NCBI GenBank assembly: GCA_023144875.1 | Contig: JAGLEW010000050.1 | Span: forward strand, 1,537 to 65,536 | Reading direction: 5' to 3' | Source of the DNA: Methylococcales bacterium | GTDB taxonomy: Bacteria > Pseudomonadota > Gammaproteobacteria > Methylococcales > Methylomonadaceae | DNA length: 64,000 nucleotides | Part shown: piece by piece, positions 1-64,000 of the stretch | Position numbering within the stretch: the stretch's first letter is position 1 | Layout of the letters: each line of letters opens with the position of its first letter | The notes under the pieces: generated by a model | Databases searched by the model: none | What the model was told of the DNA's origin: nothing | The model's input: the letters and a program-made list of their open reading frames with translations, nothing else | Translations under genes and position numbers: made by a program

Positions 1-2463
1 TTAGCGACTGTGCCAAAAATTATCGTTGCTAAACAAACGTTAAAGGCGATTGAACTACGGGTGAGTGCGGATGACGTGATGGAAAATGTCTACGGCCAAC
101 TGGGATTAAAATTAAAGCAATATGGACAACCACTATCTATAGACACGGCTTATTTACTTAAACAGCCGCAGCTTATATTAAGTAAGTTGAGTATTAAAGC
201 GCCAAAAACACAGATCAATGGAAATTTAGCGATTAATTTATCTAATACCAAAATTAACGGGACATTGAAGGCGCGCAGTGATTTAACAGGCTTAAAACCG
301 TGGCATCAACAAGCGTTGGCAGGACAATTACAGCTTGATACTACGTTTAAGCCTCAACAAGGACAACAATCCATTCAGTTTAAAACCGCGCTTAATCAAT
401 TTAAATTAGATCAACTCACTTTTGAAAACCTTCGTTTAAAAGGGCAGGTTGACGATGCGTTAACAACGCCAAAAATAAAGGCCAATGCCATTTTAAATAA
501 CCTCAAACAACAAGAAAGTTCAGTTGAGCAATTAAAATTAGCGGTGTCGGGTGTTTTAGAGCAATTAAAAATACAATTGTCGGTCAAAGGTAAGCATCAA
601 CAGCCGTTTGAAATCGCTTTAGCGGCGTTACTCAAGCAAACTGATCAACAAACACAGGTTGAATTACAATCGTTGACAGGGATGTTTATGAAGCAAAAAA
701 TTCAATTAACCGATACCAGTGAAATAACCATTCGTCCTCAACAAATGAGTGTGAGTCCTTTATCACTTTTTTTTGGCAAGGCACATTTGCACGCACAGGT
801 GGATTACAGTGCTGAAAAATTGGTAGGAAATGTGCAATTAGGCGTGCCATTAGAGTGGGTGAATACACTGGCAGGCACGGCATTTAAAGGGGATTTTAGC
901 ACCAATATTCAATTATCAGGCAATGCCGCCGCGCCTAAAATTGATGTGGCAATCAATTTAAAGGATTTAGCGCTGAAAGATGAAGTTTATGAAAAAATCC
1001 CCGCGACCCAAATTCAATTAAACGCCCATATAAATCACGAAAATATTCATGCAAACCTTGCGATTAACAATCCACAATTTAAAGCACCTTTATTAACGGA
1101 GTTAGAATTACCAATTCAATTAACGCTTGAGCCGTTTAACTTTGAAATTTCTAAACAAAAAAATCTTAAGGGAACTTTTACCGCCGCATTACAGTTGGAA
1201 GATTTAGTGAAAAGTTTTTCTTTAGACGATCAAAAAATAGCAGGTAATTTTAATGCCGATTTTTTGTTATCAGGTAGTTATGATGAACCTAACATTAAAG
1301 GTCGATTAGCGTTAACGAAGGGTGAGTATCAAAATTCAACCACGGAGACTTATTTAAAGGATATGCAATTGCAATTAGATGGGCATTCAAAGCAAGTGAC
1401 GCTCACGCATTTAAAAATATTTGACCCCAATCAAGGCAGTATTTTAGGGACAGGGGTTTTATCATTTGATACCGATGCGCATTTTCCGTTTAAAAGTGAT
1501 CTTAAATTCAACCATATTCAATTGGCTGACAGCGCATTAATCAAAACCCATCTCAGTGGCGGCTTAAAAATAAAAGGTGATATTCAACAGGCGCTGTTAT
1601 CAGGTCAATTAAACATTGATGATTTTCGATTAACACTGGCTTCGATGAGTTCTCAAAAAGAGATTCCAGAAATAGCGGTGATTGAAATTGGCAAAAATAG
1701 ACCCTCGGAAAAACAGCAATACGCAAAAAAGCAAGCAAAAACATCCATTTTTAAAATGAAGTTAGATGTGAAGGTACAGATTGCGAATCAATGTTTTATT
1801 AAAGGGTATGGTTTGGATTCTGAATGGGAAGGCGGGCTTACTATAAAAGGGGATGCTACTACGCCAAAAATTACGGGATTAATTAAAACTAAAAAAGGGT
1901 CATTGGATTTATTAAGCACTCGTTTTGTTTTAAGTCATGGACTGATTGATTTTAACGGCGCTTATCCACCGTTACCTAGTTTGGATATTGAGGCGATTGC
2001 CAGTTCTGATGATGGGGATGCGATTATTCAAATAAAAGGCATGGCAGATGATCCTAAATTAGTGTTAGCGCATGACCCTGTTAAACCTCAGAGTGAAATT
2101 ATTTCGCATTTATTGTTTAAAACTGACACCAAAACCATTTCACCGATGCAGGCTTTAAAATTAGCTGAAGTGGTTACTATGCTCGCCAGTGGTGGTTTGA
2201 TGAATATTGATACGATGGGTAGTTTGCAATCAGGATTGGGTCTAGACCGCTTAAGTATTGGTGGTGACAGCTTTAATAACGCTTCAGTAAAGGCGGGGAA
2301 ATACATTACCGATAAAATTTACTTAGAAGTTGAACAAGGCATAAAAAGTGCTTCAAGTAAGGCGACTATTGAAGTGGATTTATACCCTGAAATAAAAGCG
2401 GAATTAGAATTTAATCAAAATTCAAGCAGCTCGGTGGGGATTAAATGGAAGCGAGATTATTAG
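1..2463 (+). CDS. tamB: TamB (translocation and assembly module subunit B), C-terminal ~820 aa; the 5' end lies outside the window
   Basis: The frame is open from base 1, so the GTG at 10 is only the first in-window start. Long repetitive beta-rich sequence ending in a DUF490-type C-terminus (GKYITDKIYLEVEQG...IKWKRDY). Confidence 0.75.
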   Translation, partial: LATVPKIIVAKQTLKAIELRVSADDVMENVYGQLGLKLKQYGQPLSIDTAYLLKQPQLILSKLSIKAPKTQINGNLAINLSNTKINGTLKARSDLTGLKPWHQQALAGQLQLDTTFKPQQGQQSIQFKTALNQFKLDQLTFENLRLKGQVDDALTTPKIKANAILNNLKQQESSVEQLKLAVSGVLEQLKIQLSVKGKHQQPFEIALAALLKQTDQQTQVELQSLTGMFMKQKIQLTDTSEITIRPQQMSVSPLSLFFGKAHLHAQVDYSAEKLVGNVQLGVPLEWVNTLAGTAFKGDFSTNIQLSGNAAAPKIDVAINLKDLALKDEVYEKIPATQIQLNAHINHENIHANLAINNPQFKAPLLTELELPIQLTLEPFNFEISKQKNLKGTFTAALQLEDLVKSFSLDDQKIAGNFNADFLLSGSYDEPNIKGRLALTKGEYQNSTTETYLKDMQLQLDGHSKQVTLTHLKIFDPNQGSILGTGVLSFDTDAHFPFKSDLKFNHIQLADSALIKTHLSGGLKIKGDIQQALLSGQLNIDDFRLTLASMSSQKEIPEIAVIEIGKNRPSEKQQYAKKQAKTSIFKMKLDVKVQIANQCFIKGYGLDSEWEGGLTIKGDATTPKITGLIKTKKGSLDLLSTRFVLSHGLIDFNGAYPPLPSLDIEAIASSDDGDAIIQIKGMADDPKLVLAHDPVKPQSEIISHLLFKTDTKTISPMQALKLAEVVTMLASGGLMNIDTMGSLQSGLGLDRLSIGGDSFNNASVKAGKYITDKIYLEVEQGIKSASSKATIEVDLYPEIKAELEFNQNSSSSVGIKWKRDY

Positions 2464-2598
2464 TAATATTGTTCATTAGTGCACATTTTCAGCTTATAAC
2501 TCTGGTATTTTACGACAAAATGGGTATATAGCCACTATACAACGGGTACGCACCTGTTAAAATAAAACTATATTTGACTAATTTTTTAAGATACACAC

Positions 2599-5424
2599 AT
2601 GGATTATAAAAAAACGCTTAATCTTCCTAAAACAGCCTTTCCTATGAAAGGTAATTTAGCTCAACGTGAACCCATGCGTTTAAAACAATGGAATCAAGCA
2701 GACCTGTATCAACAAATTAGGGATGTAACCGCGGGTCGGCCTGTTTTTATTTTGCATGATGGCCCTCCTTACGCCAATGGTGAAATTCATATAGGCCATG
2801 CGGTGAATAAAATTTTGAAAGATATTATTCTTAAATCCAAAACTCTCGCAGGCTTCGATGCACCTTATATTCCTGGTTGGGATTGTCATGGTTTGCCGAT
2901 TGAATTACAGGTTGAGAAAAAAATTGGTAAAGCGGGGGCTAAGGTGTCGCCTGAAATTTTTCGTAAAGAATGTCGAAAATACGCCACTAAACAGGTTAAT
3001 AAACAAAAAGAAGCGTTTATTCGTTTAGGTATTTTAGGCGAATGGGATAAGCCTTATTTGACGATGGATTATCAGTTTGAAGCCGATATTGTGCGCTCAC
3101 TGGGTAAAATTTATAAAAATAATCACATTGAAAAAGGCGCAAAACCTGTGCATTGGTGCAGTGATTGTGGGTCGGCTTTAGCGGAAGCGGAGGTTGAATA
3201 CGAAGATAAACATTCGCCTGCGATTGATGTACGTTTTAAAGTATTAGACCCTCAAGCTTTGACCGAAAGTTGTCATGATGTCAATGATAATGAAGGCGAG
3301 GGGATATTGTCGGTGGTTATTTGGACAACAACCCCGTGGACATTACCTGCCAATCAAGCGGTTTGCGTACATTCTGATTTGGAATATGTCATTATTCAAA
3401 CCCAAATAGAAGGTGTGAGTGAGCGTTTATTGATCGCCGAAGCACTCTTAAAGGAAGTGATGCAGCGTTATAGTATTGAGGATTATCAAATACTCGCAAC
3501 TTGCAAGGGTGAGGTACTTGAACATCAATTATTACAACACCCGTTTTATGATCGCCACGTACCGATTATTTTAGGCGACCATGTTACTACCGAAGCAGGA
3601 ACAGGTGCTGTACATACCGCTCCTGGGCATGGACAAGACGATTATGTGGTTGGGCAACGCTATGGTTTACCAATTGATAATCCTGTGGGTAATAATGGTG
3701 TTTTTTTACCAAATACTGAATTTTTTGCAGGCGAACATGTTTTTAGTGCCAACAATCATGTCCTAGACGTGTTACAAGAAAAAGGGGCGTTGATTCATCA
3801 TCACACGCTCTTGCACAGTTACCCTCATTGTTGGCGACATAAAACCCCGATTATTTTTCGGGCTACACCGCAGTGGTTTATATCAATGGAGAAAAACAAT
3901 CTCCGTCAAATGGCATTGGATGCGGCTAAAAAAGTGGAATGGATTCCTGATTGGGGTATGGCTCGCATTGAATCTATGATGGATAATCGCCCTGATTGGT
4001 GTGTTTCGCGTCAACGAACGTGGGGTGTTCCTATTCCTTTTTTTGTGCATAAAGAAACAGGAAAATTACATCCAAAAACCGATGAATTAACGGAAACGAT
4101 AGCCTCAAAAATTGAGCAGCAGGGTATTGATGCGTGGTTTTCATCGGAGGTCGTTGATTTTTTAAGTGATGATGCGAAAGATTATGAAAAAATAACCGAT
4201 ACATTGGATGTATGGTTTGATTCAGGCGTGACCCACGAAGCGGTTATTAATCGTCGGGTGGCGTTAAATTTCCCCGCTGATTTATACTTAGAAGGTTCTG
4301 ATCAACATCGAGGCTGGTTTCAATCGTCTTTATTAACCTCAACGGCGATTAATGGTACAGCGCCTTATAAACAAGTGTTAACGCATGGATTTACCGTGGA
4401 TGCGAATGGCAAAAAGATGTCAAAATCAGTCGGCAATGTGATTGCACCACAGATGGTGATGAAAGATTTAGGGGCAGATGTCTTGCGTTTATGGGTAGCG
4501 GCGACCGATTATCGCGGTGAAATGAATGTCTCTATGGATATTTTAAAGCAAACGTCTGATGGTTATCGGCGCTTACGCAATACAGCGCGATTTTTATTGT
4601 CCAATTTGAATGATTTTGATCCTATCAAAGATCTTGTTGTGCCTGAGAATTTATTGGCACTTGATCGCTGGGTCATTGATAAAGCCTATCATTTACAAAC
4701 CGTGATTAAAGCAGACTATGAGGCGTATCAGTTTCAATCTATTTATCAAAAAGTCCATCATTTTTGTGCGATAGAGCTTGGAGGCTTTTATTTAGATATT
4801 ATTAAAGATCGGCAATATACTGCTAAAGCCAATGGTCTCGCACGACGTTCAGCGCAAACGGCTATTTTTCATGTTATTGAAGCACTTTCTCGCTGGCTTT
4901 CGCCTATTATTAGTTATACGGCGGATGAAATTTGGCAACATATTCCAGGTGAGCGCCGTGATTCTATTTTTTTAGAGACATGGTATGACGATTTGTTTCC
5001 ATTAGCGGCGGAAAGTACGATTAATACTGCTTGCTGGGATCATATTATTGCCAGTCGAATGGCGGTGAGTAAAGAATTAGAAGCCTTACGTTCTCATGGA
5101 AAAATTGGTTCTTCTCTTAATGCAGAAGTGGTTTTGTATTGCAGTGAGGAGATTTTTTCGAGTTTGCAACAAATTGAATCGGAATTACATTTTATTTTTA
5201 TTACCTCAAGTGCGGTTATTTTTCCGTTAAAGGATGCCTCAGAGGATGCAATGCAAACGGATTTAGCGGGTCTTAAGTTAAAAGCGGTTGCCTCAAATCA
5301 TGAAAAATGTGTACGTTGTTGGCATCATAAATCCGATGTAGGTAGCGATACGAGCCACCCTGAGTTGTGTGGTCGTTGCGTGGAAAATATTTCAGGTGAA
5401 GGTGAAGTGAGACATTATGCTTAA
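2599..5424 (+). CDS. ileS: Isoleucyl-tRNA synthetase
   Basis: 941 aa (E. coli IleS is 938). HIGH motif ([14 protein letters not shown]), KMSKS motif (GKKMSKSVG) and a C-terminal zinc finger CVRCWHH...CGRC. Confidence 0.97.
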
Positions 5425-5899
5425 ATGGTTAGGACTGTCTTTTATTATTATTGTATTGGATCAATGGAGTAAATTGTCGGTGACAGCGACAATGCAACTT
5501 TATGAGTCCATTGAAATTCTCTCAAATTTTAATTTAACTTATGTTCGTAATGAAGGTGCCGCTTTTAGTTTTTTAAGTGATGCGGGTGGCTGGCAACGAT
5601 GGTTGTTTGCCATCTTAGCATTTGTTATTAGTCTTATTATTACGGTTTGGATTTTTCGTTTAAGCAAACAAGAGCTTTTACTGGCAGTGGCATTATCCTT
5701 AGTGTTAGGAGGTGCGGTGGGTAATTTAATTGACCGTGTGGCTTATGGCTATGTTATTGATTTCTTGGATGTTTATTATAAAGATTGGCATTGGCCTGCT
5801 TTTAATGTTGCGGACTCTGCGATTTGTCTTGGGGTGGGTTTAATGTTACTTGAAAGTTTTGGTGTGGGGCGACCTGAACAGAGGTTTAGTGATTCATAA
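5417..5899 (+). CDS. lspA: Lipoprotein signal peptidase (signal peptidase II)
   Basis: 160 aa polytopic protein with NEGAAFSFL and [11 protein letters not shown] motifs. The start overlaps the ileS stop by 8 nt, matching the conserved ileS-lspA pairing. Confidence 0.95.
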
Positions 5900-6011
5900 T
5901 AGGGCTAATTTTCATCAATGGAGGGTTTTTATTCCTAACATTGTTAGTGGTTGCCCCGTTTTTAAATTTAATGGATAATGAAGAGTTCACAAATTTTTAA
6001 GTTTATTTATC

Positions 6012-6392
6012 ATGCAAACGACGATGCTTAAGGCAAAACTCCACCGCGCAACCGTTACCCATGCCGAATTAGGGTATGAAGGTTCTTGCGCTATTGATAC
6101 CAGAATTTTAGATTTTGCAGGAATCAAAGAGTATGAACAAATTCAAATCTATAATATTACCAATGGTGAACGCTTTACCACTTATGCTATCAGGGCGGAA
6201 GAAAACTCTAAAATATTTTCAATTAATGGGGCGGCCGCTCGTAAAGCCTGCCCTGGTGATTTAATTATTGTCTGCGCTTTTGCAGCGTATACCGAAGCAG
6301 AATTAATTAATTTTAAACCCACGTTAGTTTATTTTGATGAATATAACGCTATGATCCGTTCAGCACAAGCGATTCCTATACAAGCGGCATAA
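6012..6392 (+). CDS. panD: Aspartate 1-decarboxylase (pyruvoyl-dependent)
   Basis: 126 aa. N-terminus [25 protein letters not shown] includes the Gly-Ser self-cleavage site. Confidence 0.93.
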
Positions 6393-6448
6393 CTCATTGT
6401 TTTCATAACTTCTATCTTTCATTTATCGCCTAAAACCTCTGATTTACT

Positions 6449-6919
6449 ATGCAAATAAAACTCATTTCAGTTGGAAAAAAAATGCCAGCTTGGGTTGAGC
6501 AAGGGTACCAAGATTATTCAAAACGGCTCCCTAGGGAATGCGCTCTGCATTTAAAAGAGATTTCAGCGGGTAAAAGAACGCAAAAGAGTGACACCCAAAA
6601 AATCATACGGGAAGAAGGAGACAAAATGTTAGCGGCTATTCCAGCCCGATCTCATATTGTCATCTTAGATGTTTCAGGGAAACCGTGGTCAACCAAACAA
6701 TTATCACAACAGCTGCAAAAATGGCTTGAAAGCGGTCAAAATATCGCTTTGTTGATTGGAGGGCCTGAAGGATTATCGGCGGCAGTCAAAGAAAAAGCAC
6801 AGCAATCATGGAGTTTATCCAATCTTACTTTTCCTCACCCGTTAGCTCGGGTGTTAGTGTCTGAGCAGATTTACCGTGCGTGGAGTTTATTGAAAAATCA
6901 CCCTTACCACCGTGAATAA
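6449..6919 (+). CDS. rlmH: 23S rRNA (pseudouridine1915-N3)-methyltransferase RlmH (SPOUT family)
   Basis: 156 aa. C-terminal LIGGPEGLS...FPHPLARVLVSEQIYRAWSLLKNHPYH is typical of RlmH/YbeA. Confidence 0.9.
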   Translation: MQIKLISVGKKMPAWVEQGYQDYSKRLPRECALHLKEISAGKRTQKSDTQKIIREEGDKMLAAIPARSHIVILDVSGKPWSTKQLSQQLQKWLESGQNIALLIGGPEGLSAAVKEKAQQSWSLSNLTFPHPLARVLVSEQIYRAWSLLKNHPYHRE

Positions 6920-7497
6920 TGATGACACAAATTATTTTAGCATCAGCCTCTCCAAGACGTTCTGAACTTTTAAACCAACTGGGAATAGGGCATCAAATAA
7001 AAGCGGTTGCTATTAATGAAACCCCTTTTTTAGGTGAATTACCCCTAAATTATGTGCAACGAATGGCGGCTGAAAAATCAGCGGCATGCGCTCAATTACA
7101 CTCTACATCATTCCCTATTTTAGCGGCAGATACGGCGGTTATTTTAAACAATAAAATCATGGGAAAACCTGAAAATGAAGCCCATGCCGCGCAAATGTTG
7201 AGGCAATTGTCAGGGAAAACACATGAGGTTTATAGTGCGATTTCTTTACGTGGAAAACAGCACTGGCAACGTGTGAGTATCACAAAAGTGATGTTTCGTG
7301 TGATTACTGAGTGTGAAATAAAAGCCTATTGGAAAACAACAGAGCCTGCGGATAAAGCGGGTGGCTATGCCATTCAAGGTATCGGCAGTATTTTTATTCA
7401 AACTATTACGGGTAGTTTTTCTGGGGTGATGGGATTGCCCTTATTTGAAACTGCCGAAATTTTAACCGAACAAGGACTTGATATTATCCATGAGTGA
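6919..7497 (+). CDS. maf: Maf/YhdE-family nucleoside triphosphate pyrophosphatase
   Basis: ILASASPRRSELL and DKAGGYAIQG motifs. Sits upstream of rng as in E. coli. The start could be the second ATG at 6922. Confidence 0.9.
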   Translation: MMTQIILASASPRRSELLNQLGIGHQIKAVAINETPFLGELPLNYVQRMAAEKSAACAQLHSTSFPILAADTAVILNNKIMGKPENEAHAAQMLRQLSGKTHEVYSAISLRGKQHWQRVSITKVMFRVITECEIKAYWKTTEPADKAGGYAIQGIGSIFIQTITGSFSGVMGLPLFETAEILTEQGLDIIHE

Positions 7498-8935
7498 AGA
7501 AATTTTAATCAATGTAACGCCACCTGAAACACGGGTTGCACTCATCGAAAATGGTATTTTACAAGAACTGGTGATTGAACGAGTACTTCAGCGGGGTTTA
7601 GTCGGCAATATTTATAAAGGCGAAGTCTGTCGTGTCTTGCCAGGAATGCAGGCCGCTTTTGTTGATATTGGTTTACCAAAAGCGGCTTTTTTACATTTTT
7701 CAGACTTTAATATTAAAGAGAAAGACTCTCAAAATATTGAAGCATCGTTACATGAAAAGCAAGTGGTAGTGGTTCAAGTCATCAAAGATCCGTTAGGGTC
7801 TAAAGGCGCACGATTAACCACCGATATTTCGATTCCTTCGCGTTTTCAGGTCTATATGCCTTATAGTAAAACGGCAGGAATTTCTCAACGGATTGAATGC
7901 GCTCAAGAACGTCAACGTTTAAAAGCGTGTATTATCGCCTTTCAGAAAAAAAATGATTGTGGTGGTTTTATTACCCGAACAGCGGCAGAGTGTATTGAAG
8001 AAACGACGTTATTATCGGAAATGCGATTTCTGATTCAATTATGGGAATCAATTAAAATAAAGATTGAAGCTACCTCGCCTAAAAATTTAGTGCATCAGGA
8101 TTTTCCTTTAAGTGAACGTATACTGCGTGATCTACATCATGAAGAAATACAACGAATACGAATAGACTCGCGTGAAACTTATCAGCGCGTGGTGGAGTTT
8201 TCCAAAATATTTGTGCCTGAAATTGTCCCAGTAATTGAGCATTACTCAGGTGAATGCCCTGTGTTTGATATTTATAATGTTGAAGGCGAAATTAAAAAAG
8301 CCTTAGATCGTAAGGTACCGTTAAAATCAGGTGGCTATTTGGTGTTTGATCAAACGGAAGCGATGACAACGATTGATGTGAATACAGGAGGGTATGTTGG
8401 GGGTAAAAATCTTGAGGAGACTATTTTTAAAACCAACCTTGAGGCGGCACGAACTTTAACGCGTCAATTAAGGCTTCGGAATTTAGGCGGCATTATTATC
8501 ATTGATTTTATTGATATGAAAAGCGTCTCTCATCGAGATCAAGTGTTGGAGGCATTAGCGCGTTATTTAACAAAAGATCATGCAAAAAATCACATTACAA
8601 CGGTCTCAGAATTGGGGCTGGTTGAAATGACCCGTAAGCGTACCCGTGAAAGTTTAGAGCATATTCTTTGTGAACCTTGTTCTGTCTGTGAAGGGCGAGG
8701 GGTATTAAAAACCGTGGAGTCTATTTGTCTTGAAATTTTTCGAGAAATCATTCGTGAAGTTCGACAATATAAAGTTCATCAATTATTAGTGTTGGCTTCT
8801 AATGAAGTGGTCGAAGCTTTATTAGATGAGGCGGCGGATATGTTGTCTGAATTAGAAGTTTTTTTGAAGGTTCAGATTAAATTTCGATCGGAAAGAGAAT
8901 ATACTCAAGAACAATACGATGTGGTTTTATTGTAG
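7490..8935 (+). CDS. rng: Ribonuclease G
   Basis: S1 domain (GNIYKGEVCRVLPGMQAAFVDIG) and RNase E/G catalytic region (AMTTIDVNTGGYVG, IIIIDFIDM). The ORF track starts at 7478. I prefer ATG 7490 (MSEEILINVTPPETRVA), which matches the E. coli RNase G N-terminus and overlaps the maf stop. Confidence 0.9.
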   Translation: MSEEILINVTPPETRVALIENGILQELVIERVLQRGLVGNIYKGEVCRVLPGMQAAFVDIGLPKAAFLHFSDFNIKEKDSQNIEASLHEKQVVVVQVIKDPLGSKGARLTTDISIPSRFQVYMPYSKTAGISQRIECAQERQRLKACIIAFQKKNDCGGFITRTAAECIEETTLLSEMRFLIQLWESIKIKIEATSPKNLVHQDFPLSERILRDLHHEEIQRIRIDSRETYQRVVEFSKIFVPEIVPVIEHYSGECPVFDIYNVEGEIKKALDRKVPLKSGGYLVFDQTEAMTTIDVNTGGYVGGKNLEETIFKTNLEAARTLTRQLRLRNLGGIIIIDFIDMKSVSHRDQVLEALARYLTKDHAKNHITTVSELGLVEMTRKRTRESLEHILCEPCSVCEGRGVLKTVESICLEIFREIIREVRQYKVHQLLVLASNEVVEALLDEAADMLSELEVFLKVQIKFRSEREYTQEQYDVVLL

Positions 8936-9000
8936 TCACTGATAATGTGGAACACCTAAAAGTGGCATTCTGATTTTTAGCTTTTTATTGGAAATAATGC

Positions 9001-12000
9001 GTGATAGCTCGGTTTATACGCTACTTTTTTTTTATCGGTCTTATTATTATTGCGGTTATTGTGACCGCGCTACGGATTTTTATTTTAACCATAGATCTTC
9101 ATAAAAATAGTTTAGAGCGTGTTCTTTCTGGGTTTATTGATACCACCGTCACTATCAAAACCGTTTCAGCAAAAATGTATCGGTTTTCTCCTGAAATTAT
9201 TCTACAAAATATTACCCTTTTTAATAGCACAAACCCGAAAGAAAATATTACCCTGAAAGAATTACGTATTAGAATTAATTTGTTTGAGGTTTTATTGCAC
9301 GATCAAATGATGCAATCGCTGCGTATTTCGTTGGTTGGGGCAAAACTTTCGGTTATTCGGCAAACCGATGGACGATTTTCGTTAGTCGGTTTAAAAGCAG
9401 GCGGTGGTGAGGGGCAGCCTTTATGGTTATTACAAGGTCAAAACTATCAGCTGATTGACAGCGAAATTAGCTGGCTTAATAAAAAAAGACACGGTAAAAC
9501 CTTAACCTTTAAAAACGTCAATGTGGTGATTAAAAATGATCAACGCCATAATCGACATCAAGCTTTTTTTTTAAGTCACCTGCCATCGGAATATGGTAAA
9601 AAATTACGCATAGCTATTGATATTAAAGGCGATGTTTTTCAGCCTAATAGCATACATGGTCAAGTCTTTGTTGAAGGTGAAGATATACAGTTTGCTAAAT
9701 TACTGACAGGGCAATTACCTTTTGAGTTAAAACTGAGCCAAGGCAGTGGGACATTTAAAGCGTGGGGGCAGATTAAAAACTCTGAATTAAAAGGTTTAAG
9801 CGGTCATATTCACGCAAAAGATTTAAGTTTACGCCGACAAAATAATAAAAAATTACATTTTAAATCACTTAAAGGACGGTTTAACTGGGCAACGAATGAT
9901 CAAAACTGGGCATTAAAAGTGGCTGATTTATATACGCAGGTTGCTCAAAAAAAGTTAAAAAGATCTGATTTTTTTTTGCATTATCAGCAAAACAAACGCT
10001 CTAAAAAACAAATAAGTGCTGAAATTAAGCAAGTTGATTTACAGTTATTTAGCCAGTTTTATCAATTTTTTAAGCCCTTAGCCGCAGACAGTGGACACAA
10101 TGATAAGGCAGTTTCCGTCACAGGGCTGTTAACAAATGGCCGTATTTTTGCCGATTTAACACAGCAACAGTATGCACTTAAGGCAGATTTTAAATACCTT
10201 GGGATAAAGGGGCTTGAGCAGATACCACAACTTTCCAATTTATCTGGCTCTATTCAAGGCACGGAGGCGCATGGTTATTTAACGATCAATAGTCAAAATA
10301 TAGCGTTTAAAACTCAAAGCTTCTTTCGGGCACCGCTTGAAATTTCTCAATTAAAAGGGCGTTTTCAATGGCGTCAATCAGCGCATCAATGGTTTTTAAC
10401 GACTGAAAAATTACGACTAAAAACCCCTTATTTTACAAGTACTCATACAATGAGACTGCAAATTTTTAAAAAAGAGAGACCGACCTCTATTGATTTGCAA
10501 ACTCATTTTAGAAATATAAAATCGGTGCAAGCGCTGAAACGTTATTATCCTGCGGGTATTATGGATAAAGAGGTACTAACTTGGCTTGATAATGCGTTTG
10601 TAACAGGTGAAGTAACCGCTGGACACTTGCAACTTTCAGGTAATTTAGCTGATTTTCCTTTTGATAAAAAAGACGGTGTTTTTAGCGTGAATTTTCATGT
10701 AAAGGATCTTGAATTAGCCTATGATGAGTTTTGGCCAAATTTTAAATCCATTCAAGCTGAGGTGGCTTTTTCAAAAGATAAGGTAGAAATTGCGGTCAAT
10801 CACGGGCAATCGGGTGATATAAAGGTTAAAAATGTACAAGTTAACATCACCTCTTTATCGGAAGCGGCTTTATTATCGCTCTCAGGTCAGGTGGAAAGTG
10901 AGGTGATGGCGGGGTTGAAATGGCTTAAAAGTACTCCGCTGAGCTTGCCTATCGATACGGTTTTAACCCAATTAACGGTTAACGGGCGTACAGAAGTTGA
11001 TTTAAATTTAACGATTCCTTTAAGCAATGAAGGGCATGAAACGGTAAAAGGCAAAGTCAAACTAGATCAAGCCAGTCTTTATATTAAACCCCTTGATTTA
11101 TCGGTTAGTGAGATTAAAGGGCAGGTTTTTTTTGATGAGAAAGGGTTTCATGGTCATAAATTACAAGCGAAAGCCTTTGATTCGCCTATTACGGCTCAAC
11201 TGAAAAAAAATTCAGCGGTTTTTAAAGTGGGTGTTAACGGAAAAATGGCCGTACAGCAATTGCGTACTTTGGTTGATTCTGCTTGGTTAGACTTAGCTTA
11301 TGGGCAAACGACTTATCAACTTAACCTTCAAATTCCAGTTGATGAGCAAAAAGAGACACAGGTTGAAATTCAGTCCAATTTGCAAGGGATCACATTAAAA
11401 TTGCCTATAGGGTTACAAAAAAAAATAGGCGAGAAAAAACCATTAACGATTGCATTTCCTATTAATGATCAACCATTATTACCGATTCGGTTATCGTACA
11501 ATAAAACCCTTAAAGCACGGGTGAAATTTGATAAACAACAGCAAAAACTGCATTCAGCCGCGATAAGCTGGGGAACGGGGGCAGTAAATTTTTTAACTAA
11601 GCCAGAAATTTATGTGCAGATTAATCAGCCACGTTTATCACCGCTCGCATGGATGGGCTTAATGGATCATCAAAAACCAGACATCAAAGACCAGATTACC
11701 TCGTCTCTACCTTTACGAATTGATATTGAAACCCCACAATTATGTATAAAGGATAAAAATTTAGGCGCGGTTAGTTTACAGATTAATCAGCGCAATAATA
11801 ATCTAAAAGGGTCTTTAAAAAGCACGATACTCAGTGGAAAATTTGAAGGCAATAAGGATGAATATAACTTAAATTTAGAGTTTATGGATGTTTCTAAATT
11901 AACGGAGTTAACCTTCCCTGTTATAAAAAAAACAAAGGCTTCCTTAAAAAAATTACCGCTTATTCAGGTTTATAGTAAAAAATTAATTTGGCGTGAGGTT

Positions 12001-12804
12001 AACTTAGGGCGATTAAATATTAGCAGTCAGCGTGAAGGTCATGATGTGTATTTTGATACTATTAGTTTGTCGGGTAATGACTATACCTTATTTGCTGCAG
12101 GTCATTGGCGTAACACTCTATTAGGTTCACAAACACAATTAGAAGGGCGTTTTAGCGCACAAACTTTTGGAAAATTATTAAATAAATTGCAGGTAACCAA
12201 GGATTTAAAAGAAACTAAGGCACTTATTAACTTAGATTTAAACTGGCAAAAACCACCGTATGACTTTTCTTTTAGCGAACTTAATGGCAAAGTGGAGGTT
12301 TTATTGGAACAAGGACGTATTTCCAGTATTGAACCAGGGGTTGGGCGAATGCTGGGTGTATTGGCGATGGAACAATGGATTAAACGTTTACAACTGGATT
12401 TTAGAGATATTTATGAGAAAGGTTTACGCTTTAATCACATAAAAGGTGATTATTATTTACAGGCAGGGCTTGCCCATACGGACGGGTTAATCATTGATGC
12501 CATTCCTGCTAAAATAATTCTTAAAGGCGATATTAATCTTGGAAAACAATGGCTTGATAAAAGTATTTCAATCATCCCTAAAAGTTCTGAGGCATTGCCA
12601 ATTGCAGGAAAAATTATGGGCGTAATTGCGACGACCATTGCCCAAACGGTTACGGGCGAATATGAAGAAGGCTTTTATCTTAGAACAAAATACCAAGTAC
12701 AAGGCTCGTGGACGGATTTAAAAATGACATCATTACGACATCAAGATGGTTTTTTACATCAAGTATGGCGTGGGTTGACCGATTTTTCATGGGTCGTAAA
12801 TTAA
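9001..12804 (+). CDS. yhdP: YhdP-like AsmA-family envelope protein (DUF3971/AsmA2 type)
   Basis: 1267 aa (E. coli YhdP is 1266). Single N-terminal TM helix, long beta-rich body, and the conserved position directly after rng. GTG start. Confidence 0.8.
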   Translation: MIARFIRYFFFIGLIIIAVIVTALRIFILTIDLHKNSLERVLSGFIDTTVTIKTVSAKMYRFSPEIILQNITLFNSTNPKENITLKELRIRINLFEVLLHDQMMQSLRISLVGAKLSVIRQTDGRFSLVGLKAGGGEGQPLWLLQGQNYQLIDSEISWLNKKRHGKTLTFKNVNVVIKNDQRHNRHQAFFLSHLPSEYGKKLRIAIDIKGDVFQPNSIHGQVFVEGEDIQFAKLLTGQLPFELKLSQGSGTFKAWGQIKNSELKGLSGHIHAKDLSLRRQNNKKLHFKSLKGRFNWATNDQNWALKVADLYTQVAQKKLKRSDFFLHYQQNKRSKKQISAEIKQVDLQLFSQFYQFFKPLAADSGHNDKAVSVTGLLTNGRIFADLTQQQYALKADFKYLGIKGLEQIPQLSNLSGSIQGTEAHGYLTINSQNIAFKTQSFFRAPLEISQLKGRFQWRQSAHQWFLTTEKLRLKTPYFTSTHTMRLQIFKKERPTSIDLQTHFRNIKSVQALKRYYPAGIMDKEVLTWLDNAFVTGEVTAGHLQLSGNLADFPFDKKDGVFSVNFHVKDLELAYDEFWPNFKSIQAEVAFSKDKVEIAVNHGQSGDIKVKNVQVNITSLSEAALLSLSGQVESEVMAGLKWLKSTPLSLPIDTVLTQLTVNGRTEVDLNLTIPLSNEGHETVKGKVKLDQASLYIKPLDLSVSEIKGQVFFDEKGFHGHKLQAKAFDSPITAQLKKNSAVFKVGVNGKMAVQQLRTLVDSAWLDLAYGQTTYQLNLQIPVDEQKETQVEIQSNLQGITLKLPIGLQKKIGEKKPLTIAFPINDQPLLPIRLSYNKTLKARVKFDKQQQKLHSAAISWGTGAVNFLTKPEIYVQINQPRLSPLAWMGLMDHQKPDIKDQITSSLPLRIDIETPQLCIKDKNLGAVSLQINQRNNNLKGSLKSTILSGKFEGNKDEYNLNLEFMDVSKLTELTFPVIKKTKASLKKLPLIQVYSKKLIWREVNLGRLNISSQREGHDVYFDTISLSGNDYTLFAAGHWRNTLLGSQTQLEGRFSAQTFGKLLNKLQVTKDLKETKALINLDLNWQKPPYDFSFSELNGKVEVLLEQGRISSIEPGVGRMLGVLAMEQWIKRLQLDFRDIYEKGLRFNHIKGDYYLQAGLAHTDGLIIDAIPAKIILKGDINLGKQWLDKSISIIPKSSEALPIAGKIMGVIATTIAQTVTGEYEEGFYLRTKYQVQGSWTDLKMTSLRHQDGFLHQVWRGLTDFSWVVN

Positions 12805-12811
12805 TGATTAA

Positions 12812-13657
12812 ATGGAACATAAAATGACGTTATGCGCCGCCATTCAGATGGCCTCTAGCCCTAATGTGGGTACGAATCTTTTAGACGCGGAAAAATTGAT
12901 TGCAAAAGCCTGTCAAGGTGGTGCGAAATTGGTGGCTTTACCTGAAAATTTTGCCATCATGGGAATGAATGAATTTGATAAACTTGCGCATAAAGAAACC
13001 GAGGGGTCAGGGGTTATTCAAAATTTTTTAGCCAACTGTGCAAGAAAATATAAAGTGTGGGTGATTGGCGGCACCATTCCTTTATTAGCGATGGATAAAA
13101 CTAAAATAAGAGCGGCTTGTTTGGTTTTTAATGACAACGGTGAGCAGGTCGCACGTTATGATAAAGCGCATTTATTTGATGTGTGTGTGCCTGAGACAGG
13201 GGAAAAATATTTTGAATCCAATTCGATTGAAGCAGGACATCATCCGCTGGTTATTGACAGCCCCTTTGGAAAAATAGGGCTAGGTATTTGTTATGATCTT
13301 CGGTTTCCTGAATTTTTTCGTTATTTAGTGGAACAAGGTGCCGAAATTTTTATTACCCCCGCTGCTTTTACCGCTAAAACAGGTGAGGCACACTGGAGTG
13401 TTTTATTACGCGCCCGAGCGATTGAAAACTTATGCTATGTCATTGCTCCCAATCAAGGCGGTGTTCATGCAAATGGTCGTCAAACTTATGGACACAGCAT
13501 GATAGTGGATCCTTGGGGGAAAATATTAGACTGTCATGACGTGGGTTCTGGTATGGCTTGTGCTGACATTGATTTGACACAACTTCATAAAACCCGAGCA
13601 AATTTTCCTGTTTTAAACCACAAACGATCCATTGCTAAAAAAATCACAATGTTATGA
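12812..13657 (+). CDS. Carbon-nitrogen hydrolase (nitrilase superfamily) protein
   Basis: Glu-Lys-Cys triad contexts LPENF, YDKAHLF and GLGICYDLRFPE. Position after yhdP as in pseudomonads. Confidence 0.85.
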   Translation: MEHKMTLCAAIQMASSPNVGTNLLDAEKLIAKACQGGAKLVALPENFAIMGMNEFDKLAHKETEGSGVIQNFLANCARKYKVWVIGGTIPLLAMDKTKIRAACLVFNDNGEQVARYDKAHLFDVCVPETGEKYFESNSIEAGHHPLVIDSPFGKIGLGICYDLRFPEFFRYLVEQGAEIFITPAAFTAKTGEAHWSVLLRARAIENLCYVIAPNQGGVHANGRQTYGHSMIVDPWGKILDCHDVGSGMACADIDLTQLHKTRANFPVLNHKRSIAKKITML

Positions 13658-14250
13658 AGGGGCATGGTTTTTTAGTAAAAATAATAGCAATCATAAGTTG
13701 TTTTTTATGGATAAATGGGTGTAACTCGCCGTCAAAATATCAAGATAACCATCAATTAGAACAACCACCAACCTTAGCGATTATGGAACGTGCGGGTGAA
13801 GGCCCTCCGCTGACTGAAAAAAAACCTAAAATAGGGTTAAAAAATACCGTCAATTTATTGGATGCTAATCATTTAACATTGCAACAACCGTTTGATAAAG
13901 CATGGAACACATTAGCGACCGCGTTAGCCTTAAATAAGATAAAAATTAGCGATCGTAACCGAGAAACGGGTGAATATTTTGTGGAATACGATCCTGATGA
14001 TGCTCATGATGAATCGGATAATTTTAGTTTTTTTTCATTTAAAGACGATTATGAACAAGCCATTTATAAACTGACACTCAAACAAGAATCGAACCTCATT
14101 GTGATTCGTGCTGAAAAGACCGCTCAAAAGAGCATAGATTTATTAGATGATGGGGATGATATTAGCTTTGAAGATAAAAATAAGGATGGTAAAGACAAGC
14201 TTATACGTCAACTTTATTCCACTTTAAAAAATGATTTACCGTTAGAATAA
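13654..14250 (+). CDS. Lipoprotein with a possible BamC/NlpB-like helix-grip domain
   Basis: Signal peptide with lipobox (FLWINGC). FDKAWNTLATALALNKIKISDRNRETGEYFVEY resembles the BamC domain pattern. ATGA start/stop overlap with the preceding hydrolase gene. Acidic C-terminus. Confidence 0.55.
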   Translation: MKGHGFLVKIIAIISCFLWINGCNSPSKYQDNHQLEQPPTLAIMERAGEGPPLTEKKPKIGLKNTVNLLDANHLTLQQPFDKAWNTLATALALNKIKISDRNRETGEYFVEYDPDDAHDESDNFSFFSFKDDYEQAIYKLTLKQESNLIVIRAEKTAQKSIDLLDDGDDISFEDKNKDGKDKLIRQLYSTLKNDLPLE

Positions 14251-14303
14251 ATCCTCTGCCCTTAAAGTATCACTTAGCAAATTTAAAAGAACCGAGAACA
14301 ATT

Positions 14304-14609
14304 ATGCAAACGATCCAGTTAGTGTTAAATGATTCCAAACTAGAGCAACAAATTTTATCTTTGGCCGCTAAGGAAAAGATCGGTTTAGAAGACTTCGCGC
14401 TGAAAGCTTTACAGTTTTATATTGAAGAAAATGAAAGCGCCGTTGCTATAAAAATTCCAAATCTAAATCCCTTTCAGCATTCCAGAGCGCCGACTGGAAA
14501 AATTAAAGAACCACGCCAAACCTCTCAAGGGTTAGTTTTTGATGATATTGGCAGTACGATGGATTTTGCAAAAAATTTAAGAAAAAAAGGCTGGCAACGT
14601 AATGGATAA
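14304..14609 (+). CDS. Putative antitoxin (VapB-like) of a VapBC module
   Basis: 101 aa ORF whose stop overlaps the start of the PIN-domain gene by 8 nt. The N-terminus (IQLVLNDSKLEQQILSLAAKE) is compatible with a ribbon-helix-helix fold. Assignment rests on context. Confidence 0.6.
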   Translation: MQTIQLVLNDSKLEQQILSLAAKEKIGLEDFALKALQFYIEENESAVAIKIPNLNPFQHSRAPTGKIKEPRQTSQGLVFDDIGSTMDFAKNLRKKGWQRNG

Positions 14610-14982
14610 GTTTATTTTTTGTGATACCTGTGTGTTGATTGATTTTGTGAATGGACGCAGTCATCAGATTTTAGATTTACACACTAAAAACATTCAAATC
14701 TTTATTAATCCCGTGGTAGAGTTGGAATTATTACAAGGGGCGCGTAATAAAGTAGAAATGCATCAGTTAGAAAAAGCCTTAGGAATGTTTCATTTATTAG
14801 AACTACCCGACTCGGTGCTTCAATTAGCGCGCCAATTAATCAAAGTATATGCTTTTTCACATCGTTTACGGCTTACCAATGCCCTTATTGCCGCCAGCGT
14901 ATTAGCTTATGATTTAGAACTATTTACCTATAACATCAAGGATTTTCGTTTTATTACCGAGTTAAAATTTTATGAAGCGTAA
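14602..14982 (+). CDS. vapC: PIN-domain toxin (VapC family)
   Basis: 126 aa. FCDTCVLIDF (first acidic residue), ELELLQGA (Glu), NALIAA (Asn where Asp is usual) and YNIKDF (last Asp). Confidence 0.8.
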   Translation: MDKFIFCDTCVLIDFVNGRSHQILDLHTKNIQIFINPVVELELLQGARNKVEMHQLEKALGMFHLLELPDSVLQLARQLIKVYAFSHRLRLTNALIAASVLAYDLELFTYNIKDFRFITELKFYEA

Positions 14983-15068
14983 TTATCATTCCTGAATTCA
15001 AGTAATAACGATTTACTGTTCACGAGAGTGTTATTATCTTAACTCCGATGGGTGTAGGGGAGTTTATT

Positions 15069-15479
15069 ATGAAAATAAGGCGTAAACAGATATTTTTTTT
15101 TATAAAAATATTATTGGGTTTGACAGGGTTTGTGTTTTTAAATACAGCAAATTCATTAGAATGTAATCCTGATGGCTCTCAGCAAGAGATGAATCAATGC
15201 GCATTGGATAATTTTGAACAGGCTGATTTGGAACTTAATCAGGTGTATCAACAGTTATTGGAAAATAGTAATTCGTCTTTTGTTAAAAATTTGCGCATTG
15301 CTCAACGAGCGTGGATTGTGTTTCGTAATTCTGAGTTAGAGGCAATGTTTGCTTGTAATGATGAAAATAAACGCATTTGCTGGGGAACCATGTACGGGCT
15401 TCAATATCCTGCGGCAAAAGAAGCGTTAACTCGTAATCGTATTCAACAATTACGTCAGCATTTAGACCAGATGGAATAA
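15069..15479 (+). CDS. DUF1311 / LprI-like (lysozyme inhibitor-like) secreted protein
   Basis: Signal peptide, then CNPDGSQQEMNQCALDNFEQADLELNQVYQQL...AQRAWIVFRNSE, typical of DUF1311. The ORF track starts at 15048. ATG 15069 has an AGGGGAG Shine-Dalgarno sequence 7 nt upstream. Confidence 0.7.
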   Translation: MKIRRKQIFFFIKILLGLTGFVFLNTANSLECNPDGSQQEMNQCALDNFEQADLELNQVYQQLLENSNSSFVKNLRIAQRAWIVFRNSELEAMFACNDENKRICWGTMYGLQYPAAKEALTRNRIQQLRQHLDQME

Positions 15480-15484
15480 CAAAT

Positions 15485-16672
15485 TTAACCTGGTTTAAAG
15501 TCTAATAGGCACAGGGCTTTGGCGGCATGTATGCGTCCGTTGAGTAGCATGTCGGTTAATTGTTTCATGCGTGACATGTAAAGGTCGGTATGTTCGCCAA
15601 ACGCTTGCGGTAGATATTCTTTTTCTAAGGGGGAAAGATTACCATCAAAGACGGCAGAAATGGAAAGTAGATCAAGAATAAAATAACGTTCATGTGTTTC
15701 AACTTGGTCTAAAATGGTTAAAAAATCCTCCCAATGATCGTAATTATCTTGTTTTTTTATTTTAAAAGAATCACATAATTTGACCATTAAAATTAACATG
15801 TTTGGGTGATAGTTTTGCGAAAGTACCATTGTGGTCGCAATGGCTCGAATTGAGGCTTCACGCGCTATTGGAGAAAGTTTCTCAATTAATGACGGGTCTA
15901 ATACACTGTCGGCGATATGATGAGCAAGCCGATGCCCAAATAAACGTAATCGAGCTTCTTTTGAAACTTTGTACATGACAAAAGCGTCCCATAATCCTGT
16001 AATAGGAATGGCGATCCATGAAAAACCTAAGCGACTACCGCCTTTTCCAAAAACCCGTACCAGTAAAAACTTGACCACTAACCCGCTTAAAATAACTTTA
16101 GCTTTATAAAGCAGACTAATTAGTAATAATTTGGTTTTTGGCGCATGTTTTAAGGGGTCTATGCCTAAATAATTCACCACAGGGTCAGGAATCTCTAAGG
16201 CAGCACGGGCTAAAATATTGGCAAAATTATCATTTTTTAAGAGTTTGTTGGGATCGTTTATGGTCGGCTGATGCCCTGTGAGGCAAACTAAGGCGTGTAG
16301 GGATTTGAGGCTTAACCAAAATAAGACCGACATTTCGATGATGAGCATACTCAAAACGATGAGTCCATAATAAAAATAGTACCAGCCTGTTTCAATATTT
16401 TGTGCGTATCTCCATTCAAACCAGACTGAAATAACGGTGGTTAATGCGCCTATGGCAAAAGCAATAACGGCCGCAAAATGGGTAATGTTGTTGGAAAGCG
16501 CGCATAAAATATCATCAGGCGGTAAGTCATCAATAGGAATTTCTTTTAAATGAGAAAGCTTGGTCTTTTTAGTCAGGTATTGATAATAGCGAACGCCTAA
16601 TTTTTCTAAAAAGCCGGCTTCTTGTTGACGAATAGGTTGATTTTTATTCGGAATATCGGAATTTTCTGACAT
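15485..16672 (-). CDS. Polytopic membrane protein of unknown function with a TerB-like C-terminal motif
   Basis: 395 aa with several hydrophobic helices (AAVIAFAIGALTTVISVWF, LIVLSMLIIEMSVLFWLSL, FSWIAIPITGLWDAFVMY). The C-terminal soluble part contains SAVFDGNLSPLEKEYL. No confident family assignment. Confidence 0.55.
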   Translation of the reverse strand: MSENSDIPNKNQPIRQQEAGFLEKLGVRYYQYLTKKTKLSHLKEIPIDDLPPDDILCALSNNITHFAAVIAFAIGALTTVISVWFEWRYAQNIETGWYYFYYGLIVLSMLIIEMSVLFWLSLKSLHALVCLTGHQPTINDPNKLLKNDNFANILARAALEIPDPVVNYLGIDPLKHAPKTKLLLISLLYKAKVILSGLVVKFLLVRVFGKGGSRLGFSWIAIPITGLWDAFVMYKVSKEARLRLFGHRLAHHIADSVLDPSLIEKLSPIAREASIRAIATTMVLSQNYHPNMLILMVKLCDSFKIKKQDNYDHWEDFLTILDQVETHERYFILDLLSISAVFDGNLSPLEKEYLPQAFGEHTDLYMSRMKQLTDMLLNGRIHAAKALCLLDFKPG

Positions 16673-16740
16673 AATTAAATTTTAGGAAAGGAAATGAAAA
16701 TGACTGAACAACCTCAGAAAACCGTCAAAGGTGTGCACTC

Positions 16741-17244
16741 TTGATTCGGTTTTTTTTAATTATACTGGTGATTTTAATTTCATGGTTTTTATTGAAGCGA
16801 TTTTTAATGCTTTCCCCCACAGTGATGGCGAAATATACCCATAAAATAACACTATGGGGGCTTTTAGGCTTTTTATTATTATTGTTAGTGACAGGAAAGT
16901 TAAATGGTCTTTTTGCGTTATTGGGTTTATTAATCGCGGCAATGGTAAAATTATTACCAACGTTCATGCGTCTGTTACCTTATTTTTTTGGGGCGCGGTC
17001 TTTTTTTAACTTTAAATCGTCGGCTGATAAACATTCACCACATCAACAAGATAGCGCTTCTTCAACCCATAAAATGACACCTAAAGACGCTTATGAAGTC
17101 TTGGGCTTAAAAGAGAATGCGAGTGAAAAAGAAATTATTTTAGCGCATCGAAAATTAATGCAAAAAGTACATCCTGATCGCGGTGGGTCTACCTATCTTG
17201 CCACTGAAATTAATTGTGCTAAAGACACACTTTTAAAAAAATAA
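16741..17244 (+). CDS. Membrane-anchored J-domain (DnaJ-like) co-chaperone
   Basis: Two to three N-terminal TM helices. C-terminal J domain [34 protein letters not shown] carries the HPD motif. TTG start in the ORF track. Confidence 0.8.
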
Positions 17245-17292
17245 CTAAACTTTTTCTATTGTCTCGCTTATCTTTATTCCTCTAAAAACATC

Positions 17293-18279
17293 ATGACTAT
17301 TGTTCAAAAATTACCGCTTTTATTATTTGTGTTGCCGCTTTCGTTGCAAGCATGTGATTCCGATCAAGACTGTACGCTGGAAAAAGCACAGAAAATTCAT
17401 CTTGAAGTAAATTACCATCTTGTTAAAAAAGATGAGACATTAAGTAAAATAAGCGCAAAATATAAATGCTCTTATCTTGATATTGCTCGTTGGAATAATA
17501 TCAAGCCCCCCTATAAAATTGTACATGGGCAAAAATTAAGAGTTTCAAAAAACTCTCCCGCCGCCCGAAAAAGAACCGCCTCTCAAAAGGCCGCAATGAA
17601 GAGACCTAAAAAAGCTGCTAAAAATAAAAAAGTAGTAAAGGTAACAACAGGTTCTACCCTTTATTTAGTCAAAAAAGGTGATACATTATATTCAATTGGT
17701 CGGCATTTTAAGATAAATCATAAGCGAATTATGACGGTGAATCACTTGACGCTTAAAAATAAATTAAAAGCAGGTCAAAAATTAAAAATTCCTAATAATA
17801 AACAAAAAGATAGCAAAAAAAAAATAGCAAAAATCTCAGTTGATAAAACTAGAAATATGCGATTCAGGACACAGAAAACTTCAATAATTTCAAATGATAA
17901 TGAAAACATGTTAAAGTTTTACTGCCAATGGCCGATAGCTGGAAAAATAGAGAAAAGTTTCTCTAGGACAGGAAGAAAAGGAATTGAAATTCGAGGTTAT
18001 ATTGGGCAGAAAGTCAAAGCAGTCGCTAATGGAACAGTCGTTGCTGTGAACTCAAGTATTTACGGACATGGTAAATACGTTGTGATTAAGCATAATAATC
18101 AATATATGAGTTCTTATGCGAACAATCAACGCACTCTAGTGAGGCGTGGACAAAAAATAAAAAAAGGTCAGCTGCTTGCTGAGCTTGGGAAAATTGGCTA
18201 CAAGCCACCGCTGTTAAAATTTGAAATTATAAGCGCTGGCCGATCAGTTAACCCGCTGTATTTTTTACCAAAACGATAA
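17293..18279 (+). CDS. nlpD: NlpD-like lipoprotein (two LysM domains plus a degenerate LytM/M23 domain)
   Basis: Lipobox LSLQAC. Two LysM repeats (YHLVKKDETLSKISAKY..., YLVKKGDTLYSIGRHF...). The M23 domain has degenerate metal ligands (KGIEIRG, LKFEII), as in E. coli NlpD. Lies directly upstream of rpoS. Confidence 0.85.
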   Translation: MTIVQKLPLLLFVLPLSLQACDSDQDCTLEKAQKIHLEVNYHLVKKDETLSKISAKYKCSYLDIARWNNIKPPYKIVHGQKLRVSKNSPAARKRTASQKAAMKRPKKAAKNKKVVKVTTGSTLYLVKKGDTLYSIGRHFKINHKRIMTVNHLTLKNKLKAGQKLKIPNNKQKDSKKKIAKISVDKTRNMRFRTQKTSIISNDNENMLKFYCQWPIAGKIEKSFSRTGRKGIEIRGYIGQKVKAVANGTVVAVNSSIYGHGKYVVIKHNNQYMSSYANNQRTLVRRGQKIKKGQLLAELGKIGYKPPLLKFEIISAGRSVNPLYFLPKR

Positions 18280-18300
18280 GAATGCTTAATCGAGGTTATT

Positions 18301-19284
18301 ATGAAAACAGAATTAGTGGATGCAATGGCGGATACTGCTGGCGTTAATTTTTCAGAAAATATGAGTTTTAATATTTCTGGTAATGTGGAAGAAACGGTAG
18401 CAGAAGCTCCCAAGGCGGTAGTGCCTGAAACGGTTGAGGTGCCACAGGATAATAATTTTGATGCCACGCGAATTTATTTAAACGAGCTTGGAAAATCAAA
18501 ACTATTAACCGCTGATCAAGAAAAAGTTTACGGAAAGTTAGCGTTGCAAGGCGATGAACCTGCCCGTCAAATTATGATTGAAAGTAATTTGCGGCTAGTG
18601 GTTAAAATATCAAGACGTTATCTTAATCGAGGCTTGCCTTTGTTAGATTTAATTGAAGAGGGTAATTTAGGCCTGATTCGTGCGGTTGAAAAATTTGACC
18701 CAGATCGCGGTTTTCGTTTTTCAACTTATGCAACGTGGTGGATTCGACAAACCATTGAACGCGCGATTATGAATCAAACCCGTACGATTCGCCTGCCTAT
18801 TCATATCGTTAAAGAAATGAATGTCTATTTAAAAGCACAACGGTTTTTAACGCAAAAATTTAATTGCGATCCAACGATGGATGAAATTGCCGAGTATGTG
18901 GATAAGCCTGTGGAAACGGTTGCCAAAATTTTGAAACTTAATGAACGTGTTACCTCTGTTGATGTGTCTTATAATCAAGATTTTGAACGTTCAATGATTG
19001 ACTCTATTGCCGATGATGAAGATAAAACCGCCCCTGAAACCTTACAGCAAGAAGGTATAAAGACAAATATTGCGAACTGGGTGTTTCAGTTATCTGAAAA
19101 ACAACGTGAGGTTATTTGTCGCCGTTATGGTTTGTGTGGCTATGAAAATGCGACGTTAGAACAAGTTGCAAGAGAGTTAGATGTGACCAGAGAACGTGTT
19201 AGACAAATTCAGATGGATGCGTTAAAACGCCTACGAGAAATTTTAGAATTAGGCGGTTATTCTTTTGAGGCTATTTTTCATTAA
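18301..19284 (+). CDS. rpoS: RNA polymerase sigma factor RpoS
   Basis: Near-identity with E. coli RpoS across regions 2-3 ([75 protein letters not shown]). nlpD-rpoS synteny. Confidence 0.93.
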
Positions 19285-19339
19285 AACTGATCGGTTACAC
19301 CCTTAATATTGCCGCGTACTGTGATTTTTGGTTATTATT

Positions 19340-20698
19340 TTATGGGTTAATTCCTGTGAAATTACCCGATAAAGCACGGTATAAGGCAATATGATATTCA
19401 ATGAGTTGTCTTTGCGCTTGCAGTTTTGAGCGCGCTAAATTTTGTTGACTAAGGCTACTTGATAAAATTCGTAAAAAACTTTCCGCGCCGTTAATGTAGC
19501 GGCGTTTAATTTGCTCATTGGCTTGCTGAGAAAGTAAGCGTTGTCGTTCTAAACTCTTCACTAATTTTTGCTGCTGTTGCTGTTGAATCAGCGCACTTTC
19601 AATTTCTTCTACCGCATTTAACAACTGATGCGCGTATTCATTTAATGCCGCTTTTGCGATTGCTTGTGTGCGTTCTACTTCAGCGAGTCGTCGATGCCCA
19701 TCAATAATGGGTAAAATTAAATTACCTGCCAATGTTGCTAACCAATTATTAAATAAAGACTGTAAGTTTGGCGCAGAGGTATCAATCCCCGCAGACAGAC
19801 TTATTTTTGGAAAACGGTCGGCAATGGCGGCGGCAATGCGTTGATCGGCAGCTTGTACTTTAAAATAGGCTTTGCGAACATCGGGACGGCGTTGAGCTAA
19901 CGTTAAAGGCAGTCCTGTTTTTGGAAGCTCTGGAAGGGTGGGGAATTGGGCGGCAATGGGCAACTTAAATGTGGTTGGCATTTTACCTAATAACACAGAT
20001 AGTTGATATTCTAAGACACGAACCGAGGCAAGTATGCTGGCTTTAGAACCTTTAACACTTTCAAGTAATTGTTGTTGCTGTAAAACATCGGGTGCGGTCG
20101 CTTGTGAGGCTTTAAATCGAATGATTAATAATTGATATTGTTCGGTATTGGTTTGAATTTGTTGCTTCAATAATTTCAGTTGCTGGCGTTGTTCAATGAG
20201 GTGATACCAACGGGTAGCAATTTCAGCGCTCAATGTTAAGGTTGCCGTGTGTAAGTCTTCTTCGACGGTACGAAAATCCAACTCACTTGCGTGTAAATTA
20301 GCTCGAATTCTTCCCCACAAATCCACTTCATAGCTGGCAACGAGTCCTAAACTAAAATTTTGAGTGCTAAGTTTGTCGGTGATTTTCCCTGAGGGCTTAA
20401 ATTGTGCATTGAGGGTGGGTGTTAAGGAGGCGCCACTTTTTTTTGCAAGAGCGCGTGCTTGTTCAACGCGATTAAAGGCTGATTTTAAGGAAAAATTATC
20501 GGAGAGCGCTTGTTCAATTAAAAAATTGAGTTGAGAATCATTAAAAACTTCCCACCATTTTTGTGGCAGTGGTTTATGCCCTGAGCGTGAGAATTTTTGT
20601 GGGAGTTCAATAGGGAGAGGAACTTTTTTAACCTCTACTGTACAAGCGTTATTAAAAAAAATAAAAACAAATATTAGTAAAAAAGTAAACAAGCGCAT
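19340..20698 (-). CDS. Outer-membrane efflux channel lipoprotein (NodT/OprM family)
   Basis: Lipobox FFNNAC. 452 aa with two repeated coiled-coil/beta segments typical of outer-membrane factor proteins (FNDSQLNFLIEQALSDNFSLK..., RRPDVRKAYFKVQAADQRIAAA). Starts 8 nt after rseB. Confidence 0.8.
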   Translation of the reverse strand: MRLFTFLLIFVFIFFNNACTVEVKKVPLPIELPQKFSRSGHKPLPQKWWEVFNDSQLNFLIEQALSDNFSLKSAFNRVEQARALAKKSGASLTPTLNAQFKPSGKITDKLSTQNFSLGLVASYEVDLWGRIRANLHASELDFRTVEEDLHTATLTLSAEIATRWYHLIEQRQQLKLLKQQIQTNTEQYQLLIIRFKASQATAPDVLQQQQLLESVKGSKASILASVRVLEYQLSVLLGKMPTTFKLPIAAQFPTLPELPKTGLPLTLAQRRPDVRKAYFKVQAADQRIAAAIADRFPKISLSAGIDTSAPNLQSLFNNWLATLAGNLILPIIDGHRRLAEVERTQAIAKAALNEYAHQLLNAVEEIESALIQQQQQQKLVKSLERQRLLSQQANEQIKRRYINGAESFLRILSSSLSQQNLARSKLQAQRQLIEYHIALYRALSGNFTGINP

Positions 20699-20706
20699 GA
20701 TGATCG

Positions 20707-21645
20707 TTAAGGTTTTTTTAATTGAATTCCTTGTGCAATAAATTGGATGGTTTTGATAGGGACACTGCCAATAAGAACAAATTGATAGCCGCCTATTTTT
20801 TTAACCAAAGAATTCATACTGCCCAATGAGTGAATATTCATTGAGATGGTTTCAGCATGTTGTTCTTGGTAAATGGACAATGATGAAAAGCCGTCACTTA
20901 ATAATAGATGATCTACCGAACCATGCATTTTCATTTGTATAAATAAAATCTCTTTAAAGCCTGATGGAATATTATTAAGCTTGAAATTGGCGTGTTTAAA
21001 ATCTTGTAAGCGTGATTGGTGAATGTGTTCAATGGTCTTGGCGTGCTTTAAATCCATGTTAGGCAAAGTAAGCTGCGCTCGAATGTTTAGATCGGTAAAC
21101 ATGACTTGTTCGAGCATTATCCCAGAGGGGCTGTAGACTTCGGTTTTTAGCGGTAAAAAATGATGCTTATCAATCCAAATTTTTCGCGCATAACGAAAAT
21201 AGTCATTGGGTTTGATTAAAATGGCTTGTGCATCCCGTTTTGCAATGATGGCTTGCTCGGTGATTGTAAATTGATAATCGGTTTTTTGTTGCGATAAATT
21301 GGGCGGTAAGTCGAGTATAAAGGACTGATTGCTAGGGTGGTGGTTGATTTCAATGCGATGATTGTCTTTATATAAACAGCTAACCACATCGGTGTTACGA
21401 ATGATCTCACGCATGGGTGAGTTTAAAGATTCTAGGTGTTCTTGCTCAAGACCTTGGTTCATAGCATGTGAATATTTCATACTGTCGAGTTGATTATTTT
21501 TAAAAAAAATAACCGTGCCTTGATAGTTAAGTGATTTCATGGATTGTTGCATTTTTTCAATCCATTGTTGCCCTGTTGTCATTTCCTGTGCGCTAATCAT
21601 CGGGGCAAGTAATAGCATGACTAGTAAGTAAAACAGGTTTATCAT
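20707..21645 (-). CDS. rseB: Sigma-E regulatory protein RseB/MucB
   Basis: Signal peptide MINLFYLLVMLLLAPMISAQE, then QWIEKMQQSMKSLNYQGTVIFF...REIIRNTDVVSC, the RseB pattern. The ORF track extends to 21702. ATG 21645 lies 4 nt after the rseA stop. Confidence 0.85.
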   Translation of the reverse strand: MINLFYLLVMLLLAPMISAQEMTTGQQWIEKMQQSMKSLNYQGTVIFFKNNQLDSMKYSHAMNQGLEQEHLESLNSPMREIIRNTDVVSCLYKDNHRIEINHHPSNQSFILDLPPNLSQQKTDYQFTITEQAIIAKRDAQAILIKPNDYFRYARKIWIDKHHFLPLKTEVYSPSGIMLEQVMFTDLNIRAQLTLPNMDLKHAKTIEHIHQSRLQDFKHANFKLNNIPSGFKEILFIQMKMHGSVDHLLLSDGFSSLSIYQEQHAETISMNIHSLGSMNSLVKKIGGYQFVLIGSVPIKTIQFIAQGIQLKKP

Positions 21646-21649
21646 GGGA

Positions 21650-22174
21650 CTATTCTTGATAGCTGGCAGTTTGTGTGTAAGGCGGAATAATGACTTTTCC
21701 ATTGGTATAAAGACTGCTGTTATGAGCCTGAATATAATTATTTAAGCGGGCGGTTTGGGGTGGGCTTGAATCCACTATTTCAGGGTTTATTGTCGCGTGG
21801 TTTAGTTGAGAAGAGAGCGTCGGTGATGACATGGTATTGATCTTAGCGCTTTGATTGTAAAGCATTCCAAATGCGATAACGGTTATCATGGTAACGCAAG
21901 CGGCTAATGCGATGAGTTTGGGGGGTGGCCTTTGAGAAGTAGGCATAAAATAGTTTGGTTCCTGCGCAATTCCTTCTTGAATGCCCTTTAAAAAATCATT
22001 GCCCATCGGTAGATATTGTTTCGATGATAACGCGTAACGGGCGGTTTGATAGCGGTTTATGGTCTGGCTTAACGTTGAGTTTAATTGAATTTTTTTTAAA
22101 AGCGCAAGCGCGTCATTATTTTTTAACTCATCATCTATTAAACAAGAAATTTTTTGGTTTAAATGTTCATCCAT
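21650..22174 (-). CDS. rseA: Anti-sigma-E factor (RseA/MucA-like)
   Basis: N-terminal RseA_N-like ISCLIDDELKNND...INRYQTARYAL, a central TM helix (LIALAACVTMITVIAFGML), and position between rpoE and rseB. The ORF track starts at TTG 22177; ATG 22174 is preferred. Confidence 0.7.
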   Translation of the reverse strand: MDEHLNQKISCLIDDELKNNDALALLKKIQLNSTLSQTINRYQTARYALSSKQYLPMGNDFLKGIQEGIAQEPNYFMPTSQRPPPKLIALAACVTMITVIAFGMLYNQSAKINTMSSPTLSSQLNHATINPEIVDSSPPQTARLNNYIQAHNSSLYTNGKVIIPPYTQTASYQE

Positions 22175-22180
22175 CAAAGT

Positions 22181-22780
22181 TTACCTTTTATCCAGTAATG
22201 GGGTTAATATTTTATCAATCGCTTCACGCGCTCTAAAAATCCGCGAACGTATGGTGCCGACAGGGCATTGCATGGTTTGAGCAATGTCTTCATAATTCAT
22301 GCCTTCAAACTCTCTTAAGGTGATGGCTATCCGCATTTCTTCGGGTAAATTTTCAATAACTTGTTCGATTGAATTCACAATGTCATCATTCATTAATAAA
22401 TGTTCAGGGGTGTCGATACCTTGTAATTGCGCACAATTCTCAAGCTGTTCCGCTTCTTGAATATCGACTTGATAATCATTACGGCGACGTGAACGCGATA
22501 ACAAATAATTTTTAGCGGTGTTGATGGCAATTCGATAGAGCCATGTGTAAAACGCACTGTCGCCTCGAAATCGAGGTAAGGCTTTATACGCTTTGATAAA
22601 GGTTTCTTGTGCCACATCTTGCGCTTCACTTGGGTCTTTGATATAGCGATTGACGAGCTGAATGACACGATGCTGGTATTTTATAACTAATAAATCATAC
22701 GCTGATTTATCGCCTTGTAAAACTTTAGCGACCAGATCTTTGTCGAGTTGCTTGTTATTGGTATTAAATTGATTATTCAC
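22181..22780 (-). CDS. rpoE: ECF sigma factor RpoE (sigma-24)
   Basis: Strong match to E. coli RpoE (QETFIKAYKALPRFRGDSAFYTWLYRIAINTAKNYL; MRIAITLREFEGMNYEDIAQTMQCPVGTIRSRIFRAREAID). Divergent from nadB as in E. coli. GTG start. Confidence 0.95.
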   Translation of the reverse strand: MNNQFNTNNKQLDKDLVAKVLQGDKSAYDLLVIKYQHRVIQLVNRYIKDPSEAQDVAQETFIKAYKALPRFRGDSAFYTWLYRIAINTAKNYLLSRSRRRNDYQVDIQEAEQLENCAQLQGIDTPEHLLMNDDIVNSIEQVIENLPEEMRIAITLREFEGMNYEDIAQTMQCPVGTIRSRIFRAREAIDKILTPLLDKR

Positions 22781-22801
22781 ACATTCACTTTAGTATTTGG
22801 A

Positions 22802-22828
22802 ATAGACATATATAAATGACGTAAGTTC
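22802..22828 (-). promoter_or_regulatory. Candidate sigma-E-dependent (autoregulatory) promoter of rpoE
   Basis: On the minus strand, GAACTT, then 16 nt (acgtcatttatatatg), then TCTAT, ending ~22 nt upstream of the rpoE GTG. It resembles the E. coli rpoE P2 GGAACTT-N16-TCTAA/TCAAA pattern. The -10 element is imperfect and the leader would be very short. Confidence 0.35.
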
Positions 22829-22920
22829 TATGAAAATAATTGCTATCACCTTAAAAAACGCTATTATCTCTAAAGAATACCGATTAAGCCACTGTAACTT
22901 TAACTGTTTGTAGATTAATT

Positions 22921-24543
22921 ATGTCTGACTCTAATACTTTTGATGTTCTTATTATAGGAACAGGTGCGGCAGGCTTGACGCTTGCACTGAAACTTGCCGA
23001 TCATGCGCGTGTCGGGGTGTTATCTAAATTTCACTTAACCTCAGGAAGCACTTTTTTTGCTCAAGGTGGGATTTCTGCGGTACTGGATAAAACCGATTCG
23101 TTTGATTCTCATGTTAAAGACACGCTTAATGCGGGGGCGGGTTTGTGTGATGAGGATATTGTTCGTTTAACGGTATCCCAAGGTAAACAAAGCATTGATT
23201 GGTTGCGAGAACAAGGGGTTGATTTTACCAAAGAAATATCAGGGCAACTGCATTTAAATCGTGAAGGGGGGCATTCTCATCGGCGCATTGTTCATGCCAC
23301 TGATGCCACAGGAAAAGCGATGTCTCTCGCGTTAATTAAGGGTGCTAAGGAACATGCGAATATAAAAACACTTGAAAATCATAATGTCATTGATTTAATT
23401 ACGGCGGATAAGCTAGATTCTACCTTAGATAAGAGGGTGGTTGGGGCTTATGTTTTGGATGCTAAAAACCAGCAAGTCAAACCAATGGCCGCACGTGTTG
23501 TGGTGTTAGCAACTGGGGGGGCGAGCAAGGTGTATTTTTATTCAACCAACCCTCATATTTCAACAGGGGATGGCATTGCCTTAGCATGGCGGGCAGGGTG
23601 TCATATTGGTAATATGGAATTTATGCAATTTCACCCAACTTGTTTATACCACCCGAAAGCGCATTCATTTTTAATTAGTGAAGCGGTGCGAGGTGAAGGT
23701 GCGTATTTAGTGGATGCGAATGGAATACGATTTATGTCTCGCTATGATGAACGTGCTGAATTAGCGCCGCGTGATATTGTGGCGAGAGCCATTGATAATG
23801 AAATGAAAATGCACGGGGTTGAATGTGTTTATTTGGATATTAGTCATAAACCTGCGAAGTTTATCAAACAACATTTTCCAACGATTTATGAACAGTGCTT
23901 AAAACTGGATATTGATATTACGTGTCAGCCTATTCCTGTCGTACCTGCGGCGCATTATACTTGTGGAGGGGTTATGAGCGATGATTATGCACGTACCAAT
24001 ATTCCGCAATTATATGCCATCGGGGAAGTCGCTTGTACGGGGCTTCATGGGGCAAACCGAATGGCGAGTAATTCTCTGTTAGAATGTTTGGTGTTTGCGG
24101 ATCGTGCCTCAATTGATATTTTAAAGACTTTGCCTTATTTACGACATCTTAATTTGGATATTCCCACATGGGATGAATCACAGGTCACCGATTCCGATGA
24201 AGAGGTGGTTATTTCGCATAACTGGGATGAGTTACGACGTTTTATGTGGGATTATGTGGGAATTGTGCGCACCGATAAACGCTTACACAGAGCTTTGCGC
24301 CGCATTGAATTGCTCAAGGATGAAATTGATGAATATTATTCACACTTTAAAGTCAGTAGTGATTTACTGGAGCTGCGAAATTTAGTGATTGTGGCTGAAT
24401 TGATTGTACGGTGTTCACAACAGCGTAAAGAAAGTCGAGGATTGCATTATACGCAGGATTATCTTGAAAAATTTGAAGATTCAGCCGCAAAAAATAGCAT
24501 TTTAATTCCTATAACGACTAAGACGGGTCAGGGAGTGTCTTAA
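22921..24543 (+). CDS. nadB: L-aspartate oxidase
   Basis: 540 aa (same as E. coli). FAD-binding [12 protein letters not shown], and FMQFHPT and [15 protein letters not shown] motifs. Confidence 0.95.
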
Positions 24544-25402
24544 GGTTCGTTAAGGCTTGTTGATTCCAATGTTGAATACCCCATGTTAATATTTCATCCA
24601 CAGATGCTTTTTTCAAGTCAGAAGGGGGCTGTTGTTTTAACAGTGATAAAATTTGAAAAAGTATTTTCTCAGGCTGTTGATGTTCGATCGCTTTAGCATG
24701 AGTTTGTTTACTTAATTTTTGCCCTGTTTCATTAATAATAATGGGAAGATGGCTATAAGTTGGTGTTGAAAAATTTAAAAGATGTTGTAAATACAGTTGC
24801 TTAGGGGTTGAGTCTAAAAGGTCAATGCCTCTTATAATATGACTAATCTGTTGGTATTGATCATCAACCACCACCGCCAGTTGATACGCAACAATATTAT
24901 CTTTGCGCTTGATAATAAAATCCCCATAATCAGTCGCGATATTATAAATAATATGACCTTGTAGTGGGTCTTGAAAGTTGATGGATTGGGCGTAGGTTTT
25001 AAGTCTAAGTGCGGTTTTTTTCTGAAGGTCAGGCGGGTTATTTCGACAAAATTGTGGATAAACCGCGTGATTTTTTAACTGTTTACGGTTGCAAAGGCAG
25101 GGGTAGGTTTGTTGTTTTTGCGTAAGTTCCTCAAGGGCAGCGTGGTAAAGCGCGTGTTGCTGGCTTTGGTAAATAACGGTTTCATCCCAATGTAAACCAA
25201 ATACCTCAAGGGTTTTTAGAATATGATCCGTGGCACCGACACGATTACGCGGTGTGTCTAAATCATCTATTCTAAGGAGCCATTGCCCTTGGTGAGCACG
25301 GGCATCTAAAAAACTAGCAACCGCGGTATATAAAGAGCCTAAGTGTAGGCGACCTGTAGGTGAGGGCGCAAAACGCCCTCGATAAGGTTGAGAGGGGATA
25401 AT
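24518..25402 (-). CDS. gluQ: Glutamyl-Q tRNA(Asp) synthetase (GluQRS/YadB); no canonical start codon, ATT proposed
   Basis: My translation of the minus strand gives an uninterrupted 294-codon frame: [24 protein letters not shown]...[10 protein letters not shown]...YPQFCRNN...[21 protein letters not shown]...[10 protein letters not shown]. It aligns with E. coli YadB from residue ~6 to the end. The ORF track lists only the C-terminal 118 aa (24518-24874) because the first ATG/GTG/TTG in frame is that internal GTG. An in-frame TGA lies at 25406-25408. Confidence 0.8.
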
Positions 25403-25409
25403 AGTTCAA

Positions 25410-25841
25410 TTACCCCATTTGTTTTTCACGTATTTCATCTAGTGTTTTACAGTCAATACACAGCGTGGCCGTCGGTCGAGCTTCAAGACGGCGAACGCCA
25501 ATTTCAATACCACACGATTCACAATAGCCATAATCATCGGACTCAATGCTTTGTAACGCCTCATCAATTTTTTTGATTAACTTACGTTCTCTATCACGTG
25601 TTCGTAATTCAAGACTAAATTCAGATTCTTGCGTGGCTCTGTCATTGGGGTCAGGAAAATTAGCGGCATCATCTTGCATGTGATGCACTGTACGGTCGAC
25701 TTCGACCCGTAAATCATTTTTCCAATTAGAGAGTATTTTTAAAAAATGACCTTGTTGATCATTGTTCATATATTCCTCCCCTTTTTTTTCATCATATGGT
25801 TTAAAACCAAAAGGACTTTCATTGTGAGTAGACTCGGTCAT
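25410..25841 (-). CDS. dksA: RNA polymerase-binding transcription factor DksA
   Basis: [11 protein letters not shown] coiled-coil tip motif and a C4 zinc finger, [25 protein letters not shown]. Followed by gluQ as in enterobacteria. Confidence 0.95.
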
Positions 25842-25959
25842 CCATTAGCTCCTAAGCAATTTAAATTTTCGCACTTTTTAACAGAATATTTAATAATAGT
25901 CAAATAAAAATAATAATTTTAATTAAAAAGTTTGCACTAGGTTAGATTCTTGACCTTAT

Positions 25960-28119
25960 TTATGAATGTTTACGTTTTTTATCGGCAATGAGGCTGGCTT
26001 GTGGATAATCAATTTTTCCTGTGGCTAATACGGGCAATTCACGAATAATAAAGATTGTTTTTGGAAAATGAATCGCCGACAATCCATCGCTATTTTTTTT
26101 CAACACTTGGATACTGGCTTGTGGTTGCGTGGTTAATAATAAAATCTGTTCGCCTTTTTTACTGTCTGGCACACTAAGCGCGGCATGTTGCGCCTTAGGC
26201 CATGTTTTTAGCGCTAATTCCTCAACCATCATGAGTGAAACCATTTCACCACCGATTTTAGCAAAACGCTTACTACGGCCTTTAATTAAAAGATAACCTT
26301 CGCTATCAACTTCAACAATATCCCCCGTGTCATACCAGCCTTCACCATAAATAGAACAAGGAGGGACTAATTCCCCAGGGTTTTTCGCTAATAAATAACC
26401 CATCATAATATTAGCCCCCGAAACATGAAGCTTTCCTCCGTTTTCAATGCCTTTAACCGTTTCTAACTTATAATTCATGGCGGGCAGAAAGCGTCCGACA
26501 GTGCCAACTTTACAATCAATGGGGGTATTGACTGAAATAACAGGGGCGGTTTCAGTGGCGCCATAGCCTTCTAAAATACGAATTCCGAATTTTTCGATCC
26601 ATTCATCACGGGTGGTGTTTTGTAGTTTTTCAGCGCCTGCAACCACATAACGCATACTATGAAAATCATAGGGGTGGGCTTTTTTAGCATATGCGGCTAA
26701 AAAGGTATTCGTACCAAACATAATCGTGGCATTTTGTTCATAGGCCATTTCAGGTACGATGCTATAGTGTAATGGGCTTGGATAATAAAACGTTTTGATG
26801 CCATTCATTAACGGTAAAATTGCCCCCGCCGTAAAGCCAAAGGAATGAAATAACGGTAAAAAATTAAGCACGGTGTCTTGGGCATTAAAACTAATGCGTG
26901 ACTTTATTTGGTGAATATTCGCTAAAATATTACGATGTGATAACACCACGCCTTTTGGCGTACCTTCTGAACCTGAGGTAAATAATACAACGGCGGCTTT
27001 ATTGGAATCATGATTTTTACTAGGGTACCAAAGCGTCGCGGTTTTGGATTTTAATACGGCACTGAGTTTATCAATCGTAGTAATTTTTTCGACTAAATCT
27101 TCCATATATAATAGGATTAAGAATTTACTTAAAGCGGCGGCTTCTTCTTCAAGCTTGCCTAATTCTATGAAACGTCGAGAGGTTAAAACGGTTTTGATTT
27201 GCGCGGTTTGACATGCTGAGACCATCCCTGTTGCGCCCATTGTATAATTAAGCATTGCAGGCACACGAGCGCTCACTTGCAGCGCAAAAATGGTTAATAA
27301 TGTTTTTTGTGAGTTTGGTAAGAAAACGCCAATATATTCGCCTTGTTGCGTGTGTGTGGTTAAAGTATCCGAGAGCGCAATGGATTGGGTGATTAAATCG
27401 TTATACGATAATGGAATACGATCTAAATCTTCGGAAATTTTATGATTACCTCCGTGTATGGTTCGCGCTTCGAGGACTGATGAAAATAATGTTTGTTGAT
27501 AATGGCTGGTGGTAAACATCATATTATTCATTAAATCGGCTAACGCACGACCACTTAATTGGCGGCGTGATTTTCCACGTAAGCGATCATCACAATGAAT
27601 TTTAGTTGGCGGTAAAATGTGAATGTGAATTTTAGGAAAAAAACGCAGTCGTACGATACGGCTTAATTTTGAAAAATGGGTAAATTCACCGCCTGAAATT
27701 CGAATAGGTAAGACGGTCGCCCCTGATTTATCGGCGACCATGCCTGTACCATCGTAAACTTTCATCATTGAGCCTGTGACTGTAATGCGGCCTTCTGGAA
27801 AAATAACGGTTTTAGTGCTGGTTTTTAAATGTTGAATTAAATTCTTTAACGACAATGGGTGGGTGGGATCCATTGGGAACACATTGGATAACCATAAAAA
27901 GGGCTTAAGCCACCATAATTGAGAAATTTGAGTATTAATGGCAAAGGTAATTTTATCGGGTAAAAAGACACCCAATAATAAGGGATCTAAAAAAGAACTG
28001 TGATTGGCGACAATTAAAACTCGATCCCCTGCCTGATGATAATTTTCAAGTCCATGAACTTCAACACGATAAATAACCCGTAAAAGGGCGGTTAATATTT
28101 TTTTTACAAGCGAATACAT
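25960..28119 (-). CDS. aas: Bifunctional 2-acylglycerophosphoethanolamine acyltransferase / acyl-ACP synthetase (Aas-like)
   Basis: 719 aa (E. coli Aas is 719). N-terminal PlsC-type HX4D (ANHSSFLDP). C-terminal AMP-binding motifs (FTSGSEGTPKGV, EGYGATETAPV, WYDTGDIV, GRSKRFAKIGGE). Confidence 0.85.
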   Translation of the reverse strand: MYSLVKKILTALLRVIYRVEVHGLENYHQAGDRVLIVANHSSFLDPLLLGVFLPDKITFAINTQISQLWWLKPFLWLSNVFPMDPTHPLSLKNLIQHLKTSTKTVIFPEGRITVTGSMMKVYDGTGMVADKSGATVLPIRISGGEFTHFSKLSRIVRLRFFPKIHIHILPPTKIHCDDRLRGKSRRQLSGRALADLMNNMMFTTSHYQQTLFSSVLEARTIHGGNHKISEDLDRIPLSYNDLITQSIALSDTLTTHTQQGEYIGVFLPNSQKTLLTIFALQVSARVPAMLNYTMGATGMVSACQTAQIKTVLTSRRFIELGKLEEEAAALSKFLILLYMEDLVEKITTIDKLSAVLKSKTATLWYPSKNHDSNKAAVVLFTSGSEGTPKGVVLSHRNILANIHQIKSRISFNAQDTVLNFLPLFHSFGFTAGAILPLMNGIKTFYYPSPLHYSIVPEMAYEQNATIMFGTNTFLAAYAKKAHPYDFHSMRYVVAGAEKLQNTTRDEWIEKFGIRILEGYGATETAPVISVNTPIDCKVGTVGRFLPAMNYKLETVKGIENGGKLHVSGANIMMGYLLAKNPGELVPPCSIYGEGWYDTGDIVEVDSEGYLLIKGRSKRFAKIGGEMVSLMMVEELALKTWPKAQHAALSVPDSKKGEQILLLTTQPQASIQVLKKNSDGLSAIHFPKTIFIIRELPVLATGKIDYPQASLIADKKRKHS

Positions 28120-28284
28120 CGCCTATCTCCTTAAAGTTTAATAAAAAGGACAGCTTTTTTGGTGACTTTAATTATAAGAGATAAAAACGGCTTCAATAAA
28201 AATTAAGCAACTCATAGGAGGTTTTTTAACAACTTTGATTTTACACGCTACTATAAGACAATCTTAAAAGAGTGATTTTTTAAG

Positions 28285-30486
28285 ATGACTAACATCAATA
28301 AAAGAGAGAAAACAATGGGAAATACTAAGGATTCAGCTATCGCAGGCGACCAACAACTCAAAAAATTACGCACTGCTCTCGCCGTTTCACAAGGGACACG
28401 ATTATTACAAATTTTACTTCAAAAAGCCTCGGCAACGGTCTCTCATAATCAAACCAAACGGGTGAGTTATTTAATTGGCTTATTTTCTGAAATTCACCGT
28501 GAAATATTTCATCATTGGCAATATCAAGCCATCGCATCTCATCGCCCTGGAACAATGCCTGATGCTAAAAAGCGCCAAGCCTTTCGTCAAGCCATTGAAA
28601 AATTAGTCTTAGATGATAACCGACATCAAAAAACTGCTATCTTTGATAATAATGGGTTCGTGATTCGTTCTAAAAATATTGCTAAACGTTTAGCTAAATT
28701 TTATTTTAATATGCGTTCAATTCGACCTTTTGATTATGGTAATCGGATTACCTTAGATTTTTTTATGACGGTATTAGGAAAGTTACCTGCTTTCAATGCG
28801 GTTTATGGGCAAGGGATTGATTTTAGGCGATTGAGTCAACGGGATTCGGTGGCGTTACATGAGTCAAAAGACGAATTAACCCCCGTGATTGTCGCTTTTG
28901 AACATGCCTTGCAACCTAAGCGAAATAAAAACTTGCTTAATAAAGCCAATGGTTATGGAAAATGGCCTGAAAATAAAAAATATATTGCGGGTTTACCTTT
29001 TTTATCGCATAAAACCACTGAAGGGATTGAGTGTTTAGTCGCTATTAATGGGGGCTTAGTCCCTTTTGCTTTGATTAAAAAAGATTTAGATACAGCAGGA
29101 AAACATCTTGCCGACTATCCTTTGTGTGAGACCAAGAATATTATTGGTTATTTACCGAATACTGAAGATTTGCGTGATCCTAATCGGCAAGAAATAGATG
29201 GGGTTTTAATTGGTGAACAGGGTGAAGTGCCCTTATTTTGTTTGGATATTAATATCTTAACGGGCTTAAGTTCGGTTGGGCAAGCAGAACTCAATGAACT
29301 CTTAAAAAAGCGTGCAGGGAATAATGTCACCTTATTAACACTGGCGAATAATAAGCGGTTAAAAAATAAATTACTGCGCGCGTCAAAAAATGAACCTCGC
29401 TTACAAAGAACGGTTGAAATTGCCTGTGAGCGGATTGATAAAATGGCGTTTAAGTTAGAAAAGGCCAAGCAGGCTGTTTTTGAAGGTAAAACACCTGATG
29501 ATGAGCCTAAGTTATTTGTTTCGATGGGGGGCGCGGGTTCTGGAAAAACGGCTGTTGAAGAAATGGCACACGCGCAATGTGGTGAAAATTTTGTAATTGC
29601 GTCGTTGGATGAATTTCGTAAACGAAGTGACCTTTATAGCGTGTTAACCGCGGCAAATCATCACAGTGATGATTATGTTTATGTCGAACCTTTTGCTAAT
29701 TTTTTGCGGGATATGGTCGCAAAACACGCAAAAGACCAGAAGATTAATTTATTGTACGATGGTACAGGGATTCCTTTTATTCCACGTTATTCAACCATTA
29801 TTGAAGCCTTTAAAAAAGCAGGCTTTAAATCACAAGTGATTGCGGTTGATGCGTTTATTGTTAAACCGAAAGGACGTGAAAAAGAATTAATCCGAGAAGG
29901 TATTATTAGCAGTGTGAAATCGCGTTATGAACAAACAGGAAGGGCTTTACCGTGGGTAATTACCGTCTATAAGCATTTACGAGCGCCGCGTTCTTTTTTA
30001 TATGCAATTGAAGAAAGTGCCTTAGGAAAAATTTCACTCTTTGCCAATGATGGTGCAAAAGATCAGCATTATTTAGTGGCTGAAAGTTTTGATGTAGAAT
30101 TTGAAGAGGTGGAAATTTTACAAAAAGAACAGCTCAATAGTAACCTGTGTACGTATTTAAAACATCAAATTATCAACGATGAGCACTCTATTTTAAGAAA
30201 TTTAGCCTACGGTGATCAGGTAAAAACTGAGCAATTAATGGCACGAAATCCAAGTTTTGTTGAAAAAAATGTTGCTTATCAAGCATACAGTAATGAAAAT
30301 GGCTCGCGTGTTTTGTGTATTTATAATGCCCGCAGAATGGTGGATTTTGTTGAAAAAAGACAATTGAACCCGAATGCGTCTGGCGAAGAAGGTTTGCGTT
30401 ATAAAATTGAAGCATTAGCATTTCATGTAGACCCTAAAAATAAAGAACCGTGGATGATTCGACTGCAAGGATCGAGTCTGGAATAA
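28285..30486 (+). CDS. Large multidomain protein: N-terminal region with a possible degenerate Fic/Doc-like motif plus a zeta-toxin-family P-loop kinase domain
   Basis: Residues ~410-560 align with pSM19035 zeta toxin: FVSMGGAGSGKTAV vs LLGGQPGSGKTSL; NFVIASLDEFRKR vs NVIVIDNDTFKQQ; INLLYDGTGIPF...KKAGFKSQVIAVDAFIVKP vs YNLVIEGTGR...QAKGYETKMYVMAVPKI; KSRYEQTGR vs IERYE. N-terminal residues ~155-170 read SIRPFDYGNRITLDFF, loosely like the Fic core HPFx(D/E)GNGRxxR but lacking the His. The start may be the second ATG at 28315. Confidence 0.6.
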   Translation: MTNINKREKTMGNTKDSAIAGDQQLKKLRTALAVSQGTRLLQILLQKASATVSHNQTKRVSYLIGLFSEIHREIFHHWQYQAIASHRPGTMPDAKKRQAFRQAIEKLVLDDNRHQKTAIFDNNGFVIRSKNIAKRLAKFYFNMRSIRPFDYGNRITLDFFMTVLGKLPAFNAVYGQGIDFRRLSQRDSVALHESKDELTPVIVAFEHALQPKRNKNLLNKANGYGKWPENKKYIAGLPFLSHKTTEGIECLVAINGGLVPFALIKKDLDTAGKHLADYPLCETKNIIGYLPNTEDLRDPNRQEIDGVLIGEQGEVPLFCLDINILTGLSSVGQAELNELLKKRAGNNVTLLTLANNKRLKNKLLRASKNEPRLQRTVEIACERIDKMAFKLEKAKQAVFEGKTPDDEPKLFVSMGGAGSGKTAVEEMAHAQCGENFVIASLDEFRKRSDLYSVLTAANHHSDDYVYVEPFANFLRDMVAKHAKDQKINLLYDGTGIPFIPRYSTIIEAFKKAGFKSQVIAVDAFIVKPKGREKELIREGIISSVKSRYEQTGRALPWVITVYKHLRAPRSFLYAIEESALGKISLFANDGAKDQHYLVAESFDVEFEEVEILQKEQLNSNLCTYLKHQIINDEHSILRNLAYGDQVKTEQLMARNPSFVEKNVAYQAYSNENGSRVLCIYNARRMVDFVEKRQLNPNASGEEGLRYKIEALAFHVDPKNKEPWMIRLQGSSLE

Positions 30487-30533
30487 AGCCTTGGTGAAAA
30501 CAGACATAATTATAGCGACAGGAATTTAGAAAT

Positions 30534-31001
30534 ATGCGCGATTCTCCAAAAGAAATAGACAGTCCTTTGTTAGAACTTTCAGACGAGGGGGGGGTAATCG
30601 ATTTAAGCTATGATGATTTTAGCATCGACCCCACCATAAATATCAATTCAAATAATCGAAAAACCATTCGCTATATTCGAAATGATATTCTGGCATCGGT
30701 GCATATTTCAAATATTATTGGGTATTATTCGGCAAAAAAACCGCCTCATTTGGAAGTGAAATTATTAGATATTAGCAGCAAAGGTGCGTTAATTTCATGC
30801 CCTAAACGATTACGAATGCGTAAAAAAATTAAACTAGTGCTTGTTTTTAAAACGAATAAAGTATTTGAGATTAGTGCTAGGGTGGTTCGTGAAGAAACGT
30901 ATGATCCACAAATTTATGGCATTAAGTTTGATAATATGGATCATAGCTTAGGGGACTATTTATTAGAAAGTCAGACCAATCTGATTTTACAAGAGCTTTA
31001 A
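30534..31001 (+). CDS. PilZ-domain (c-di-GMP binding) protein
   Basis: Both halves of the PilZ signature are present with normal spacing: RxxxR (NRKTIRYIR) and DxSxxG (LLDISSKGALI). 47 nt downstream of the zeta-like kinase gene. Confidence 0.8.
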   Translation: MRDSPKEIDSPLLELSDEGGVIDLSYDDFSIDPTININSNNRKTIRYIRNDILASVHISNIIGYYSAKKPPHLEVKLLDISSKGALISCPKRLRMRKKIKLVLVFKTNKVFEISARVVREETYDPQIYGIKFDNMDHSLGDYLLESQTNLILQEL

Positions 31002-31008
31002 GCGGGGT

Positions 31009-31941
31009 TTATTTTTTTTTCGGGGCATAATGCGAATGAGTACGTTTTGTTTGTTGAGCGATCAAAGGCTTTTTGATTTTAGACATTGGTTTTTTATGTT
31101 GCCATAAGGCTCTAGGGGTTTTTTCAGCAGGTAAACCCACAAACTCCATTAATATAGTACGTTCTTTATCATTCAGTTCGTAGTAAGCATGTGATTTAAT
31201 GTTTTCAGGTAAGAGAGCGGGTCCGTAGCGCACACGCATTAAGCGGCTGACAATAAGCGCTTGAGATTCCCACAAGCGCCGTACCAATCGGTTACGGCCT
31301 TCTTTCACCACGACGTGATACCATTTATTAGCCCCTTCACCCGCAAAAAAACGAACATCATCAAAATGCGCCATGCCATCGTCTAACTCTACCCCTGATT
31401 TTAAACGTTCTAAGGTCGTATCATCGACTTTTCCTAAAATTCTAACCGCATATTCCCGCTCAATTTCCGTAGAAGGGTGCATCAAACGATTTGCTAACTC
31501 CCCATTATTGGTGACAAGAATAAGCCCCGAGGTATTAATATCCAATCGTCCTACCGCAATCCAACGACCTACGCTTAATTTTGGTAAACGGGTAAAAATA
31601 ACAGGTCGCCCTTCGGGATCTCGGCGGGTAACCACTTCTCCTGTTGCTTTGTGATACGCTAATACTTGTGTGGGTTGTTGGCTAAATTTTTCCCAATGAA
31701 CAATACGCCCTTTAATGTGTAAAATATCCCCTGTTTTTAATGATTGCCCCAGCTCAACCAATACGCCATTAATGGTAAGCAGTCCTTCTTTAATCCAGCG
31801 TTCAATTTCTCGCCGAGAGCCTAAACCACCGCGTGCTAAAATCTTTTGTATGCGCTCACCAGAGGGAATTATGTTGATAGGATCGGTTTTAGGTTCCGAT
31901 TGTTGAGGTTTGGTTGGTTTTTTTTGAGGTATTTTAGCCAC
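31009..31941 (-). CDS. rluB: 23S rRNA pseudouridine synthase RluB
   Basis: S4 domain (RIQKILARGGLGSRREIERWIKEG), catalytic GRLDINTSGLILVTNNGE, and Lys-rich tails typical of RluB. Confidence 0.85.
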   Translation of the reverse strand: MAKIPQKKPTKPQQSEPKTDPINIIPSGERIQKILARGGLGSRREIERWIKEGLLTINGVLVELGQSLKTGDILHIKGRIVHWEKFSQQPTQVLAYHKATGEVVTRRDPEGRPVIFTRLPKLSVGRWIAVGRLDINTSGLILVTNNGELANRLMHPSTEIEREYAVRILGKVDDTTLERLKSGVELDDGMAHFDDVRFFAGEGANKWYHVVVKEGRNRLVRRLWESQALIVSRLMRVRYGPALLPENIKSHAYYELNDKERTILMEFVGLPAEKTPRALWQHKKPMSKIKKPLIAQQTKRTHSHYAPKKK

Positions 31942-32053
31942 AGGAATTTTTGATAGTGTCAGTAGAAAATGAAGTAAAAGTAAATAAATCAGCGGTATCT
32001 TAGCCTGAATGAAACATCATTTTAACATTTATATATTTTAAACAAGAACTTAA

Positions 32054-33538
32054 ATGCGAACGAATAAAATTCAAGCCCTGATGGTACAGGGAACCACTTC
32101 GGATGCAGGAAAAAGCACATTAGTAACCGCATTATGTCGTTATTTTCACCGACAAGGCATTTCTGTTGCGCCATTTAAACCACAAAATATGGCATTGAAC
32201 AGTGCAGTTACCGCAGAGGGTGGCGAAATTGGGCGAGCGCAGGCTGTACAAGCCATTGCCGCAGGAATAAAACCTCATGTTGACATGAACCCGATTTTAT
32301 TAAAACCTAATTCGGATAAAACCGCACAAGTCATTGTGCAGGGCAAAGCACAGGATAATCAAACGGCGCAAAGCTATCATGCCTATAAAAAAATTGCGAT
32401 GACGGCGGTATTAGCCTCTTATCAACGGCTACAAAAACAATATGAGACCGTTATTATCGAAGGGGCGGGGAGTCCTGCCGAAATTAATTTACGCGCAGGG
32501 GATATTGCGAATATGGGCTTTGCCGAGAAGGTTGATTGCCCTGTTATTTTAATTGCGGATATTGAAAAAGGCGGTGTTTTTGCTCATATCGTTGGGACTT
32601 TAGAGTTATTATCGGCTTCCGAGCGCCAGCGAGTTATAGGGTTTGTGATTAATCGTTTTCGAGGGGATATGCACTTATTGGATTCAGGTGTTGAATGGTT
32701 AGAGACAAAAACTAAGAAACCCGTGTTGGCTGTTTTGCCTTATTTGCAGGGTTTTCATTTGGATTCAGAAGACTCTTTAAATCTCAACTTGGTTGATAAA
32801 AAATCAAAAAAACGTCTTAAAATTGCAATTCCGAAACTCCCGCGAATGAGTAATCATACCGATTTTGATCCTTTGAAATGGCATCCTGAGGTTGAATTAA
32901 ACTTTGTTGAACAGCCTGCTGATCTTCAAAACAGCGACCTTATTATTTTATCGGGCAGTAAGTCGGTTCGAGATGATTTAGCGTGGTTAAAAAAACACGG
33001 TTTTGAACAGGCGATTAAATGCCATTTACGTTATGGGGGGAAATTAATTGGCATTTGCGGGGGCTATCAAATGCTTGGGCACGTTATTCATGACCCCTCA
33101 GGCATTGAAGGAAAGGTGGGTTCAAGTAGAGGCTTAATGTTATTAGATACAGAAACCACTTTAAAATCACAAAAGGTTTTGCGCCAAGTCACAGGGGTAT
33201 TGACGTTTGAAAAAATACCCATTTCAGGCTATGAAATTCATGCAGGAATTACCACAGGCTTAAGTTTAAACCGTCCTTTAATGCAATTATTAGGTAAAGA
33301 TGAAGGGGTAATTTCAGATGATAATCTGATCATTGGCACTTATTTACACGGTTTATTTGATTCAAAAAATGCGTGTGATGCCTTATTAAAATGGGCAGGG
33401 CTGACAACATCGGCGGCGATTGATTATCAGAGCTTACGAGAAAAAAATATTGATGTGATTACGGATACTTTAGAGCAATATTTTAATTTTAAGCAGCTTG
33501 AAAAGGGGTTAGCAAAATACGCTCAACGGTTTTCGTAA
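32054..33538 (+). CDS. cobQ: Cobyric acid synthase CobQ/CbiP
   Basis: N-terminal P-loop [13 protein letters not shown]-terminal glutamine amidotransferase with [10 protein letters not shown] (Cys) and GYEIHAG (His). Confidence 0.92.
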
Positions 33539-34571
33539 CCTGCGTTACCGTAATTGCATCTAAGCAATCGCTATGACTTTGTTGATGTTGCTCGCAGCCT
33601 TCTAAATAACACGGGACGCATTTTAAATTAGCTTGAATAAGATAAACATTATTCACGTGCTGACAACCTTTGGTTTTAAACGGCGGGATATTTGATGTAT
33701 AAGCACATGGCCACGGTGTCCATTTCACAGGATCACTCGGGCCAAATAAAGCGATGGTTTTAACACCTGTCGCGGCGGCAAGGTGGGTGATGCCCGTATC
33801 AGGGCCGATAAAAAACTGGGCTTTTTTGATAACCGTGGCTAATTGCGCTAAGGAGACTTTTCCCGCAATATTAAGCGTATTTTGTGGCATTTTAGCTTGA
33901 ATAGCGTTTAAATGCTGTAATTCTTGTGAGTCAGGGCTACCTGATAAAATAATTTGTAATGAATGTTGCTCTAAAAAATACGCCAGTGCAATCCAGTTTT
34001 CACGAGGCCATTGCTTATAACGCCATTGAGGCAGAACGTGCATGACCACATACGGTTTTTCGGTCAGTGGAAAGGGTTTTTTTGTGGATGGCGGCGTGAG
34101 TTGATAAGCGGGTTTGATATTTAATAACGAACACAAGCGCAATAATTCTAAGACAGTATGGGTTTTAGTTTTATCAAAGATTAATGATTTTTGAAAAAAA
34201 TACCGTTTCATTCCCCCTTTTTTAGACGGATGCGGCACAAAACCAATCCGTGTGGAGGCGGCTAAAAAGCTGTATAAGGTAGGTCTATCGCCTGTTTGGG
34301 TGCTAATGGCTAAATCATATCGGCGAAACAGTCGTTTAAATAAAGCGTGGTAGCCTTGCAAGCTGGGTTTGGGCGCACAGGTAATGCAATTAGAAATAGC
34401 ATAATTGTCTTCCATCATTCCTACGGTATTTTTATATAAAAGAACATCAATTTCAGCCGTTGGGTAGGCTTGCTTTAAGGCATTAATCAAGGCAGTGGTT
34501 AAAAGTGTATCACCTAAAAACCGCAAAGTTACCACTAAAATACGCTGAGGCGGTTGTTTTGGGAAAAGCAT
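33489..34571 (-). CDS. Glycosyltransferase family 9 (LPS heptosyltransferase, RfaQ/heptosyltransferase III-like)
   Basis: N-terminal [36 protein letters not shown], and a C-terminal Cys cluster CVPCYLEGC...SDC. The 3' end overlaps cobQ convergently by 50 nt. Confidence 0.8.
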
Positions 34572-34587
34572 TTTAAATACAATAGGT

Positions 34588-36243
34588 TTATTCGTTTGAA
34601 TTAGCGTTATTGCTATTTTCTAGGGTGTTAAGGCATGTCCAAAAATCGGAAAATAAATGCTTTTCAGGGATTAAATTGGGAATTAAGCTGATATTTTTAA
34701 GCATATCTTTGGGTTGATCTTGAATTTCACTGATTAACACGGTGATCCCTTTTGCATTTAAATCTAAGACGGCATCTTCAATGGCATAAATCCCTGATTG
34801 GTCAATATAAGGCACGCGCGCCATTCGCATAATAATCACTTTAACATCAGGTAAAGCGCGGTGCATTTCTTGAAACTTGGTGGTAAATCCGAAAAATATG
34901 GGCCCGTCAAAATGCTTGATATAAACTTGTTTTTGAATAAATTCAGAGAGATTGGCTTCATCTGCCCATGCTTCTTCTTTCACAAAATCGCCAACATACC
35001 CTGAGGTGGATTTACTACTGGTAATATCGCTCATTTTTTTCATAAATAAGATGGAGGCGAGTACCATACCCACGGCAACAGCTTGTAATAAATCAACAAA
35101 GACAGTCAACCCTAATACAACCATCATAATCACAGAGTCAGTACGCGGCACATGGGCAATGTGTTTGATACCTTTGTAATCAATAATGCCAATGCCGACG
35201 GTAATTAAAATCCCCGCTAAGACGGGTAGGGGAATTAATTTGGCGTAAGCCCCTGCGCCTAATAAAACAATTAACAGGGCGATACTATGGATAACCCCTG
35301 AAAGTCGGGTCCTGCCGCCTGAATTAATATTCACCACGGTGCGCATAGTTGCTCCTGCTCCAGGAATACCGCCAATGGCCGCCACTACTATATTTCCCAA
35401 GCCTTGACCGATCAATTCTTTATTACTTTTATGCTGGGTTTTAGTCATATTATCAGCAACAATAGACGTTAATAACGAGTCAATGGCACCCAGCGCCGCT
35501 AATGTAATTGCAGGAATAATAATTAACATTGGTTGCGTTAAATCAATACTGCTTAAGGTGTTGAGTTTTAATTCGGGTAAGCCTTTAGGAATATCGCCAA
35601 TGACCGACACATCCAATTCCATCATCGCCGATACAATGGTTAAAATAATTAATGCAACTAAGGCGCTTGGTACTGCTTTGGTCAGTTTTGGGAAAAGATA
35701 AATAATCGTAATAGTGGCTGAGGCGAGTGCGACCGACATAAAATTAATTTGTTCTAACAGGGGAGGAAGGCCTGTGAAAATACTGGGAATATTTTTAGGG
35801 GATGTTTGTCCAAAAAAGGGGAACACTTGCAATAGGATAATGATAACGCCGATGCCACTCATAAAGCCTGAGACCACAGGGTAGGGCATATAACGAATAT
35901 ATTGACCTATTTTAAAAACCCCTAATAAAATTTGGAAGACACCTGCTAATAAAAAAATGGCAATGATACTCCCCATTGCGGTTTCAAGACTGCCGTGCAT
36001 TTCAATCGCGCTGGCAATTATGACTGCAGAAACAACGGTCATAGGCCCTGTAGGGCCACTGATTTGAGTGGGAGTTCCTCCATACCATGCGGCAATTATG
36101 CCAATGGCGATCGCGCCATAAAGCCCTGCAACCGCACCCATTCCTGATTGTAAACCAAATGCTAGTGCCAGTGGTAATGCGACAACACCTGCGGTTAAAC
36201 CTCCAAAAAAATCACCACGTAAAGAAGATGTATTCATTGGCAT
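34588..36243 (-). CDS. SulP-family anion transporter with a C-terminal STAS domain
   Basis: 551 aa. GDFFGGLTAGVVALPLALAFG SulP N-terminal signature, ~11 hydrophobic segments, and a STAS-like C-terminus (VIIMRMARVPYIDQSGIYAIEDAVLDLNAKGITVLISE). Confidence 0.85.
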   Translation of the reverse strand: MPMNTSSLRGDFFGGLTAGVVALPLALAFGLQSGMGAVAGLYGAIAIGIIAAWYGGTPTQISGPTGPMTVVSAVIIASAIEMHGSLETAMGSIIAIFLLAGVFQILLGVFKIGQYIRYMPYPVVSGFMSGIGVIIILLQVFPFFGQTSPKNIPSIFTGLPPLLEQINFMSVALASATITIIYLFPKLTKAVPSALVALIILTIVSAMMELDVSVIGDIPKGLPELKLNTLSSIDLTQPMLIIIPAITLAALGAIDSLLTSIVADNMTKTQHKSNKELIGQGLGNIVVAAIGGIPGAGATMRTVVNINSGGRTRLSGVIHSIALLIVLLGAGAYAKLIPLPVLAGILITVGIGIIDYKGIKHIAHVPRTDSVIMMVVLGLTVFVDLLQAVAVGMVLASILFMKKMSDITSSKSTSGYVGDFVKEEAWADEANLSEFIQKQVYIKHFDGPIFFGFTTKFQEMHRALPDVKVIIMRMARVPYIDQSGIYAIEDAVLDLNAKGITVLISEIQDQPKDMLKNISLIPNLIPEKHLFSDFWTCLNTLENSNNANSNE

Positions 36244-36335
36244 TCATTGTCCTTTGCTAAAATTGTTGATAAATTATAACGTCAAAGATGTTGGGGTTTA
36301 AACTTATCCTGAACAATTTATTTAGAATAAGGGGG

Positions 36336-37088
36336 TTAATTTATCAGCCAACCAGTTCTTGCGGCAATTGCAACGGCTTCGGTACGATTTGAGGCGTTAA
36401 ATTTTTGCATGATATTTTTAATATGAAACTTAATGGTACGCTCAGAAAGTGCGAGTATTGCGGCAATATCACTATTATTTCGCCCCTTTGCCATCCACAT
36501 TAAACATTCTTGTTCTCTTTTGGTTAATAAAAGAGAGGCGGTGTCATCTTCTCCCCCCAAAATAATAAAGTCTGCCATGCTGGCGACAAACTGAGTCACT
36601 TGTAATTGCAATTTGGGTAAATTTTCGCTAATTCGCTGTTGATTTTCAGGGTGATTACCTAAAAAATAGGCGTAAAAAACTTGGGTTCTAAAAGGGGTAT
36701 GAATTGGGATGTAAATATCTTGATGAAAGCCAAAGCGGCGCTCAAGTTCGTACAATAGTCGCAAACGTTTGGTGGGCGGTTTATAGGAAGGGTGGGTTCG
36801 AATTTCTTCTGTTGAAAAAGGCTCGGTGCGTTCGGTTGCGATATGAACGATGGGGTCGTCTTGATAAAACTTTTTATTAAAATACAACACTTCAAAGGCT
36901 TTTAAATACGCAGGCCCTTTTGAAACCATGAAGCAATCATTGGCATTGAGCTCTACAATAGGTTTATGCAGATGCGTCCAAAAAAAATAGCCACCAAAGC
37001 CATAAGATTTAATGGTATTGTCCATGATGGTGGTTATATCATCTAAGGTAAAGCTACTGCTAAGTTGTTTGCTAAAGGATTCTGTCAT
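36336..37088 (-). CDS. LuxR-family regulator (TraR/LuxR-type ligand-binding domain plus HTH); LuxR solo
   Basis: Aligns with TraR: AFEVLYFNKKFYQDDPIV vs QWQSTYFDKKFEALDPVV. C-terminal GerE/LuxR HTH (LTKREQECLMWMAKGRNNSDIAAILALSERTIKFHIKNIMQKF). No luxI-type gene in the window. Confidence 0.8.
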   Translation of the reverse strand: MTESFSKQLSSSFTLDDITTIMDNTIKSYGFGGYFFWTHLHKPIVELNANDCFMVSKGPAYLKAFEVLYFNKKFYQDDPIVHIATERTEPFSTEEIRTHPSYKPPTKRLRLLYELERRFGFHQDIYIPIHTPFRTQVFYAYFLGNHPENQQRISENLPKLQLQVTQFVASMADFIILGGEDDTASLLLTKREQECLMWMAKGRNNSDIAAILALSERTIKFHIKNIMQKFNASNRTEAVAIAARTGWLIN

Positions 37089-37105
37089 CTTTATAGACCC
37101 CTATT

Positions 37106-38272
37106 TTAGTAAGAAGTGACGGGGACTTCTTTAGGTGTATTTTTATGGGACATTAATTTTATAGCGATGAGCGCTAGCACGGACACCACGATTAACCCGC
37201 CTGCTAATAAGGGGCGATAAGCAATCCATGCAATTGCAATGGTGATGAAAGCGCAAGGAATGGTGATTAAAAAGGCTAAAATTTTGGTGCCAATTTCAAC
37301 AATATTACCCAGTAAAGGGACGACATTGGCTAACATAGCTAGGGGTTGAAGTATCAAGGACAAGCCTCCCCACATAAGTAATAGACCAGCAATACGAAGC
37401 GCCCACGTCATAATCGTGTTTTCTTCATGTGCGAGTGTGAATAAGGTTTTTGCTTCAATATTTCCTGACTTTAAAAAGTCAATTGGACTGCCTGCTTTGG
37501 TTTCATAAGCGATAAAACTATCGCCTTTTTGTTGCGCCATTACCGTTATTTCCATAGGGCTAACCATTTGAAAATGAATTTTCATATCACCAATAGCAGG
37601 ATCGCCTTCGCTGGTACCCAAGTAAAAATGATCGCCCATAATCGCCACTTTTTTATCCGCTAAGGTTTTTGGCGCGGTAAAACTGTGCAAGCTTAATGTA
37701 GATTTTTGAGTAATGCGATTAATCTGTGATGGATTTAGCTTGAAGTGGCCGACTGTTACATTTTTAGCTTTCCATGTTTTATAAGGAAAGGGGAGCGTTG
37801 GGTTTGTATGACCTAAGCGTTTAAATTGACTGGATTCAATTTGATGATTGCTCCATTCTTTTTCATAGGTGTAAGTCGTTTTTGTTTCTTTGGTACCGCC
37901 AATTTTTTCTGTGGTTTCGGTTGTTTTATGCTCATTCCATTGATACATGGAGATATGACGGACTAATTTAATTGCCGTGGCTGAAACATTGAAGACTTCA
38001 TCCTTTAACACATCCTGAGACGAGGCAAGCCCTTGAGTGTGGATTAACTGGCCATTATTTTCCAAATCAATAAGCTCTGAGGAAACAGAAATAACTAATT
38101 CTTGACCTTCGTTTAAACTATCATAGCGCTCAACCGAGTGGCCTTCATTCCACCATAACAGGGGAAAGGCGGCAATAAATAATACAATACCAAAAAAAAT
38201 TCCCGTTAAAGAACTCCCCATACGGCTGAACCAATTTTCGCGGCTAATATCGGTGAAAGAATCATTATTCAT
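37106..38272 (-). CDS. DUF1625 / TMEM43-like membrane protein
   Basis: N-terminal TM helix followed by PLLWWNEGHSVE, a large soluble middle region, and a C-terminal cluster of 3-4 TM helices. This architecture is recalled for the TMEM43 family. Confidence 0.6.
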   Translation of the reverse strand: MNNDSFTDISRENWFSRMGSSLTGIFFGIVLFIAAFPLLWWNEGHSVERYDSLNEGQELVISVSSELIDLENNGQLIHTQGLASSQDVLKDEVFNVSATAIKLVRHISMYQWNEHKTTETTEKIGGTKETKTTYTYEKEWSNHQIESSQFKRLGHTNPTLPFPYKTWKAKNVTVGHFKLNPSQINRITQKSTLSLHSFTAPKTLADKKVAIMGDHFYLGTSEGDPAIGDMKIHFQMVSPMEITVMAQQKGDSFIAYETKAGSPIDFLKSGNIEAKTLFTLAHEENTIMTWALRIAGLLLMWGGLSLILQPLAMLANVVPLLGNIVEIGTKILAFLITIPCAFITIAIAWIAYRPLLAGGLIVVSVLALIAIKLMSHKNTPKEVPVTSY

Positions 38273-38328
38273 ATTTAAGTCCTTACAAACTATGGGTGAA
38301 GTAATTTTATAATAACAGGAGACTATTC

Positions 38329-38343
38329 ATTGATACAATCAAT
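38329..38343. promoter_or_regulatory. Perfect 6-3-6 palindrome ATTGAT-aca-ATCAAT in the divergent promoter region
   Basis: Read directly. Lies 57 nt upstream of the DUF1625-luxR transcription unit and 43 nt upstream of cbiB. Candidate dimeric regulator site; function unknown. Confidence 0.25.
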
Positions 38344-38385
38344 TATAGATAAATATTCCCCATTAATGAATGAAGGTAAAACCTT

Positions 38386-39297
38386 ATGTTAAGTATTATC
38401 ATTGCAGTGGCGTTAGATTTATATTTTGGAGAACCAAAAAAAGGTCACCCTTTAATTGCCTTTGGGAGATTGGTCGATAAAGTTGAACATATTTTTTTTA
38501 TCGAATCCTTATCACCCGTATTACAAAGAACGGTGGGAGTTTTAGCATGGTTATTAATTATGATTTTATTTTTAGTGCCCCTTTATTTTTGTCAACAAAT
38601 AGATTTTTTTAATTGGGTGTTTGCCCCGATTGTTTTATATTTTTGTATTGCCGCGACCAGTTTAAAACAACATGGACAAGCGGTATTTAACGCCTTACAA
38701 CAGAATGATTTAACGTTAGCACGAGAAATGGTGGCTCGAATTGTGAGTCGTGATTGTCAAGAAATGGATGTGCTAGCGGTGCGTAGAGCCAGTTTAGAAT
38801 CTGTTTTAGAGAATGGGGCGGATGCTGTTTTTGCGCCTATTTTTTGGTTTTTAATTGCAGGTCCTGTTGGTGTTGTGTTGTATCGTTTGAGTAATACCTT
38901 AGATGCCATGTGGGGGTATAAAAGCACACGGTATTTATATTTTGGCTGGGCGGCGGCACGTTTGGATGATGTTTTAAATTTTATTCCCGCGCGTTTAACC
39001 GCACTGAGTTATATTTTGTTGGGGAATACGGCCTTAGGATGGCGTTGTTGGCAAACACAGGCGGCTTTTTTAGACAGTCCTAATGCTGGGGTAGTGATGA
39101 CGGCAGGTGCTGGAAGTTTAAACCTGCAATTAGGTGGGGTTGCTCTGTATCATGGCATTGAAAAACAAAAGCCTTTATTCGGTGGAAAAAGGTTACCTGA
39201 AAATCAGGATCTTTATCGTGCGAATCAACTGATTGATCGAACGTTAATGTTATGGGGTGGGGGGGTGTTAATCGGCCTGCTTATTAAAATAATTTAA
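38386..39297 (+). CDS. cbiB: Adenosylcobinamide-phosphate synthase CbiB (CobD)
   Basis: 303 aa polytopic protein with GEPKKGHPLIAFGRLV, LESVLENGADAVFAPIFWF and SPNAGVVMTAGAGSLNLQLGG motifs. Confidence 0.88.
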   Translation: MLSIIIAVALDLYFGEPKKGHPLIAFGRLVDKVEHIFFIESLSPVLQRTVGVLAWLLIMILFLVPLYFCQQIDFFNWVFAPIVLYFCIAATSLKQHGQAVFNALQQNDLTLAREMVARIVSRDCQEMDVLAVRRASLESVLENGADAVFAPIFWFLIAGPVGVVLYRLSNTLDAMWGYKSTRYLYFGWAAARLDDVLNFIPARLTALSYILLGNTALGWRCWQTQAAFLDSPNAGVVMTAGAGSLNLQLGGVALYHGIEKQKPLFGGKRLPENQDLYRANQLIDRTLMLWGGGVLIGLLIKII

Positions 39298-39300
39298 AAA

Positions 39301-39332
39301 TTAAGGGATTAAAATAATTGATAACCCCTTAA
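39301..39332. terminator. Weak hairpin between convergent cbiB and the hns-like gene (possible bidirectional terminator)
   Basis: TTAAGGG, an 18-nt loop, then CCCTTAA. Followed by GGTTTT on the plus strand and TTTTT on the minus strand. The stem is short and the loop large. Confidence 0.3.
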
Positions 39333-39346
39333 GGTTTTAATGTGGT

Positions 39347-39679
39347 TTAAATCTCAAATTCTTCGATGCCTCTGCCAGAATCAACCAATGCTAATAACCA
39401 GTTTGGTTTTCTACCACGACCTGACCAGCCTTGGGTTGGGTTGTCTGGGTTTCTATAACGGATGGTAGACGTTTTTTTAGAAGAAGAGGCTAAAATTTCT
39501 TCTAAAGCAAAACCTGATTCATTCGCAATACGGGTCATTTTATTAATGATATCATTTCGGTCTTGCTCTTTACGACGTGTAATTGCATCATTAATAGTTA
39601 TTTGAATATTTTGTAAATCTTTTAAAGGAATTTCCACAAAATCTTGGGTGGTCATTTTATTTAATGCTGAAAGTTTCAT
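39347..39679 (-). CDS. H-NS-family nucleoid-associated protein
   Basis: 110 aa. N-terminal coiled-coil and a C-terminal DNA-binding motif, IRYRNPDNPTQGWSGRGRKPNW...GRGIEEFEI (compare E. coli TWTGQGRTPAV...LDDFLI). Confidence 0.8.
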   Translation of the reverse strand: MKLSALNKMTTQDFVEIPLKDLQNIQITINDAITRRKEQDRNDIINKMTRIANESGFALEEILASSSKKTSTIRYRNPDNPTQGWSGRGRKPNWLLALVDSGRGIEEFEI

Positions 39680-39839
39680 AGTTCTTTTAGGGGTTGGAGA
39701 AAAATTATAATGAATATCGTTTTTTTAAAGGACGTTTTTATTATTATATATTCGATTAAAACATCTATGATAAGGGTATTTTAAAAAATCTTCAATGGGC
39801 TTGGACGATTAAACCCGTGCAAATGCTTTTGTGGGAGGA

Positions 39840-40358
39840 TTAATAGTGCAATAAAGAATGAGTCTGGTAGTTTGATAGTTTTTCTTTTCCATTTAATTCA
39901 TCCAACTCAATCAGAAAAGCACAGGCTTTTATTTGCGCACCTAATGATTCAATTAATTCACAACTGGCCTTTGCCGTTCCACCTGTGGCTAAAACATCAT
40001 CAATCACTAATACTAAATCATTTTGAGTTAACGCATCGCTGTGTATTTCTAAACAGGCGGATCCATATTCTAGGTTATATGAAATTGATTTGACATTGTA
40101 TGGCAGTTTTCCCGCTTTTCTAAGTGGAATGAAGCCGACGCTTAATTCTAAGGCGACTAAAGAACCAAAAATAAAACCTCGAGCTTCCATCCCTACAACA
40201 GCGGTAATATTTTGATTGAAAAAAGGTTGAGCTAATTGTTGTATTGATTGCTTTAAGGCTTGTGGGTTTTTAAGCAAGGGACTAATATCTTTAAAAATAA
40301 TACCAGATTTTGGAAAGTCTGGAATATCTCGGATGTTGTCTTTTAAAAGGTCGGTCAT
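39840..40358 (-). CDS. apt: Adenine phosphoribosyltransferase
   Basis: IRDIPDFPKSGIIFKDISPLL and the PRPP-binding motif VLVIDDVLATGGTA. Confidence 0.95.
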   Translation of the reverse strand: MTDLLKDNIRDIPDFPKSGIIFKDISPLLKNPQALKQSIQQLAQPFFNQNITAVVGMEARGFIFGSLVALELSVGFIPLRKAGKLPYNVKSISYNLEYGSACLEIHSDALTQNDLVLVIDDVLATGGTAKASCELIESLGAQIKACAFLIELDELNGKEKLSNYQTHSLLHY

Positions 40359-40381
40359 GATGTTATTAAAGGCGTATTTTT

Positions 40382-41701
40382 TTAAGGAGAGTCTTCAGTG
40401 AGCAATTCATCCAACATATAGTGATGTAATTTTTCAATCCAAGCGGGTTCAAATAAAGGTTCAATGAAATTATAATTTAAAGTCAATTGTTGCTGATATT
40501 CGCAACTTAGTAAGGCAATGGCGGGTGGGCTGCTGATTTGGCAAAAATGTCGAATGCCCGTAATTTTACGATTGCATAATGACTCGCTGGTTCGTGCGGT
40601 TAAATTAACCTGTGAAAACCAAAAAGAGCTGCGTTCTGTTTTATGCGTATAAGACAGCCGCAAGTTTTCACCGTGTTTTTTTAATGATAAAAAACGAGCC
40701 GCCCACATAATCGGTAAAAAGGCATAATCAAGTTGTTGCCGAATAACGGTTTTATTTTGTTGTTTTAGGTGGGTAAATAATTGCTTTCGATTGGCGATCA
40801 ATTGTCGTGAGGCTTGGGCAAATAAGACCCCTACATGATTGCCTAATAAAGGCGTTAGCGCTTTTTGTTTGCGTAAATTAAAGGCATAAGGCACACAATA
40901 GGCTTCTCCTGATTGTTGAGGGTTCATTTTTTCTAAAGCACGCATGAAACAGCCAATATAATAAAGGCTGCTGCCTGTAATGCCTGTTTGTGTCTTGGCG
41001 AATTGATTAATTTTATGACTTTGTTCTACACTGAGTTGATAGTGAAGCGCGCGAAGTTTTTTAGGCGATTTTTTAGCGGCATGAATAATACTTTGTTGCT
41101 GATCAAGGGTTGTAATATAACGTTTGGCTTTTAGAAATAATTGTATTTTTTTCCAGAGGCTAAATTTATTTAATTGTCGGGTAACCAGTGCTTCGGGTGT
41201 TGGAACATGAAATTTTTCACGCTGATTTTTATCGTCCGTCGCCAGATATTGTAAAATTAAATTAATGCTAACAGCATCACAGAGGGGGTGCATCCAGCGA
41301 AATAATAAAACACAGCGGGTATCAGAATGAATCAGATGAAAGCTCAAGGGCATTATGGTTTCACGCGCTTGGACTTGATTCATTAAGTTTGCAATGATTT
41401 GCTCAATATCGAGTGTAGAAGTGGCATGATATTGGAAAAAAATAGAGTCGATAGTGTCGCGCTGGCACCAATGAAAACGATTGCCTTGTTGTTGCAAACT
41501 AGTAAGAATAATAGGAAAGTTTTGAGTTAGCGCCTTAATTTTATCTTCTAATACGGTGATTTCAGGCAACGCATCAAGTTCAAGTGCCATTCCACACAGA
41601 CTGCCGACCCCTGTTTCGTGACGAATTTCTTCATCCATTGCCAGTGTAAAATAATCAGCAGGATTAAGGGCCTGCAAAATATTCGCTTGATTTTTGCTCA
41701 T
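40382..41701 (-). CDS. Stand-alone condensation-domain-like acyltransferase (HxxxD superfamily: NRPS C / WS-DGAT / PapA5 type)
   Basis: 439 aa. LLFRWMHPLCDAVSINLILQYL at ~residue 135 matches the position and context of the HHxxxDG motif, and length and layout fit a single C domain. The start overlaps the stop of the carrier-protein gene (ATGA). Family assignment is by motif only. Confidence 0.5.
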   Translation of the reverse strand: MSKNQANILQALNPADYFTLAMDEEIRHETGVGSLCGMALELDALPEITVLEDKIKALTQNFPIILTSLQQQGNRFHWCQRDTIDSIFFQYHATSTLDIEQIIANLMNQVQARETIMPLSFHLIHSDTRCVLLFRWMHPLCDAVSINLILQYLATDDKNQREKFHVPTPEALVTRQLNKFSLWKKIQLFLKAKRYITTLDQQQSIIHAAKKSPKKLRALHYQLSVEQSHKINQFAKTQTGITGSSLYYIGCFMRALEKMNPQQSGEAYCVPYAFNLRKQKALTPLLGNHVGVLFAQASRQLIANRKQLFTHLKQQNKTVIRQQLDYAFLPIMWAARFLSLKKHGENLRLSYTHKTERSSFWFSQVNLTARTSESLCNRKITGIRHFCQISSPPAIALLSCEYQQQLTLNYNFIEPLFEPAWIEKLHHYMLDELLTEDSP

Positions 41702-41934
41702 GATTTATGGTGCAAAATCCATGCTTCTAATCGGTTGAAAGTTTTCACATTGTCAGGATCGATTTCAGTATCAGGAAGTGTCACCTTAAATTGGTCTTCA
41801 ATAAACATAATGAGGCGCATAATGCCCATGCTATCTAATCCTGCCTCAAGCAGATCTTCATCATTGCCAAAGGTTTGAGGATCGGCGACAAAGATTAATT
41901 CTTCAAAAATAAATTCACGGAGTTGTGGTTTCAT
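41698..41934 (-). CDS. Acyl/peptidyl carrier protein, DltC-like
   Basis: 78 aa from ATG 41934. Ser35 sits in DLLEAGLDSMGIMRLIMFIEDQF (compare DltC EEGLLDSFGTVELLLAIENRF). The ORF track extends to 41994 (98 aa), but that adds a hydrophobic extension overlapping the bpt 3' end. Confidence 0.65.
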   Translation of the reverse strand: MKPQLREFIFEELIFVADPQTFGNDEDLLEAGLDSMGIMRLIMFIEDQFKVTLPDTEIDPDNVKTFNRLEAWILHHKS

Positions 41935-41975
41935 AAAAACGGGAAGGTAGAATGTATATAAACAGAGAAAAAACG

Positions 41976-42674
41976 TTAGGTAATTAATTGCCATTGCTGA
42001 TTAATAAAGCCTTCTAATGGCTGATAGTGGGTTTTATAGGCCATTTTTTGACATTGCTCAACCCAATAACCTAAATAAACATAGGTAAGGTTTAATTGAT
42101 GTGCGTGTTCAATTTGCCACAGTACTGCATAAACACCTAAGCTGTAGGCTGATAAACTAGGCTCAAAAAAAGTATAAACTGCGGACAGACTTTGGTCTAA
42201 AAAATCAACCACGGCGACGGCGGCAAGTTGGTTGTCAATAAAAAATTCTACAAAGGAGGTGGTACACCAATCACTGCTTAAAAACTGAATATATTCTTCA
42301 GAAGTCGTGGTCGCCATGATGCTATCTGGGTGTTTAAATTGTTGATAACGAAGATAAAGGTCAAAATGTTGTTGTTTAAAAACAGGGGCTTGAATGATGA
42401 CTTTTGTGTTATTATTTTTTTTTAAACAGCGTTTTTGGTTACGGCTTGCTTTAAAACTTTGCACAGGGATGCGACAGGAAATACATTGGGCGCATTCTGA
42501 GCATCGTGGGCTATAAACCTCATTACCACTGCGGCGAAAACCATGCACTAATAGTTTTGAATACAAAGGGCTATCAAGTAAAAAACGGGGATAAACAAAG
42601 GCGGACTGTGAGGTTTTATCCTCGAGATAACTGCATTTTTGTGGGTTGCTAATGGTCAGTGAAATAGAAGTCAT
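41976..42674 (-). CDS. bpt: Aspartate/glutamate leucyltransferase Bpt (bacterial ATE-type aminoacyl-tRNA-protein transferase)
   Basis: ATE_N Cys-rich region (CSYLEDK..., GFRRSGNEVYSPRCSECAQCISCRI) and ATE_C (YVYLGYWVEQCQKMAYKTHYQPLE). ATG 42674 overlaps the aat stop (ATGA). The ORF track starts at 42713. Confidence 0.85.
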   Translation of the reverse strand: MTSISLTISNPQKCSYLEDKTSQSAFVYPRFLLDSPLYSKLLVHGFRRSGNEVYSPRCSECAQCISCRIPVQSFKASRNQKRCLKKNNNTKVIIQAPVFKQQHFDLYLRYQQFKHPDSIMATTTSEEYIQFLSSDWCTTSFVEFFIDNQLAAVAVVDFLDQSLSAVYTFFEPSLSAYSLGVYAVLWQIEHAHQLNLTYVYLGYWVEQCQKMAYKTHYQPLEGFINQQWQLIT

Positions 42675-43366
42675 GCGTTTTTCCACGCGGAAGGAAGAGG
42701 CGGTTGATTGCAATAAGTATTGAGTTGGCGAATAAAATGATTTCGGTCAATTTCATACGCGCCTAAACTAACCAGATGATCGCTGTGAACTTGGCAATCA
42801 ATGAGTTGATAGCCCCATTGTTGAAGCAGTTGGATTAAATGAACAAACACCACTTTAGAGGCATTGGTTTGGGTGTGGAACATAGATTCGCCAAAAAAAA
42901 CCTGACCAATCGCCACCCCATAAAGCCCTCCAACCAGTTGACCTTGCGACCATGCTTCGACAGAATGTGCCACGCCTTGATGATGTAATTGTTGATACGC
43001 ATGCATCATTTCCTCGCTAATCCATGTGCCTTCCGCTTTTTCGCGGCTTGAACGGCAGGATTTTATCACAAGGGAAAAAGCACGATTAATACTAAGCTCA
43101 AATCGTTGTTGACGTATCACTTTGGCAAGACTTCGAGAAATTTTTAAGCGATCGGGGGTGACAATTAGCCTTGGGTTTGGTGACCACCAAAGAATTGGTT
43201 CATCGGGGTTATACCAAGGGAAAATACCATTTTTATAGGCATTTATAAGGCGTTTTACCGATAAACATCCCCCGACAGCAAGCAATCCATCCGGTTCTGT
43301 TAAGGCATTCTCTAACGATGGAAAAGCTTGACTGGGGTCATATGGATTTAATTGAATTAATTCCAT
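42671..43366 (-). CDS. aat: Leucyl/phenylalanyl-tRNA-protein transferase
   Basis: GLLAVGGCLSVKRLINAYKNGIFPWYNPDEPILWWSPNPR and GGLYGVAIGQVFFGESMF motifs. Confidence 0.9.
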   Translation of the reverse strand: MELIQLNPYDPSQAFPSLENALTEPDGLLAVGGCLSVKRLINAYKNGIFPWYNPDEPILWWSPNPRLIVTPDRLKISRSLAKVIRQQRFELSINRAFSLVIKSCRSSREKAEGTWISEEMMHAYQQLHHQGVAHSVEAWSQGQLVGGLYGVAIGQVFFGESMFHTQTNASKVVFVHLIQLLQQWGYQLIDCQVHSDHLVSLGAYEIDRNHFIRQLNTYCNQPPLPSAWKNA

Positions 43367-43376
43367 GTATTTAATC

Positions 43377-44606
43377 TTATGTGATTATGTTTGCGTGTAC
43401 ATAAAGCTGTTTTTTAAGTGGTTCTAGCGGCACTTTTTCAATCATTTCATTAGCAAAAGCGGCGGTTAATAAGGCTTTAGCGGCATTAATATCCAGTCCA
43501 CGTGATTGCAAATAAAAAATAGATTTTTCATCGAGTTGCCCAATGGTAACGCCATGCGCGCATTTGACATCATCCGCATAAATTTCTAGCTGTGGTTTGG
43601 TATCAATTTCAGCCTTATTTGACAGCAATAAATTACGGTTATTCATGGCTGAGTCGGTTTTTTGAGCGTCTTTAGCCACGAATACACGTCCTTGAAAAAC
43701 ACCACGCGCGCGATCATTTAAGATGCCTTTATAGAACTCACGACTGATACCATAAGGCTGGTTATGATTAATACGCGTATGATTATCAATATGTTGACGT
43801 TTCTCACCAAGGTATAAGCCGTTTAATGAACATTCAGCCGCTGTTTCTAAATCGGTATGAATATCATTGCGAGCGATCAAGCCACCAAATGCAAAATTAT
43901 GATGATTAAAAATACTGTGAGGCTGTTGTTTGCAATAAGTGCCGCCAAAATGATACGCAGTTTGGGATTCAGTTTGAAGTTTATAAAGCGTCAATGTGGC
44001 ATTTTTTGCTAAAAATACCTCATTAACCGCGGCGGTTAGGCTGTTTGATTCGCCAATAAAGGTTTCTATTATTTCAAGTGTTGAAAATTCGGCGCCAATA
44101 ATAAGATTACGAGTGGCTGCCCTTGTTTCAGAGCCTAAAGCGTAATGTAAAATTTGTATTGGTTTGCGTGTCGATGCTTGTGGCGCAAGTTTTATAAAAA
44201 AACCATCAGTGAAATAAGCGCTGTTGTAGCTAATAAAATTATGGGTTTTATTGCACACCGCTTTCCCTAAATAAGGCGTTATTTTATCAGGGTTTTCTTC
44301 GATTAATTGACTGATGCTAGTAAGTTCTAGCGCCTCATCTATTTGGGTTAAGCGTGAATATTTTTTTGAAAAATGACCGTCAATAAACACCATGATCCAT
44401 GCATCATCCAGCATGTGTGATGTTAAAAGTGTCTCATTGATGGTTTCAATGTGAGGTTGCGTTTTGAAGGATTTTTTTTCCAGCGCGGATAAATTGGTAT
44501 AACGCCATTCTTCCTCATTCGTTTTTGGAAAACCATTTTCTGAAAAAAGTTCGAGTGCATTTTGTCGAAAGTTATTTAAACTGTCCGATTTAAGTTTTGT
44601 ATTCAT
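43377..44606 (-). CDS. sufD: Fe-S cluster assembly protein SufD
   Basis: 409 aa. C-terminal SufB/D beta-helix signature (GVFQGRVFVAKDAQKTDSAMNNRNLLLSNKAEIDTKPQLEIYADDVKCAHGVTIGQLDEKSIFYLQSRGL). Overlaps the sufC stop by 4 nt. Confidence 0.8.
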   Translation of the reverse strand: MNTKLKSDSLNNFRQNALELFSENGFPKTNEEEWRYTNLSALEKKSFKTQPHIETINETLLTSHMLDDAWIMVFIDGHFSKKYSRLTQIDEALELTSISQLIEENPDKITPYLGKAVCNKTHNFISYNSAYFTDGFFIKLAPQASTRKPIQILHYALGSETRAATRNLIIGAEFSTLEIIETFIGESNSLTAAVNEVFLAKNATLTLYKLQTESQTAYHFGGTYCKQQPHSIFNHHNFAFGGLIARNDIHTDLETAAECSLNGLYLGEKRQHIDNHTRINHNQPYGISREFYKGILNDRARGVFQGRVFVAKDAQKTDSAMNNRNLLLSNKAEIDTKPQLEIYADDVKCAHGVTIGQLDEKSIFYLQSRGLDINAAKALLTAAFANEMIEKVPLEPLKKQLYVHANIIT

Positions 44607-45358
44607 ACACTTGCCGCTTGTGTTTCTAGGTCATTGTAGCCTTTTGCTTCTAATTCTAAAGCTAAATCCGCATCCCCTGATTTGATGATTTTTCCATCGG
44701 CCAATACATGGACAAAATCAGGTTTAATGTAGTCAAGTAGGCGTTGATAATGGGTAATCATTACAAAACTTCGCTGTTCTGAGCGCAGAGCATTAACGCC
44801 ATTAGCGACAATTTTTAAGGCGTCAATATCCAGCCCTGAATCGGTTTCATCTAAAATGCACAATTGTGGCTCCATAACCGCCATCTGTAAGATTTCATTG
44901 CGTTTTTTTTCACCGCCTGAAAAACCTTCGTTAACTGCACGGTATAAAAATTTTTCATTCATGTCCAATAAACGCATTTTTTCTTTGACCCAGACTAAAA
45001 AATCCATTGCATCAATTTCGGTTTGACCTTTGTGTTTTCGGATGGCGTTTAGCGCGGCTTTGAGTAGATAGATATTGCTGACCCCTGGGATTTCAATCGG
45101 GTATTGAAATGCTAAAAAAACACCTTCACGAGCGCGTGTTTCAGGGGCTAAAGCGAGTAAATCTTGACCATTATAGGTGATTGAACCCTCTGTTACCGTA
45201 TAGCCACTTTTGCCTGATAAAATATGAGAAAGGGTGCTTTTTCCTGCGCCATTTGGCCCCATAATGGCGTGAACCTCCCCTGCCTTGACTTCTAAATTAA
45301 GACCTTTGAGGATTTGTTTGTCTCCGACATTGGCGGTTAAGTTTTTAATACTAAGCAT
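44603..45358 (-). CDS. sufC: Fe-S cluster assembly ATPase SufC
   Basis: Walker A GPNGAGKST, signature FSGGEKKRNEI, Walker B LCILDETDSGLD and H-loop ITHY. Confidence 0.92.
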   Translation of the reverse strand: MLSIKNLTANVGDKQILKGLNLEVKAGEVHAIMGPNGAGKSTLSHILSGKSGYTVTEGSITYNGQDLLALAPETRAREGVFLAFQYPIEIPGVSNIYLLKAALNAIRKHKGQTEIDAMDFLVWVKEKMRLLDMNEKFLYRAVNEGFSGGEKKRNEILQMAVMEPQLCILDETDSGLDIDALKIVANGVNALRSEQRSFVMITHYQRLLDYIKPDFVHVLADGKIIKSGDADLALELEAKGYNDLETQAASV

Positions 45359-45400
45359 AGGTGTATTCCAAAGGGTTACAGATAAAAATAAAGCGGATGA

Positions 45401-46519
45401 TTAAAGGGCGTGGGATAACGTTTTTTGATACAGTGCGGCGTAACTTTTTCCCATTTTTTGACCCGTGAATAAAGTTTGATAGCGCTGTCGTGCCGCTTGG
45501 CCATACTTTTTAATTAAAACAGGATTGTTGCTTAGGGTTGTCATAGCTTGGTGTAATTTTTCAGGGTCATTGGGTGGAATGACGAGACCTGTTTCTTTGT
45601 GTGCATTAACAAAACTGGTGCCTGTGCCTAGTTCGCATGAAATCATTGGTTTCGCATTCATCGCCGCCTCAAGCAACGTTACGCCGAAGGCTTCTGAGCG
45701 CAGATGTGAAGGAAAGACAATGGCCAAGGATAATTGAATCAAAGCAACTTTTTCTTCATTACTCACGTAGCCTAAAAAGCGGACATTTTTAAGGTTTAAT
45801 GCCTTGGCTTGGGATTTTAAAGTGGCTTCTTCAGGGCCTGAGCCTGTAATAATAATCAGGGCTTTGGTTTTTTGAGCCGCCGCTAATAAAATATGCAAGC
45901 CTTTGTAATAGCGCAAAACCCCGATAAAAAGAAAAAACCCGTTCCCCACTTTTTCACGCATATTATCAAGTGTCTCTTGTGTGGCGATAGGGTAGCTTGC
46001 TTCATCAATACCGATGGGGATAATAGCTACTTTATCGGCATAATGTTTTAAAACGGGGCTGGTTTTTGCATAATTAGGTGAGGTGGCAACAATGGTTTGC
46101 ATCTGGTTAAGAAACAAGCGTTTCAATGGGCGGTAAAGTTTTAAAAAGCTTTTTTGACGCACAATATCAGACTCATAAGTCACAATCGAAGGCTTTTTAA
46201 CCCGTGCGAGTATATGGAGAACATCCGCAAATGGCCACGGAAATTGATAATGAATCACATCTGCCCATTCAACCTGTTGTTTAAAGGCTGAGAGCGCTGA
46301 AAAAGAAAGACCACAAGAGGCAATTTCAAGGTGATTTTTAGCGCGATAAACGTAAACTTCATCATAGTCAATGATCGCTGGCTTAGGTTGATGGCTTAGG
46401 CAAAAGACACGGCTTTCAACGCCCTCAGTGTGCGTGGTTTTACAAATTTGACGAATAACTTCCTCAAGCCCGCCTTGTGTATCGGGAAAAAAAGTGCGAT
46501 AAACATGCAAAACACGCAT
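45401..46519 (-). CDS. Glycosyltransferase family 4 (GT-B, retaining)
   Basis: N-terminal MRVLHVYRTFFPDTQGGLEEV and the EX7E region SEAFGVTLLEAAMNAKPMI. The ORF track starts at 46573. ATG 46519 removes the overlap with the upstream gene. Confidence 0.8.
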   Translation of the reverse strand: MRVLHVYRTFFPDTQGGLEEVIRQICKTTHTEGVESRVFCLSHQPKPAIIDYDEVYVYRAKNHLEIASCGLSFSALSAFKQQVEWADVIHYQFPWPFADVLHILARVKKPSIVTYESDIVRQKSFLKLYRPLKRLFLNQMQTIVATSPNYAKTSPVLKHYADKVAIIPIGIDEASYPIATQETLDNMREKVGNGFFLFIGVLRYYKGLHILLAAAQKTKALIIITGSGPEEATLKSQAKALNLKNVRFLGYVSNEEKVALIQLSLAIVFPSHLRSEAFGVTLLEAAMNAKPMISCELGTGTSFVNAHKETGLVIPPNDPEKLHQAMTTLSNNPVLIKKYGQAARQRYQTLFTGQKMGKSYAALYQKTLSHAL

Positions 46520-46524
46520 AGCCC

Positions 46525-48027
46525 TTAAGCCATTTGAGCAGAAGATTGCCATTGACGCATTAATACCATGCAATCGTGGTTGAGTTGTTGTACCATTTCT
46601 TCACTGTCCGCTTCGTTATAACAGCGTAATTCGGGGGCATTTCCTGAGGCTCTAAAGTGAACGACATCACCGCTGGCAAGGGTTACTCGAACACCATCGG
46701 TGGTATTGATTGCAAACGGCACATCTTCAAGGCTGGATAATTTTGCCGTCATGTTTTTTAAATTAGTTTTTTGATCGGCTGAGACCATATCGGCTAGAAT
46801 TTTTTGACTTAAGTCACTCGGAAACTCTTTAATACGGTCGCTGGTAGTAAAACGAGAGGGTAGGGAGGCCACTAATCCTGCAATAGTGGTTTTCTTTTTT
46901 AATGTCAGCATTAAAATAGCTAGCGGTACAATAATGGCATCGCGTGTAGGCAGGGCGGCTAATATTTTACCATCTTGATGAATGTCTCGACCTTGTAAAA
47001 CGCCCCCGTTTGCCTCATAACCCATGACAATTTCCGCTTCTGAGGCCAGTGCTTGCATAGCTTCAATGACAAAAGGAGAGCCAATGCGGGTTCTGACGGT
47101 TCGGGTGAAGTAGTTTGACTCTTCCAAGACTGAATTACTGCTAACAGGCGTAACAACGGCATCAGAATTTAAATAGTAAGCACATAATAGCCCTGCAATG
47201 TCGCCTCGTAACCAAACCCCATTCTCATCTCCGACCAGTGGGCGATCACCATCACCATCGGTTGAAATTAAACAATCGAATTGATGATCTTGAGACCATT
47301 TACGCGCTAATTTTATATCTTCGGGGCGAATCGCTTCGGTATCGACGGCCACAAACTGTTCAGATCGTGCCAGAGAAGTCACATTAGCCCCTAAGTCGGT
47401 TAAAATAGTTTTTAAGCAATCTCTGGCGACCGATGAATGTTCATAAAGTCCAATATGTTGACCCTGCAGACAATTTTCAGGGAAAAAATTCACAAATCGT
47501 TGTATATAGTGCTGTTCTGCTTGTGGGTTGAGTTCTGGTAATAGCGCGGGGGCTATTAATTGACCGCTATCTAAAAATTTTCCATCGGGGATTTCAACCG
47601 TTTGTGCCCGAATAGCCATTTCATCCGTTTTTAAAATTTCACCGTCGGCTTTATTAAATTTAATGCCGTTACGATCATCAGGGATATGACTGCCTGTGAC
47701 CATAATGGTTGGGCAGTTTTTATATAAGCCATAAAGCGCAATCGCAGGGGAAGGAATGGTACCGTAATTAACAGCTTTAAAGCCTTTGTCGGTAATTGCC
47801 TGAGCGACCACGGCCATAATGTGATTTGTACTGCCGCGTAAATCTCCAGCAATACCAATTTCATCCCCTGATTTTAAATTGTCTAATGTTTGTAAAAAAG
47901 CACGAGTATAAACCCAGCAGACTTTATCACTCATATTTATAACAAGACCACGAACGCCACTGGTACCAAAAGAGACGGTACTTTGTTTCATTAAGCTTGC
48001 AACTGAAATTGTATTTTTTAAAGCCAT
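46525..48027 (-). CDS. Phosphomannomutase/phosphoglucomutase-family enzyme
   Basis: FGTSGVRG, active-site Ser loop VTGSHIPDDRNG and metal loop STDGDGDRPLV. Confidence 0.85.
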   Translation of the reverse strand: MALKNTISVASLMKQSTVSFGTSGVRGLVINMSDKVCWVYTRAFLQTLDNLKSGDEIGIAGDLRGSTNHIMAVVAQAITDKGFKAVNYGTIPSPAIALYGLYKNCPTIMVTGSHIPDDRNGIKFNKADGEILKTDEMAIRAQTVEIPDGKFLDSGQLIAPALLPELNPQAEQHYIQRFVNFFPENCLQGQHIGLYEHSSVARDCLKTILTDLGANVTSLARSEQFVAVDTEAIRPEDIKLARKWSQDHQFDCLISTDGDGDRPLVGDENGVWLRGDIAGLLCAYYLNSDAVVTPVSSNSVLEESNYFTRTVRTRIGSPFVIEAMQALASEAEIVMGYEANGGVLQGRDIHQDGKILAALPTRDAIIVPLAILMLTLKKKTTIAGLVASLPSRFTTSDRIKEFPSDLSQKILADMVSADQKTNLKNMTAKLSSLEDVPFAINTTDGVRVTLASGDVVHFRASGNAPELRCYNEADSEEMVQQLNHDCMVLMRQWQSSAQMA

Positions 48028-48034
48028 GTTAATA

Positions 48035-48080
48035 ATTATGTGATTAAATTTGAAGGTTGTGGTTATTATTATGTGATTAA
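48035..48080. repeat. Two perfect 13-bp direct repeats ATTATGTGATTAA spaced 33 bp start to start
   Basis: Copies at 48035-48047 and 48068-48080, in the 102-bp region just upstream of the phosphomannomutase start (48027, minus strand). The repeat is certain; any function such as an operator or UP element is not. Confidence 0.5.
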
Positions 48081-48129
48081 GATCTAAAGTTTATTTTTTT
48101 TGAAAAAAGTGTGTTATCACCCACAAAAT

Positions 48130-48624
48130 TTAAGGCAAAATTTCAATAGGCGTACCCTTTTTAACCAGTTGCCATATTTCTTCCATTTGTGCATTCGTCA
48201 CGGCAATACAGCCATTCGTCCAATTGAAATGTTGAGCAATAAAGCTTAACCAGCCAAGTCCATTTAATTGCCCGTGAATCATAATAGCACCACCAGGGTC
48301 AACGCCTTGCAACTGTGCTCGTTTTTTATCCATTTTATTAGGGTATGAAATATGAATGGATTTATAGGCAATACTGTCGGGTTTTTTATAATCCAAAATA
48401 TAGCGGCCTTCGGGCGTTTTTTCATCCTCTTCTTGTTGTTTGTGACCGGCAGGGTCGTCGCCAAAAACAACGGGGTATTGCTTAATAATTTTATGGTGAC
48501 TTTTAAGGTAGAGCTGTGCTTTTGATTTATCGACAACCACTAAATCAATTTCATTCGCGAGACCCCAGCAGGGTGCTAATAGTAAGTAATAGACCAAAAA
48601 ATTTAATTTTAAAATATATTGCAA
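48130..48624 (-). CDS. L,D-transpeptidase (YkuD domain) protein
   Basis: Signal peptide. Catalytic motif IMIHGQLNGLGWLSFIAQHFNWTNGCIAVTN (His...Gly-Cys). Confidence 0.8.
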   Translation of the reverse strand: MQYILKLNFLVYYLLLAPCWGLANEIDLVVVDKSKAQLYLKSHHKIIKQYPVVFGDDPAGHKQQEEDEKTPEGRYILDYKKPDSIAYKSIHISYPNKMDKKRAQLQGVDPGGAIMIHGQLNGLGWLSFIAQHFNWTNGCIAVTNAQMEEIWQLVKKGTPIEILP

Positions 48625-48810
48625 ACCAATACTTTATAAGTAAAAAATACAGGAAAACTTAGGAATAATTACTTAGTAATAAAATTAGGGATTTAATTTT
48701 AAAGAAAGCGTTATTAAAAGCCATAGCACTATTGTATCGACAATCAGAAATAAAGCCTAGAATAAAAACAGTTATTGTTTAGATGGAAATAGGCTTTCTG
48801 GAGGGTAAAT

Positions 48811-49614
48811 TTAATAGTAGCGTTTCGCATCTTTTGGTAAATTGGAAAAAATAGGGTGTTGAGGAATACCATAACGTTCAGGATAATAAACGCCAGCAAG
48901 GTATAAACCATAAGGGGAGGCGGTAATACCCCCTTGTTCGCGGTCTTTTAAGGTCAATAGCGTTTGTGTCCATTCAATGGGTTGTTTTTCTGCCCCAATT
49001 TCCATCAAAACGCCTGCAATATTTCGTACCATATGATGTAAAAATGCGTTGGCGGATAAATCAATAAAGATCTTGTCTTGCTTACGATAAACATGGATAA
49101 AGTACATTCGCCTTTGTGGAGTAGTAGACTGACAGCCTTTTGCCCGAAAGGAGGAGAAGTCATGATGTCCGACCAGTGTTTGAGCGGCAAGGTGCATTCT
49201 ATCTGCCTCTAAAGGCTCATAGAACCATGTTGCTTGTTGACGAATTAAGGCGGATTTCATCGGGCGGTTTAGAATGATATAGCGATAAAAACGGGCAATG
49301 GCACTATAACGGGCATGAAAATCATCCACGGCTTCTTTGACCCAAATAATACGGACATCATCAGGTAAAAAACAATTTCCCCCTCGTAACCATGCTTGTA
49401 AATCACGATTGGTTTCAGTATCAAAATGAATTATTTGCGCCAGAGCATGAACACCAGAATCAGTACGGCCAGTGCAAAAAACGCGTATGGGTTGATTGGC
49501 TACTTTTGATAATGCCGCTTCGACGACTTGTTGCACCGTTCGAGTATTTATTTGATATTGCCAACCATGAAAATGACTGCCATCGTATTCTATTGCTAAA
49601 ACAATTCGCGTCAT
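48811..49614 (-). CDS. truA: tRNA pseudouridine(38-40) synthase TruA
   Basis: IEYDGSHFHGWQ and the catalytic motif CTGRTDSGVHA. 267 aa. Confidence 0.93.
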   Translation of the reverse strand: MTRIVLAIEYDGSHFHGWQYQINTRTVQQVVEAALSKVANQPIRVFCTGRTDSGVHALAQIIHFDTETNRDLQAWLRGGNCFLPDDVRIIWVKEAVDDFHARYSAIARFYRYIILNRPMKSALIRQQATWFYEPLEADRMHLAAQTLVGHHDFSSFRAKGCQSTTPQRRMYFIHVYRKQDKIFIDLSANAFLHHMVRNIAGVLMEIGAEKQPIEWTQTLLTLKDREQGGITASPYGLYLAGVYYPERYGIPQHPIFSNLPKDAKRYY

Positions 49615-49762
49615 AAAAATATTTTTTTGAAAGTAATAAGGTTATTGAAGTCTGGATTTATTGGGCAGATAATACCGTTAATTTTTAGGATTTGTTAGCA
49701 AAAATATAATGTTTTGATGGCAGTCTAAAAATTAAACTTCTCAAATAACGGCAGAAATCATT

Positions 49763-50494
49763 ATGAGTACAGAGAAAACCGCATGGACACGAGACGAATT
49801 TGAAGCCCAGTTACGCGGCATGGAGCGATATTATCATATTCATCATCCCATCCACACAATGATGAATGAGGGTAAGCTGACGAAAGACCAATTACAAGGC
49901 TGGGTCGCGAACCGTTTTTATTATCAGATTATGATTCCGATTAAAGATGCCAATATTTTGGCGAATTGTCCTGATCGAAAAACACGGGCAATTTGGACGA
50001 AACGTATTTTAGATCATGATGGTCATTCTGATGATGATGAAGGCGGGATTGAAGCGTGGATTCAGTTAGGGATGGCGGTCGGCTTAACACGCGAAGCGAT
50101 GGTGTCGTTAGAGTATGTCTTACCTTCCGTAAAATTTGCTGTGGAAGCGTATGTTAATTTTGCCAGACGGGCTGAATGGCATGAGGCGGCTAGTTCGTCG
50201 TTAACCGAATTATTTGCCCCCAAAATTCATCAGCAACGATTGGATAATTGGCCAGAAATGTATCCGTGGATTGAAAAAGAAGGGTATATCTATTTTAGAA
50301 AACGTTTATCTGAAGCACGGCGTGATGTTGAGCATGGTTTAGAGATCACCTTAGATTGGTATCAAACCCGTGAGCAACAGGAGAAAATGCTGAAAATTTT
50401 ACAATTTAAGTTGGATGTTTTGTGGTCGATGGCGGATGCGATCTATATGGCTTATGTGAATAATATGCCACCATATTTTAATATACAGCAATAA
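49763..50494 (+). CDS. pqqC: Pyrroloquinoline-quinone synthase PqqC
   Basis: Roughly 60 percent identity by eye to Klebsiella PqqC over the full length ([89 protein letters not shown]). Confidence 0.88.
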
Positions 50495-50508
50495 TTTTTT
50501 ATTAAAGT

Positions 50509-50542
50509 GTGAACCCAGTTGTCATTCGATAGGTGGGTTCAC
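50509..50542. terminator. Hairpin between convergent pqqC and the 72-aa secreted-protein gene
   Basis: 9-bp perfect stem GTGAACCCA / TGGGTTCAC with a 16-nt loop. The flanks are A/T-rich but neither side has a clean U-tract. Confidence 0.35.
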
Positions 50543-50564
50543 GAAAAAGTTTGTGGTGTACTAT

Positions 50565-50771
50565 TTATTGACAGCGAACAACGTCAATTTTTAGACCTAA
50601 TTTTTTCATACGCTGATACGCTTTGGTTTCGGCCACAATTACTTTTGAAGCATTGACAACAATTGCCTCTCCGATTTGTTTGCTATCAGTATAGCCTTTA
50701 CAGGTAAATGCGGTTGCATATGAAGAGGTTGCAATTAGCATTAATGTAAGCCCTACGATTATTTTTTTCAT
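50565..50771 (-). CDS. Small secreted protein, unknown function
   Basis: Signal peptide MKKIIVGLTLMLIATSSYATA. The ~47-aa mature part has Cys near both ends (FTCKG...VVRCQ). The ORF track starts 4 codons upstream at 50783. Confidence 0.5.
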   Translation of the reverse strand: MKKIIVGLTLMLIATSSYATAFTCKGYTDSKQIGEAIVVNASKVIVAETKAYQRMKKLGLKIDVVRCQ

Positions 50772-50995
50772 CTTACTATCCATCCCTACTCTGTTAGAGT
50801 CAAATCACTGGAAGGGTGAGTATAACGCAATTCAACGTAAGAATTCACTTACATTCAAGTGTCTAGTGTTTTTTTTTAATAATGTGAGTTAAATCCTTAT
50901 TATTTTAATGACTTTTTTTTTACTTAATGCTACAGTGACTGCTAAGTAAATTTATTTTACTTAAATCTTTTAAATCAATCTATTAGGGGACTAGT

Positions 50996-51337
50996 ATGAA
51001 AAAAATAATTGGGTTTACACTGTTAACAATTCTTTCAACATCGGCTTATGCATTTGGTTTAAACGATGCGGTTGATGCGACTAAAAATGTAGAAAAAGCG
51101 GCTGGTGTTGTAAATGATACGGGGCTTGTTGACGCATCTAAAGCCGTTGATACCACTAAAAAAGTTTCAAAGGCGACCAAAACGGTTGCGGATGTGGTTG
51201 GTGAAGCGAAAGAAGACGATAAGAAAAAAGAAGAAGATAAGAAAAAAGAAGAAGCAAAAAAAGATGAAGCAACAGAAGTACCTGCAACCGATGCTGTTAC
51301 TAAAGAAAAAACCGTCGAACTTCCTGCCACGAAATAA
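50996..51337 (+). CDS. Secreted Lys/Glu-rich low-complexity protein, unknown function
   Basis: AGGGGA Shine-Dalgarno sequence 5 nt upstream. Signal peptide MKKIIGFTLLTILSTSAYA. Charged repeats include a perfect DKKKEE duplication. Confidence 0.55.
   Translation: MKKIIGFTLLTILSTSAYAFGLNDAVDATKNVEKAAGVVNDTGLVDASKAVDTTKKVSKATKTVADVVGEAKEDDKKKEEDKKKEEAKKDEATEVPATDAVTKEKTVELPATK
51218..51253 (+). repeat. Perfect tandem duplication of an 18-bp unit (GATAAGAAAAAAGAAGAA x2) inside the K/E-rich gene
   Basis: Read directly. Encodes DKKKEE-DKKKEE. In-frame and potentially prone to slippage. Confidence 0.9.
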
Positions 51338-51352
51338 CCCCGCTAAATAAGT

Positions 51353-51385
51353 CATGTAGCGATGTTTTTAATACGTTACTACATG
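51353..51385 (+). terminator. Imperfect hairpin downstream of the K/E-rich gene
   Basis: CATGTAGcGATG, loop tttttaata, then CGTTaCTACATG. 7 perfect bp plus an interrupted extension. No U-tract. Confidence 0.25.
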
Positions 51386-51563
51386 GCGAAATCTCGACTT
51401 ATAAATTCTTATAGGTTTCAGTGCAAATCTACTTTAAATTAATTTCTGTTATAATTTGACCTAAGTGAATTTTACAATTCTGGTTTGAGTCTTCATTTTT
51501 TAGTAATTTTATTAAAACAGTAAGGGCTTGATGCAATTTTCCTGACCCTAACTAAAAATTTAA

Positions 51564-53363
51564 GTGGACTTAAAACATATACGAAATTTTTCCATTATCG
51601 CCCATATAGATCATGGAAAATCAACCCTTGCCGATCGTTTTATCCAATTTTGTGGTGGCTTAAGTGACCGAGAAATGGAAGCTCAAGTTTTAGATTCTAT
51701 GGACATAGAACGAGAGCGCGGTATTACCATTAAGGCTCAAAGTGTCACACTGGATTATAAAGCCAATGATGGGAAAACCTACCAACTTAATTTTATTGAT
51801 ACCCCTGGGCATGTGGATTTCTCTTATGAAGTTTCACGCTCATTAGCGGCTTGCGAAGGGGCGCTCTTAATTGTTGATGCGGCACAAGGGGTGGAAGCGC
51901 AAAGCGTTGCCAACTGTTACACCGCGATAGAACAAGGCTTAGAAGTACTTCCTGTCTTAAATAAAATTGATCTTCCTTCTGCTGAACCTGAGCGGGTAAT
52001 GCACGAAATTGAAGATGTGATTGGTATCCCTGCGGATAAGGCCTTAAAAATTAGTGCAAAAACAGGGATTGGAATTCAAGACGTGTTGGAGCAATTGGTT
52101 CAGGAGATTCCCTCGCCATCGGGTGATCTAAAAGCCCCCTTGCAAGCGTTGATTATTGACTCTTGGTTTGATAATTATTTAGGTGTGGTGTCATTAGTTC
52201 GGATTGTGAATGGTACTCTTCGACGTAAACAAAAAATTACCGTTGTTTCCACGGGGAAATCCTTTTTAGCCGAGAAAATTGGTATTTTTACACCAAAACG
52301 TTTGGAAAAAGACATTTTAGCGGCAGGCGAAGTTGGGTTTATTGTTGCAGGGATTAAAGATATTTTTGGCGCGCCTGTGGGCGATACTATTACGTTGACA
52401 GATAACCCTACCGACAAAAGTTTAGAGGGTTTTGAAAAAGTTCAGCCGCGTGTTTTTGCAGGGCTTTACCCTGTGAGTTCAGATGATTACACCAACATGC
52501 GTGAAGCATTGGATAAACTACGGCTCAATGATGCCGCTTTGCAATTTGAGGCTGAGACCTCACAAGCGTTAGGCTTTGGTTTTCGTTGTGGCTTTTTAGG
52601 GATGTTGCATATGGAAATTGTGCAAGAGCGTTTAGAGCGTGAATATAATATTGATCTAATCACCACAGCGCCTACGGTTATCTATGAGGTTGAAACCCAA
52701 AAAGGCAATATCTTAATGGTCGATAATCCTGCTAAATTACCCGATGCAGGTATGATTACTGAAATTCGTGAACCAATTATTCAAGCGAACATATTAGTTC
52801 CACAAGAATATTTAGGCGGTGTTATTAGTCTTTGCGTTGAAAAACGGGGCGTGCAAATAAATATGCAATACACAGGTTCACAAGTTTCTTTAGTCTACGA
52901 ATTGCCTTTAAGTGAAGTGGTATTAGACTTTTTTGATCGCTTAAAATCCATTTCCCGTGGTTATGCCTCATTTGATTATGAATTTTTACGCTTTCAAATT
53001 GCCGCACTTATAAAATTAGATGTCTTGATTAATGGTGATAAGGTTGATGCGTTATCGGTAATTGTCCATAAAGAGTTGAGTCAATCGCGTGGACGTGATC
53101 TTGTTGAAAAAATGAAAGAATTGATTCCACGACAAATGTATGAAGTTGCGATACAAGCGGCGATTGGCTCTAAAATTATTGCGCGCTCTACCGTAAAAGC
53201 CTTACGAAAAAATGTGACGGCAAAATGTTATGGTGGTGATATTAGTCGTAAGAAAAAACTATTAGAAAAACAAAAAGCGGGCAAAAAACGCATGAAACAA
53301 GTCGGTAGTATTGAGATACCTCAAGAAGCCTTTCTTGCTGTGTTGCAAGTCAGCAAAGATTAA
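51564..53363 (+). CDS. lepA: Elongation factor 4 (LepA)
   Basis: 599 aa (same as E. coli). [25 protein letters not shown] and NKIDL G-motifs. GTG start. Confidence 0.97.
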
Positions 53364-53394
53364 CCCTTTATTTAAACTACATTCGCATACTAAT

Positions 53395-54171
53395 ATGGAT
53401 TTTGATTTTTCCCTTTTTTTAGTCATCGCAACGATCGTTACTGGTATTCTTTGGGGCGGCTATTTACTGTACCTAAAATCACTGGGCGAACCATTTAGTG
53501 AAGAAAACGAACCTTTTTGGGCGGAATATGCCCGTTCTTTTTTCCCTGTGGTCTTAATTGTTCTCCTATTGCGTTCATTTTTAGTCGAGCCGTTTAGAAT
53601 TCCATCAGGCTCTATGATGCCAACGTTGTTAGTGGGTGATTTTATTTTAGTGAATAAATTTGCGTATGGGGTTAGATTGCCTGTTTTGCACACTAAAATT
53701 ATTGAAACCTCTGAGCCTGAGCGAGGTGATGTGGTTGTGTTTCGTTATCCTAAAAACCCAGCGGTTGATTATATTAAACGTGTTATTGGGTTACCAGGCG
53801 ATAAAATTACTTATAAAGATAAAAAAGTGTATATCAATGATAAATTGATGCCACAAACACTGATTGAAACCTATGAAGGATTAGGTCAGGGCAAAAATAT
53901 GAGCGGTGCTTCTCATTTTACTGAAGACCTAGAAACAGTTAGCCATAGTATTTTAATTCGCCAAGAACCACGCGCTAACGAATCTGTATTTATTGTTCCT
54001 AAAGGGCATTATTTTGTGATGGGTGACAATCGTGATAATAGTAATGACAGTCGTTACTGGGGTACTGTTCCTGAAGAAAATTTAGTGGGAAAAGCTTTTT
54101 TCGTTTGGATGAATTGGGATTTAGACCACACAGGGGTCAATTTTGACCGACTCGGAACCATTATAAAATAA
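53395..54171 (+). CDS. lepB: Signal peptidase I
   Basis: IPSGSMMPTL (Ser), YIKRVIGLPGD (Lys) and GDNRDNSNDSRYWG boxes. The ORF track start 53311 overlaps lepA. ATG 53395 (MDFDFSLFLVIATIVTG) is preferred. Confidence 0.93.
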   Translation: MDFDFSLFLVIATIVTGILWGGYLLYLKSLGEPFSEENEPFWAEYARSFFPVVLIVLLLRSFLVEPFRIPSGSMMPTLLVGDFILVNKFAYGVRLPVLHTKIIETSEPERGDVVVFRYPKNPAVDYIKRVIGLPGDKITYKDKKVYINDKLMPQTLIETYEGLGQGKNMSGASHFTEDLETVSHSILIRQEPRANESVFIVPKGHYFVMGDNRDNSNDSRYWGTVPEENLVGKAFFVWMNWDLDHTGVNFDRLGTIIK

Positions 54172-54220
54172 GCGGGATTTTTTATTTTTTTACTATTTTC
54201 TATTCATCAAGGAACTTGTA

Positions 54221-54604
54221 ATGCTTTACCCACAAAAAAAACAAAAACAACAAGGGATGACCATGATCAGTATGGTCTTATTATTAACACTTATCGGTGG
54301 CGTGGTATTATTCTTTTTTAAAGTGGCCCCTATTTATATGAATCATGGCAAAGTAAAAAGTGCGATTGAATCACTTGCAAGTATTCCAGAACTTGAATTT
54401 AAATCGAAATCGCAAATACAAGTGTTTTTACAAAAACGTCTGAGCGTTAACTCGGTTTATGACTTACCCAAAAAAGCCATTAAAATTATTAAACGCGGTA
54501 ATTACGTTAAAATTTCGGCTAAATACGATATAAAAGAACCTATTGTGGGTAATTTAAATGTTTTGATTGAATTTAATGACTTTATTGAAGCGGGGGTTAA
54601 GTGA
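54221..54604 (+). CDS. DUF4845-family small membrane protein
   Basis: 127 aa. N-terminal QQGMTMISMVLLLTLIGGVVLFF, and position between lepB and rnc as in many gammaproteobacteria. Confidence 0.65.
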   Translation: MLYPQKKQKQQGMTMISMVLLLTLIGGVVLFFFKVAPIYMNHGKVKSAIESLASIPELEFKSKSQIQVFLQKRLSVNSVYDLPKKAIKIIKRGNYVKISAKYDIKEPIVGNLNVLIEFNDFIEAGVK

Positions 54605-55284
54605 TTAAAGAGCCTGAACATTTGGCTAAAAAGCTGGCGTTGGTCTTTGATAATCCTGAATTATTTCGCTTAGCTTTAACCCATAGAAGTATGGGGGCTA
54701 CCAATAATGAACGTTTAGAATTTTTAGGCGATTCTATTTTAGGTTTTGTGATTGCTCAGGCGCTTTACCAGCGTTTTCCAAAAGCAAGTGAGGGCGTTTT
54801 AAGTCGATTGCGTGCAAGCTTAGTGAATCAAGATTCTTTAGCAAGCATTGCTCGTCAATATGAAATTGGTGACTATCTCATTTTAGGCTCAGGGGAATTA
54901 AAAAGTGGAGGTTTTCGGCGTAACTCCATTTTGTCTGATACCGTAGAAGCTATTATTGGCGCATTATTTAAAGACCAAGGTATTTTGCGTTGTGAAAGCT
55001 GGTTACTCAAAATATTTGCCGATAAATTAAATAGCCTTAATATTGAAACTGAGCAAAAAGATCCTAAAACTCGTTTGCAAGAATTGATGCAGGCACAAAA
55101 AATTCAACTGCCTGTCTATGAACTTTTGAGTATGTCAGGGTTGCCTCATACTCAAAAATTTAAAATAAACTGCCATACCATGTTGACGAATAAAGAGTGT
55201 ATTGGTGAAGGTGGATCACGCAAAAAGGCTGAACAAGCGGCGGCGGCGAAAATGTTAGCTTTATTAAAAAGAGAAAAACCATGA
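54601..55284 (+). CDS. rnc: Ribonuclease III
   Basis: Signature NERLEFLGDSIL, a second acidic cluster SDTVEAIIGA and a C-terminal dsRBD. GTG start overlapping the upstream stop. Confidence 0.95.
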   Translation: MIKEPEHLAKKLALVFDNPELFRLALTHRSMGATNNERLEFLGDSILGFVIAQALYQRFPKASEGVLSRLRASLVNQDSLASIARQYEIGDYLILGSGELKSGGFRRNSILSDTVEAIIGALFKDQGILRCESWLLKIFADKLNSLNIETEQKDPKTRLQELMQAQKIQLPVYELLSMSGLPHTQKFKINCHTMLTNKECIGEGGSRKKAEQAAAAKMLALLKREKP

Positions 55285-56168
55285 ATGTGGGTTATGTGGC
55301 CTTAATTGGGCGGCCAAATGTTGGAAAATCAACCTTAATGAATCATTTATTAGGGCAAAAAATTAGTATTACCTCACGTAAACCTCAAACCACACGACAT
55401 CGTATTTTGGGAATTAATACCTGTGAAAAAGGGCAGGCTATTTATATGGATACGCCTGGAATGCATCAAAATGAAAAAAAAGCCCTGAATCGCTACCTAA
55501 ATCAAACTGCTGATACCACGTTATTTGGTGTTGATGTCGTGGTTTGGTTAATTGACGGTTTAGCATGGCAACCCTATGATGATATTATTTTTAAAAAACT
55601 AAAACGGGCTAATTTACCCGTTATTTTAGTGGTTAATAAAGTGGATCGGGTTCAAAATAAAGACGCTATTCTTGAATTTTTTGATGAGGCGAAAACCAAG
55701 TACCCCTTTGAAGCAATGGTTCCTGTATCAGCGCTTAAACGTATTAATTTAATCCCACTTGAAGAAACTATTTTTTCACTGTTACCTGAAAATGATTTAA
55801 TTTATCCCAAAGACCAAATCACGGATAGACCTACTCGTTTTTTAGCCGCTGAAATCATCCGAGAAAAATTAACACGCCGTTTAGGGGATGAGCTACCTTA
55901 TGCGTTAACGGTTGAAATTGAACGTTATGAAGAGCAAAAAAAGATCACCAAAATTTATGCCACTATTTTAGTCGAACGCGATACGCAAAAAAATATTGTC
56001 ATTGGTAAGCAAGGTGAAATGTTGAAAAAAGTTGGTACAGATGCGCGTCTTGATATTGAAAAACTTATAGATCAAAAGGTTTACCTGCAACTTTGGACAA
56101 AAGTTAAAAAAGGCTGGTCAGACAGTGAACGCGCCTTAAAAAGCTTAGGCTTTGATGACATAATGTAA
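55281..56168 (+). CDS. era: GTPase Era
   Basis: GRPNVGKST, DTPG and NKVD motifs plus a C-terminal KH domain (IVIGKQGEMLKKVG). ATGA overlap with rnc. Confidence 0.95.
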   Translation: MNVGYVALIGRPNVGKSTLMNHLLGQKISITSRKPQTTRHRILGINTCEKGQAIYMDTPGMHQNEKKALNRYLNQTADTTLFGVDVVVWLIDGLAWQPYDDIIFKKLKRANLPVILVVNKVDRVQNKDAILEFFDEAKTKYPFEAMVPVSALKRINLIPLEETIFSLLPENDLIYPKDQITDRPTRFLAAEIIREKLTRRLGDELPYALTVEIERYEEQKKITKIYATILVERDTQKNIVIGKQGEMLKKVGTDARLDIEKLIDQKVYLQLWTKVKKGWSDSERALKSLGFDDIM

Positions 56169-56194
56169 TCTTCTCTCAACCATGAATATTTAGA

Positions 56195-56731
56195 CTAAAG
56201 CGCATTGTCTTTGTTAAGAGTAAAGCTCCCTGAAAAAGCCTCATTAACACGGTAATTATAAGTTCCCTTTTTTAATCCATAAACCGCTAAAGGGCTAATT
56301 TTTGAAAAATTTACCAACGCTTGGGTACAAGCAAGTTCACCTGCTAAAAATTGTGGGTTATATTTATAATTTACCGACAGTTTAAATTCATTGTTGATTA
56401 ATTTAGAACGAATTTTACCTACTTCAGGACAGCCATTAGAAAAAACCCCTGAAATTTTTAAAAAGACTTGGACAGGAAATGATTCTGTTTGAATCAGTTC
56501 AACGTTATTTATTTCGGTGACTGCCTTTCCAAGGTTAAACTGGGTTAACTCCCATTTGTTTTTCTGAGTAAATTTAAAAACTATATTTTCATAGACACCT
56601 GATTTTTCAGTGGTTTGTACAGAGTCAATATGAAGCTTGCCTGCTTTGAAAATTGAGATTCCCTCTCCAAACGCGACGTTCAGTAACATCATACTGAGTG
56701 TGATTGAAAAAAGTATTTTTTGTGCAGTCAT
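56195..56731 (-). CDS. Secreted protein, unknown function
   Basis: Signal peptide (ILFSITLSMMLLNVAFG). Beta-rich 155-aa mature part with two Cys. No recognisable motif. Confidence 0.5.
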   Translation of the reverse strand: MTAQKILFSITLSMMLLNVAFGEGISIFKAGKLHIDSVQTTEKSGVYENIVFKFTQKNKWELTQFNLGKAVTEINNVELIQTESFPVQVFLKISGVFSNGCPEVGKIRSKLINNEFKLSVNYKYNPQFLAGELACTQALVNFSKISPLAVYGLKKGTYNYRVNEAFSGSFTLNKDNAL

Positions 56732-56827
56732 TCGTTTTCTCCATTTTATTTAATATAAGAGTGGATAAAATATCGTGTGATAAGTTCCTTGGGTCGTTTA
56801 ACGCGTAACATAAGAGGATAAAATATT

Positions 56828-57334
56828 ATGAGTCAAAAGACAGGGCAGGTCATGATTTATATGGCATGGATTTTACTGTTGATAGTGCTGACAATGGCGG
56901 CAAATTCATGGTTAGAAACGCAGCAGAACCCGAACCAAAATGTTGATATTCAATACGATCATGATCGTATTCCTGAAGTAACTTTGAAACAAAATCGACA
57001 AGGGCATTATGTCGCCACGGGAAAAATTAATGATCAAAAAGTAATATTTTTGTTGGATACGGGAGCAACAGGAATCAGTATTCCTCAAGCGGTGGCGCAG
57101 CGTTTGCAATTAACTTCAGGATATCCTACGCAGGTAAGTACGGCGAATGGTTCGATTACCGTTTATTCGACTGATTTAAAAACAGTCAGTCTGGGGGCAA
57201 TTACCTTAAACAATCTTAGAGGTCATATAAACCCACACATGGAGGGGGATGAAATTTTATTAGGCATGACTTTTATGCGACATCTGGAATTAATTCAGCG
57301 CGATCAAACTTTGTTACTTAGAAATCTTCGTTAA
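56828..57334 (+). CDS. Membrane-anchored retropepsin-like aspartic protease (TIGR02281-type, clan AA)
   Basis: N-terminal TM helix (IYMAWILLLIVLTMAAN). Single-lobe protease domain with active site FLLDTGATGISIP and a C-terminal ILLGMTFMRHL. Confidence 0.7.
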   Translation: MSQKTGQVMIYMAWILLLIVLTMAANSWLETQQNPNQNVDIQYDHDRIPEVTLKQNRQGHYVATGKINDQKVIFLLDTGATGISIPQAVAQRLQLTSGYPTQVSTANGSITVYSTDLKTVSLGAITLNNLRGHINPHMEGDEILLGMTFMRHLELIQRDQTLLLRNLR

Positions 57335-57937
57335 AGCACTCTGGCTTGATTGTGAAAGTAAACGTTTTTTATGTTTTACCCAGATCAATAAAAAGGCGCA
57401 GAACATGAGACTGCATGAACCTAGCGTGATATAAATTAGATTTCTTAACGAGGAAACTTCTTTTGATAAAGCGGTATTTACTTGAACTAATTGTTGCTGT
57501 TTTTCGGTTAAAGGTTCGGCATATTTATTCAATGTTTTCAGCTCGGTACGAATATAGGCAACGGTTTGTAATGACTGTCGAATACTGTTTAATTTGATAT
57601 TTTCTTCTAAGGTGGCTAATTTATGAAGGATTGAGCCGCTTACAATTCCGACCAATTCTTCTTTTAACCGATCAATTTCGCCGTCTTTCGCTGAAAATGT
57701 GGTGTTAATTTCAATCATTTGTTGCTTGTTTTTAAGATGATTGGCTAAATCAACTTCGGCTGGAAAAACAAAGAAACTTAAGATGAAAACACCTGCGGTT
57801 AATATAACGACTACGATCATTAAAAAACGGTTCATTTTTTGTAATCGTTGTTGTTCTATTTGTTGAGGTAACGTAATGAGAGTGTGCCGTGTATTTTCTG
57901 GATTAGCGCTAACGTCACGAGGGCTTATCATATTCAT
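57314..57937 (-). CDS. Bitopic coiled-coil membrane protein, unknown function
   Basis: 207 aa with TM helices near residues 40-60 and 170-190 flanking a heptad-rich segment. The 3' end overlaps the protease gene by 21 nt. Confidence 0.5.
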   Translation of the reverse strand: MNMISPRDVSANPENTRHTLITLPQQIEQQRLQKMNRFLMIVVVILTAGVFILSFFVFPAEVDLANHLKNKQQMIEINTTFSAKDGEIDRLKEELVGIVSGSILHKLATLEENIKLNSIRQSLQTVAYIRTELKTLNKYAEPLTEKQQQLVQVNTALSKEVSSLRNLIYITLGSCSLMFCAFLLIWVKHKKRLLSQSSQSALTKISK

Positions 57938-57987
57938 TCCTAAGTAAAAGTACTGATCTTTTGCAGTCTATTATTTTTTATTATATT

Positions 57988-58021
57988 GCCGTATAAGATA
58001 AAATTTTTTGCCTTATACGGC
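57988..58021 (-). terminator. Hairpin 8 nt downstream of the argG stop
   Basis: 10-bp perfect stem GCCGTATAAG / CTTATACGGC with a 14-nt loop. The trailing sequence on the argG strand is A/T-rich (AATATAATAAAAAATAA), not a U-run. Confidence 0.35.
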
Positions 58022-58028
58022 GTGAATA

Positions 58029-59237
58029 CTATTTTTTAGTCGCGGCAATTCGCATTCTTAGCGCATTTAACTTAATAAATCCCTCGGCATCTTTTTGGTT
58101 ATATGCCCCTTCATCATCTTCAAAGGTGGCGATGGCTTCATCAAATAAGCTATTCGTTGCTGACATGCGCCCAACCACGCTAACAGTCCCCTTGTATAAT
58201 TTTACCCGAACTTTACCATTAACGCTGACTTGTGAGGCATCAATCATCGTCTGTAACATTTCACGTTCTGGCGCCCACCAATAGCCGTTGTAAATAAGTG
58301 ACGCATAACGAGGCATTAACTCATCTTTTAAATGAGCCACTTCACGATCTAAGGTTAACGACTCAATCGCTCGATGCGCTTTGAGCATAATGGTGCCTGC
58401 GGGTGTTTCATAACAACCACGAGACTTCATCCCCACATAACGGTTTTCGACAATATCCAATCGTCCAACCCCATTATCACCGCCGAGTTTATTTAATTTC
58501 TCCATGACTTCATGCGGTTTATGATCTATCCCATCAATGGCAATAATATCGCCCTTTAGGTAAGTCAATTCTATATAAGTTGCTTGATTTGGCGCTTTTT
58601 CGGGGGATACTGACCACAGCCACATATCATCTTCAGCCTCTGCCCAAGGATCTTCTAAAATACCGCCTTCATAAGAAATATGCAGTGAATTAGCATCCAT
58701 AGAATAAGGCGACGCTTTGCCTTTTTTCTTATCAATACTAATCCCATGTGTGTCCGCATAAGCCAATAAGGCTTGACGCGAGTTTAAATCCCATTCACGC
58801 CACGGGGCAATTATTTTAATATCAGGGCGTAAGGCATACGCACCTAACTCAAAACGTACTTGATCGTTACCTTTGCCTGTAGCACCATGTGAAACCGCTT
58901 CTGCGCCTGTTTCATTAGCAATTTCAATTAAACGTTTAGCGATTAAGGGGCGTGCAATAGAGGTTCCTAATAAATATTCCCCCTCATAAATCGTATTAGC
59001 GCGAAACATAGGAAATACATAATCTCGGGCAAATTCTTCACGTAAATCTTCAATATATATTTCTTTAATACCCATCGCTTCGGCTTTCAAACGAGCAGGT
59101 TCGACTTCTTCACCTTGACCTATGTCTGCGGTAAAAGTGACTACTTCAGCGGCGTATTCATCTTGCAACCATTTTAAAATAACGGACGTATCTAAACCAC
59201 CCGAGTAAGCTAAAACCACTTTTTTGATGTCTGACAT
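58029..59237 (-). CDS. argG: Argininosuccinate synthase (type I)
   Basis: [12 protein letters not shown]-binding motif, [13 protein letters not shown] and RCYETPAG-like motifs. 402 aa. Confidence 0.96.
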
Positions 59238-59484
59238 AAATCTTTTTGATACCGTTGAGCTAAATTTTTTGATTATACCCCAAAATAAATGGAAGATGAG
59301 TGATATTTGTTATTTAAGGTTTTATTAAAATAGGGATTTGAAAATGCGAACATTTAGAAGCTTTATATTCTATGGCTCAATTTTTTAAAGCCATCCGTTC
59401 ATCTTGAAAAATCATGACAACCATTTCACTATAATGGTAAAGTGAGTAGGGTCAATTGTGGCAATAATTTTTGAGAGGAAACAA

Positions 59485-59832
59485 ATGAACATTAAACTAT
59501 TCATTTTATCGGCTGTCTTATCCTTATTCACCATGAACAGCTATGGCGCTAATGTTGATGAGTGGGTATATAAAGAGGTAACGGGTAATTTAAAATCAAA
59601 CCCTGGTTGCTTAACAAAAGAAAAAGCGATTAAAAAAGCAATAAAACCATATCGTTTTAAAAAATATAGTACGTTACTATGCAATGAAATTGGTTATGGT
59701 TGGAGTCGTGACAAAGTCTTGGATAAAGGCACTATCGAATGTAACGAATGTGGTGGTGAGTATGAAGGCTTTTATCGTTGTTATGCTCAAGATGTAAAAG
59801 TAAAATGCAAACAAGTGAAGCGCAGCTGGTAA
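59485..59832 (+). CDS. Secreted Cys-rich small protein, unknown function
   Basis: GAGAGGAAA Shine-Dalgarno sequence before ATG 59485. Signal peptide MNIKLFILSAVLSLFTMNSYGA. Six Cys in the mature part, including CNEC. The ORF track starts at GTG 59458. Confidence 0.5.
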   Translation: MNIKLFILSAVLSLFTMNSYGANVDEWVYKEVTGNLKSNPGCLTKEKAIKKAIKPYRFKKYSTLLCNEIGYGWSRDKVLDKGTIECNECGGEYEGFYRCYAQDVKVKCKQVKRSW

Positions 59833-59852
59833 CGCATAAGTTTTGAGATTTA

Positions 59853-59887
59853 TACTGCCTTAAAGCGCAACATACTTTAAGGTAGTA
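59853..59887 (+). terminator. Hairpin downstream of the Cys-rich secreted-protein gene
   Basis: TACTgCCTTAAAG, a 9-nt loop, then CTTTAAGGtAGTA (12 of 13 paired). A T-rich tract follows only ~20 nt later. Confidence 0.35.
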
Positions 59888-59974
59888 CTATAATTAAAAA
59901 TGAATTTTTTTAAATTTACGACAAAATAACAAATACCTATAAAAATAACAAATACTTAATAAAAAGGAATCATA

Positions 59975-60370
59975 ATGCTAAAAGAGATTACCGTTGCCAA
60001 TTATATGGCGAAGAAAATTGTAACCTTAACACCAGACACCGAAATTTTAGCCGCCATTAATCAATTATTATCCCATCGAATTACCAGTGCGCCTGTTTTA
60101 GATACTAATGGTCAATTATTGGGTATTTTTTCTGAAAAAGACTGCATTAAAGTGGCGTTAGAAACGGTTTATAACAAGGGCATTACCAAAAATGTTTCAG
60201 ATTATATGCTCAAAGATATTATGACCGTCGATGTGGATGCGAGTATTATTGAACTTGCGGAAAAATTTGAAAAAAGTGACATTAGAAGTTATCCCGTTTA
60301 TGATGGAAAAAGATTAGTTGGTATGATTAGTCGCGCGGACATATTAAGAGCCTTAGTCGCGATATTATAA
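59975..60370 (+). CDS. CBS-domain pair protein
   Basis: 131 aa with two CBS repeats (VANYMAKKIVTLTPDT...ITSAPVLDTNGQLLGIFSEKD; VSDYMLKDIMTVDVD...YPVYDGKRLVGMISRADIL). Confidence 0.75.
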   Translation: MLKEITVANYMAKKIVTLTPDTEILAAINQLLSHRITSAPVLDTNGQLLGIFSEKDCIKVALETVYNKGITKNVSDYMLKDIMTVDVDASIIELAEKFEKSDIRSYPVYDGKRLVGMISRADILRALVAIL

Positions 60371-60379
60371 GAGGCGAAC

Positions 60380-61807
60380 ATGGCAAATACCCGCAGTTTT
60401 TATTGGCATGATTATGAAACCTTTGGTACCGACCCACGCCGTGATTGGCCAACACAATTTGCAGGTATTCGCACCGATTTTGAGTTTAACATTATCGAAG
60501 ATCCTGTAACGCTTTATTGTCAAACAACCTCCGACTGTCTACCTCAACCCGATGCCTGTCGTATTACAGGTATTACGCCTCAAATTGCGACTGAAAAAGG
60601 GGTTTGTGAAGCAGAGTTTATCAAAAAAATTCACCAGCAATTTATTCAGCCTAATACCTGTGCAGTCGGTTATAACAGCATCCGTTTTGATGATGAAGTG
60701 ACTCGTAACAGTTTGTATCGTAATTTACATGATCCTTATGAACGTGAATGGCGACATGGTAATTCACGTTGGGATATTATTGATATGGTACGCGCAGCCA
60801 GAGCTTTGCGCCCTGAAGGAATTAACTGGGTGGATGATGACGAGGGTCGTCCAAGCTTTCGTTTAGAAAAACTCACAAAAGCCAACGATATTAGTCATGA
60901 ATCGGCACATGATGCTTTATCGGATGTACATGCCACCATTGCAATGGCAAAACTAGTCAAACAAGCACAACCTAAATTATACGATTTTTTATTCGCGCAT
61001 CGTGGTAAAAAAGCCGTCAACCAATTACTAAAACTGGGAAGTTTTGAACCCTTAGTGCATATTTCAGGCATGTATCCTGCGATAAAAGGCTGTTTAGCGA
61101 TTGTTTTACCGATTTGTTTACACCCTACGAATACTAATGGCGTGATTGTGTATGATTTATCACAAGACCCAAACGCTTTATTGACCTTAAGCGCTGAACA
61201 AATAAACCAACGCTTATTTACCCCCAATGCAGATTTACCTGAGGGCGTGGAACGCATCGCGTTAAAAACGGTACATATTAATAAGTGTCCAATTCTTGCG
61301 CCTCTTGCTGTTTTAAAACCTAATGACCTTGATCGTCTCACGATTGATCGAGACACCTGCAAAAAAAATGCAGAAAAAATTAAAAATGCACCGTCCTTAA
61401 TCGCAAAATTAGACGATGTTTTTACCTCAACCCATTTTGAAGCCGAAACGAATCCTGATTTAATGATTTACAGTGGAGGGTTTTTTAGTGGTAAAGATAA
61501 AACACTTATGGGTCAAATTAGAAATACTCCAATTAATCAACTCGCTCATTTAAGTCCTCATTTTCAAGATTCACGACTAGCAGAAATGTTCTTTCGTTAC
61601 AAAGCCCGTAATTATCCACAAACCTTATCAGCCGATGAAACACAACGCTGGCAAACATTTTGTCAGGATAAATTAACCGATAAACGTTTAGGGGCAAGCC
61701 TAACCCTTGCAGAATATCGTCAACGGATTGATGAACTAAAGCAATTAGAAGGTCCAGATACTCATTACATTACCGCGTTAGAAGCGTATTTAGAAAAACG
61801 CCTTTAA
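60380..61807 (+). CDS. sbcB: Exodeoxyribonuclease I
   Basis: 475 aa (same as E. coli). FYWHDYETFG DEDD motif I, GYNSIRFDDEV, and HDALSDV motif III. Confidence 0.93.
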   Translation: MANTRSFYWHDYETFGTDPRRDWPTQFAGIRTDFEFNIIEDPVTLYCQTTSDCLPQPDACRITGITPQIATEKGVCEAEFIKKIHQQFIQPNTCAVGYNSIRFDDEVTRNSLYRNLHDPYEREWRHGNSRWDIIDMVRAARALRPEGINWVDDDEGRPSFRLEKLTKANDISHESAHDALSDVHATIAMAKLVKQAQPKLYDFLFAHRGKKAVNQLLKLGSFEPLVHISGMYPAIKGCLAIVLPICLHPTNTNGVIVYDLSQDPNALLTLSAEQINQRLFTPNADLPEGVERIALKTVHINKCPILAPLAVLKPNDLDRLTIDRDTCKKNAEKIKNAPSLIAKLDDVFTSTHFEAETNPDLMIYSGGFFSGKDKTLMGQIRNTPINQLAHLSPHFQDSRLAEMFFRYKARNYPQTLSADETQRWQTFCQDKLTDKRLGASLTLAEYRQRIDELKQLEGPDTHYITALEAYLEKRL

Positions 61808-62093
61808 GTTTGTGCGAATTTTTTGATGTTTGTATACCTGCTCATTAATCTTAGAGTAAACCAAATTCCTTGATTTCAATAAATGTATTTTACAAACACC
61901 ATGTTATACATCTATAGTTTTTTCACCGTTGCCACATCGTAGCGGTCAACGTTGAAAGCCTAAGTATTACGAACCTCTGTACACGACAAAAAATTAACGT
62001 TTAAACCCTCTTCGCTATAGCTATCAATTAATATTTTATCCCTTAACGCTTCATTTCCTTTAACAGTTTTAATTCTATGGCTTCATTCATTTT

Positions 62094-62894
62094 TTAGGAT
62101 GAGGTGGATGTTAATGTTTTAAAATCAAACAAATCAAGATCGGCTAATTGCGAGGGCGCGACATGTTGTAAGCTACTAAAAATAGTTTCCAAGCGCCCAG
62201 GGAATTGCTTGTCCCATGTTTCGAGCATCACTTTCATGGCTTGGCGCTGTAAATTCGTTTGCGAACCACACAAGTTACAGGGAATAATCGGATAGTCTTT
62301 TAAGGCTGCAAAACGATTGATGTCCTTTTCTCGACAATAGGCTAAGGGGCGAATCACAATATTGCGTTTATCATCGCTTAATAATTTGGGTGGCATAGCT
62401 TTTAATTTTCCGCCATAAAAAATATTAAGGAAAAACGTCTCGATAATATCATCCCGATGATGCCCTAATGCCATTTTAGTCACCCCATTTTCAGCGGCAT
62501 AGCTGTATAAACTACCCCGTCGTAATCTTGAACATAAACTGCAAGTGGTTTTGCCTTCAGGGATAATCCGTTTGACAATACTGTAAGTATCATGATTAAT
62601 GATATGGTACGGAACGCCAATGGACTCTAAGTAATCAGGTAAAACATGTTCAGGAAAATCAGGCTGTTTTTGGTCTAAATTCACCGCAATAATTTCAAAA
62701 TCAATCGGAGCGGTTTTTTGTAAATTTAATAAAATTTCCAATAAGGTGTATGAGTCTTTACCGCCTGATAAACACACCATGACTTTATCGCCTGCTTCAA
62801 TCATATTGTAATCGGCAATCGCATCACCAACATGGTGGCGCAAACGTTTGTGTAATTTATTTAGCGCCAAGCGATCTTTTTTAGAATGGGTCAT
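62094..62894 (-). CDS. ttcA: tRNA 2-thiocytidine(32) synthetase TtcA
   Basis: PP-loop VCLSGGKDS and Cys motifs [10 protein letters not shown] and CNLCGSQ. Confidence 0.92.
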
Positions 62895-62926
62895 TATTTA
62901 ACGTATAGAATTTAAAAGCAAAAAGG

Positions 62927-64000
62927 ATGAAATTTATCAAGCATTATTTTACGCAGTTTTTATGTCAGATTAAACAGAATTCATGTGTACAACTGTTAGC
63001 GTCTATCAGATTCAATACCTTAAATTTTAGGTTATTATTTTCAACAGGGCTGGTAATGGCGGCTTTTTTCATATTAGCGTTAGTGGTATTAGAACGTAGT
63101 TTTCGTGACAGTGCGGAACAAACCTTAAAAGAAAAATTGCAAATTCAGGTTTATGCATTGTTGTCGGTCGCTGAACTGGATGAAACGGGCAAGTTAGTGA
63201 TGCCTAGTGAGATTAAAGAACCCCGTTTGTCCAACCCTAGCTCTGGTTTGTACGCGGTTATTCGACGCGCAAGCCATAAACTTATTTGGAAATCAAAATC
63301 CGCTGTTGCCGTGCAAGTAAACCCTTTAAATAGTTTTGAGGCAGGCAGAACCATCTTTTTAGAAGATAAACAAGAACGTTATGTCTTGCATTATGGTTTT
63401 ACGTGGGATTATAAAAAAAAATCTCTCAAACGAAAGTACGTTATTTCTGTCGCTGAAGATGGTTTTTTTGTTAAACGCCAAATTCAACGATTTCACTCCA
63501 CCTTAAAAGCATGGTTTTTTTCGATTGGGCTGGTTTTAGTGCTGATGCAATTTTTAATTTTACAATGGAGTTTAAAGCCATTGCGTTGTATTGTCAGCGA
63601 CTTAGAGGCTATTGAAGAAGGAAAAAAAAGCAGTCTTGACGGCGATTATCCCGAAGAATTATCAGGGCTTACGCACAATTTAAACGCGTTTATTCACACC
63701 GAACGCGCCCATTTAGAACGTTATCGAAACACGCTTGCCGATTTATCCCACAGCTTAAAAACACCGCTGGCAATTTTAAACAGTGGGGTTGAAACCAATG
63801 ATATTTCTCAAGTTGATATGCAGTTACAAATCATGCGCATGAATGAAATTATTAGCTATCAATTGCAAAAAGCCGCCGCGAAAGGTCAACAAAAACTCAC
63901 CAGTACGGTTAATCCACAAACTATTATTCAAAAAATTATTACCTCGCTGGATAAAGTCTATTTTGAAAAAAAGATAATATTTGAATTTAATCCCGAAGGC
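62927..64000 (+). CDS. PhoQ-like sensor histidine kinase, N-terminal 358 aa; the 3' end lies outside the window
   Basis: Not in the ORF track because it has no in-window stop. My translation of frame 2 is open from ATG 62927 to 64000. It shows TM1 ([20 protein letters not shown]), a periplasmic domain, TM2 ([17 protein letters not shown]), HAMP ([17 protein letters not shown]) and an H-box, [26 protein letters not shown] (compare E. coli PhoQ [26 protein letters not shown]). Confidence 0.8.
   Translation, partial: [358 protein letters not shown]

Follow-up and report, generated by a model that had tools for sequence, protein, structure and literature searches.

The gene at 28285..30486 (+ strand) of the window (the whole 64,000-nt stretch of DNA analysed here) encodes a fusion protein in which a pseudo-Fic domain, a beta-rich domain, a helical linker, a zeta/PezT-type kinase and a C-terminal extension follow one another in a single chain. 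The same architecture is fixed in ~60 full-length representatives (26-47% identity) and in a large Methylococcales clade. The protein is an uncharacterised variant of known domain families; multi-domain zeta homologues have been termed "predicted but so far uncharacterized" (PMC4826407). The best reading of the sequence is that of a domesticated single-chain enzyme, in which a pseudo-Fic module with a binding or regulatory role might be joined to an active zeta-type kinase. We put at about one in two the probability that the protein is a cytoplasmic, vertically inherited single-chain enzyme and belongs neither to a toxin-antitoxin system nor to a toxin-PilZ module.

The first-pass annotation placed two ORFs here, and both are present: the fusion gene, which encodes 733 aa from its first ATG, and a gene for a stand-alone PilZ-domain protein at 30534..31001 (+, 155 aa). 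The spacings it gave are correct: the PilZ gene starts 47 nt after the kinase gene, its stop lies 7 nt from that of rluB, and aas and the kinase gene are 165 nt apart. The true start of the fusion protein is probably the ATG at 28315 (M11), giving 723 aa. M11 is the near-invariant first residue among homologues, which are 715-755 aa long, and a purine-rich sequence lies upstream of nt 28315. The GC content of the gene equals that of the window, and that of related loci ranges from 36 to 63%. Neighbouring genes in the window are nadB, gluQRS, dksA, aas, rluB and cobQ (aas and rluB confirmed with NCBIfam), and distant family members are flanked by parC, mdh, mutY and thiC, or by sdhCDAB. Only the closest relatives (L001, L002, L004 and L007) retain aas as the adjacent gene. 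The intergenic region between the divergent aas and kinase genes (28120..28284, 165 nt) contains sigma-70-like hexamer pairs on both strands; these promoter-like sites, at 28226-28254 (+) and 28267-28238 (-), are consensus matches only. The + strand of this region, upstream of the fusion gene, holds no ORF of 20 aa or more, in agreement with the earlier remark that a small upstream gene is absent.

The zeta/PezT-type P-loop kinase domain comprises residues 399-568 (29479..29988, +) and is supported by Pfam, PDB and Foldseek matches. It matches the Pfam family Zeta_toxin (PF06414) with E 4.9e-17 and 62.5 bits, exceeding the gathering cut-off of 22.3, and 59 of 64 distant relatives also match this family. 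The only kinase matches in a PDB sequence search were zeta (1gvn) and PezT (2p5t), and the same two proteins are the top kinase matches by fold in Foldseek (1gvn, E 1.9e-8). Zeta and PezT are the UDP-GlcNAc 3'-kinases of the epsilon/zeta and PezAT systems. The fusion protein shares with them the P-loop kinase fold and the order of motifs (Walker A GxxGxGK[ST], catalytic Asp, [D/E]GT strand, lid Arg). On the + strand these motifs are the Walker A MGGAGSGKT (residues 414-422, 29524-29550), the catalytic-Asp motif SLDEFR (residues 440-445, 29602-29619), YDGTGIPF (residues 491-498, 29755-29778) and RYEQTGR with the lid residues R547 and R553 (residues 547-553, 29923-29943). The zeta-type kinase call of the first-pass annotation is borne out, and all the motif blocks that it quoted are present. 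D442 aligns with D67, the catalytic base of zeta, K421 with K46, D492 with E116 and T494 with T118; the role of D67 and the UNAG contacts of zeta are described in PMC3062530. Across 73 diverse family members G415, K421, D442, R445, D463, D492 and R547 are invariant, and dN/dS of the domain against the closest orthologue is 0.062. The kinase domain apparently keeps all catalytic elements, namely the P-loop, the catalytic Asp and the lid Arg residues. The P-loop of some distant members reads GKG rather than GK[S/T], so kinase activity may not be family-wide.

The fusion protein differs from zeta and PezT in length (~725 aa versus 250-290 aa), in having no epsilon/PezA antitoxin gene beside it, in its housekeeping-like inheritance, and in an extra invariant motif, HHxDDY, which is specific to the family and reads HHSDDY here (29659-29676, +). 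It also differs in the GTxR motif, defined as the UNAG-binding motif in PMC6362051. The counterpart of zeta GTxR (G117-T121) is G493-T494-G495-I496-P497; zeta R120 is replaced by I496 and T121 by Pro, T128 is unmatched, and the UNAG-binding motif is accordingly absent. I496 does not vary within the Methylococcales clade; in the family as a whole the consensus reads GTGIPY. Because the Arg of GTxR is replaced by Ile, the substrate is probably not UDP-GlcNAc, and the zeta-type substrates expected in the first-pass annotation become doubtful. Zeta-type kinases can use nucleotides besides UNAG, as is the case for the NAD 3'-kinase AvrRxo1 and the UDP-sugar 4'-kinase ng_zeta1 (PMC10532202; PMC6362051). 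Of these, ng_zeta1 (6eph) gave only a weak Foldseek fold match (E 5.8e-3, TM 0.21), and the structure of AvrRxo1 was absent from the sequence searches and from the best 50 Foldseek matches.

Class-I Fic domains (FicT/VbhT/Bep) are genuine homologues of the first ~215 residues. The pseudo-Fic, Fido-fold domain extends over residues ~20-215 (28342..28929, +), and its best profile relatives are class-I Fic proteins (FicT/EcFicT, VbhT and the Bep FIC domains; 5jff, 3zcb, 4lu4, 2vza, 4wgj). Searched against the PDB, the family profile matched the Bep FIC domains 4lu4 (E 4.8e-9) and 5eu0 (8.6e-8), BepC (7e-7), EcFicT 5jff (3.6e-6), BepA, and VbhT (1.3e-5). In Foldseek, the full-length AlphaFold model matched the Fic proteins of E. 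faecalis and Mycoplasma with probability 1.0 and TM 0.55-0.57, and both homology and fold are therefore of Fic/Fido type. Of 64 distant family members, 16 match Pfam Fic (PF02661), the best at E 6.3e-5; the fusion protein of the window does not reach it on its own. Regions shared with class-I Fic proteins extend past the motif and include IHxxLFxD and PFxxGN.

The Fic signature itself has decayed. At residues 147-160 (28723..28764, +) the canonical HPFx[D/E]GNGRxxR is represented by RPFDYGNRITLDFF; the decayed motif RPFDYGNRITLD stands in place of HPFxxGNGRxxR, and HxFx[D/E]GNGRxxR is not matched. R147 occupies the position of the His, R154 that of the second Gly, I155 that of the first Arg and D158 that of the second Arg. 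Judged from this alignment, the catalytic His, the second Gly of the GNG anion hole and both Arg are gone from the domain, which sets it apart from class-I Fic proteins, as do its fusion to a kinase, the lack of a BID domain and the lack of a FicA/VbhA-type antitoxin gene at the locus. The first-pass annotation had described a degenerate Fic-like region with Arg for His and a one-residue gap. The degenerate Fic assignment and the Arg stand, and the gap does not: the Fic motif aligns ungapped to HPFRKGNGRTQR, and its HMM alignment with HPFRKGNGRTQRMF of 4lu4 is ungapped as well. Family-wide, no residue is conserved where the catalytic His would stand (R/K/E/D/N/Q/H), the P, F, G, N, T and F of the motif are kept, and the motif remnant differs between subclades. 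Although the Fic catalytic residues are lost, selection holds the Fic-like domain (dN/dS 0.056 against the closest orthologue) as tightly as the kinase.

The AF2 secondary structure places a beta-rich middle domain (~230-330) and a helical linker (~330-398) between the pseudo-Fic and kinase domains (28930..29478, +), with pLDDT mostly 80-90 in the middle region. No Pfam match was obtained for residues 1-400 at E up to 10, and the middle region fell into no family. In the middle region G256 is invariant family-wide, L258, D305 and T326-G327-L328 are near-invariant, and dN/dS against the closest orthologue is 0.095. The C-terminal extension in the AF2 model spans residues 569-733 (29989..30483, +). 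Part of it is predicted to complete the zeta fold, the Foldseek zeta alignment covering ~280 columns, and the rest is modelled as a small alpha/beta unit with a conserved KRQLNPNAS and a low-confidence tail. K691, N695 and A698 are near-invariant across the family.

The fusion gene appears to be inherited in the manner of its neighbour aas. Identities of the fusion protein and of aas are 78.7% and 77.8% in L001, and 75.6% and 74.3% in L007; since the two track each other, the fusion gene diverges at the same rate as aas. Purifying selection is strong in every domain (dN/dS 0.06-0.10). Neither the kinase nor the PilZ protein has a match in PADLOC-DB at E up to 0.01, PHROGs yielded nothing beyond a weak kinase match, and no hallmarks of mobile elements or defence systems were seen at the locus. 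The hosts are mainly free-living methanotroph MAGs; the domesticated-fusion reading covers Methylococcales and scattered other bacteria.

If active, the kinase would move the gamma-phosphate of ATP to a hydroxyl, with D442 acting as the base, K421/T422 and D492 holding Mg-ATP, and R547/R553 forming the lid. The substrate would not be UDP-GlcNAc bound in the zeta/PezT manner; the likeliest candidates would be a different metabolite that contains a nucleotide, or a protein that the N-terminal module presents. The dead Fic domain would not transfer AMP and might instead serve as a binding or regulatory module for a target or ligand, similar to the non-canonical FIC domain of BepC, which binds GEF-H1 independently of its motif and still has its effect when the motif is mutated (PMC8714903). 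BepC also has a non-canonical FIC motif and is among the profile matches given above, but it is secreted and lies one residue off the canonical motif, whereas the fusion protein is far more decayed and apparently cytoplasmic. A fully specified form of this proposal, in which a FicT/VbhT-type Fic and a zeta-type kinase became fused and domesticated, the dead Fic recognises a ligand (a protein or a nucleotide) and the kinase acts on a substrate new to the family, is tentative and would at present be a minority bet.

Characterised zeta-type kinases are toxic if unrestrained, so restraint, possibly in cis, may be needed, and to this extent the domesticated-enzyme reading overlaps with one in which the protein is a cis-autoinhibited toxin of the EzeT type. 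Here the ~400-residue N-terminal region would silence a toxic kinase until stress, proteolysis or phage releases it. E. coli EzeT combines toxin and antitoxin in one polypeptide by means of an N-terminal inhibitory domain (PMC10532202; PMC4826407), and the fusion protein resembles it in being one polypeptide with a zeta-type kinase on the C-terminal side of a non-kinase region and in lacking a separate antitoxin gene. Its kinase has an intact active site, nothing nearby encodes an antitoxin that could act in trans, and both fused domains derive from toxin families (FicT/VbhT and zeta). However, the inhibitory domain of EzeT is short and epsilon-like, whereas the N-terminal region here appears to consist of a Fic fold and a beta domain rather than an epsilon/PezA-like helical bundle, has no Pfam match to antitoxin families, is 5x longer than inhibition needs and is constrained like the kinase. 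EzeT is a UNAG kinase, and the GTxR Arg required for UNAG poisoning is absent from the fusion protein. The housekeeping context and aas-like divergence are also atypical of toxin-antitoxin or defence genes, PADLOC gives no match, and we regard autoinhibition of a toxin as rather unlikely. Still less likely is a bifunctional enzyme, in which the Fic-like domain would have acquired new chemistry, as AvrB and Doc have within the Fido superfamily, and would act sequentially with the kinase on one substrate. A preprint reports AvrB, which has a degenerate Fido domain, as a glycosyltransferase (bioRxiv 10.64898/2026.08.26.747443), so degenerate Fido domains can still be enzymes; other non-canonical Fido domains likewise catalyse different reactions or stay toxic (PMC8714903; PMC5651007). 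The very strong selection on the Fic-like domain noted above would fit such a role, as would family-specific conserved polar patches near the old active site, FDNNG (120-124) and IDFRR (178-182). Of 80 sequences, 76 carry D179 and 61 carry R181/R182. Yet the catalytic-His position varies across the family, the window protein no longer has the phosphate-binding Arg pair or the GNG anion hole, and a motif remnant that changes from subclade to subclade is more readily explained by a structural role than by a new active site.

The first-pass annotation had also proposed a secreted effector-like kinase, or a toxin-regulator pair in which a c-di-GMP receptor of the PilZ type gates or neutralises the kinase. 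Delivery of an effector or inter-bacterial toxin by a secretion system might be suggested by the N-terminal domain, whose nearest relatives in structure and sequence are VbhT and the FIC domains of T4SS effectors from Bartonella, and by AvrRxo1, a secreted zeta-like kinase (PMC10532202). It is nevertheless very unlikely: no BID or other delivery domain and no signal peptide were detected, the hosts are mainly free-living methanotrophs, the context is housekeeping with variable neighbours, and the gene, unlike those of typical effectors, is stable and evolves slowly. Neither a secreted effector nor a toxin has support: the gene is chromosomal, lies in this housekeeping context, diverges like aas and is under strong purifying selection in all domains, it has neither an antitoxin-like neighbour nor a PADLOC match, and its hosts are mainly free-living. 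The 155-aa neighbour is indeed a canonical PilZ protein as described, with a PF07238 match (E 2e-8, 34.9 bits, above the cut-off of 22.5) and both putative c-di-GMP-binding motifs, RxxxR as RKTIR (residues 42-46, 30657-30671, +) and [D/N]xSxxG as DISSKG (DxSxxG, residues 79-84, 30768-30785, +). It lies on the same strand 47 nt away, no terminator-like hairpin was found between the two genes, as had been noted, and co-transcription is possible. Of 24 related loci, however, just one, that of the 90%-identical sister lineage (L002/L006), has PilZ next to the kinase gene; the 23 others (26-79% identity) lack it, including 76-79% relatives that keep the aas adjacency. Stand-alone PilZ genes are, in addition, common in general. 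Conserved linkage of the two genes, the lack of which had been set beforehand as refuting the pair, does not exist, and at this level the two-gene module is already refuted; we consider it barely credible. PilZ was therefore rejected as a partner of the kinase and is taken to be an incidental neighbour, the next gene in one lineage. Across the 24 loci there is also no neighbour, small ORF or antitoxin conserved family-wide and no flanking protein family common beyond close relatives, and the adjacent conserved cognate antitoxin of a type II epsilon/zeta or PezAT system is lacking.

To our knowledge, zeta-type kinases and Fic proteins are known almost wholly as toxins or effectors. The domesticated fusion, if true, would give zeta-type kinases a non-toxin physiological role and a new substrate class. 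The labels "zeta toxin family protein" and "fido AMPylation protein" carried by hundreds of relatives are probably misleading, and the idea of a toxin plus PilZ can be dropped. Activity on a new substrate would extend zeta biochemistry past UNAG, UDP-sugars and NAD, and would also provide a clear bacterial case of a pseudo-Fic module. What remains is a fixed Fic-zeta fusion in which Fic catalysis has been discarded while the fold is kept under strong selection. Among the main aerobic methane oxidisers of lakes and sediments its gene appears to show housekeeping-like inheritance.

The kinase gene (28285-30486, + strand, 733 aa) encodes a protein in which residues 399-568 match Pfam Zeta_toxin (E 4.9e-17, 62.5 bits against a cut-off of 22.3), and the sole kinase structures matched by sequence are zeta (1gvn) and PezT (2p5t). 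These two are also the best fold matches (E 1.9e-8 and below) of a full-length AlphaFold2 model that was built on 55 homologues (pLDDT 76, pTM 0.74). The HMMER alignment pairs K421 with zeta K46, D442 with D67, D492 with E116 and T494 with T118, and seven residues (G415, K421, D442, R445, D463, D492, R547) are invariant in 73 diverse relatives. Together, the match and the aligned, invariant catalytic residues indicate that, at the level of sequence, the ATP-dependent phosphotransfer machinery is complete. The part of the site that is specific for UDP-GlcNAc (UNAG) is incomplete. In zeta kinases this part carries the motif GTxR (PMC6362051), whereas here it reads G-T-G-I-P, with Ile in place of R120, the UDP-phosphate-binding Arg of zeta; a counterpart of the uracil-binding T128 is absent as well. 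The family also has an invariant motif of its own, HHxDDY, positioned after the catalytic Asp and before the DGT strand. In several distant members (P0145, P0146, P0155, P0159, P0166, P0173, P0184 and others), the P-loop ends in GKG rather than GK[S/T], and since the Ser/Thr that normally coordinates Mg2+ is missing, some subclades may be pseudo-kinases too.

The N-terminal region is recognizable mainly through its relatives. Taken alone, the protein of the window falls below Pfam Fic, and single-sequence Pfam and NCBIfam searches with residues 1-400 and 566-733 gave no matches; PF02661 is matched by 16 of 64 distant relatives (best E 6.3e-5). A profile of residues 20-232 matches a Bartonella Bep FIC domain (4lu4, E 2.4e-6) and E. 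coli FicT, and 4lu4 is also the best PDB match overall of the full family profile (E 4.8e-9), followed in order by 5eu0, zeta, BepC, PezT, 4py3 (Bep8), EcFicT, 4nps, BepA and VbhT. The full-length model matches Fic structures from E. faecalis and Mycoplasma (prob 1.0, TM 0.55-0.57). An AlphaFold2 model of residues 1-405 alone is poor (pLDDT 52), and its Foldseek matches, nearly all of them FIC domains, are not significant. The domain calls of the first-pass annotation (zeta-type kinase, degenerate Fic, PilZ) are thus correct, the kinase by Pfam and the Fic domain by family profile.

Within the Fic motif, the catalytic His is indeed replaced by Arg, as had been proposed, while the one-residue gap reported with it disappears, the alignment being ungapped (HPFRKGNGRTQR in the window protein versus RPFDYGNRITLD). 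The motif has also lost both of its Arg residues and, from the anion hole, the second Gly. Across the family the His position is occupied by K, E, N, D, R or Q, and H is rare; the structural residues P, F, G, N, T and F are kept, with remnants that differ by subclade. Such decay of the motif around kept structural residues is the pattern of a putative pseudo-enzyme whose ancestor was a canonical class-I Fic. Selection nevertheless holds the Fic-like domain as tightly as the kinase: measured against the closest orthologue, dN/dS is 0.056 in the former, 0.062 in the latter and 0.095 in the middle region. The Arg of an N-terminal "NRG" and motif position 158 were tested as a possible charge-swapped counterpart of the Glu-Arg pair that inhibits Fic proteins; the two do not covary, and the idea was dropped.

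Between the Fic-like domain and the kinase, the AlphaFold2 model places a beta-rich domain (residues ~230-330) and a helical linker (residues ~330-398), neither of which could be assigned to a family. With a profile from a very diverse alignment, one HMM alignment to 4nps_A, a Bartonella Bep of 566 aa with FIC-OB-BID architecture, covers profile positions 14-369. It hints that the beta-rich domain may be equivalent to the OB fold located after FIC in VbhT/Bep proteins; fold searches neither confirm nor refute this. The C-terminal extension (residues 569-733) extends the zeta fold and has a low-confidence tail, with a conserved KRQLNPNAS near its end. This motif (30355-30381), HHSDDY in the kinase (29659-29676) and IDFRRL in the Fic-like domain (28816-28833) are conserved and peculiar to the family, being absent from zeta and Fic proteins, and may mark a substrate site or inter-domain contacts. 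Two metagenomic proteins of 1968-1969 aa (P0211, P0227) carry the middle domain and kinase module (query ~216-578) near the N-terminus and show no other recognizable Pfam domain; Pfam searches of further large proteins with the kinase module were uninformative.

A search of 5.8 billion proteins returned hundreds of homologues of 715-755 aa with 62-94% identity, labelled at source either "zeta toxin family protein" or "fido (protein-threonine AMPylation protein)"; those with a named source are all from Methylococcales, Methylococcaceae or Methylobacter MAGs. Only 176 relatives emerged from an exhaustive scan covering 1.84 billion cluster representatives. About 60 of these are full-length at 26-47% identity, which indicates a small family with a fixed architecture, and when a profile built from distant members served as the query, the Methylococcales clade was retrieved again. 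Divergence of the gene keeps pace with that of aas: orthologues are 78.7% versus 77.8% identical at locus L001 and 75.6% versus 74.3% at L007. The GC content of the related loci ranges from 36 to 63%, that of the window being 0.38.

By NCBIfam, the flanking genes are aas (25960-28119, - strand), divergent from the kinase gene at a distance of 165 nt, and rluB (31009-31941, - strand), which converges on the PilZ gene (30534-31001, + strand, 155 aa). The gap between the kinase and PilZ genes (47 nt), free of any terminator-like hairpin, and that between the PilZ and rluB stops (7 nt) are as first described. So is the lack of a small upstream gene: 5' of the kinase gene there is no + strand ORF of at least 20 aa, and a search for an antitoxin ORF upstream of or overlapping the gene found none. 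The true start is probably not the annotated first ATG (28285), since homologues start at the equivalent of M11 (ATG 28315), which is preceded by a better purine-rich stretch. In the same neighbourhood, the gluQRS frame (24518-25402, - strand) begins directly after the dksA stop region and is open for ~295 codons; with no ATG, GTG or TTG near its 5' end, the ORF finder reports only the last 118. It may use a non-canonical start (ATT or ATC), or reflect a sequencing or assembly artefact. No tRNA genes, and no Rfam families at gathering threshold, were found anywhere in the 64 kb (1-64000).

Conservation of the PilZ linkage was assessed at 24 distinct loci with 91% to ~30% identity, obtained from genome contigs, metagenome contigs and exact-protein look-ups, whose flanking ORFs were checked for PilZ by tblastn, BLASTP, motif scan and Pfam. 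A PilZ gene lies 3' of the kinase gene at only one (L006, from the sister lineage of the window). The proposed toxin-PilZ pair is therefore not a conserved one, and PilZ is rejected as the partner of the kinase. The PilZ component itself is ordinary. Clustering of flanking ORFs for a conserved neighbour gave only lineage-level synteny groups, and no flanking family is common beyond the nearest clade among the 24 loci. Adjacency to aas is kept in that clade only; distant members adjoin parC, mdh, mutY and thiC, or else sdhCDAB. A 57-aa ORF 5' of the L030 homologue, considered as an antitoxin, is locus-specific. Unrelated toxin-antitoxin or mobile genes lie a few kb from some homologues: at L030, genes for a HicB-like antitoxin and for a toxin of the ParE type (2130-2525 and 6926-7231), and at L007 (11103-12555) a transposase fragment with a BrnT toxin. 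They are neither adjacent to the kinase gene nor conserved. PADLOC gave no match for the kinase and PilZ proteins, and PHROGs only a weak, uninformative match for the kinase.

The alternative idea of a secreted effector-like kinase finds nothing that points to secretion. The main rival is a cis-inhibited toxin resembling EzeT (PMC10532202), the E. coli single-chain zeta toxin with a cis-acting N-terminal antitoxin domain, but it is made less likely by the N-terminal region, through its size, its fold and its conservation, and by the housekeeping-like inheritance. Less likely still is that the Fic-like domain has taken on a new catalytic role.

The findings are most simply read as those of a domesticated single-chain enzyme. 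Its zeta-type kinase would be active on an acceptor other than canonically bound UNAG, and the pseudo-Fic module coupled to it would bind a ligand or protein, or regulate the kinase. That a FIC domain can serve binding alone has an earlier example in the non-canonical one of BepC (PMC8714903). Multi-domain zeta homologues have been described as predicted and uncharacterized (PMC4826407), and no specific paper emerged from literature searches on a Fic-zeta fusion, on this family or on zeta toxins of methanotrophs. The protein described here is a new variant assembled from known domain families.

Follow-up and report, generated by a model that had tools for sequence, protein, structure and literature searches.

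The carrier protein and condensation-type enzyme encoded downstream of aat and bpt in the window (the whole 64-kb stretch of DNA analysed) most probably constitute half of a Methylococcales type II NRPS cassette for converting proline to pyrrole, a reading to which we assign a probability of about 0.7. A ligase encoded elsewhere would load the carrier, a dehydrogenase would oxidise the bound residue and the condensation-type enzyme would transfer it. Above all, the analysis corrects the earlier view: the placement of a carrier gene beside tRNA-dependent transferases is a lineage-specific accident of gene order and not a new loading chemistry. Our argument draws on the two proteins themselves, on gene order in 87 related loci and on the split of the cassette in one metagenome-assembled genome (MAG).

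Organization of the locus

The features discussed below are as follows.

42671-43366, minus strand: aat (PF03588, E = 1.6e-77; TIGR00667, 231.8 bits; cutoff, 143.55)
41976-42674, minus strand: bpt (ATE_N and ATE_C; NF002341, 298 bits; cutoff, 252)
41976..43366, minus strand: the aat-bpt pair, N-degron aminoacyl-tRNA-protein transferases and upstream neighbours of PCP-C
41698..41934, minus strand: 78-aa type II peptidyl/acyl carrier protein, PCP (PF00550)
40382..41701, minus strand: 439-aa stand-alone enzyme (C-type) assigned to the condensation superfamily by AF2 fold and Foldseek; its start overlaps the carrier stop
41267..41299, minus strand: active-site motif RWMHPLCDAVS of the C-type enzyme, residues 135-145, an xHxxxD variant of HHxxxDG

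The genes for Aat, Bpt, the carrier, the C-type enzyme and Apt are tightly packed on the minus strand. The aat/bpt junction is an ATGA overlap, 41 nt separate bpt from the carrier open reading frame (ORF), the carrier stop and the ATG of the C-type ORF again overlap in ATGA, and apt starts 23 nt after the C-type stop; no promoter-like or terminator-like site rose above chance between these genes. The coordinates, junctions and gaps, the carrier serine and the position of RWMHPLCDAVS are all as the first-pass annotation described them. Aat and Bpt both exceed their NCBIfam equivalog cutoffs and, judged by these sequence matches, are ordinary N-degron enzymes that stand outside the PCP-C system; dN/dS for aat, bpt and apt is 0.08 to 0.12. 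The earlier remark that no adenylating enzyme is adjacent holds for the whole 64-kb window, in which tblastn with orthologous adenylation and dehydrogenase proteins returned only a weak match to Aas (26005-27015). Aryl-polyene-type genes are likewise absent from the window.

The carrier protein and its condensation-type partner

The carrier matches PF00550 at 38.2 bits (gathering score, 20.8; E = 1.8e-9; Pfam), which bears out its annotation as a phosphopantetheine-binding protein. Its predicted attachment residue, Ser35 (codon 41830-41832), lies in the context LEAGLDSMGIMRL, with a GLDSM motif of the GxDS type; among clustered orthologues, 50 of 54 have GLDSM and one has GMDSM. The best PDB sequence matches are the stand-alone PCPs 2my5, PltL (2n5h/6o6e_E) and the Bmp1 carrier (6cxt_A), with DltC also present at ~6e-6. 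The proposed likeness to DltC is partial: the serine context is DltC-like and DltC is among the matches, but the protein falls below the cutoffs of both DltC equivalogs (TIGR01688, 22.8 against 52.35 bits; NF003464, 30.1 against 68). It is 70 to 78% identical to carriers of loci that bear a proline ligase.

The C-type protein had no match at E <= 1 among Pfam, NCBIfam or PDB sequences and none to PF00668 or to the WS/DGAT families PF03007 and PF06974; its relatives reach 18 to 22 bits against PF00668, for which the gathering score is 30.6. One orthologue bears a precomputed PF00668 flag. The AF2 model (pLDDT, 89.6; pTM, 0.90) gave 282 Foldseek matches in the PDB at E <= 1e-3, and nearly all of the 50 matches listed are domains of NRPSs (C, E, Cy or X) or stand-alone members of the C family (AzeD and PapA5), together with the CAT-fold acyltransferase TRI3. 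The top match is AzeD (8s6l; E = 1.9e-18, TM 0.75, probability 1.00, identity 12%), PapA5 follows at 1.1e-15, and E, Cy and X domains score about level with C domains. The predicted structure confirmed a two-lobed, pseudo-dimeric CAT fold of the condensation superfamily. The assignment made at first pass is therefore upheld by structure prediction and Foldseek and not by profile searches.

The residues expected for catalysis are strongly conserved. His138 (41288-41290) and Asp142 (41276-41278) are invariant in an alignment of 47 orthologues, and among distant representatives they are present in 126/126 and 125/126, respectively, within the consensus WHHxLMDAxG. The first His of the motif is replaced by M, I or L in the window's clade and is His in 55/126 distant representatives; at the position of the last Gly, the window has Ser145 and 116/126 have Gly. 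The family comprises 349 homologues in a collection clustered at 90% identity and 604 representatives at 50% clustering, and the named homologues among the best 120 all come from Methylococcales or related gammaproteobacterial MAGs. Because the two genes are translationally coupled and invariably adjacent, and because four PCP-C fusion proteins occur among distant relatives, we conclude that the carrier and the C-type enzyme are a functional pair.

Gene order and partner enzymes in related loci

We surveyed 87 nonredundant related Methylococcales loci. In all 84 loci whose upstream region is visible, the carrier gene immediately precedes the C-type gene. A stand-alone adenylation (A) enzyme is encoded by the next gene in 54 of 71 assessable loci and is displaced 3 to 7 kb downstream in 3 others, so that 57 loci carry a dedicated Pro-type ligase. 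A dehydrogenase (DH) is found in 44 of the 49 ligase-bearing loci with enough sequence after the ligase, and five loci keep A without DH. DltB/DltD-type or AlmG-type partners are absent from the Pfam annotations of flanking genes across the 87 loci. The aat-bpt pair precedes PCP-C in only 4/87 loci (the window, L003/L004, L008 and L009), which form one shallow clade. A and DH are present on every one of the deepest branches in the C-protein tree; the order PCP, C-type, A, DH is thus ancestral and has been split at least five times. The first-pass view of aat-bpt and PCP-C as one system does not survive this survey, which is the check that the annotation itself proposed: the ligase is the usual neighbour, aat-bpt is confined to one clade, and a module fed by Aat and Bpt is therefore unsupported.

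The partner enzymes of the relatives point to proline as the substrate. The best stand-alone PDB matches of the A enzyme are the L-Pro-PCP ligases 7thn and 6o6e, and PltF ranks first for its pocket segment (5.5e-27). Its ten-residue code, DLFYLALVCK, agrees with that of PltF (DLLYLALVCK) at 9/10 positions; the nine positions read are conserved in 50/54 Methylococcales loci. Asp235 is present, as in amino-acid-type ligases, and the protein also resembles DltA. The DH matches AnaB (4irn, 3e-63), Bmp3 (6cxt_B) and PigA (5zw0) best in the PDB and the NCBIfam RedW/PigA models at ~1e-83. Because neither protein comes near the NCBIfam equivalog cutoffs for RedW, PigA or DltA (RedW, 281 bits against 650), the putative substrate is assigned only from similarity and the specificity code.

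A flavin halogenase is encoded in 32 related loci; its WxWxIP motif reads WYWLIP in the family representative (L061), and the Methylotuvimicrobium buryatense protein (L086) matches CndH, Mpy16, Bmp2 and PltA in the PDB. A ketosynthase (KS) is present in 27 related loci, alongside genes for an ApeP-like DH, FabG2, CLF, MMPL and LolA_3. Overall, aryl-polyene-type genes lie beside the cassette in 18 to 32 related loci as well as in distant metagenome loci, and the relatives' clusters include an ApeP-like DH (PF22817), FabG2 (TIGR01831, above cutoff), a PRK09185 KS, CLF (PF13723), LolA, DUF3261 and MMPL. M. buryatense 5G has a compact 9-gene unit. At several related loci, no polyketide gene lies within 10 kb, and because of these and the five loci that lack DH, the cassette may also work without pyrrole formation or chain extension. 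In distant relatives, an aryl/acyl-type AMP ligase follows PCP-C.

Split of the cassette

The MAG DAOUTG01 carries both halves of the cassette apart from each other: aat-bpt-PCP-C is on contig 50 (L009) and A-DH is on contig 19 (L099). The tetranucleotide profiles of the two contigs correlate at r = 0.956, and their co-occurrence in one genome depends on the binning of the MAG. A second orphan A-DH locus was also found (L095). In lists of the best 120 database matches, and with MAGs that are incomplete, no A or DH orthologue is attributable to the MAGs of the window. Selection appears unaffected by the split: dN/dS for the C-type enzyme is 0.08 to 0.15 in split clades and 0.05 to 0.20 in intact clades. 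For the window, with L003 as the reference, the carrier has a dN/dS of 0.10 and the C-type gene one of 0.15, and these substitution ratios (0.10-0.15 at dS ~1) show that the separated pair remains under purifying selection. The aat-bpt-PCP-C arrangement is kept across several species of the clade. Pseudogenised ligase or dehydrogenase genes occur in neighbouring lineages: in L006 the ligase is split, and L088 keeps a remnant of 62 aa. The placement of PCP-C beside aat-bpt is a lineage-specific rearrangement and not a new, tRNA-fed mode of loading, and in the window's lineage the carrier must be loaded in trans.

Proposed mechanism

In its ancestral order, the cassette would encode the PCP, the C-type enzyme, an L-proline-specific PltF-like A enzyme and a prolyl-PCP dehydrogenase like PltE, RedW, PigA and AnaB; in many genera its neighbours are a flavin halogenase that is carrier-dependent and KS/CLF/KR/DH/MMPL/LolA genes of the aryl-polyene type. 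The ligase would place L-Pro on Ser35 of the holo-carrier, and the flavoprotein would turn prolyl-S-PCP into pyrrole-2-carboxyl-S-PCP, the pyrrolyl group then being halogenated at loci that bear the halogenase. With His138, the C-type enzyme would transfer to a nucleophile either the acyl group carried by the PCP or that group after polyketide extension. In the window's lineage, PCP-C would have been inserted between bpt and apt, leaving the ligase-dehydrogenase pair at another locus, and the carrier would be charged in trans by its normal ligase rather than by Aat or Bpt.

A broader proposal is more tentative, and we regard it as possible but somewhat doubtful: Methylococcales, among them tractable strains like M. 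buryatense 5G, may have a biosynthetic system not yet described, in which a lipid pigment of the aryl-polyene type bears a proline-derived, often halogenated pyrrole in place of its aryl head group, with a new, Pfam-less, PCP-paired condensation clade performing transfer or release. The window would then illustrate that PCP-C is separable from its ligase yet still selected.

Alternative explanations

The first-pass annotation proposed a ligase-less module in which the cotranscribed Aat and Bpt load the carrier from aminoacyl-tRNA and which modifies an envelope lipid or a protein N terminus. The tight same-strand packing, with its ATGA overlaps and its 41-nt and 23-nt gaps, speaks for such a module, as do the lack of promoter- or terminator-like sites above chance between the genes and the 64 kb free of a ligase. 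These features are outweighed by the restriction of aat-bpt adjacency to one clade (4/87 loci), by the dedicated Pro-type ligase in 57 loci, by DAOUTG01, which has the same arrangement and a ligase on another contig, and by the standing of Aat and Bpt as ordinary equivalogs. Moreover, no Aat or Bpt is known to act on a thiol acceptor. We consider this explanation highly improbable; what persists of the proposal is loading in trans. Equally little credence goes to the idea that PCP-C is a decaying, nonfunctional remnant of cassette breakup. The pair does lie apart from all partner genes, and neighbouring lineages (L006 and L088) have pseudogenised ligase or DH genes, but both ORFs are intact, Ser35, His138 and Asp142 are retained, dN/dS stays at 0.10 to 0.15 over a dS of ~1, and several species share the arrangement.

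Two other readings are unlikely but deserve more weight. The sublineage of the window and L003 may truly have lost the proline ligase and DH, with PCP-C repurposed and another enzyme (e.g., Aas or FAAL) loading a different acyl group. The lack of an attributable A/DH orthologue among the best database matches fits such a loss, as does the persistence of purifying selection on PCP-C, and the loss of DH alone in other lineages indicates that the cassette can be remodelled. The absence, however, is drawn from incomplete MAGs and the best 120 matches, the nearest clade member that can be checked keeps A-DH, selection on the C-type enzyme cannot be told apart from that in intact clades, and the carrier retains 70-78% identity to those at Pro-ligase loci. 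Of similarly low probability is a C-fold protein that does not condense and that acts on a PCP-tethered intermediate as an AzeD-like dehydratase, an epimerase or a recruiting scaffold resembling the X domain of glycopeptide systems. The dehydratase AzeD is indeed the top Foldseek match, the scores of C, E, Cy and X domains are similar, and, as in AzeD, another residue takes the place of the first His in HHxxxDG. Yet the substrate of AzeD is a free molecule and AzeD lacks a partner carrier, whereas this family is always coupled or fused to a PCP; the PCP precedes C as a donor carrier would, a pyrrolyl thioester has no group that could be dehydrated or epimerised, and the complete WHHxLMDAxG motif is retained in the wider family. 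The proline-to-pyrrole cassette, split in this lineage and charged in trans, remains our preferred reading.

Aryl polyene clusters are reported to be the dominant biosynthetic gene cluster class of Methylococcaceae, and the survey reporting this does not mention the carrier/C-type module (PMC11964084); the actual product may therefore differ from the assumed aryl polyene. The wider four-gene cassette appears to be undescribed. The C-type family has a stand-alone condensation fold that neither Pfam nor NCBIfam models, and no solved structure is detectably related to it by sequence. It is carrier coupled throughout the Methylococcales, methane oxidisers of environmental importance that include animal symbionts, and most genomes link it with a proline-to-halopyrrole front end of the PltF/PltE/PltA kind and with polyketide genes of the aryl-polyene type. 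The compact 9-gene version in the genetically tractable M. buryatense makes the question directly testable.

Comparison with known systems

The closest known parallels are the type II NRPS pyrrole cassettes PltF/PltL/PltE(/PltA) of pyoluteorin, RedM/RedO/RedW, PigI/PigG/PigA, Bmp4/Bmp1/Bmp3/Bmp2 and AnaC/AnaD/AnaB. They too use a stand-alone carrier, and the window's relatives share with them the A enzyme (9/10 of the PltF code), an ACAD-fold DH and a halogenase related to Mpy16, Bmp2 and PltA. Unlike the cassette described here, however, none has a stand-alone C-fold enzyme translationally coupled to the carrier; the relatives' partner proteins fall below equivalog cutoffs, type I PKSs stand where Methylococcales have aryl-polyene-type polyketide genes, and the window itself holds only the carrier and C genes. 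With the aryl-polyene and xanthomonadin clusters (ApeA-R; XanA2 ligase and XanC ACP), the relatives share an ApeP-like DH, FabG2, KS, CLF, LolA, DUF3261 and MMPL, but the Methylococcales starter ligase is of the amino-acid type, with a Pro code and a prolyl-PCP dehydrogenase; no C-fold protein is known from the canonical Ape clusters. DltA/DltC and AlmE/AlmF/AlmG resemble the present system in their small stand-alone carrier, in the DltC-like serine context and in the DltA-like ligase of the relatives, but the window's carrier falls short of the DltC equivalogs and the transferase here is a C-fold protein.

The stand-alone condensation enzymes VibH (vibriobactin), SgcC5 (C-1027) and PapA5 use a donor bound to a carrier and an acceptor that is free. 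Like PapA5 and, as generally described, VibH and SgcC5, the window's C-type enzyme is a discrete C-fold protein of ~430 to 450 aa with a His-xxx-Asp motif and a discrete carrier, but sequence similarity is not detectable and its first His is replaced. AzeD, the azetidomonamide dehydratase of P. aeruginosa (PDB 8s6l, C_standalone clade), is the best structural match, is also stand-alone and also has a substituted first His; neither phmmer nor a profile search against PDB sequences gave a match at E < 1. The substrate that AzeD dehydrates is a free bicyclic carbamate, and no carrier is dedicated to AzeD, whereas the C-type family of the window has an invariant partner carrier.

The locus in the window and its two proteins

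The carrier protein (PCP) and the condensation-type (C) enzyme encoded behind aat and bpt belong to a conserved cassette of four genes, of which they form the displaced half; the other two members encode a stand-alone adenylation enzyme (ligase) and a homologue of prolyl-carrier dehydrogenases. In the window, which has a G+C content of ~38%, the pair lies within a tightly packed minus-strand run of genes for a phosphoglucomutase-like protein and a glycosyltransferase followed by sufC, sufD, aat, bpt, the 78-aa ORF, the 439-aa ORF, apt and hns. The features discussed below are these:

43377-45358, minus strand, sufC-sufD pair
41698-41934, minus strand, 78-aa carrier protein
41618-41878, plus strand, ORF antisense to the carrier gene
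40382-41701, minus strand, 439-aa C enzyme
37106-38272, minus strand, TMEM43-family membrane protein

The junctions are as the first-pass annotation gave them: aat and bpt share an ATGA overlap, the carrier gene begins 41 nt after bpt and itself shares an ATGA overlap with the 439-aa ORF, and apt follows after 23 nt. Aat and Bpt both score above the cutoffs of their NCBIfam equivalogs. A promoter and terminator scan of 39000-46800 was uninformative, with counts at or below shuffled expectation. The sufC-sufD pair, between the glycosyltransferase gene and aat, has no sufB, sufS or sufE adjoining it, and a related locus, L003, repeats this gene order.

The 78-aa protein is a phosphopantetheine-binding carrier, as had been proposed from its sequence; it scores 38.2 bits against PF00550 (gathering score, 20.8), and its Ser35 sits within GLDSM. 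Its closest solved relatives in the PDB comprise DltC and stand-alone PCPs, PltL and the Bmp1 carrier among them. Identity with DltC was rejected, the protein falling below both DltC equivalog cutoffs. Mechanical ORF calling gives a 98-aa product from an ATG at 41994 (41698-41994, minus strand) that would overlap bpt; a start at 41934 is plausible and is preferred because orthologues are 78 aa long in most loci. An ORF of 86 to 98 aa runs antisense to the carrier gene in 24 loci (for example at 1634-1924, minus strand, in locus L007); most likely it is no gene but arises from the strong conservation of the carrier sequence.

Hypothetical protein KAG10_00300 of a Methylococcales MAG matches the 439-aa protein at 100% identity. 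The 439-aa protein has no Pfam or NCBIfam match at an E value of ≤1, checks against PF00668, PF03007 and PF06974 were all negative, and searches of PDB sequences, whether by single sequence or by profile, gave chance matches only. Membership in the WS/DGAT family was rejected for want of a Pfam match. An AlphaFold2 model built from 47 orthologues (pLDDT, 89.6; pTM, 0.90) gave 282 Foldseek matches in the PDB at an E value of ≤1e-3. The best matches listed are almost all members of the condensation superfamily (C, E, Cy and X domains and PapA5), together with the CAT-fold acyltransferase TRI3, and the top match is AzeD, a stand-alone C-family dehydratase (E value, 1.9e-18; TM score, 0.75). The motif RWMHPLCDAVS is a variant of HHxxxDG with the form xHxxxD, and its His138 and Asp142 are invariant among orthologues. 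Across full-length representatives of the wider family, in which the motif consensus is the canonical-looking WHHxLMDAxG, the histidine is kept in 126 of 126 sequences and the aspartate in 125 of 126; hhalign matches the orthologue alignment to that of the distant members from end to end (probability, 100%; E value, 1e-59). The initial description of the protein as condensation-type was thus right by structure and motif, although not demonstrable with the HMMs proposed for it. The C gene directly follows its carrier gene, the order expected of a donor PCP, and the two are fused in four distant relatives. These natural fusions (P0141, P0241, P0260 and P0269; 542 to 571 aa) join an N-terminal phosphopantetheine-binding domain, with GxDS at about residue 36, to a C-fold domain.

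A four-gene cassette that has been split repeatedly

In the first two relatives examined, Methyloprofundus AP023240 and a gammaproteobacterial MAG, the PCP and C genes are followed consecutively by genes for an AMP-binding protein (478 aa) and a protein of the acyl-CoA dehydrogenase fold (361 aa). We collected 80 loci from species-representative genomes and others through protein look-up, scored them by tblastn and compared 87 nonredundant loci. The carrier gene is directly upstream of the C gene in all loci whose sequence extends that far. The ligase gene comes next in 54 of the 87 loci and lies 3 to 7 kb downstream in 3 more (L023, L024 and L080); 14 loci have no ligase gene within at least 3 kb, and 16 are too short to score. 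Of 49 ligase-bearing loci with enough sequence downstream of the ligase gene, 44 have a dehydrogenase gene after it. In a neighbor-joining tree of the C protein, every deepest branch has both ligase and dehydrogenase and the ligase-less loci fall into at least five separate clades, which argues that the four-gene cassette is ancestral and has been split repeatedly.

The first-pass annotation had pictured a ligase-less module beside aat and bpt, its carrier conceivably loaded from aminoacyl-tRNA, and had suggested a survey of orthologue neighborhoods. That survey refutes the idea. Among the loci compared, aat-bpt is upstream of PCP-C only in the window, L003/L004, L008 and L009; these loci form one shallow clade, whose fifth member, L007, has other neighbors. 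The protein identities proposed there stand, and loading in trans is likely. A decaying remnant was also considered. Comparison of the window with L003, at a dS of ~1, gave dN/dS ratios of 0.10 (carrier) and 0.15 (C enzyme), next to 0.12 for aat, 0.12 for bpt and 0.08 for apt; the C enzyme ranges from 0.08 to 0.15 over five pairs from split clades and from 0.05 to 0.20 over six pairs from intact clades. Decay of the pair was rejected as unlikely because these ratios are low and alike in split and intact clades.

The cassette is under remodeling in several directions. The dehydrogenase is lost or truncated with PCP-C-ligase kept in L013, L015, L030, L035 and L088 (a 62-aa remnant at 9556-9744 of L088), and the ligase is broken into ORFs of 323 and 98 aa in L006 (8157-9600). 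The MAG DUBW01 (Methyloprofundus sp. UWMA-0312) carries two diverged PCP-C pairs, L017 and L037, one within a complete cassette accompanied by a PEMT-like gene and the other at a contig end, reflecting either paralogy or a binning mixture. In the Methyloprofundus clade a gene for a 159-aa membrane methyltransferase of the PEMT/ICMT family directly follows the dehydrogenase gene (L001, 11894-12373), with nine further loci carrying it (L014, L017, L018, L025, L029, L044, L045, L059 and L080), which hints that the product is methylated in this clade.

The separated ligase and dehydrogenase

By tblastn, no ligase or dehydrogenase gene was found within the 64-kb window, where the one match was a weak one in Aas. 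Among the matches listed, the closest ligase relatives that do not adjoin a C gene group together. Contig DAOUTG010000019 (locus L099) of MAG GCA_030626845.1 encodes one of these, P0327, and the aat-bpt-PCP-C arrangement (L009) is on contig DAOUTG010000050 of the same assembly. The two contigs (36% and 34% G+C) were the most alike of all compared in tetranucleotide composition (r = 0.956). The gene order at L099 is a MoCF-type gene, ligase, dehydrogenase, a 103-aa protein and a DUF2799 protein, followed on the opposite strand by MMPL and LolA-like genes; a second orphan ligase-dehydrogenase locus, L095, shares both genes downstream of the dehydrogenase gene and is likewise low in G+C. As to the window MAG's own ligase and dehydrogenase, none from the MCK5728xxx or MCK5924xxx accession blocks was among the homologue matches listed, and P0331 is a protein of a different MAG, GCA_023139345.1.

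The conserved 102- to 103-aa protein that follows orphan pairs has a signal peptide-like N terminus and short internal repeats, and the DUF2799 protein next to it is lipoprotein-like; neither has a Pfam-defined function. The two genes occupy 10550-11427 in L095 and 10535-11404 in L098 and are also present in L099. The TMEM43-family gene of the window lies ~2 kb from PCP-C, and MAG DAOUTG01 has a counterpart, 59% identical, ~6 kb from its orphan ligase-dehydrogenase locus (L098, 16457-17434/L099, 10370-11347). Its presence near both halves may reflect an ancestral gene order with the entire cassette close to that gene.

Partners of the cassette and proposed chemistry

The ligase is an amino acid adenylation enzyme (TIGR01733; E value, 1.9e-80; 270.7 bits, under the family cutoff of 317.4 bits). 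Its best stand-alone PDB matches, 7thn and 6o6e, are both L-proline-[prolyl carrier protein] ligases and rank ahead of DltA, and its substrate-pocket segment searched alone finds PltF first (5.5e-27). The specificity code read from the alignment is DLFYLALVCK, against DLLYLALVCK in PltF, and 50 of 54 Methylococcales loci keep the nine code positions that were read per locus. The flavoprotein best matches the prolyl-ACP dehydrogenase AnaB (3e-63), Bmp3, PigA and the RedW/PigA NCBIfam models, scoring well under the equivalog cutoffs of the latter.

Clustering of every neighboring ORF of the related loci brought out partners that recur. A flavin-dependent halogenase is encoded in 32 loci, a PRK09185-type KS in 27, an ApeP-like dehydratase in 20 and FabG2 (over its equivalog cutoff) in 18; CLF, MMPL and LolA-like genes recur as well. 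A representative halogenase (L061) has WYWLIP, a WxWxIP-type motif, and that of Methylotuvimicrobium buryatense 5G (L086) matches CndH, Mpy16, Bmp2 and PltA in the PDB. In M. buryatense a compact divergent unit (L086, 3739-14057; locus NZ_KB455575.1, 3029530-3050852) sets KS, FabG2, ApeP-like, KS and halogenase genes against PCP, C, ligase and dehydrogenase genes. This layout is repeated in L053, L057, L021, L033 and L048, and the flanks of the L086 unit are unrelated (a RES/Xre toxin-antitoxin pair, PfkB, an alginate-export porin and an ABC transporter). The unit is a candidate biosynthetic gene cluster in a genetically tractable methanotroph.

Distant members, found by scanning metagenomes with a six-sequence alignment, lie in the order halogenase, PCP, C, FAD oxidoreductase and AMP ligase. 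Upstream of these genes is KS-CLF-LolA-DUF3261-MMPL, the set for export and assembly that is the hallmark of aryl-polyene clusters. A tblastn search of plasmids with a distant family member gave no match. The ligases of the distant loci lack the amino-binding Asp and are thus activators of aryl or acyl acids, and no dehydrogenase is present there. We read PCP-C as the core that stays constant in one subclass of aryl-polyene-like clusters, with a PltF/PltE-like proline-to-pyrrole front end having taken the place of the aryl-acid ligase in Methylococcales. We propose that the ligase would make prolyl-S-PCP, which the dehydrogenase would oxidize to pyrrolyl-S-PCP; the tethered pyrrole could then be halogenated where a halogenase is present, and the C enzyme would pass the tethered acyl group to a nucleophile, either as a starter-unit hand-off or in release of the finished chain.

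Comparison with known systems

Aryl polyenes are reported to be the dominant class of biosynthetic gene clusters in Methylococcaceae (PMC11964084; also PMC12810054). Neither of these papers mentions a prolyl/pyrrole module or a C-fold partner, nor does the literature searched on the specificity code, on methanotroph prolyl carriers and pyrrole, or on aryl polyenes with pyrrole or halogenase, and the xanthomonadin paper does not mention a C-fold protein. Within the literature searched, the cassette looks undescribed; its interest lies mainly in the uncharacterized C-fold family and in a possible pyrrole-headed polyene product in methanotrophs. By those families' own thresholds, the cassette proteins are not members of DltC, WS/DGAT or PF00668, and the relationship of the 439-aa protein to the AzeD C_standalone clade is structural only. 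The C enzyme of the cassette shares the stand-alone style of VibH, SgcC5 and PapA5, and in mode of working the cassette resembles the Plt, Red, Pig, Bmp and Ana pyrrole cassettes of the type II NRPS class, with the combination of a pyrrole cassette and a C enzyme set in an aryl-polyene-type cluster.
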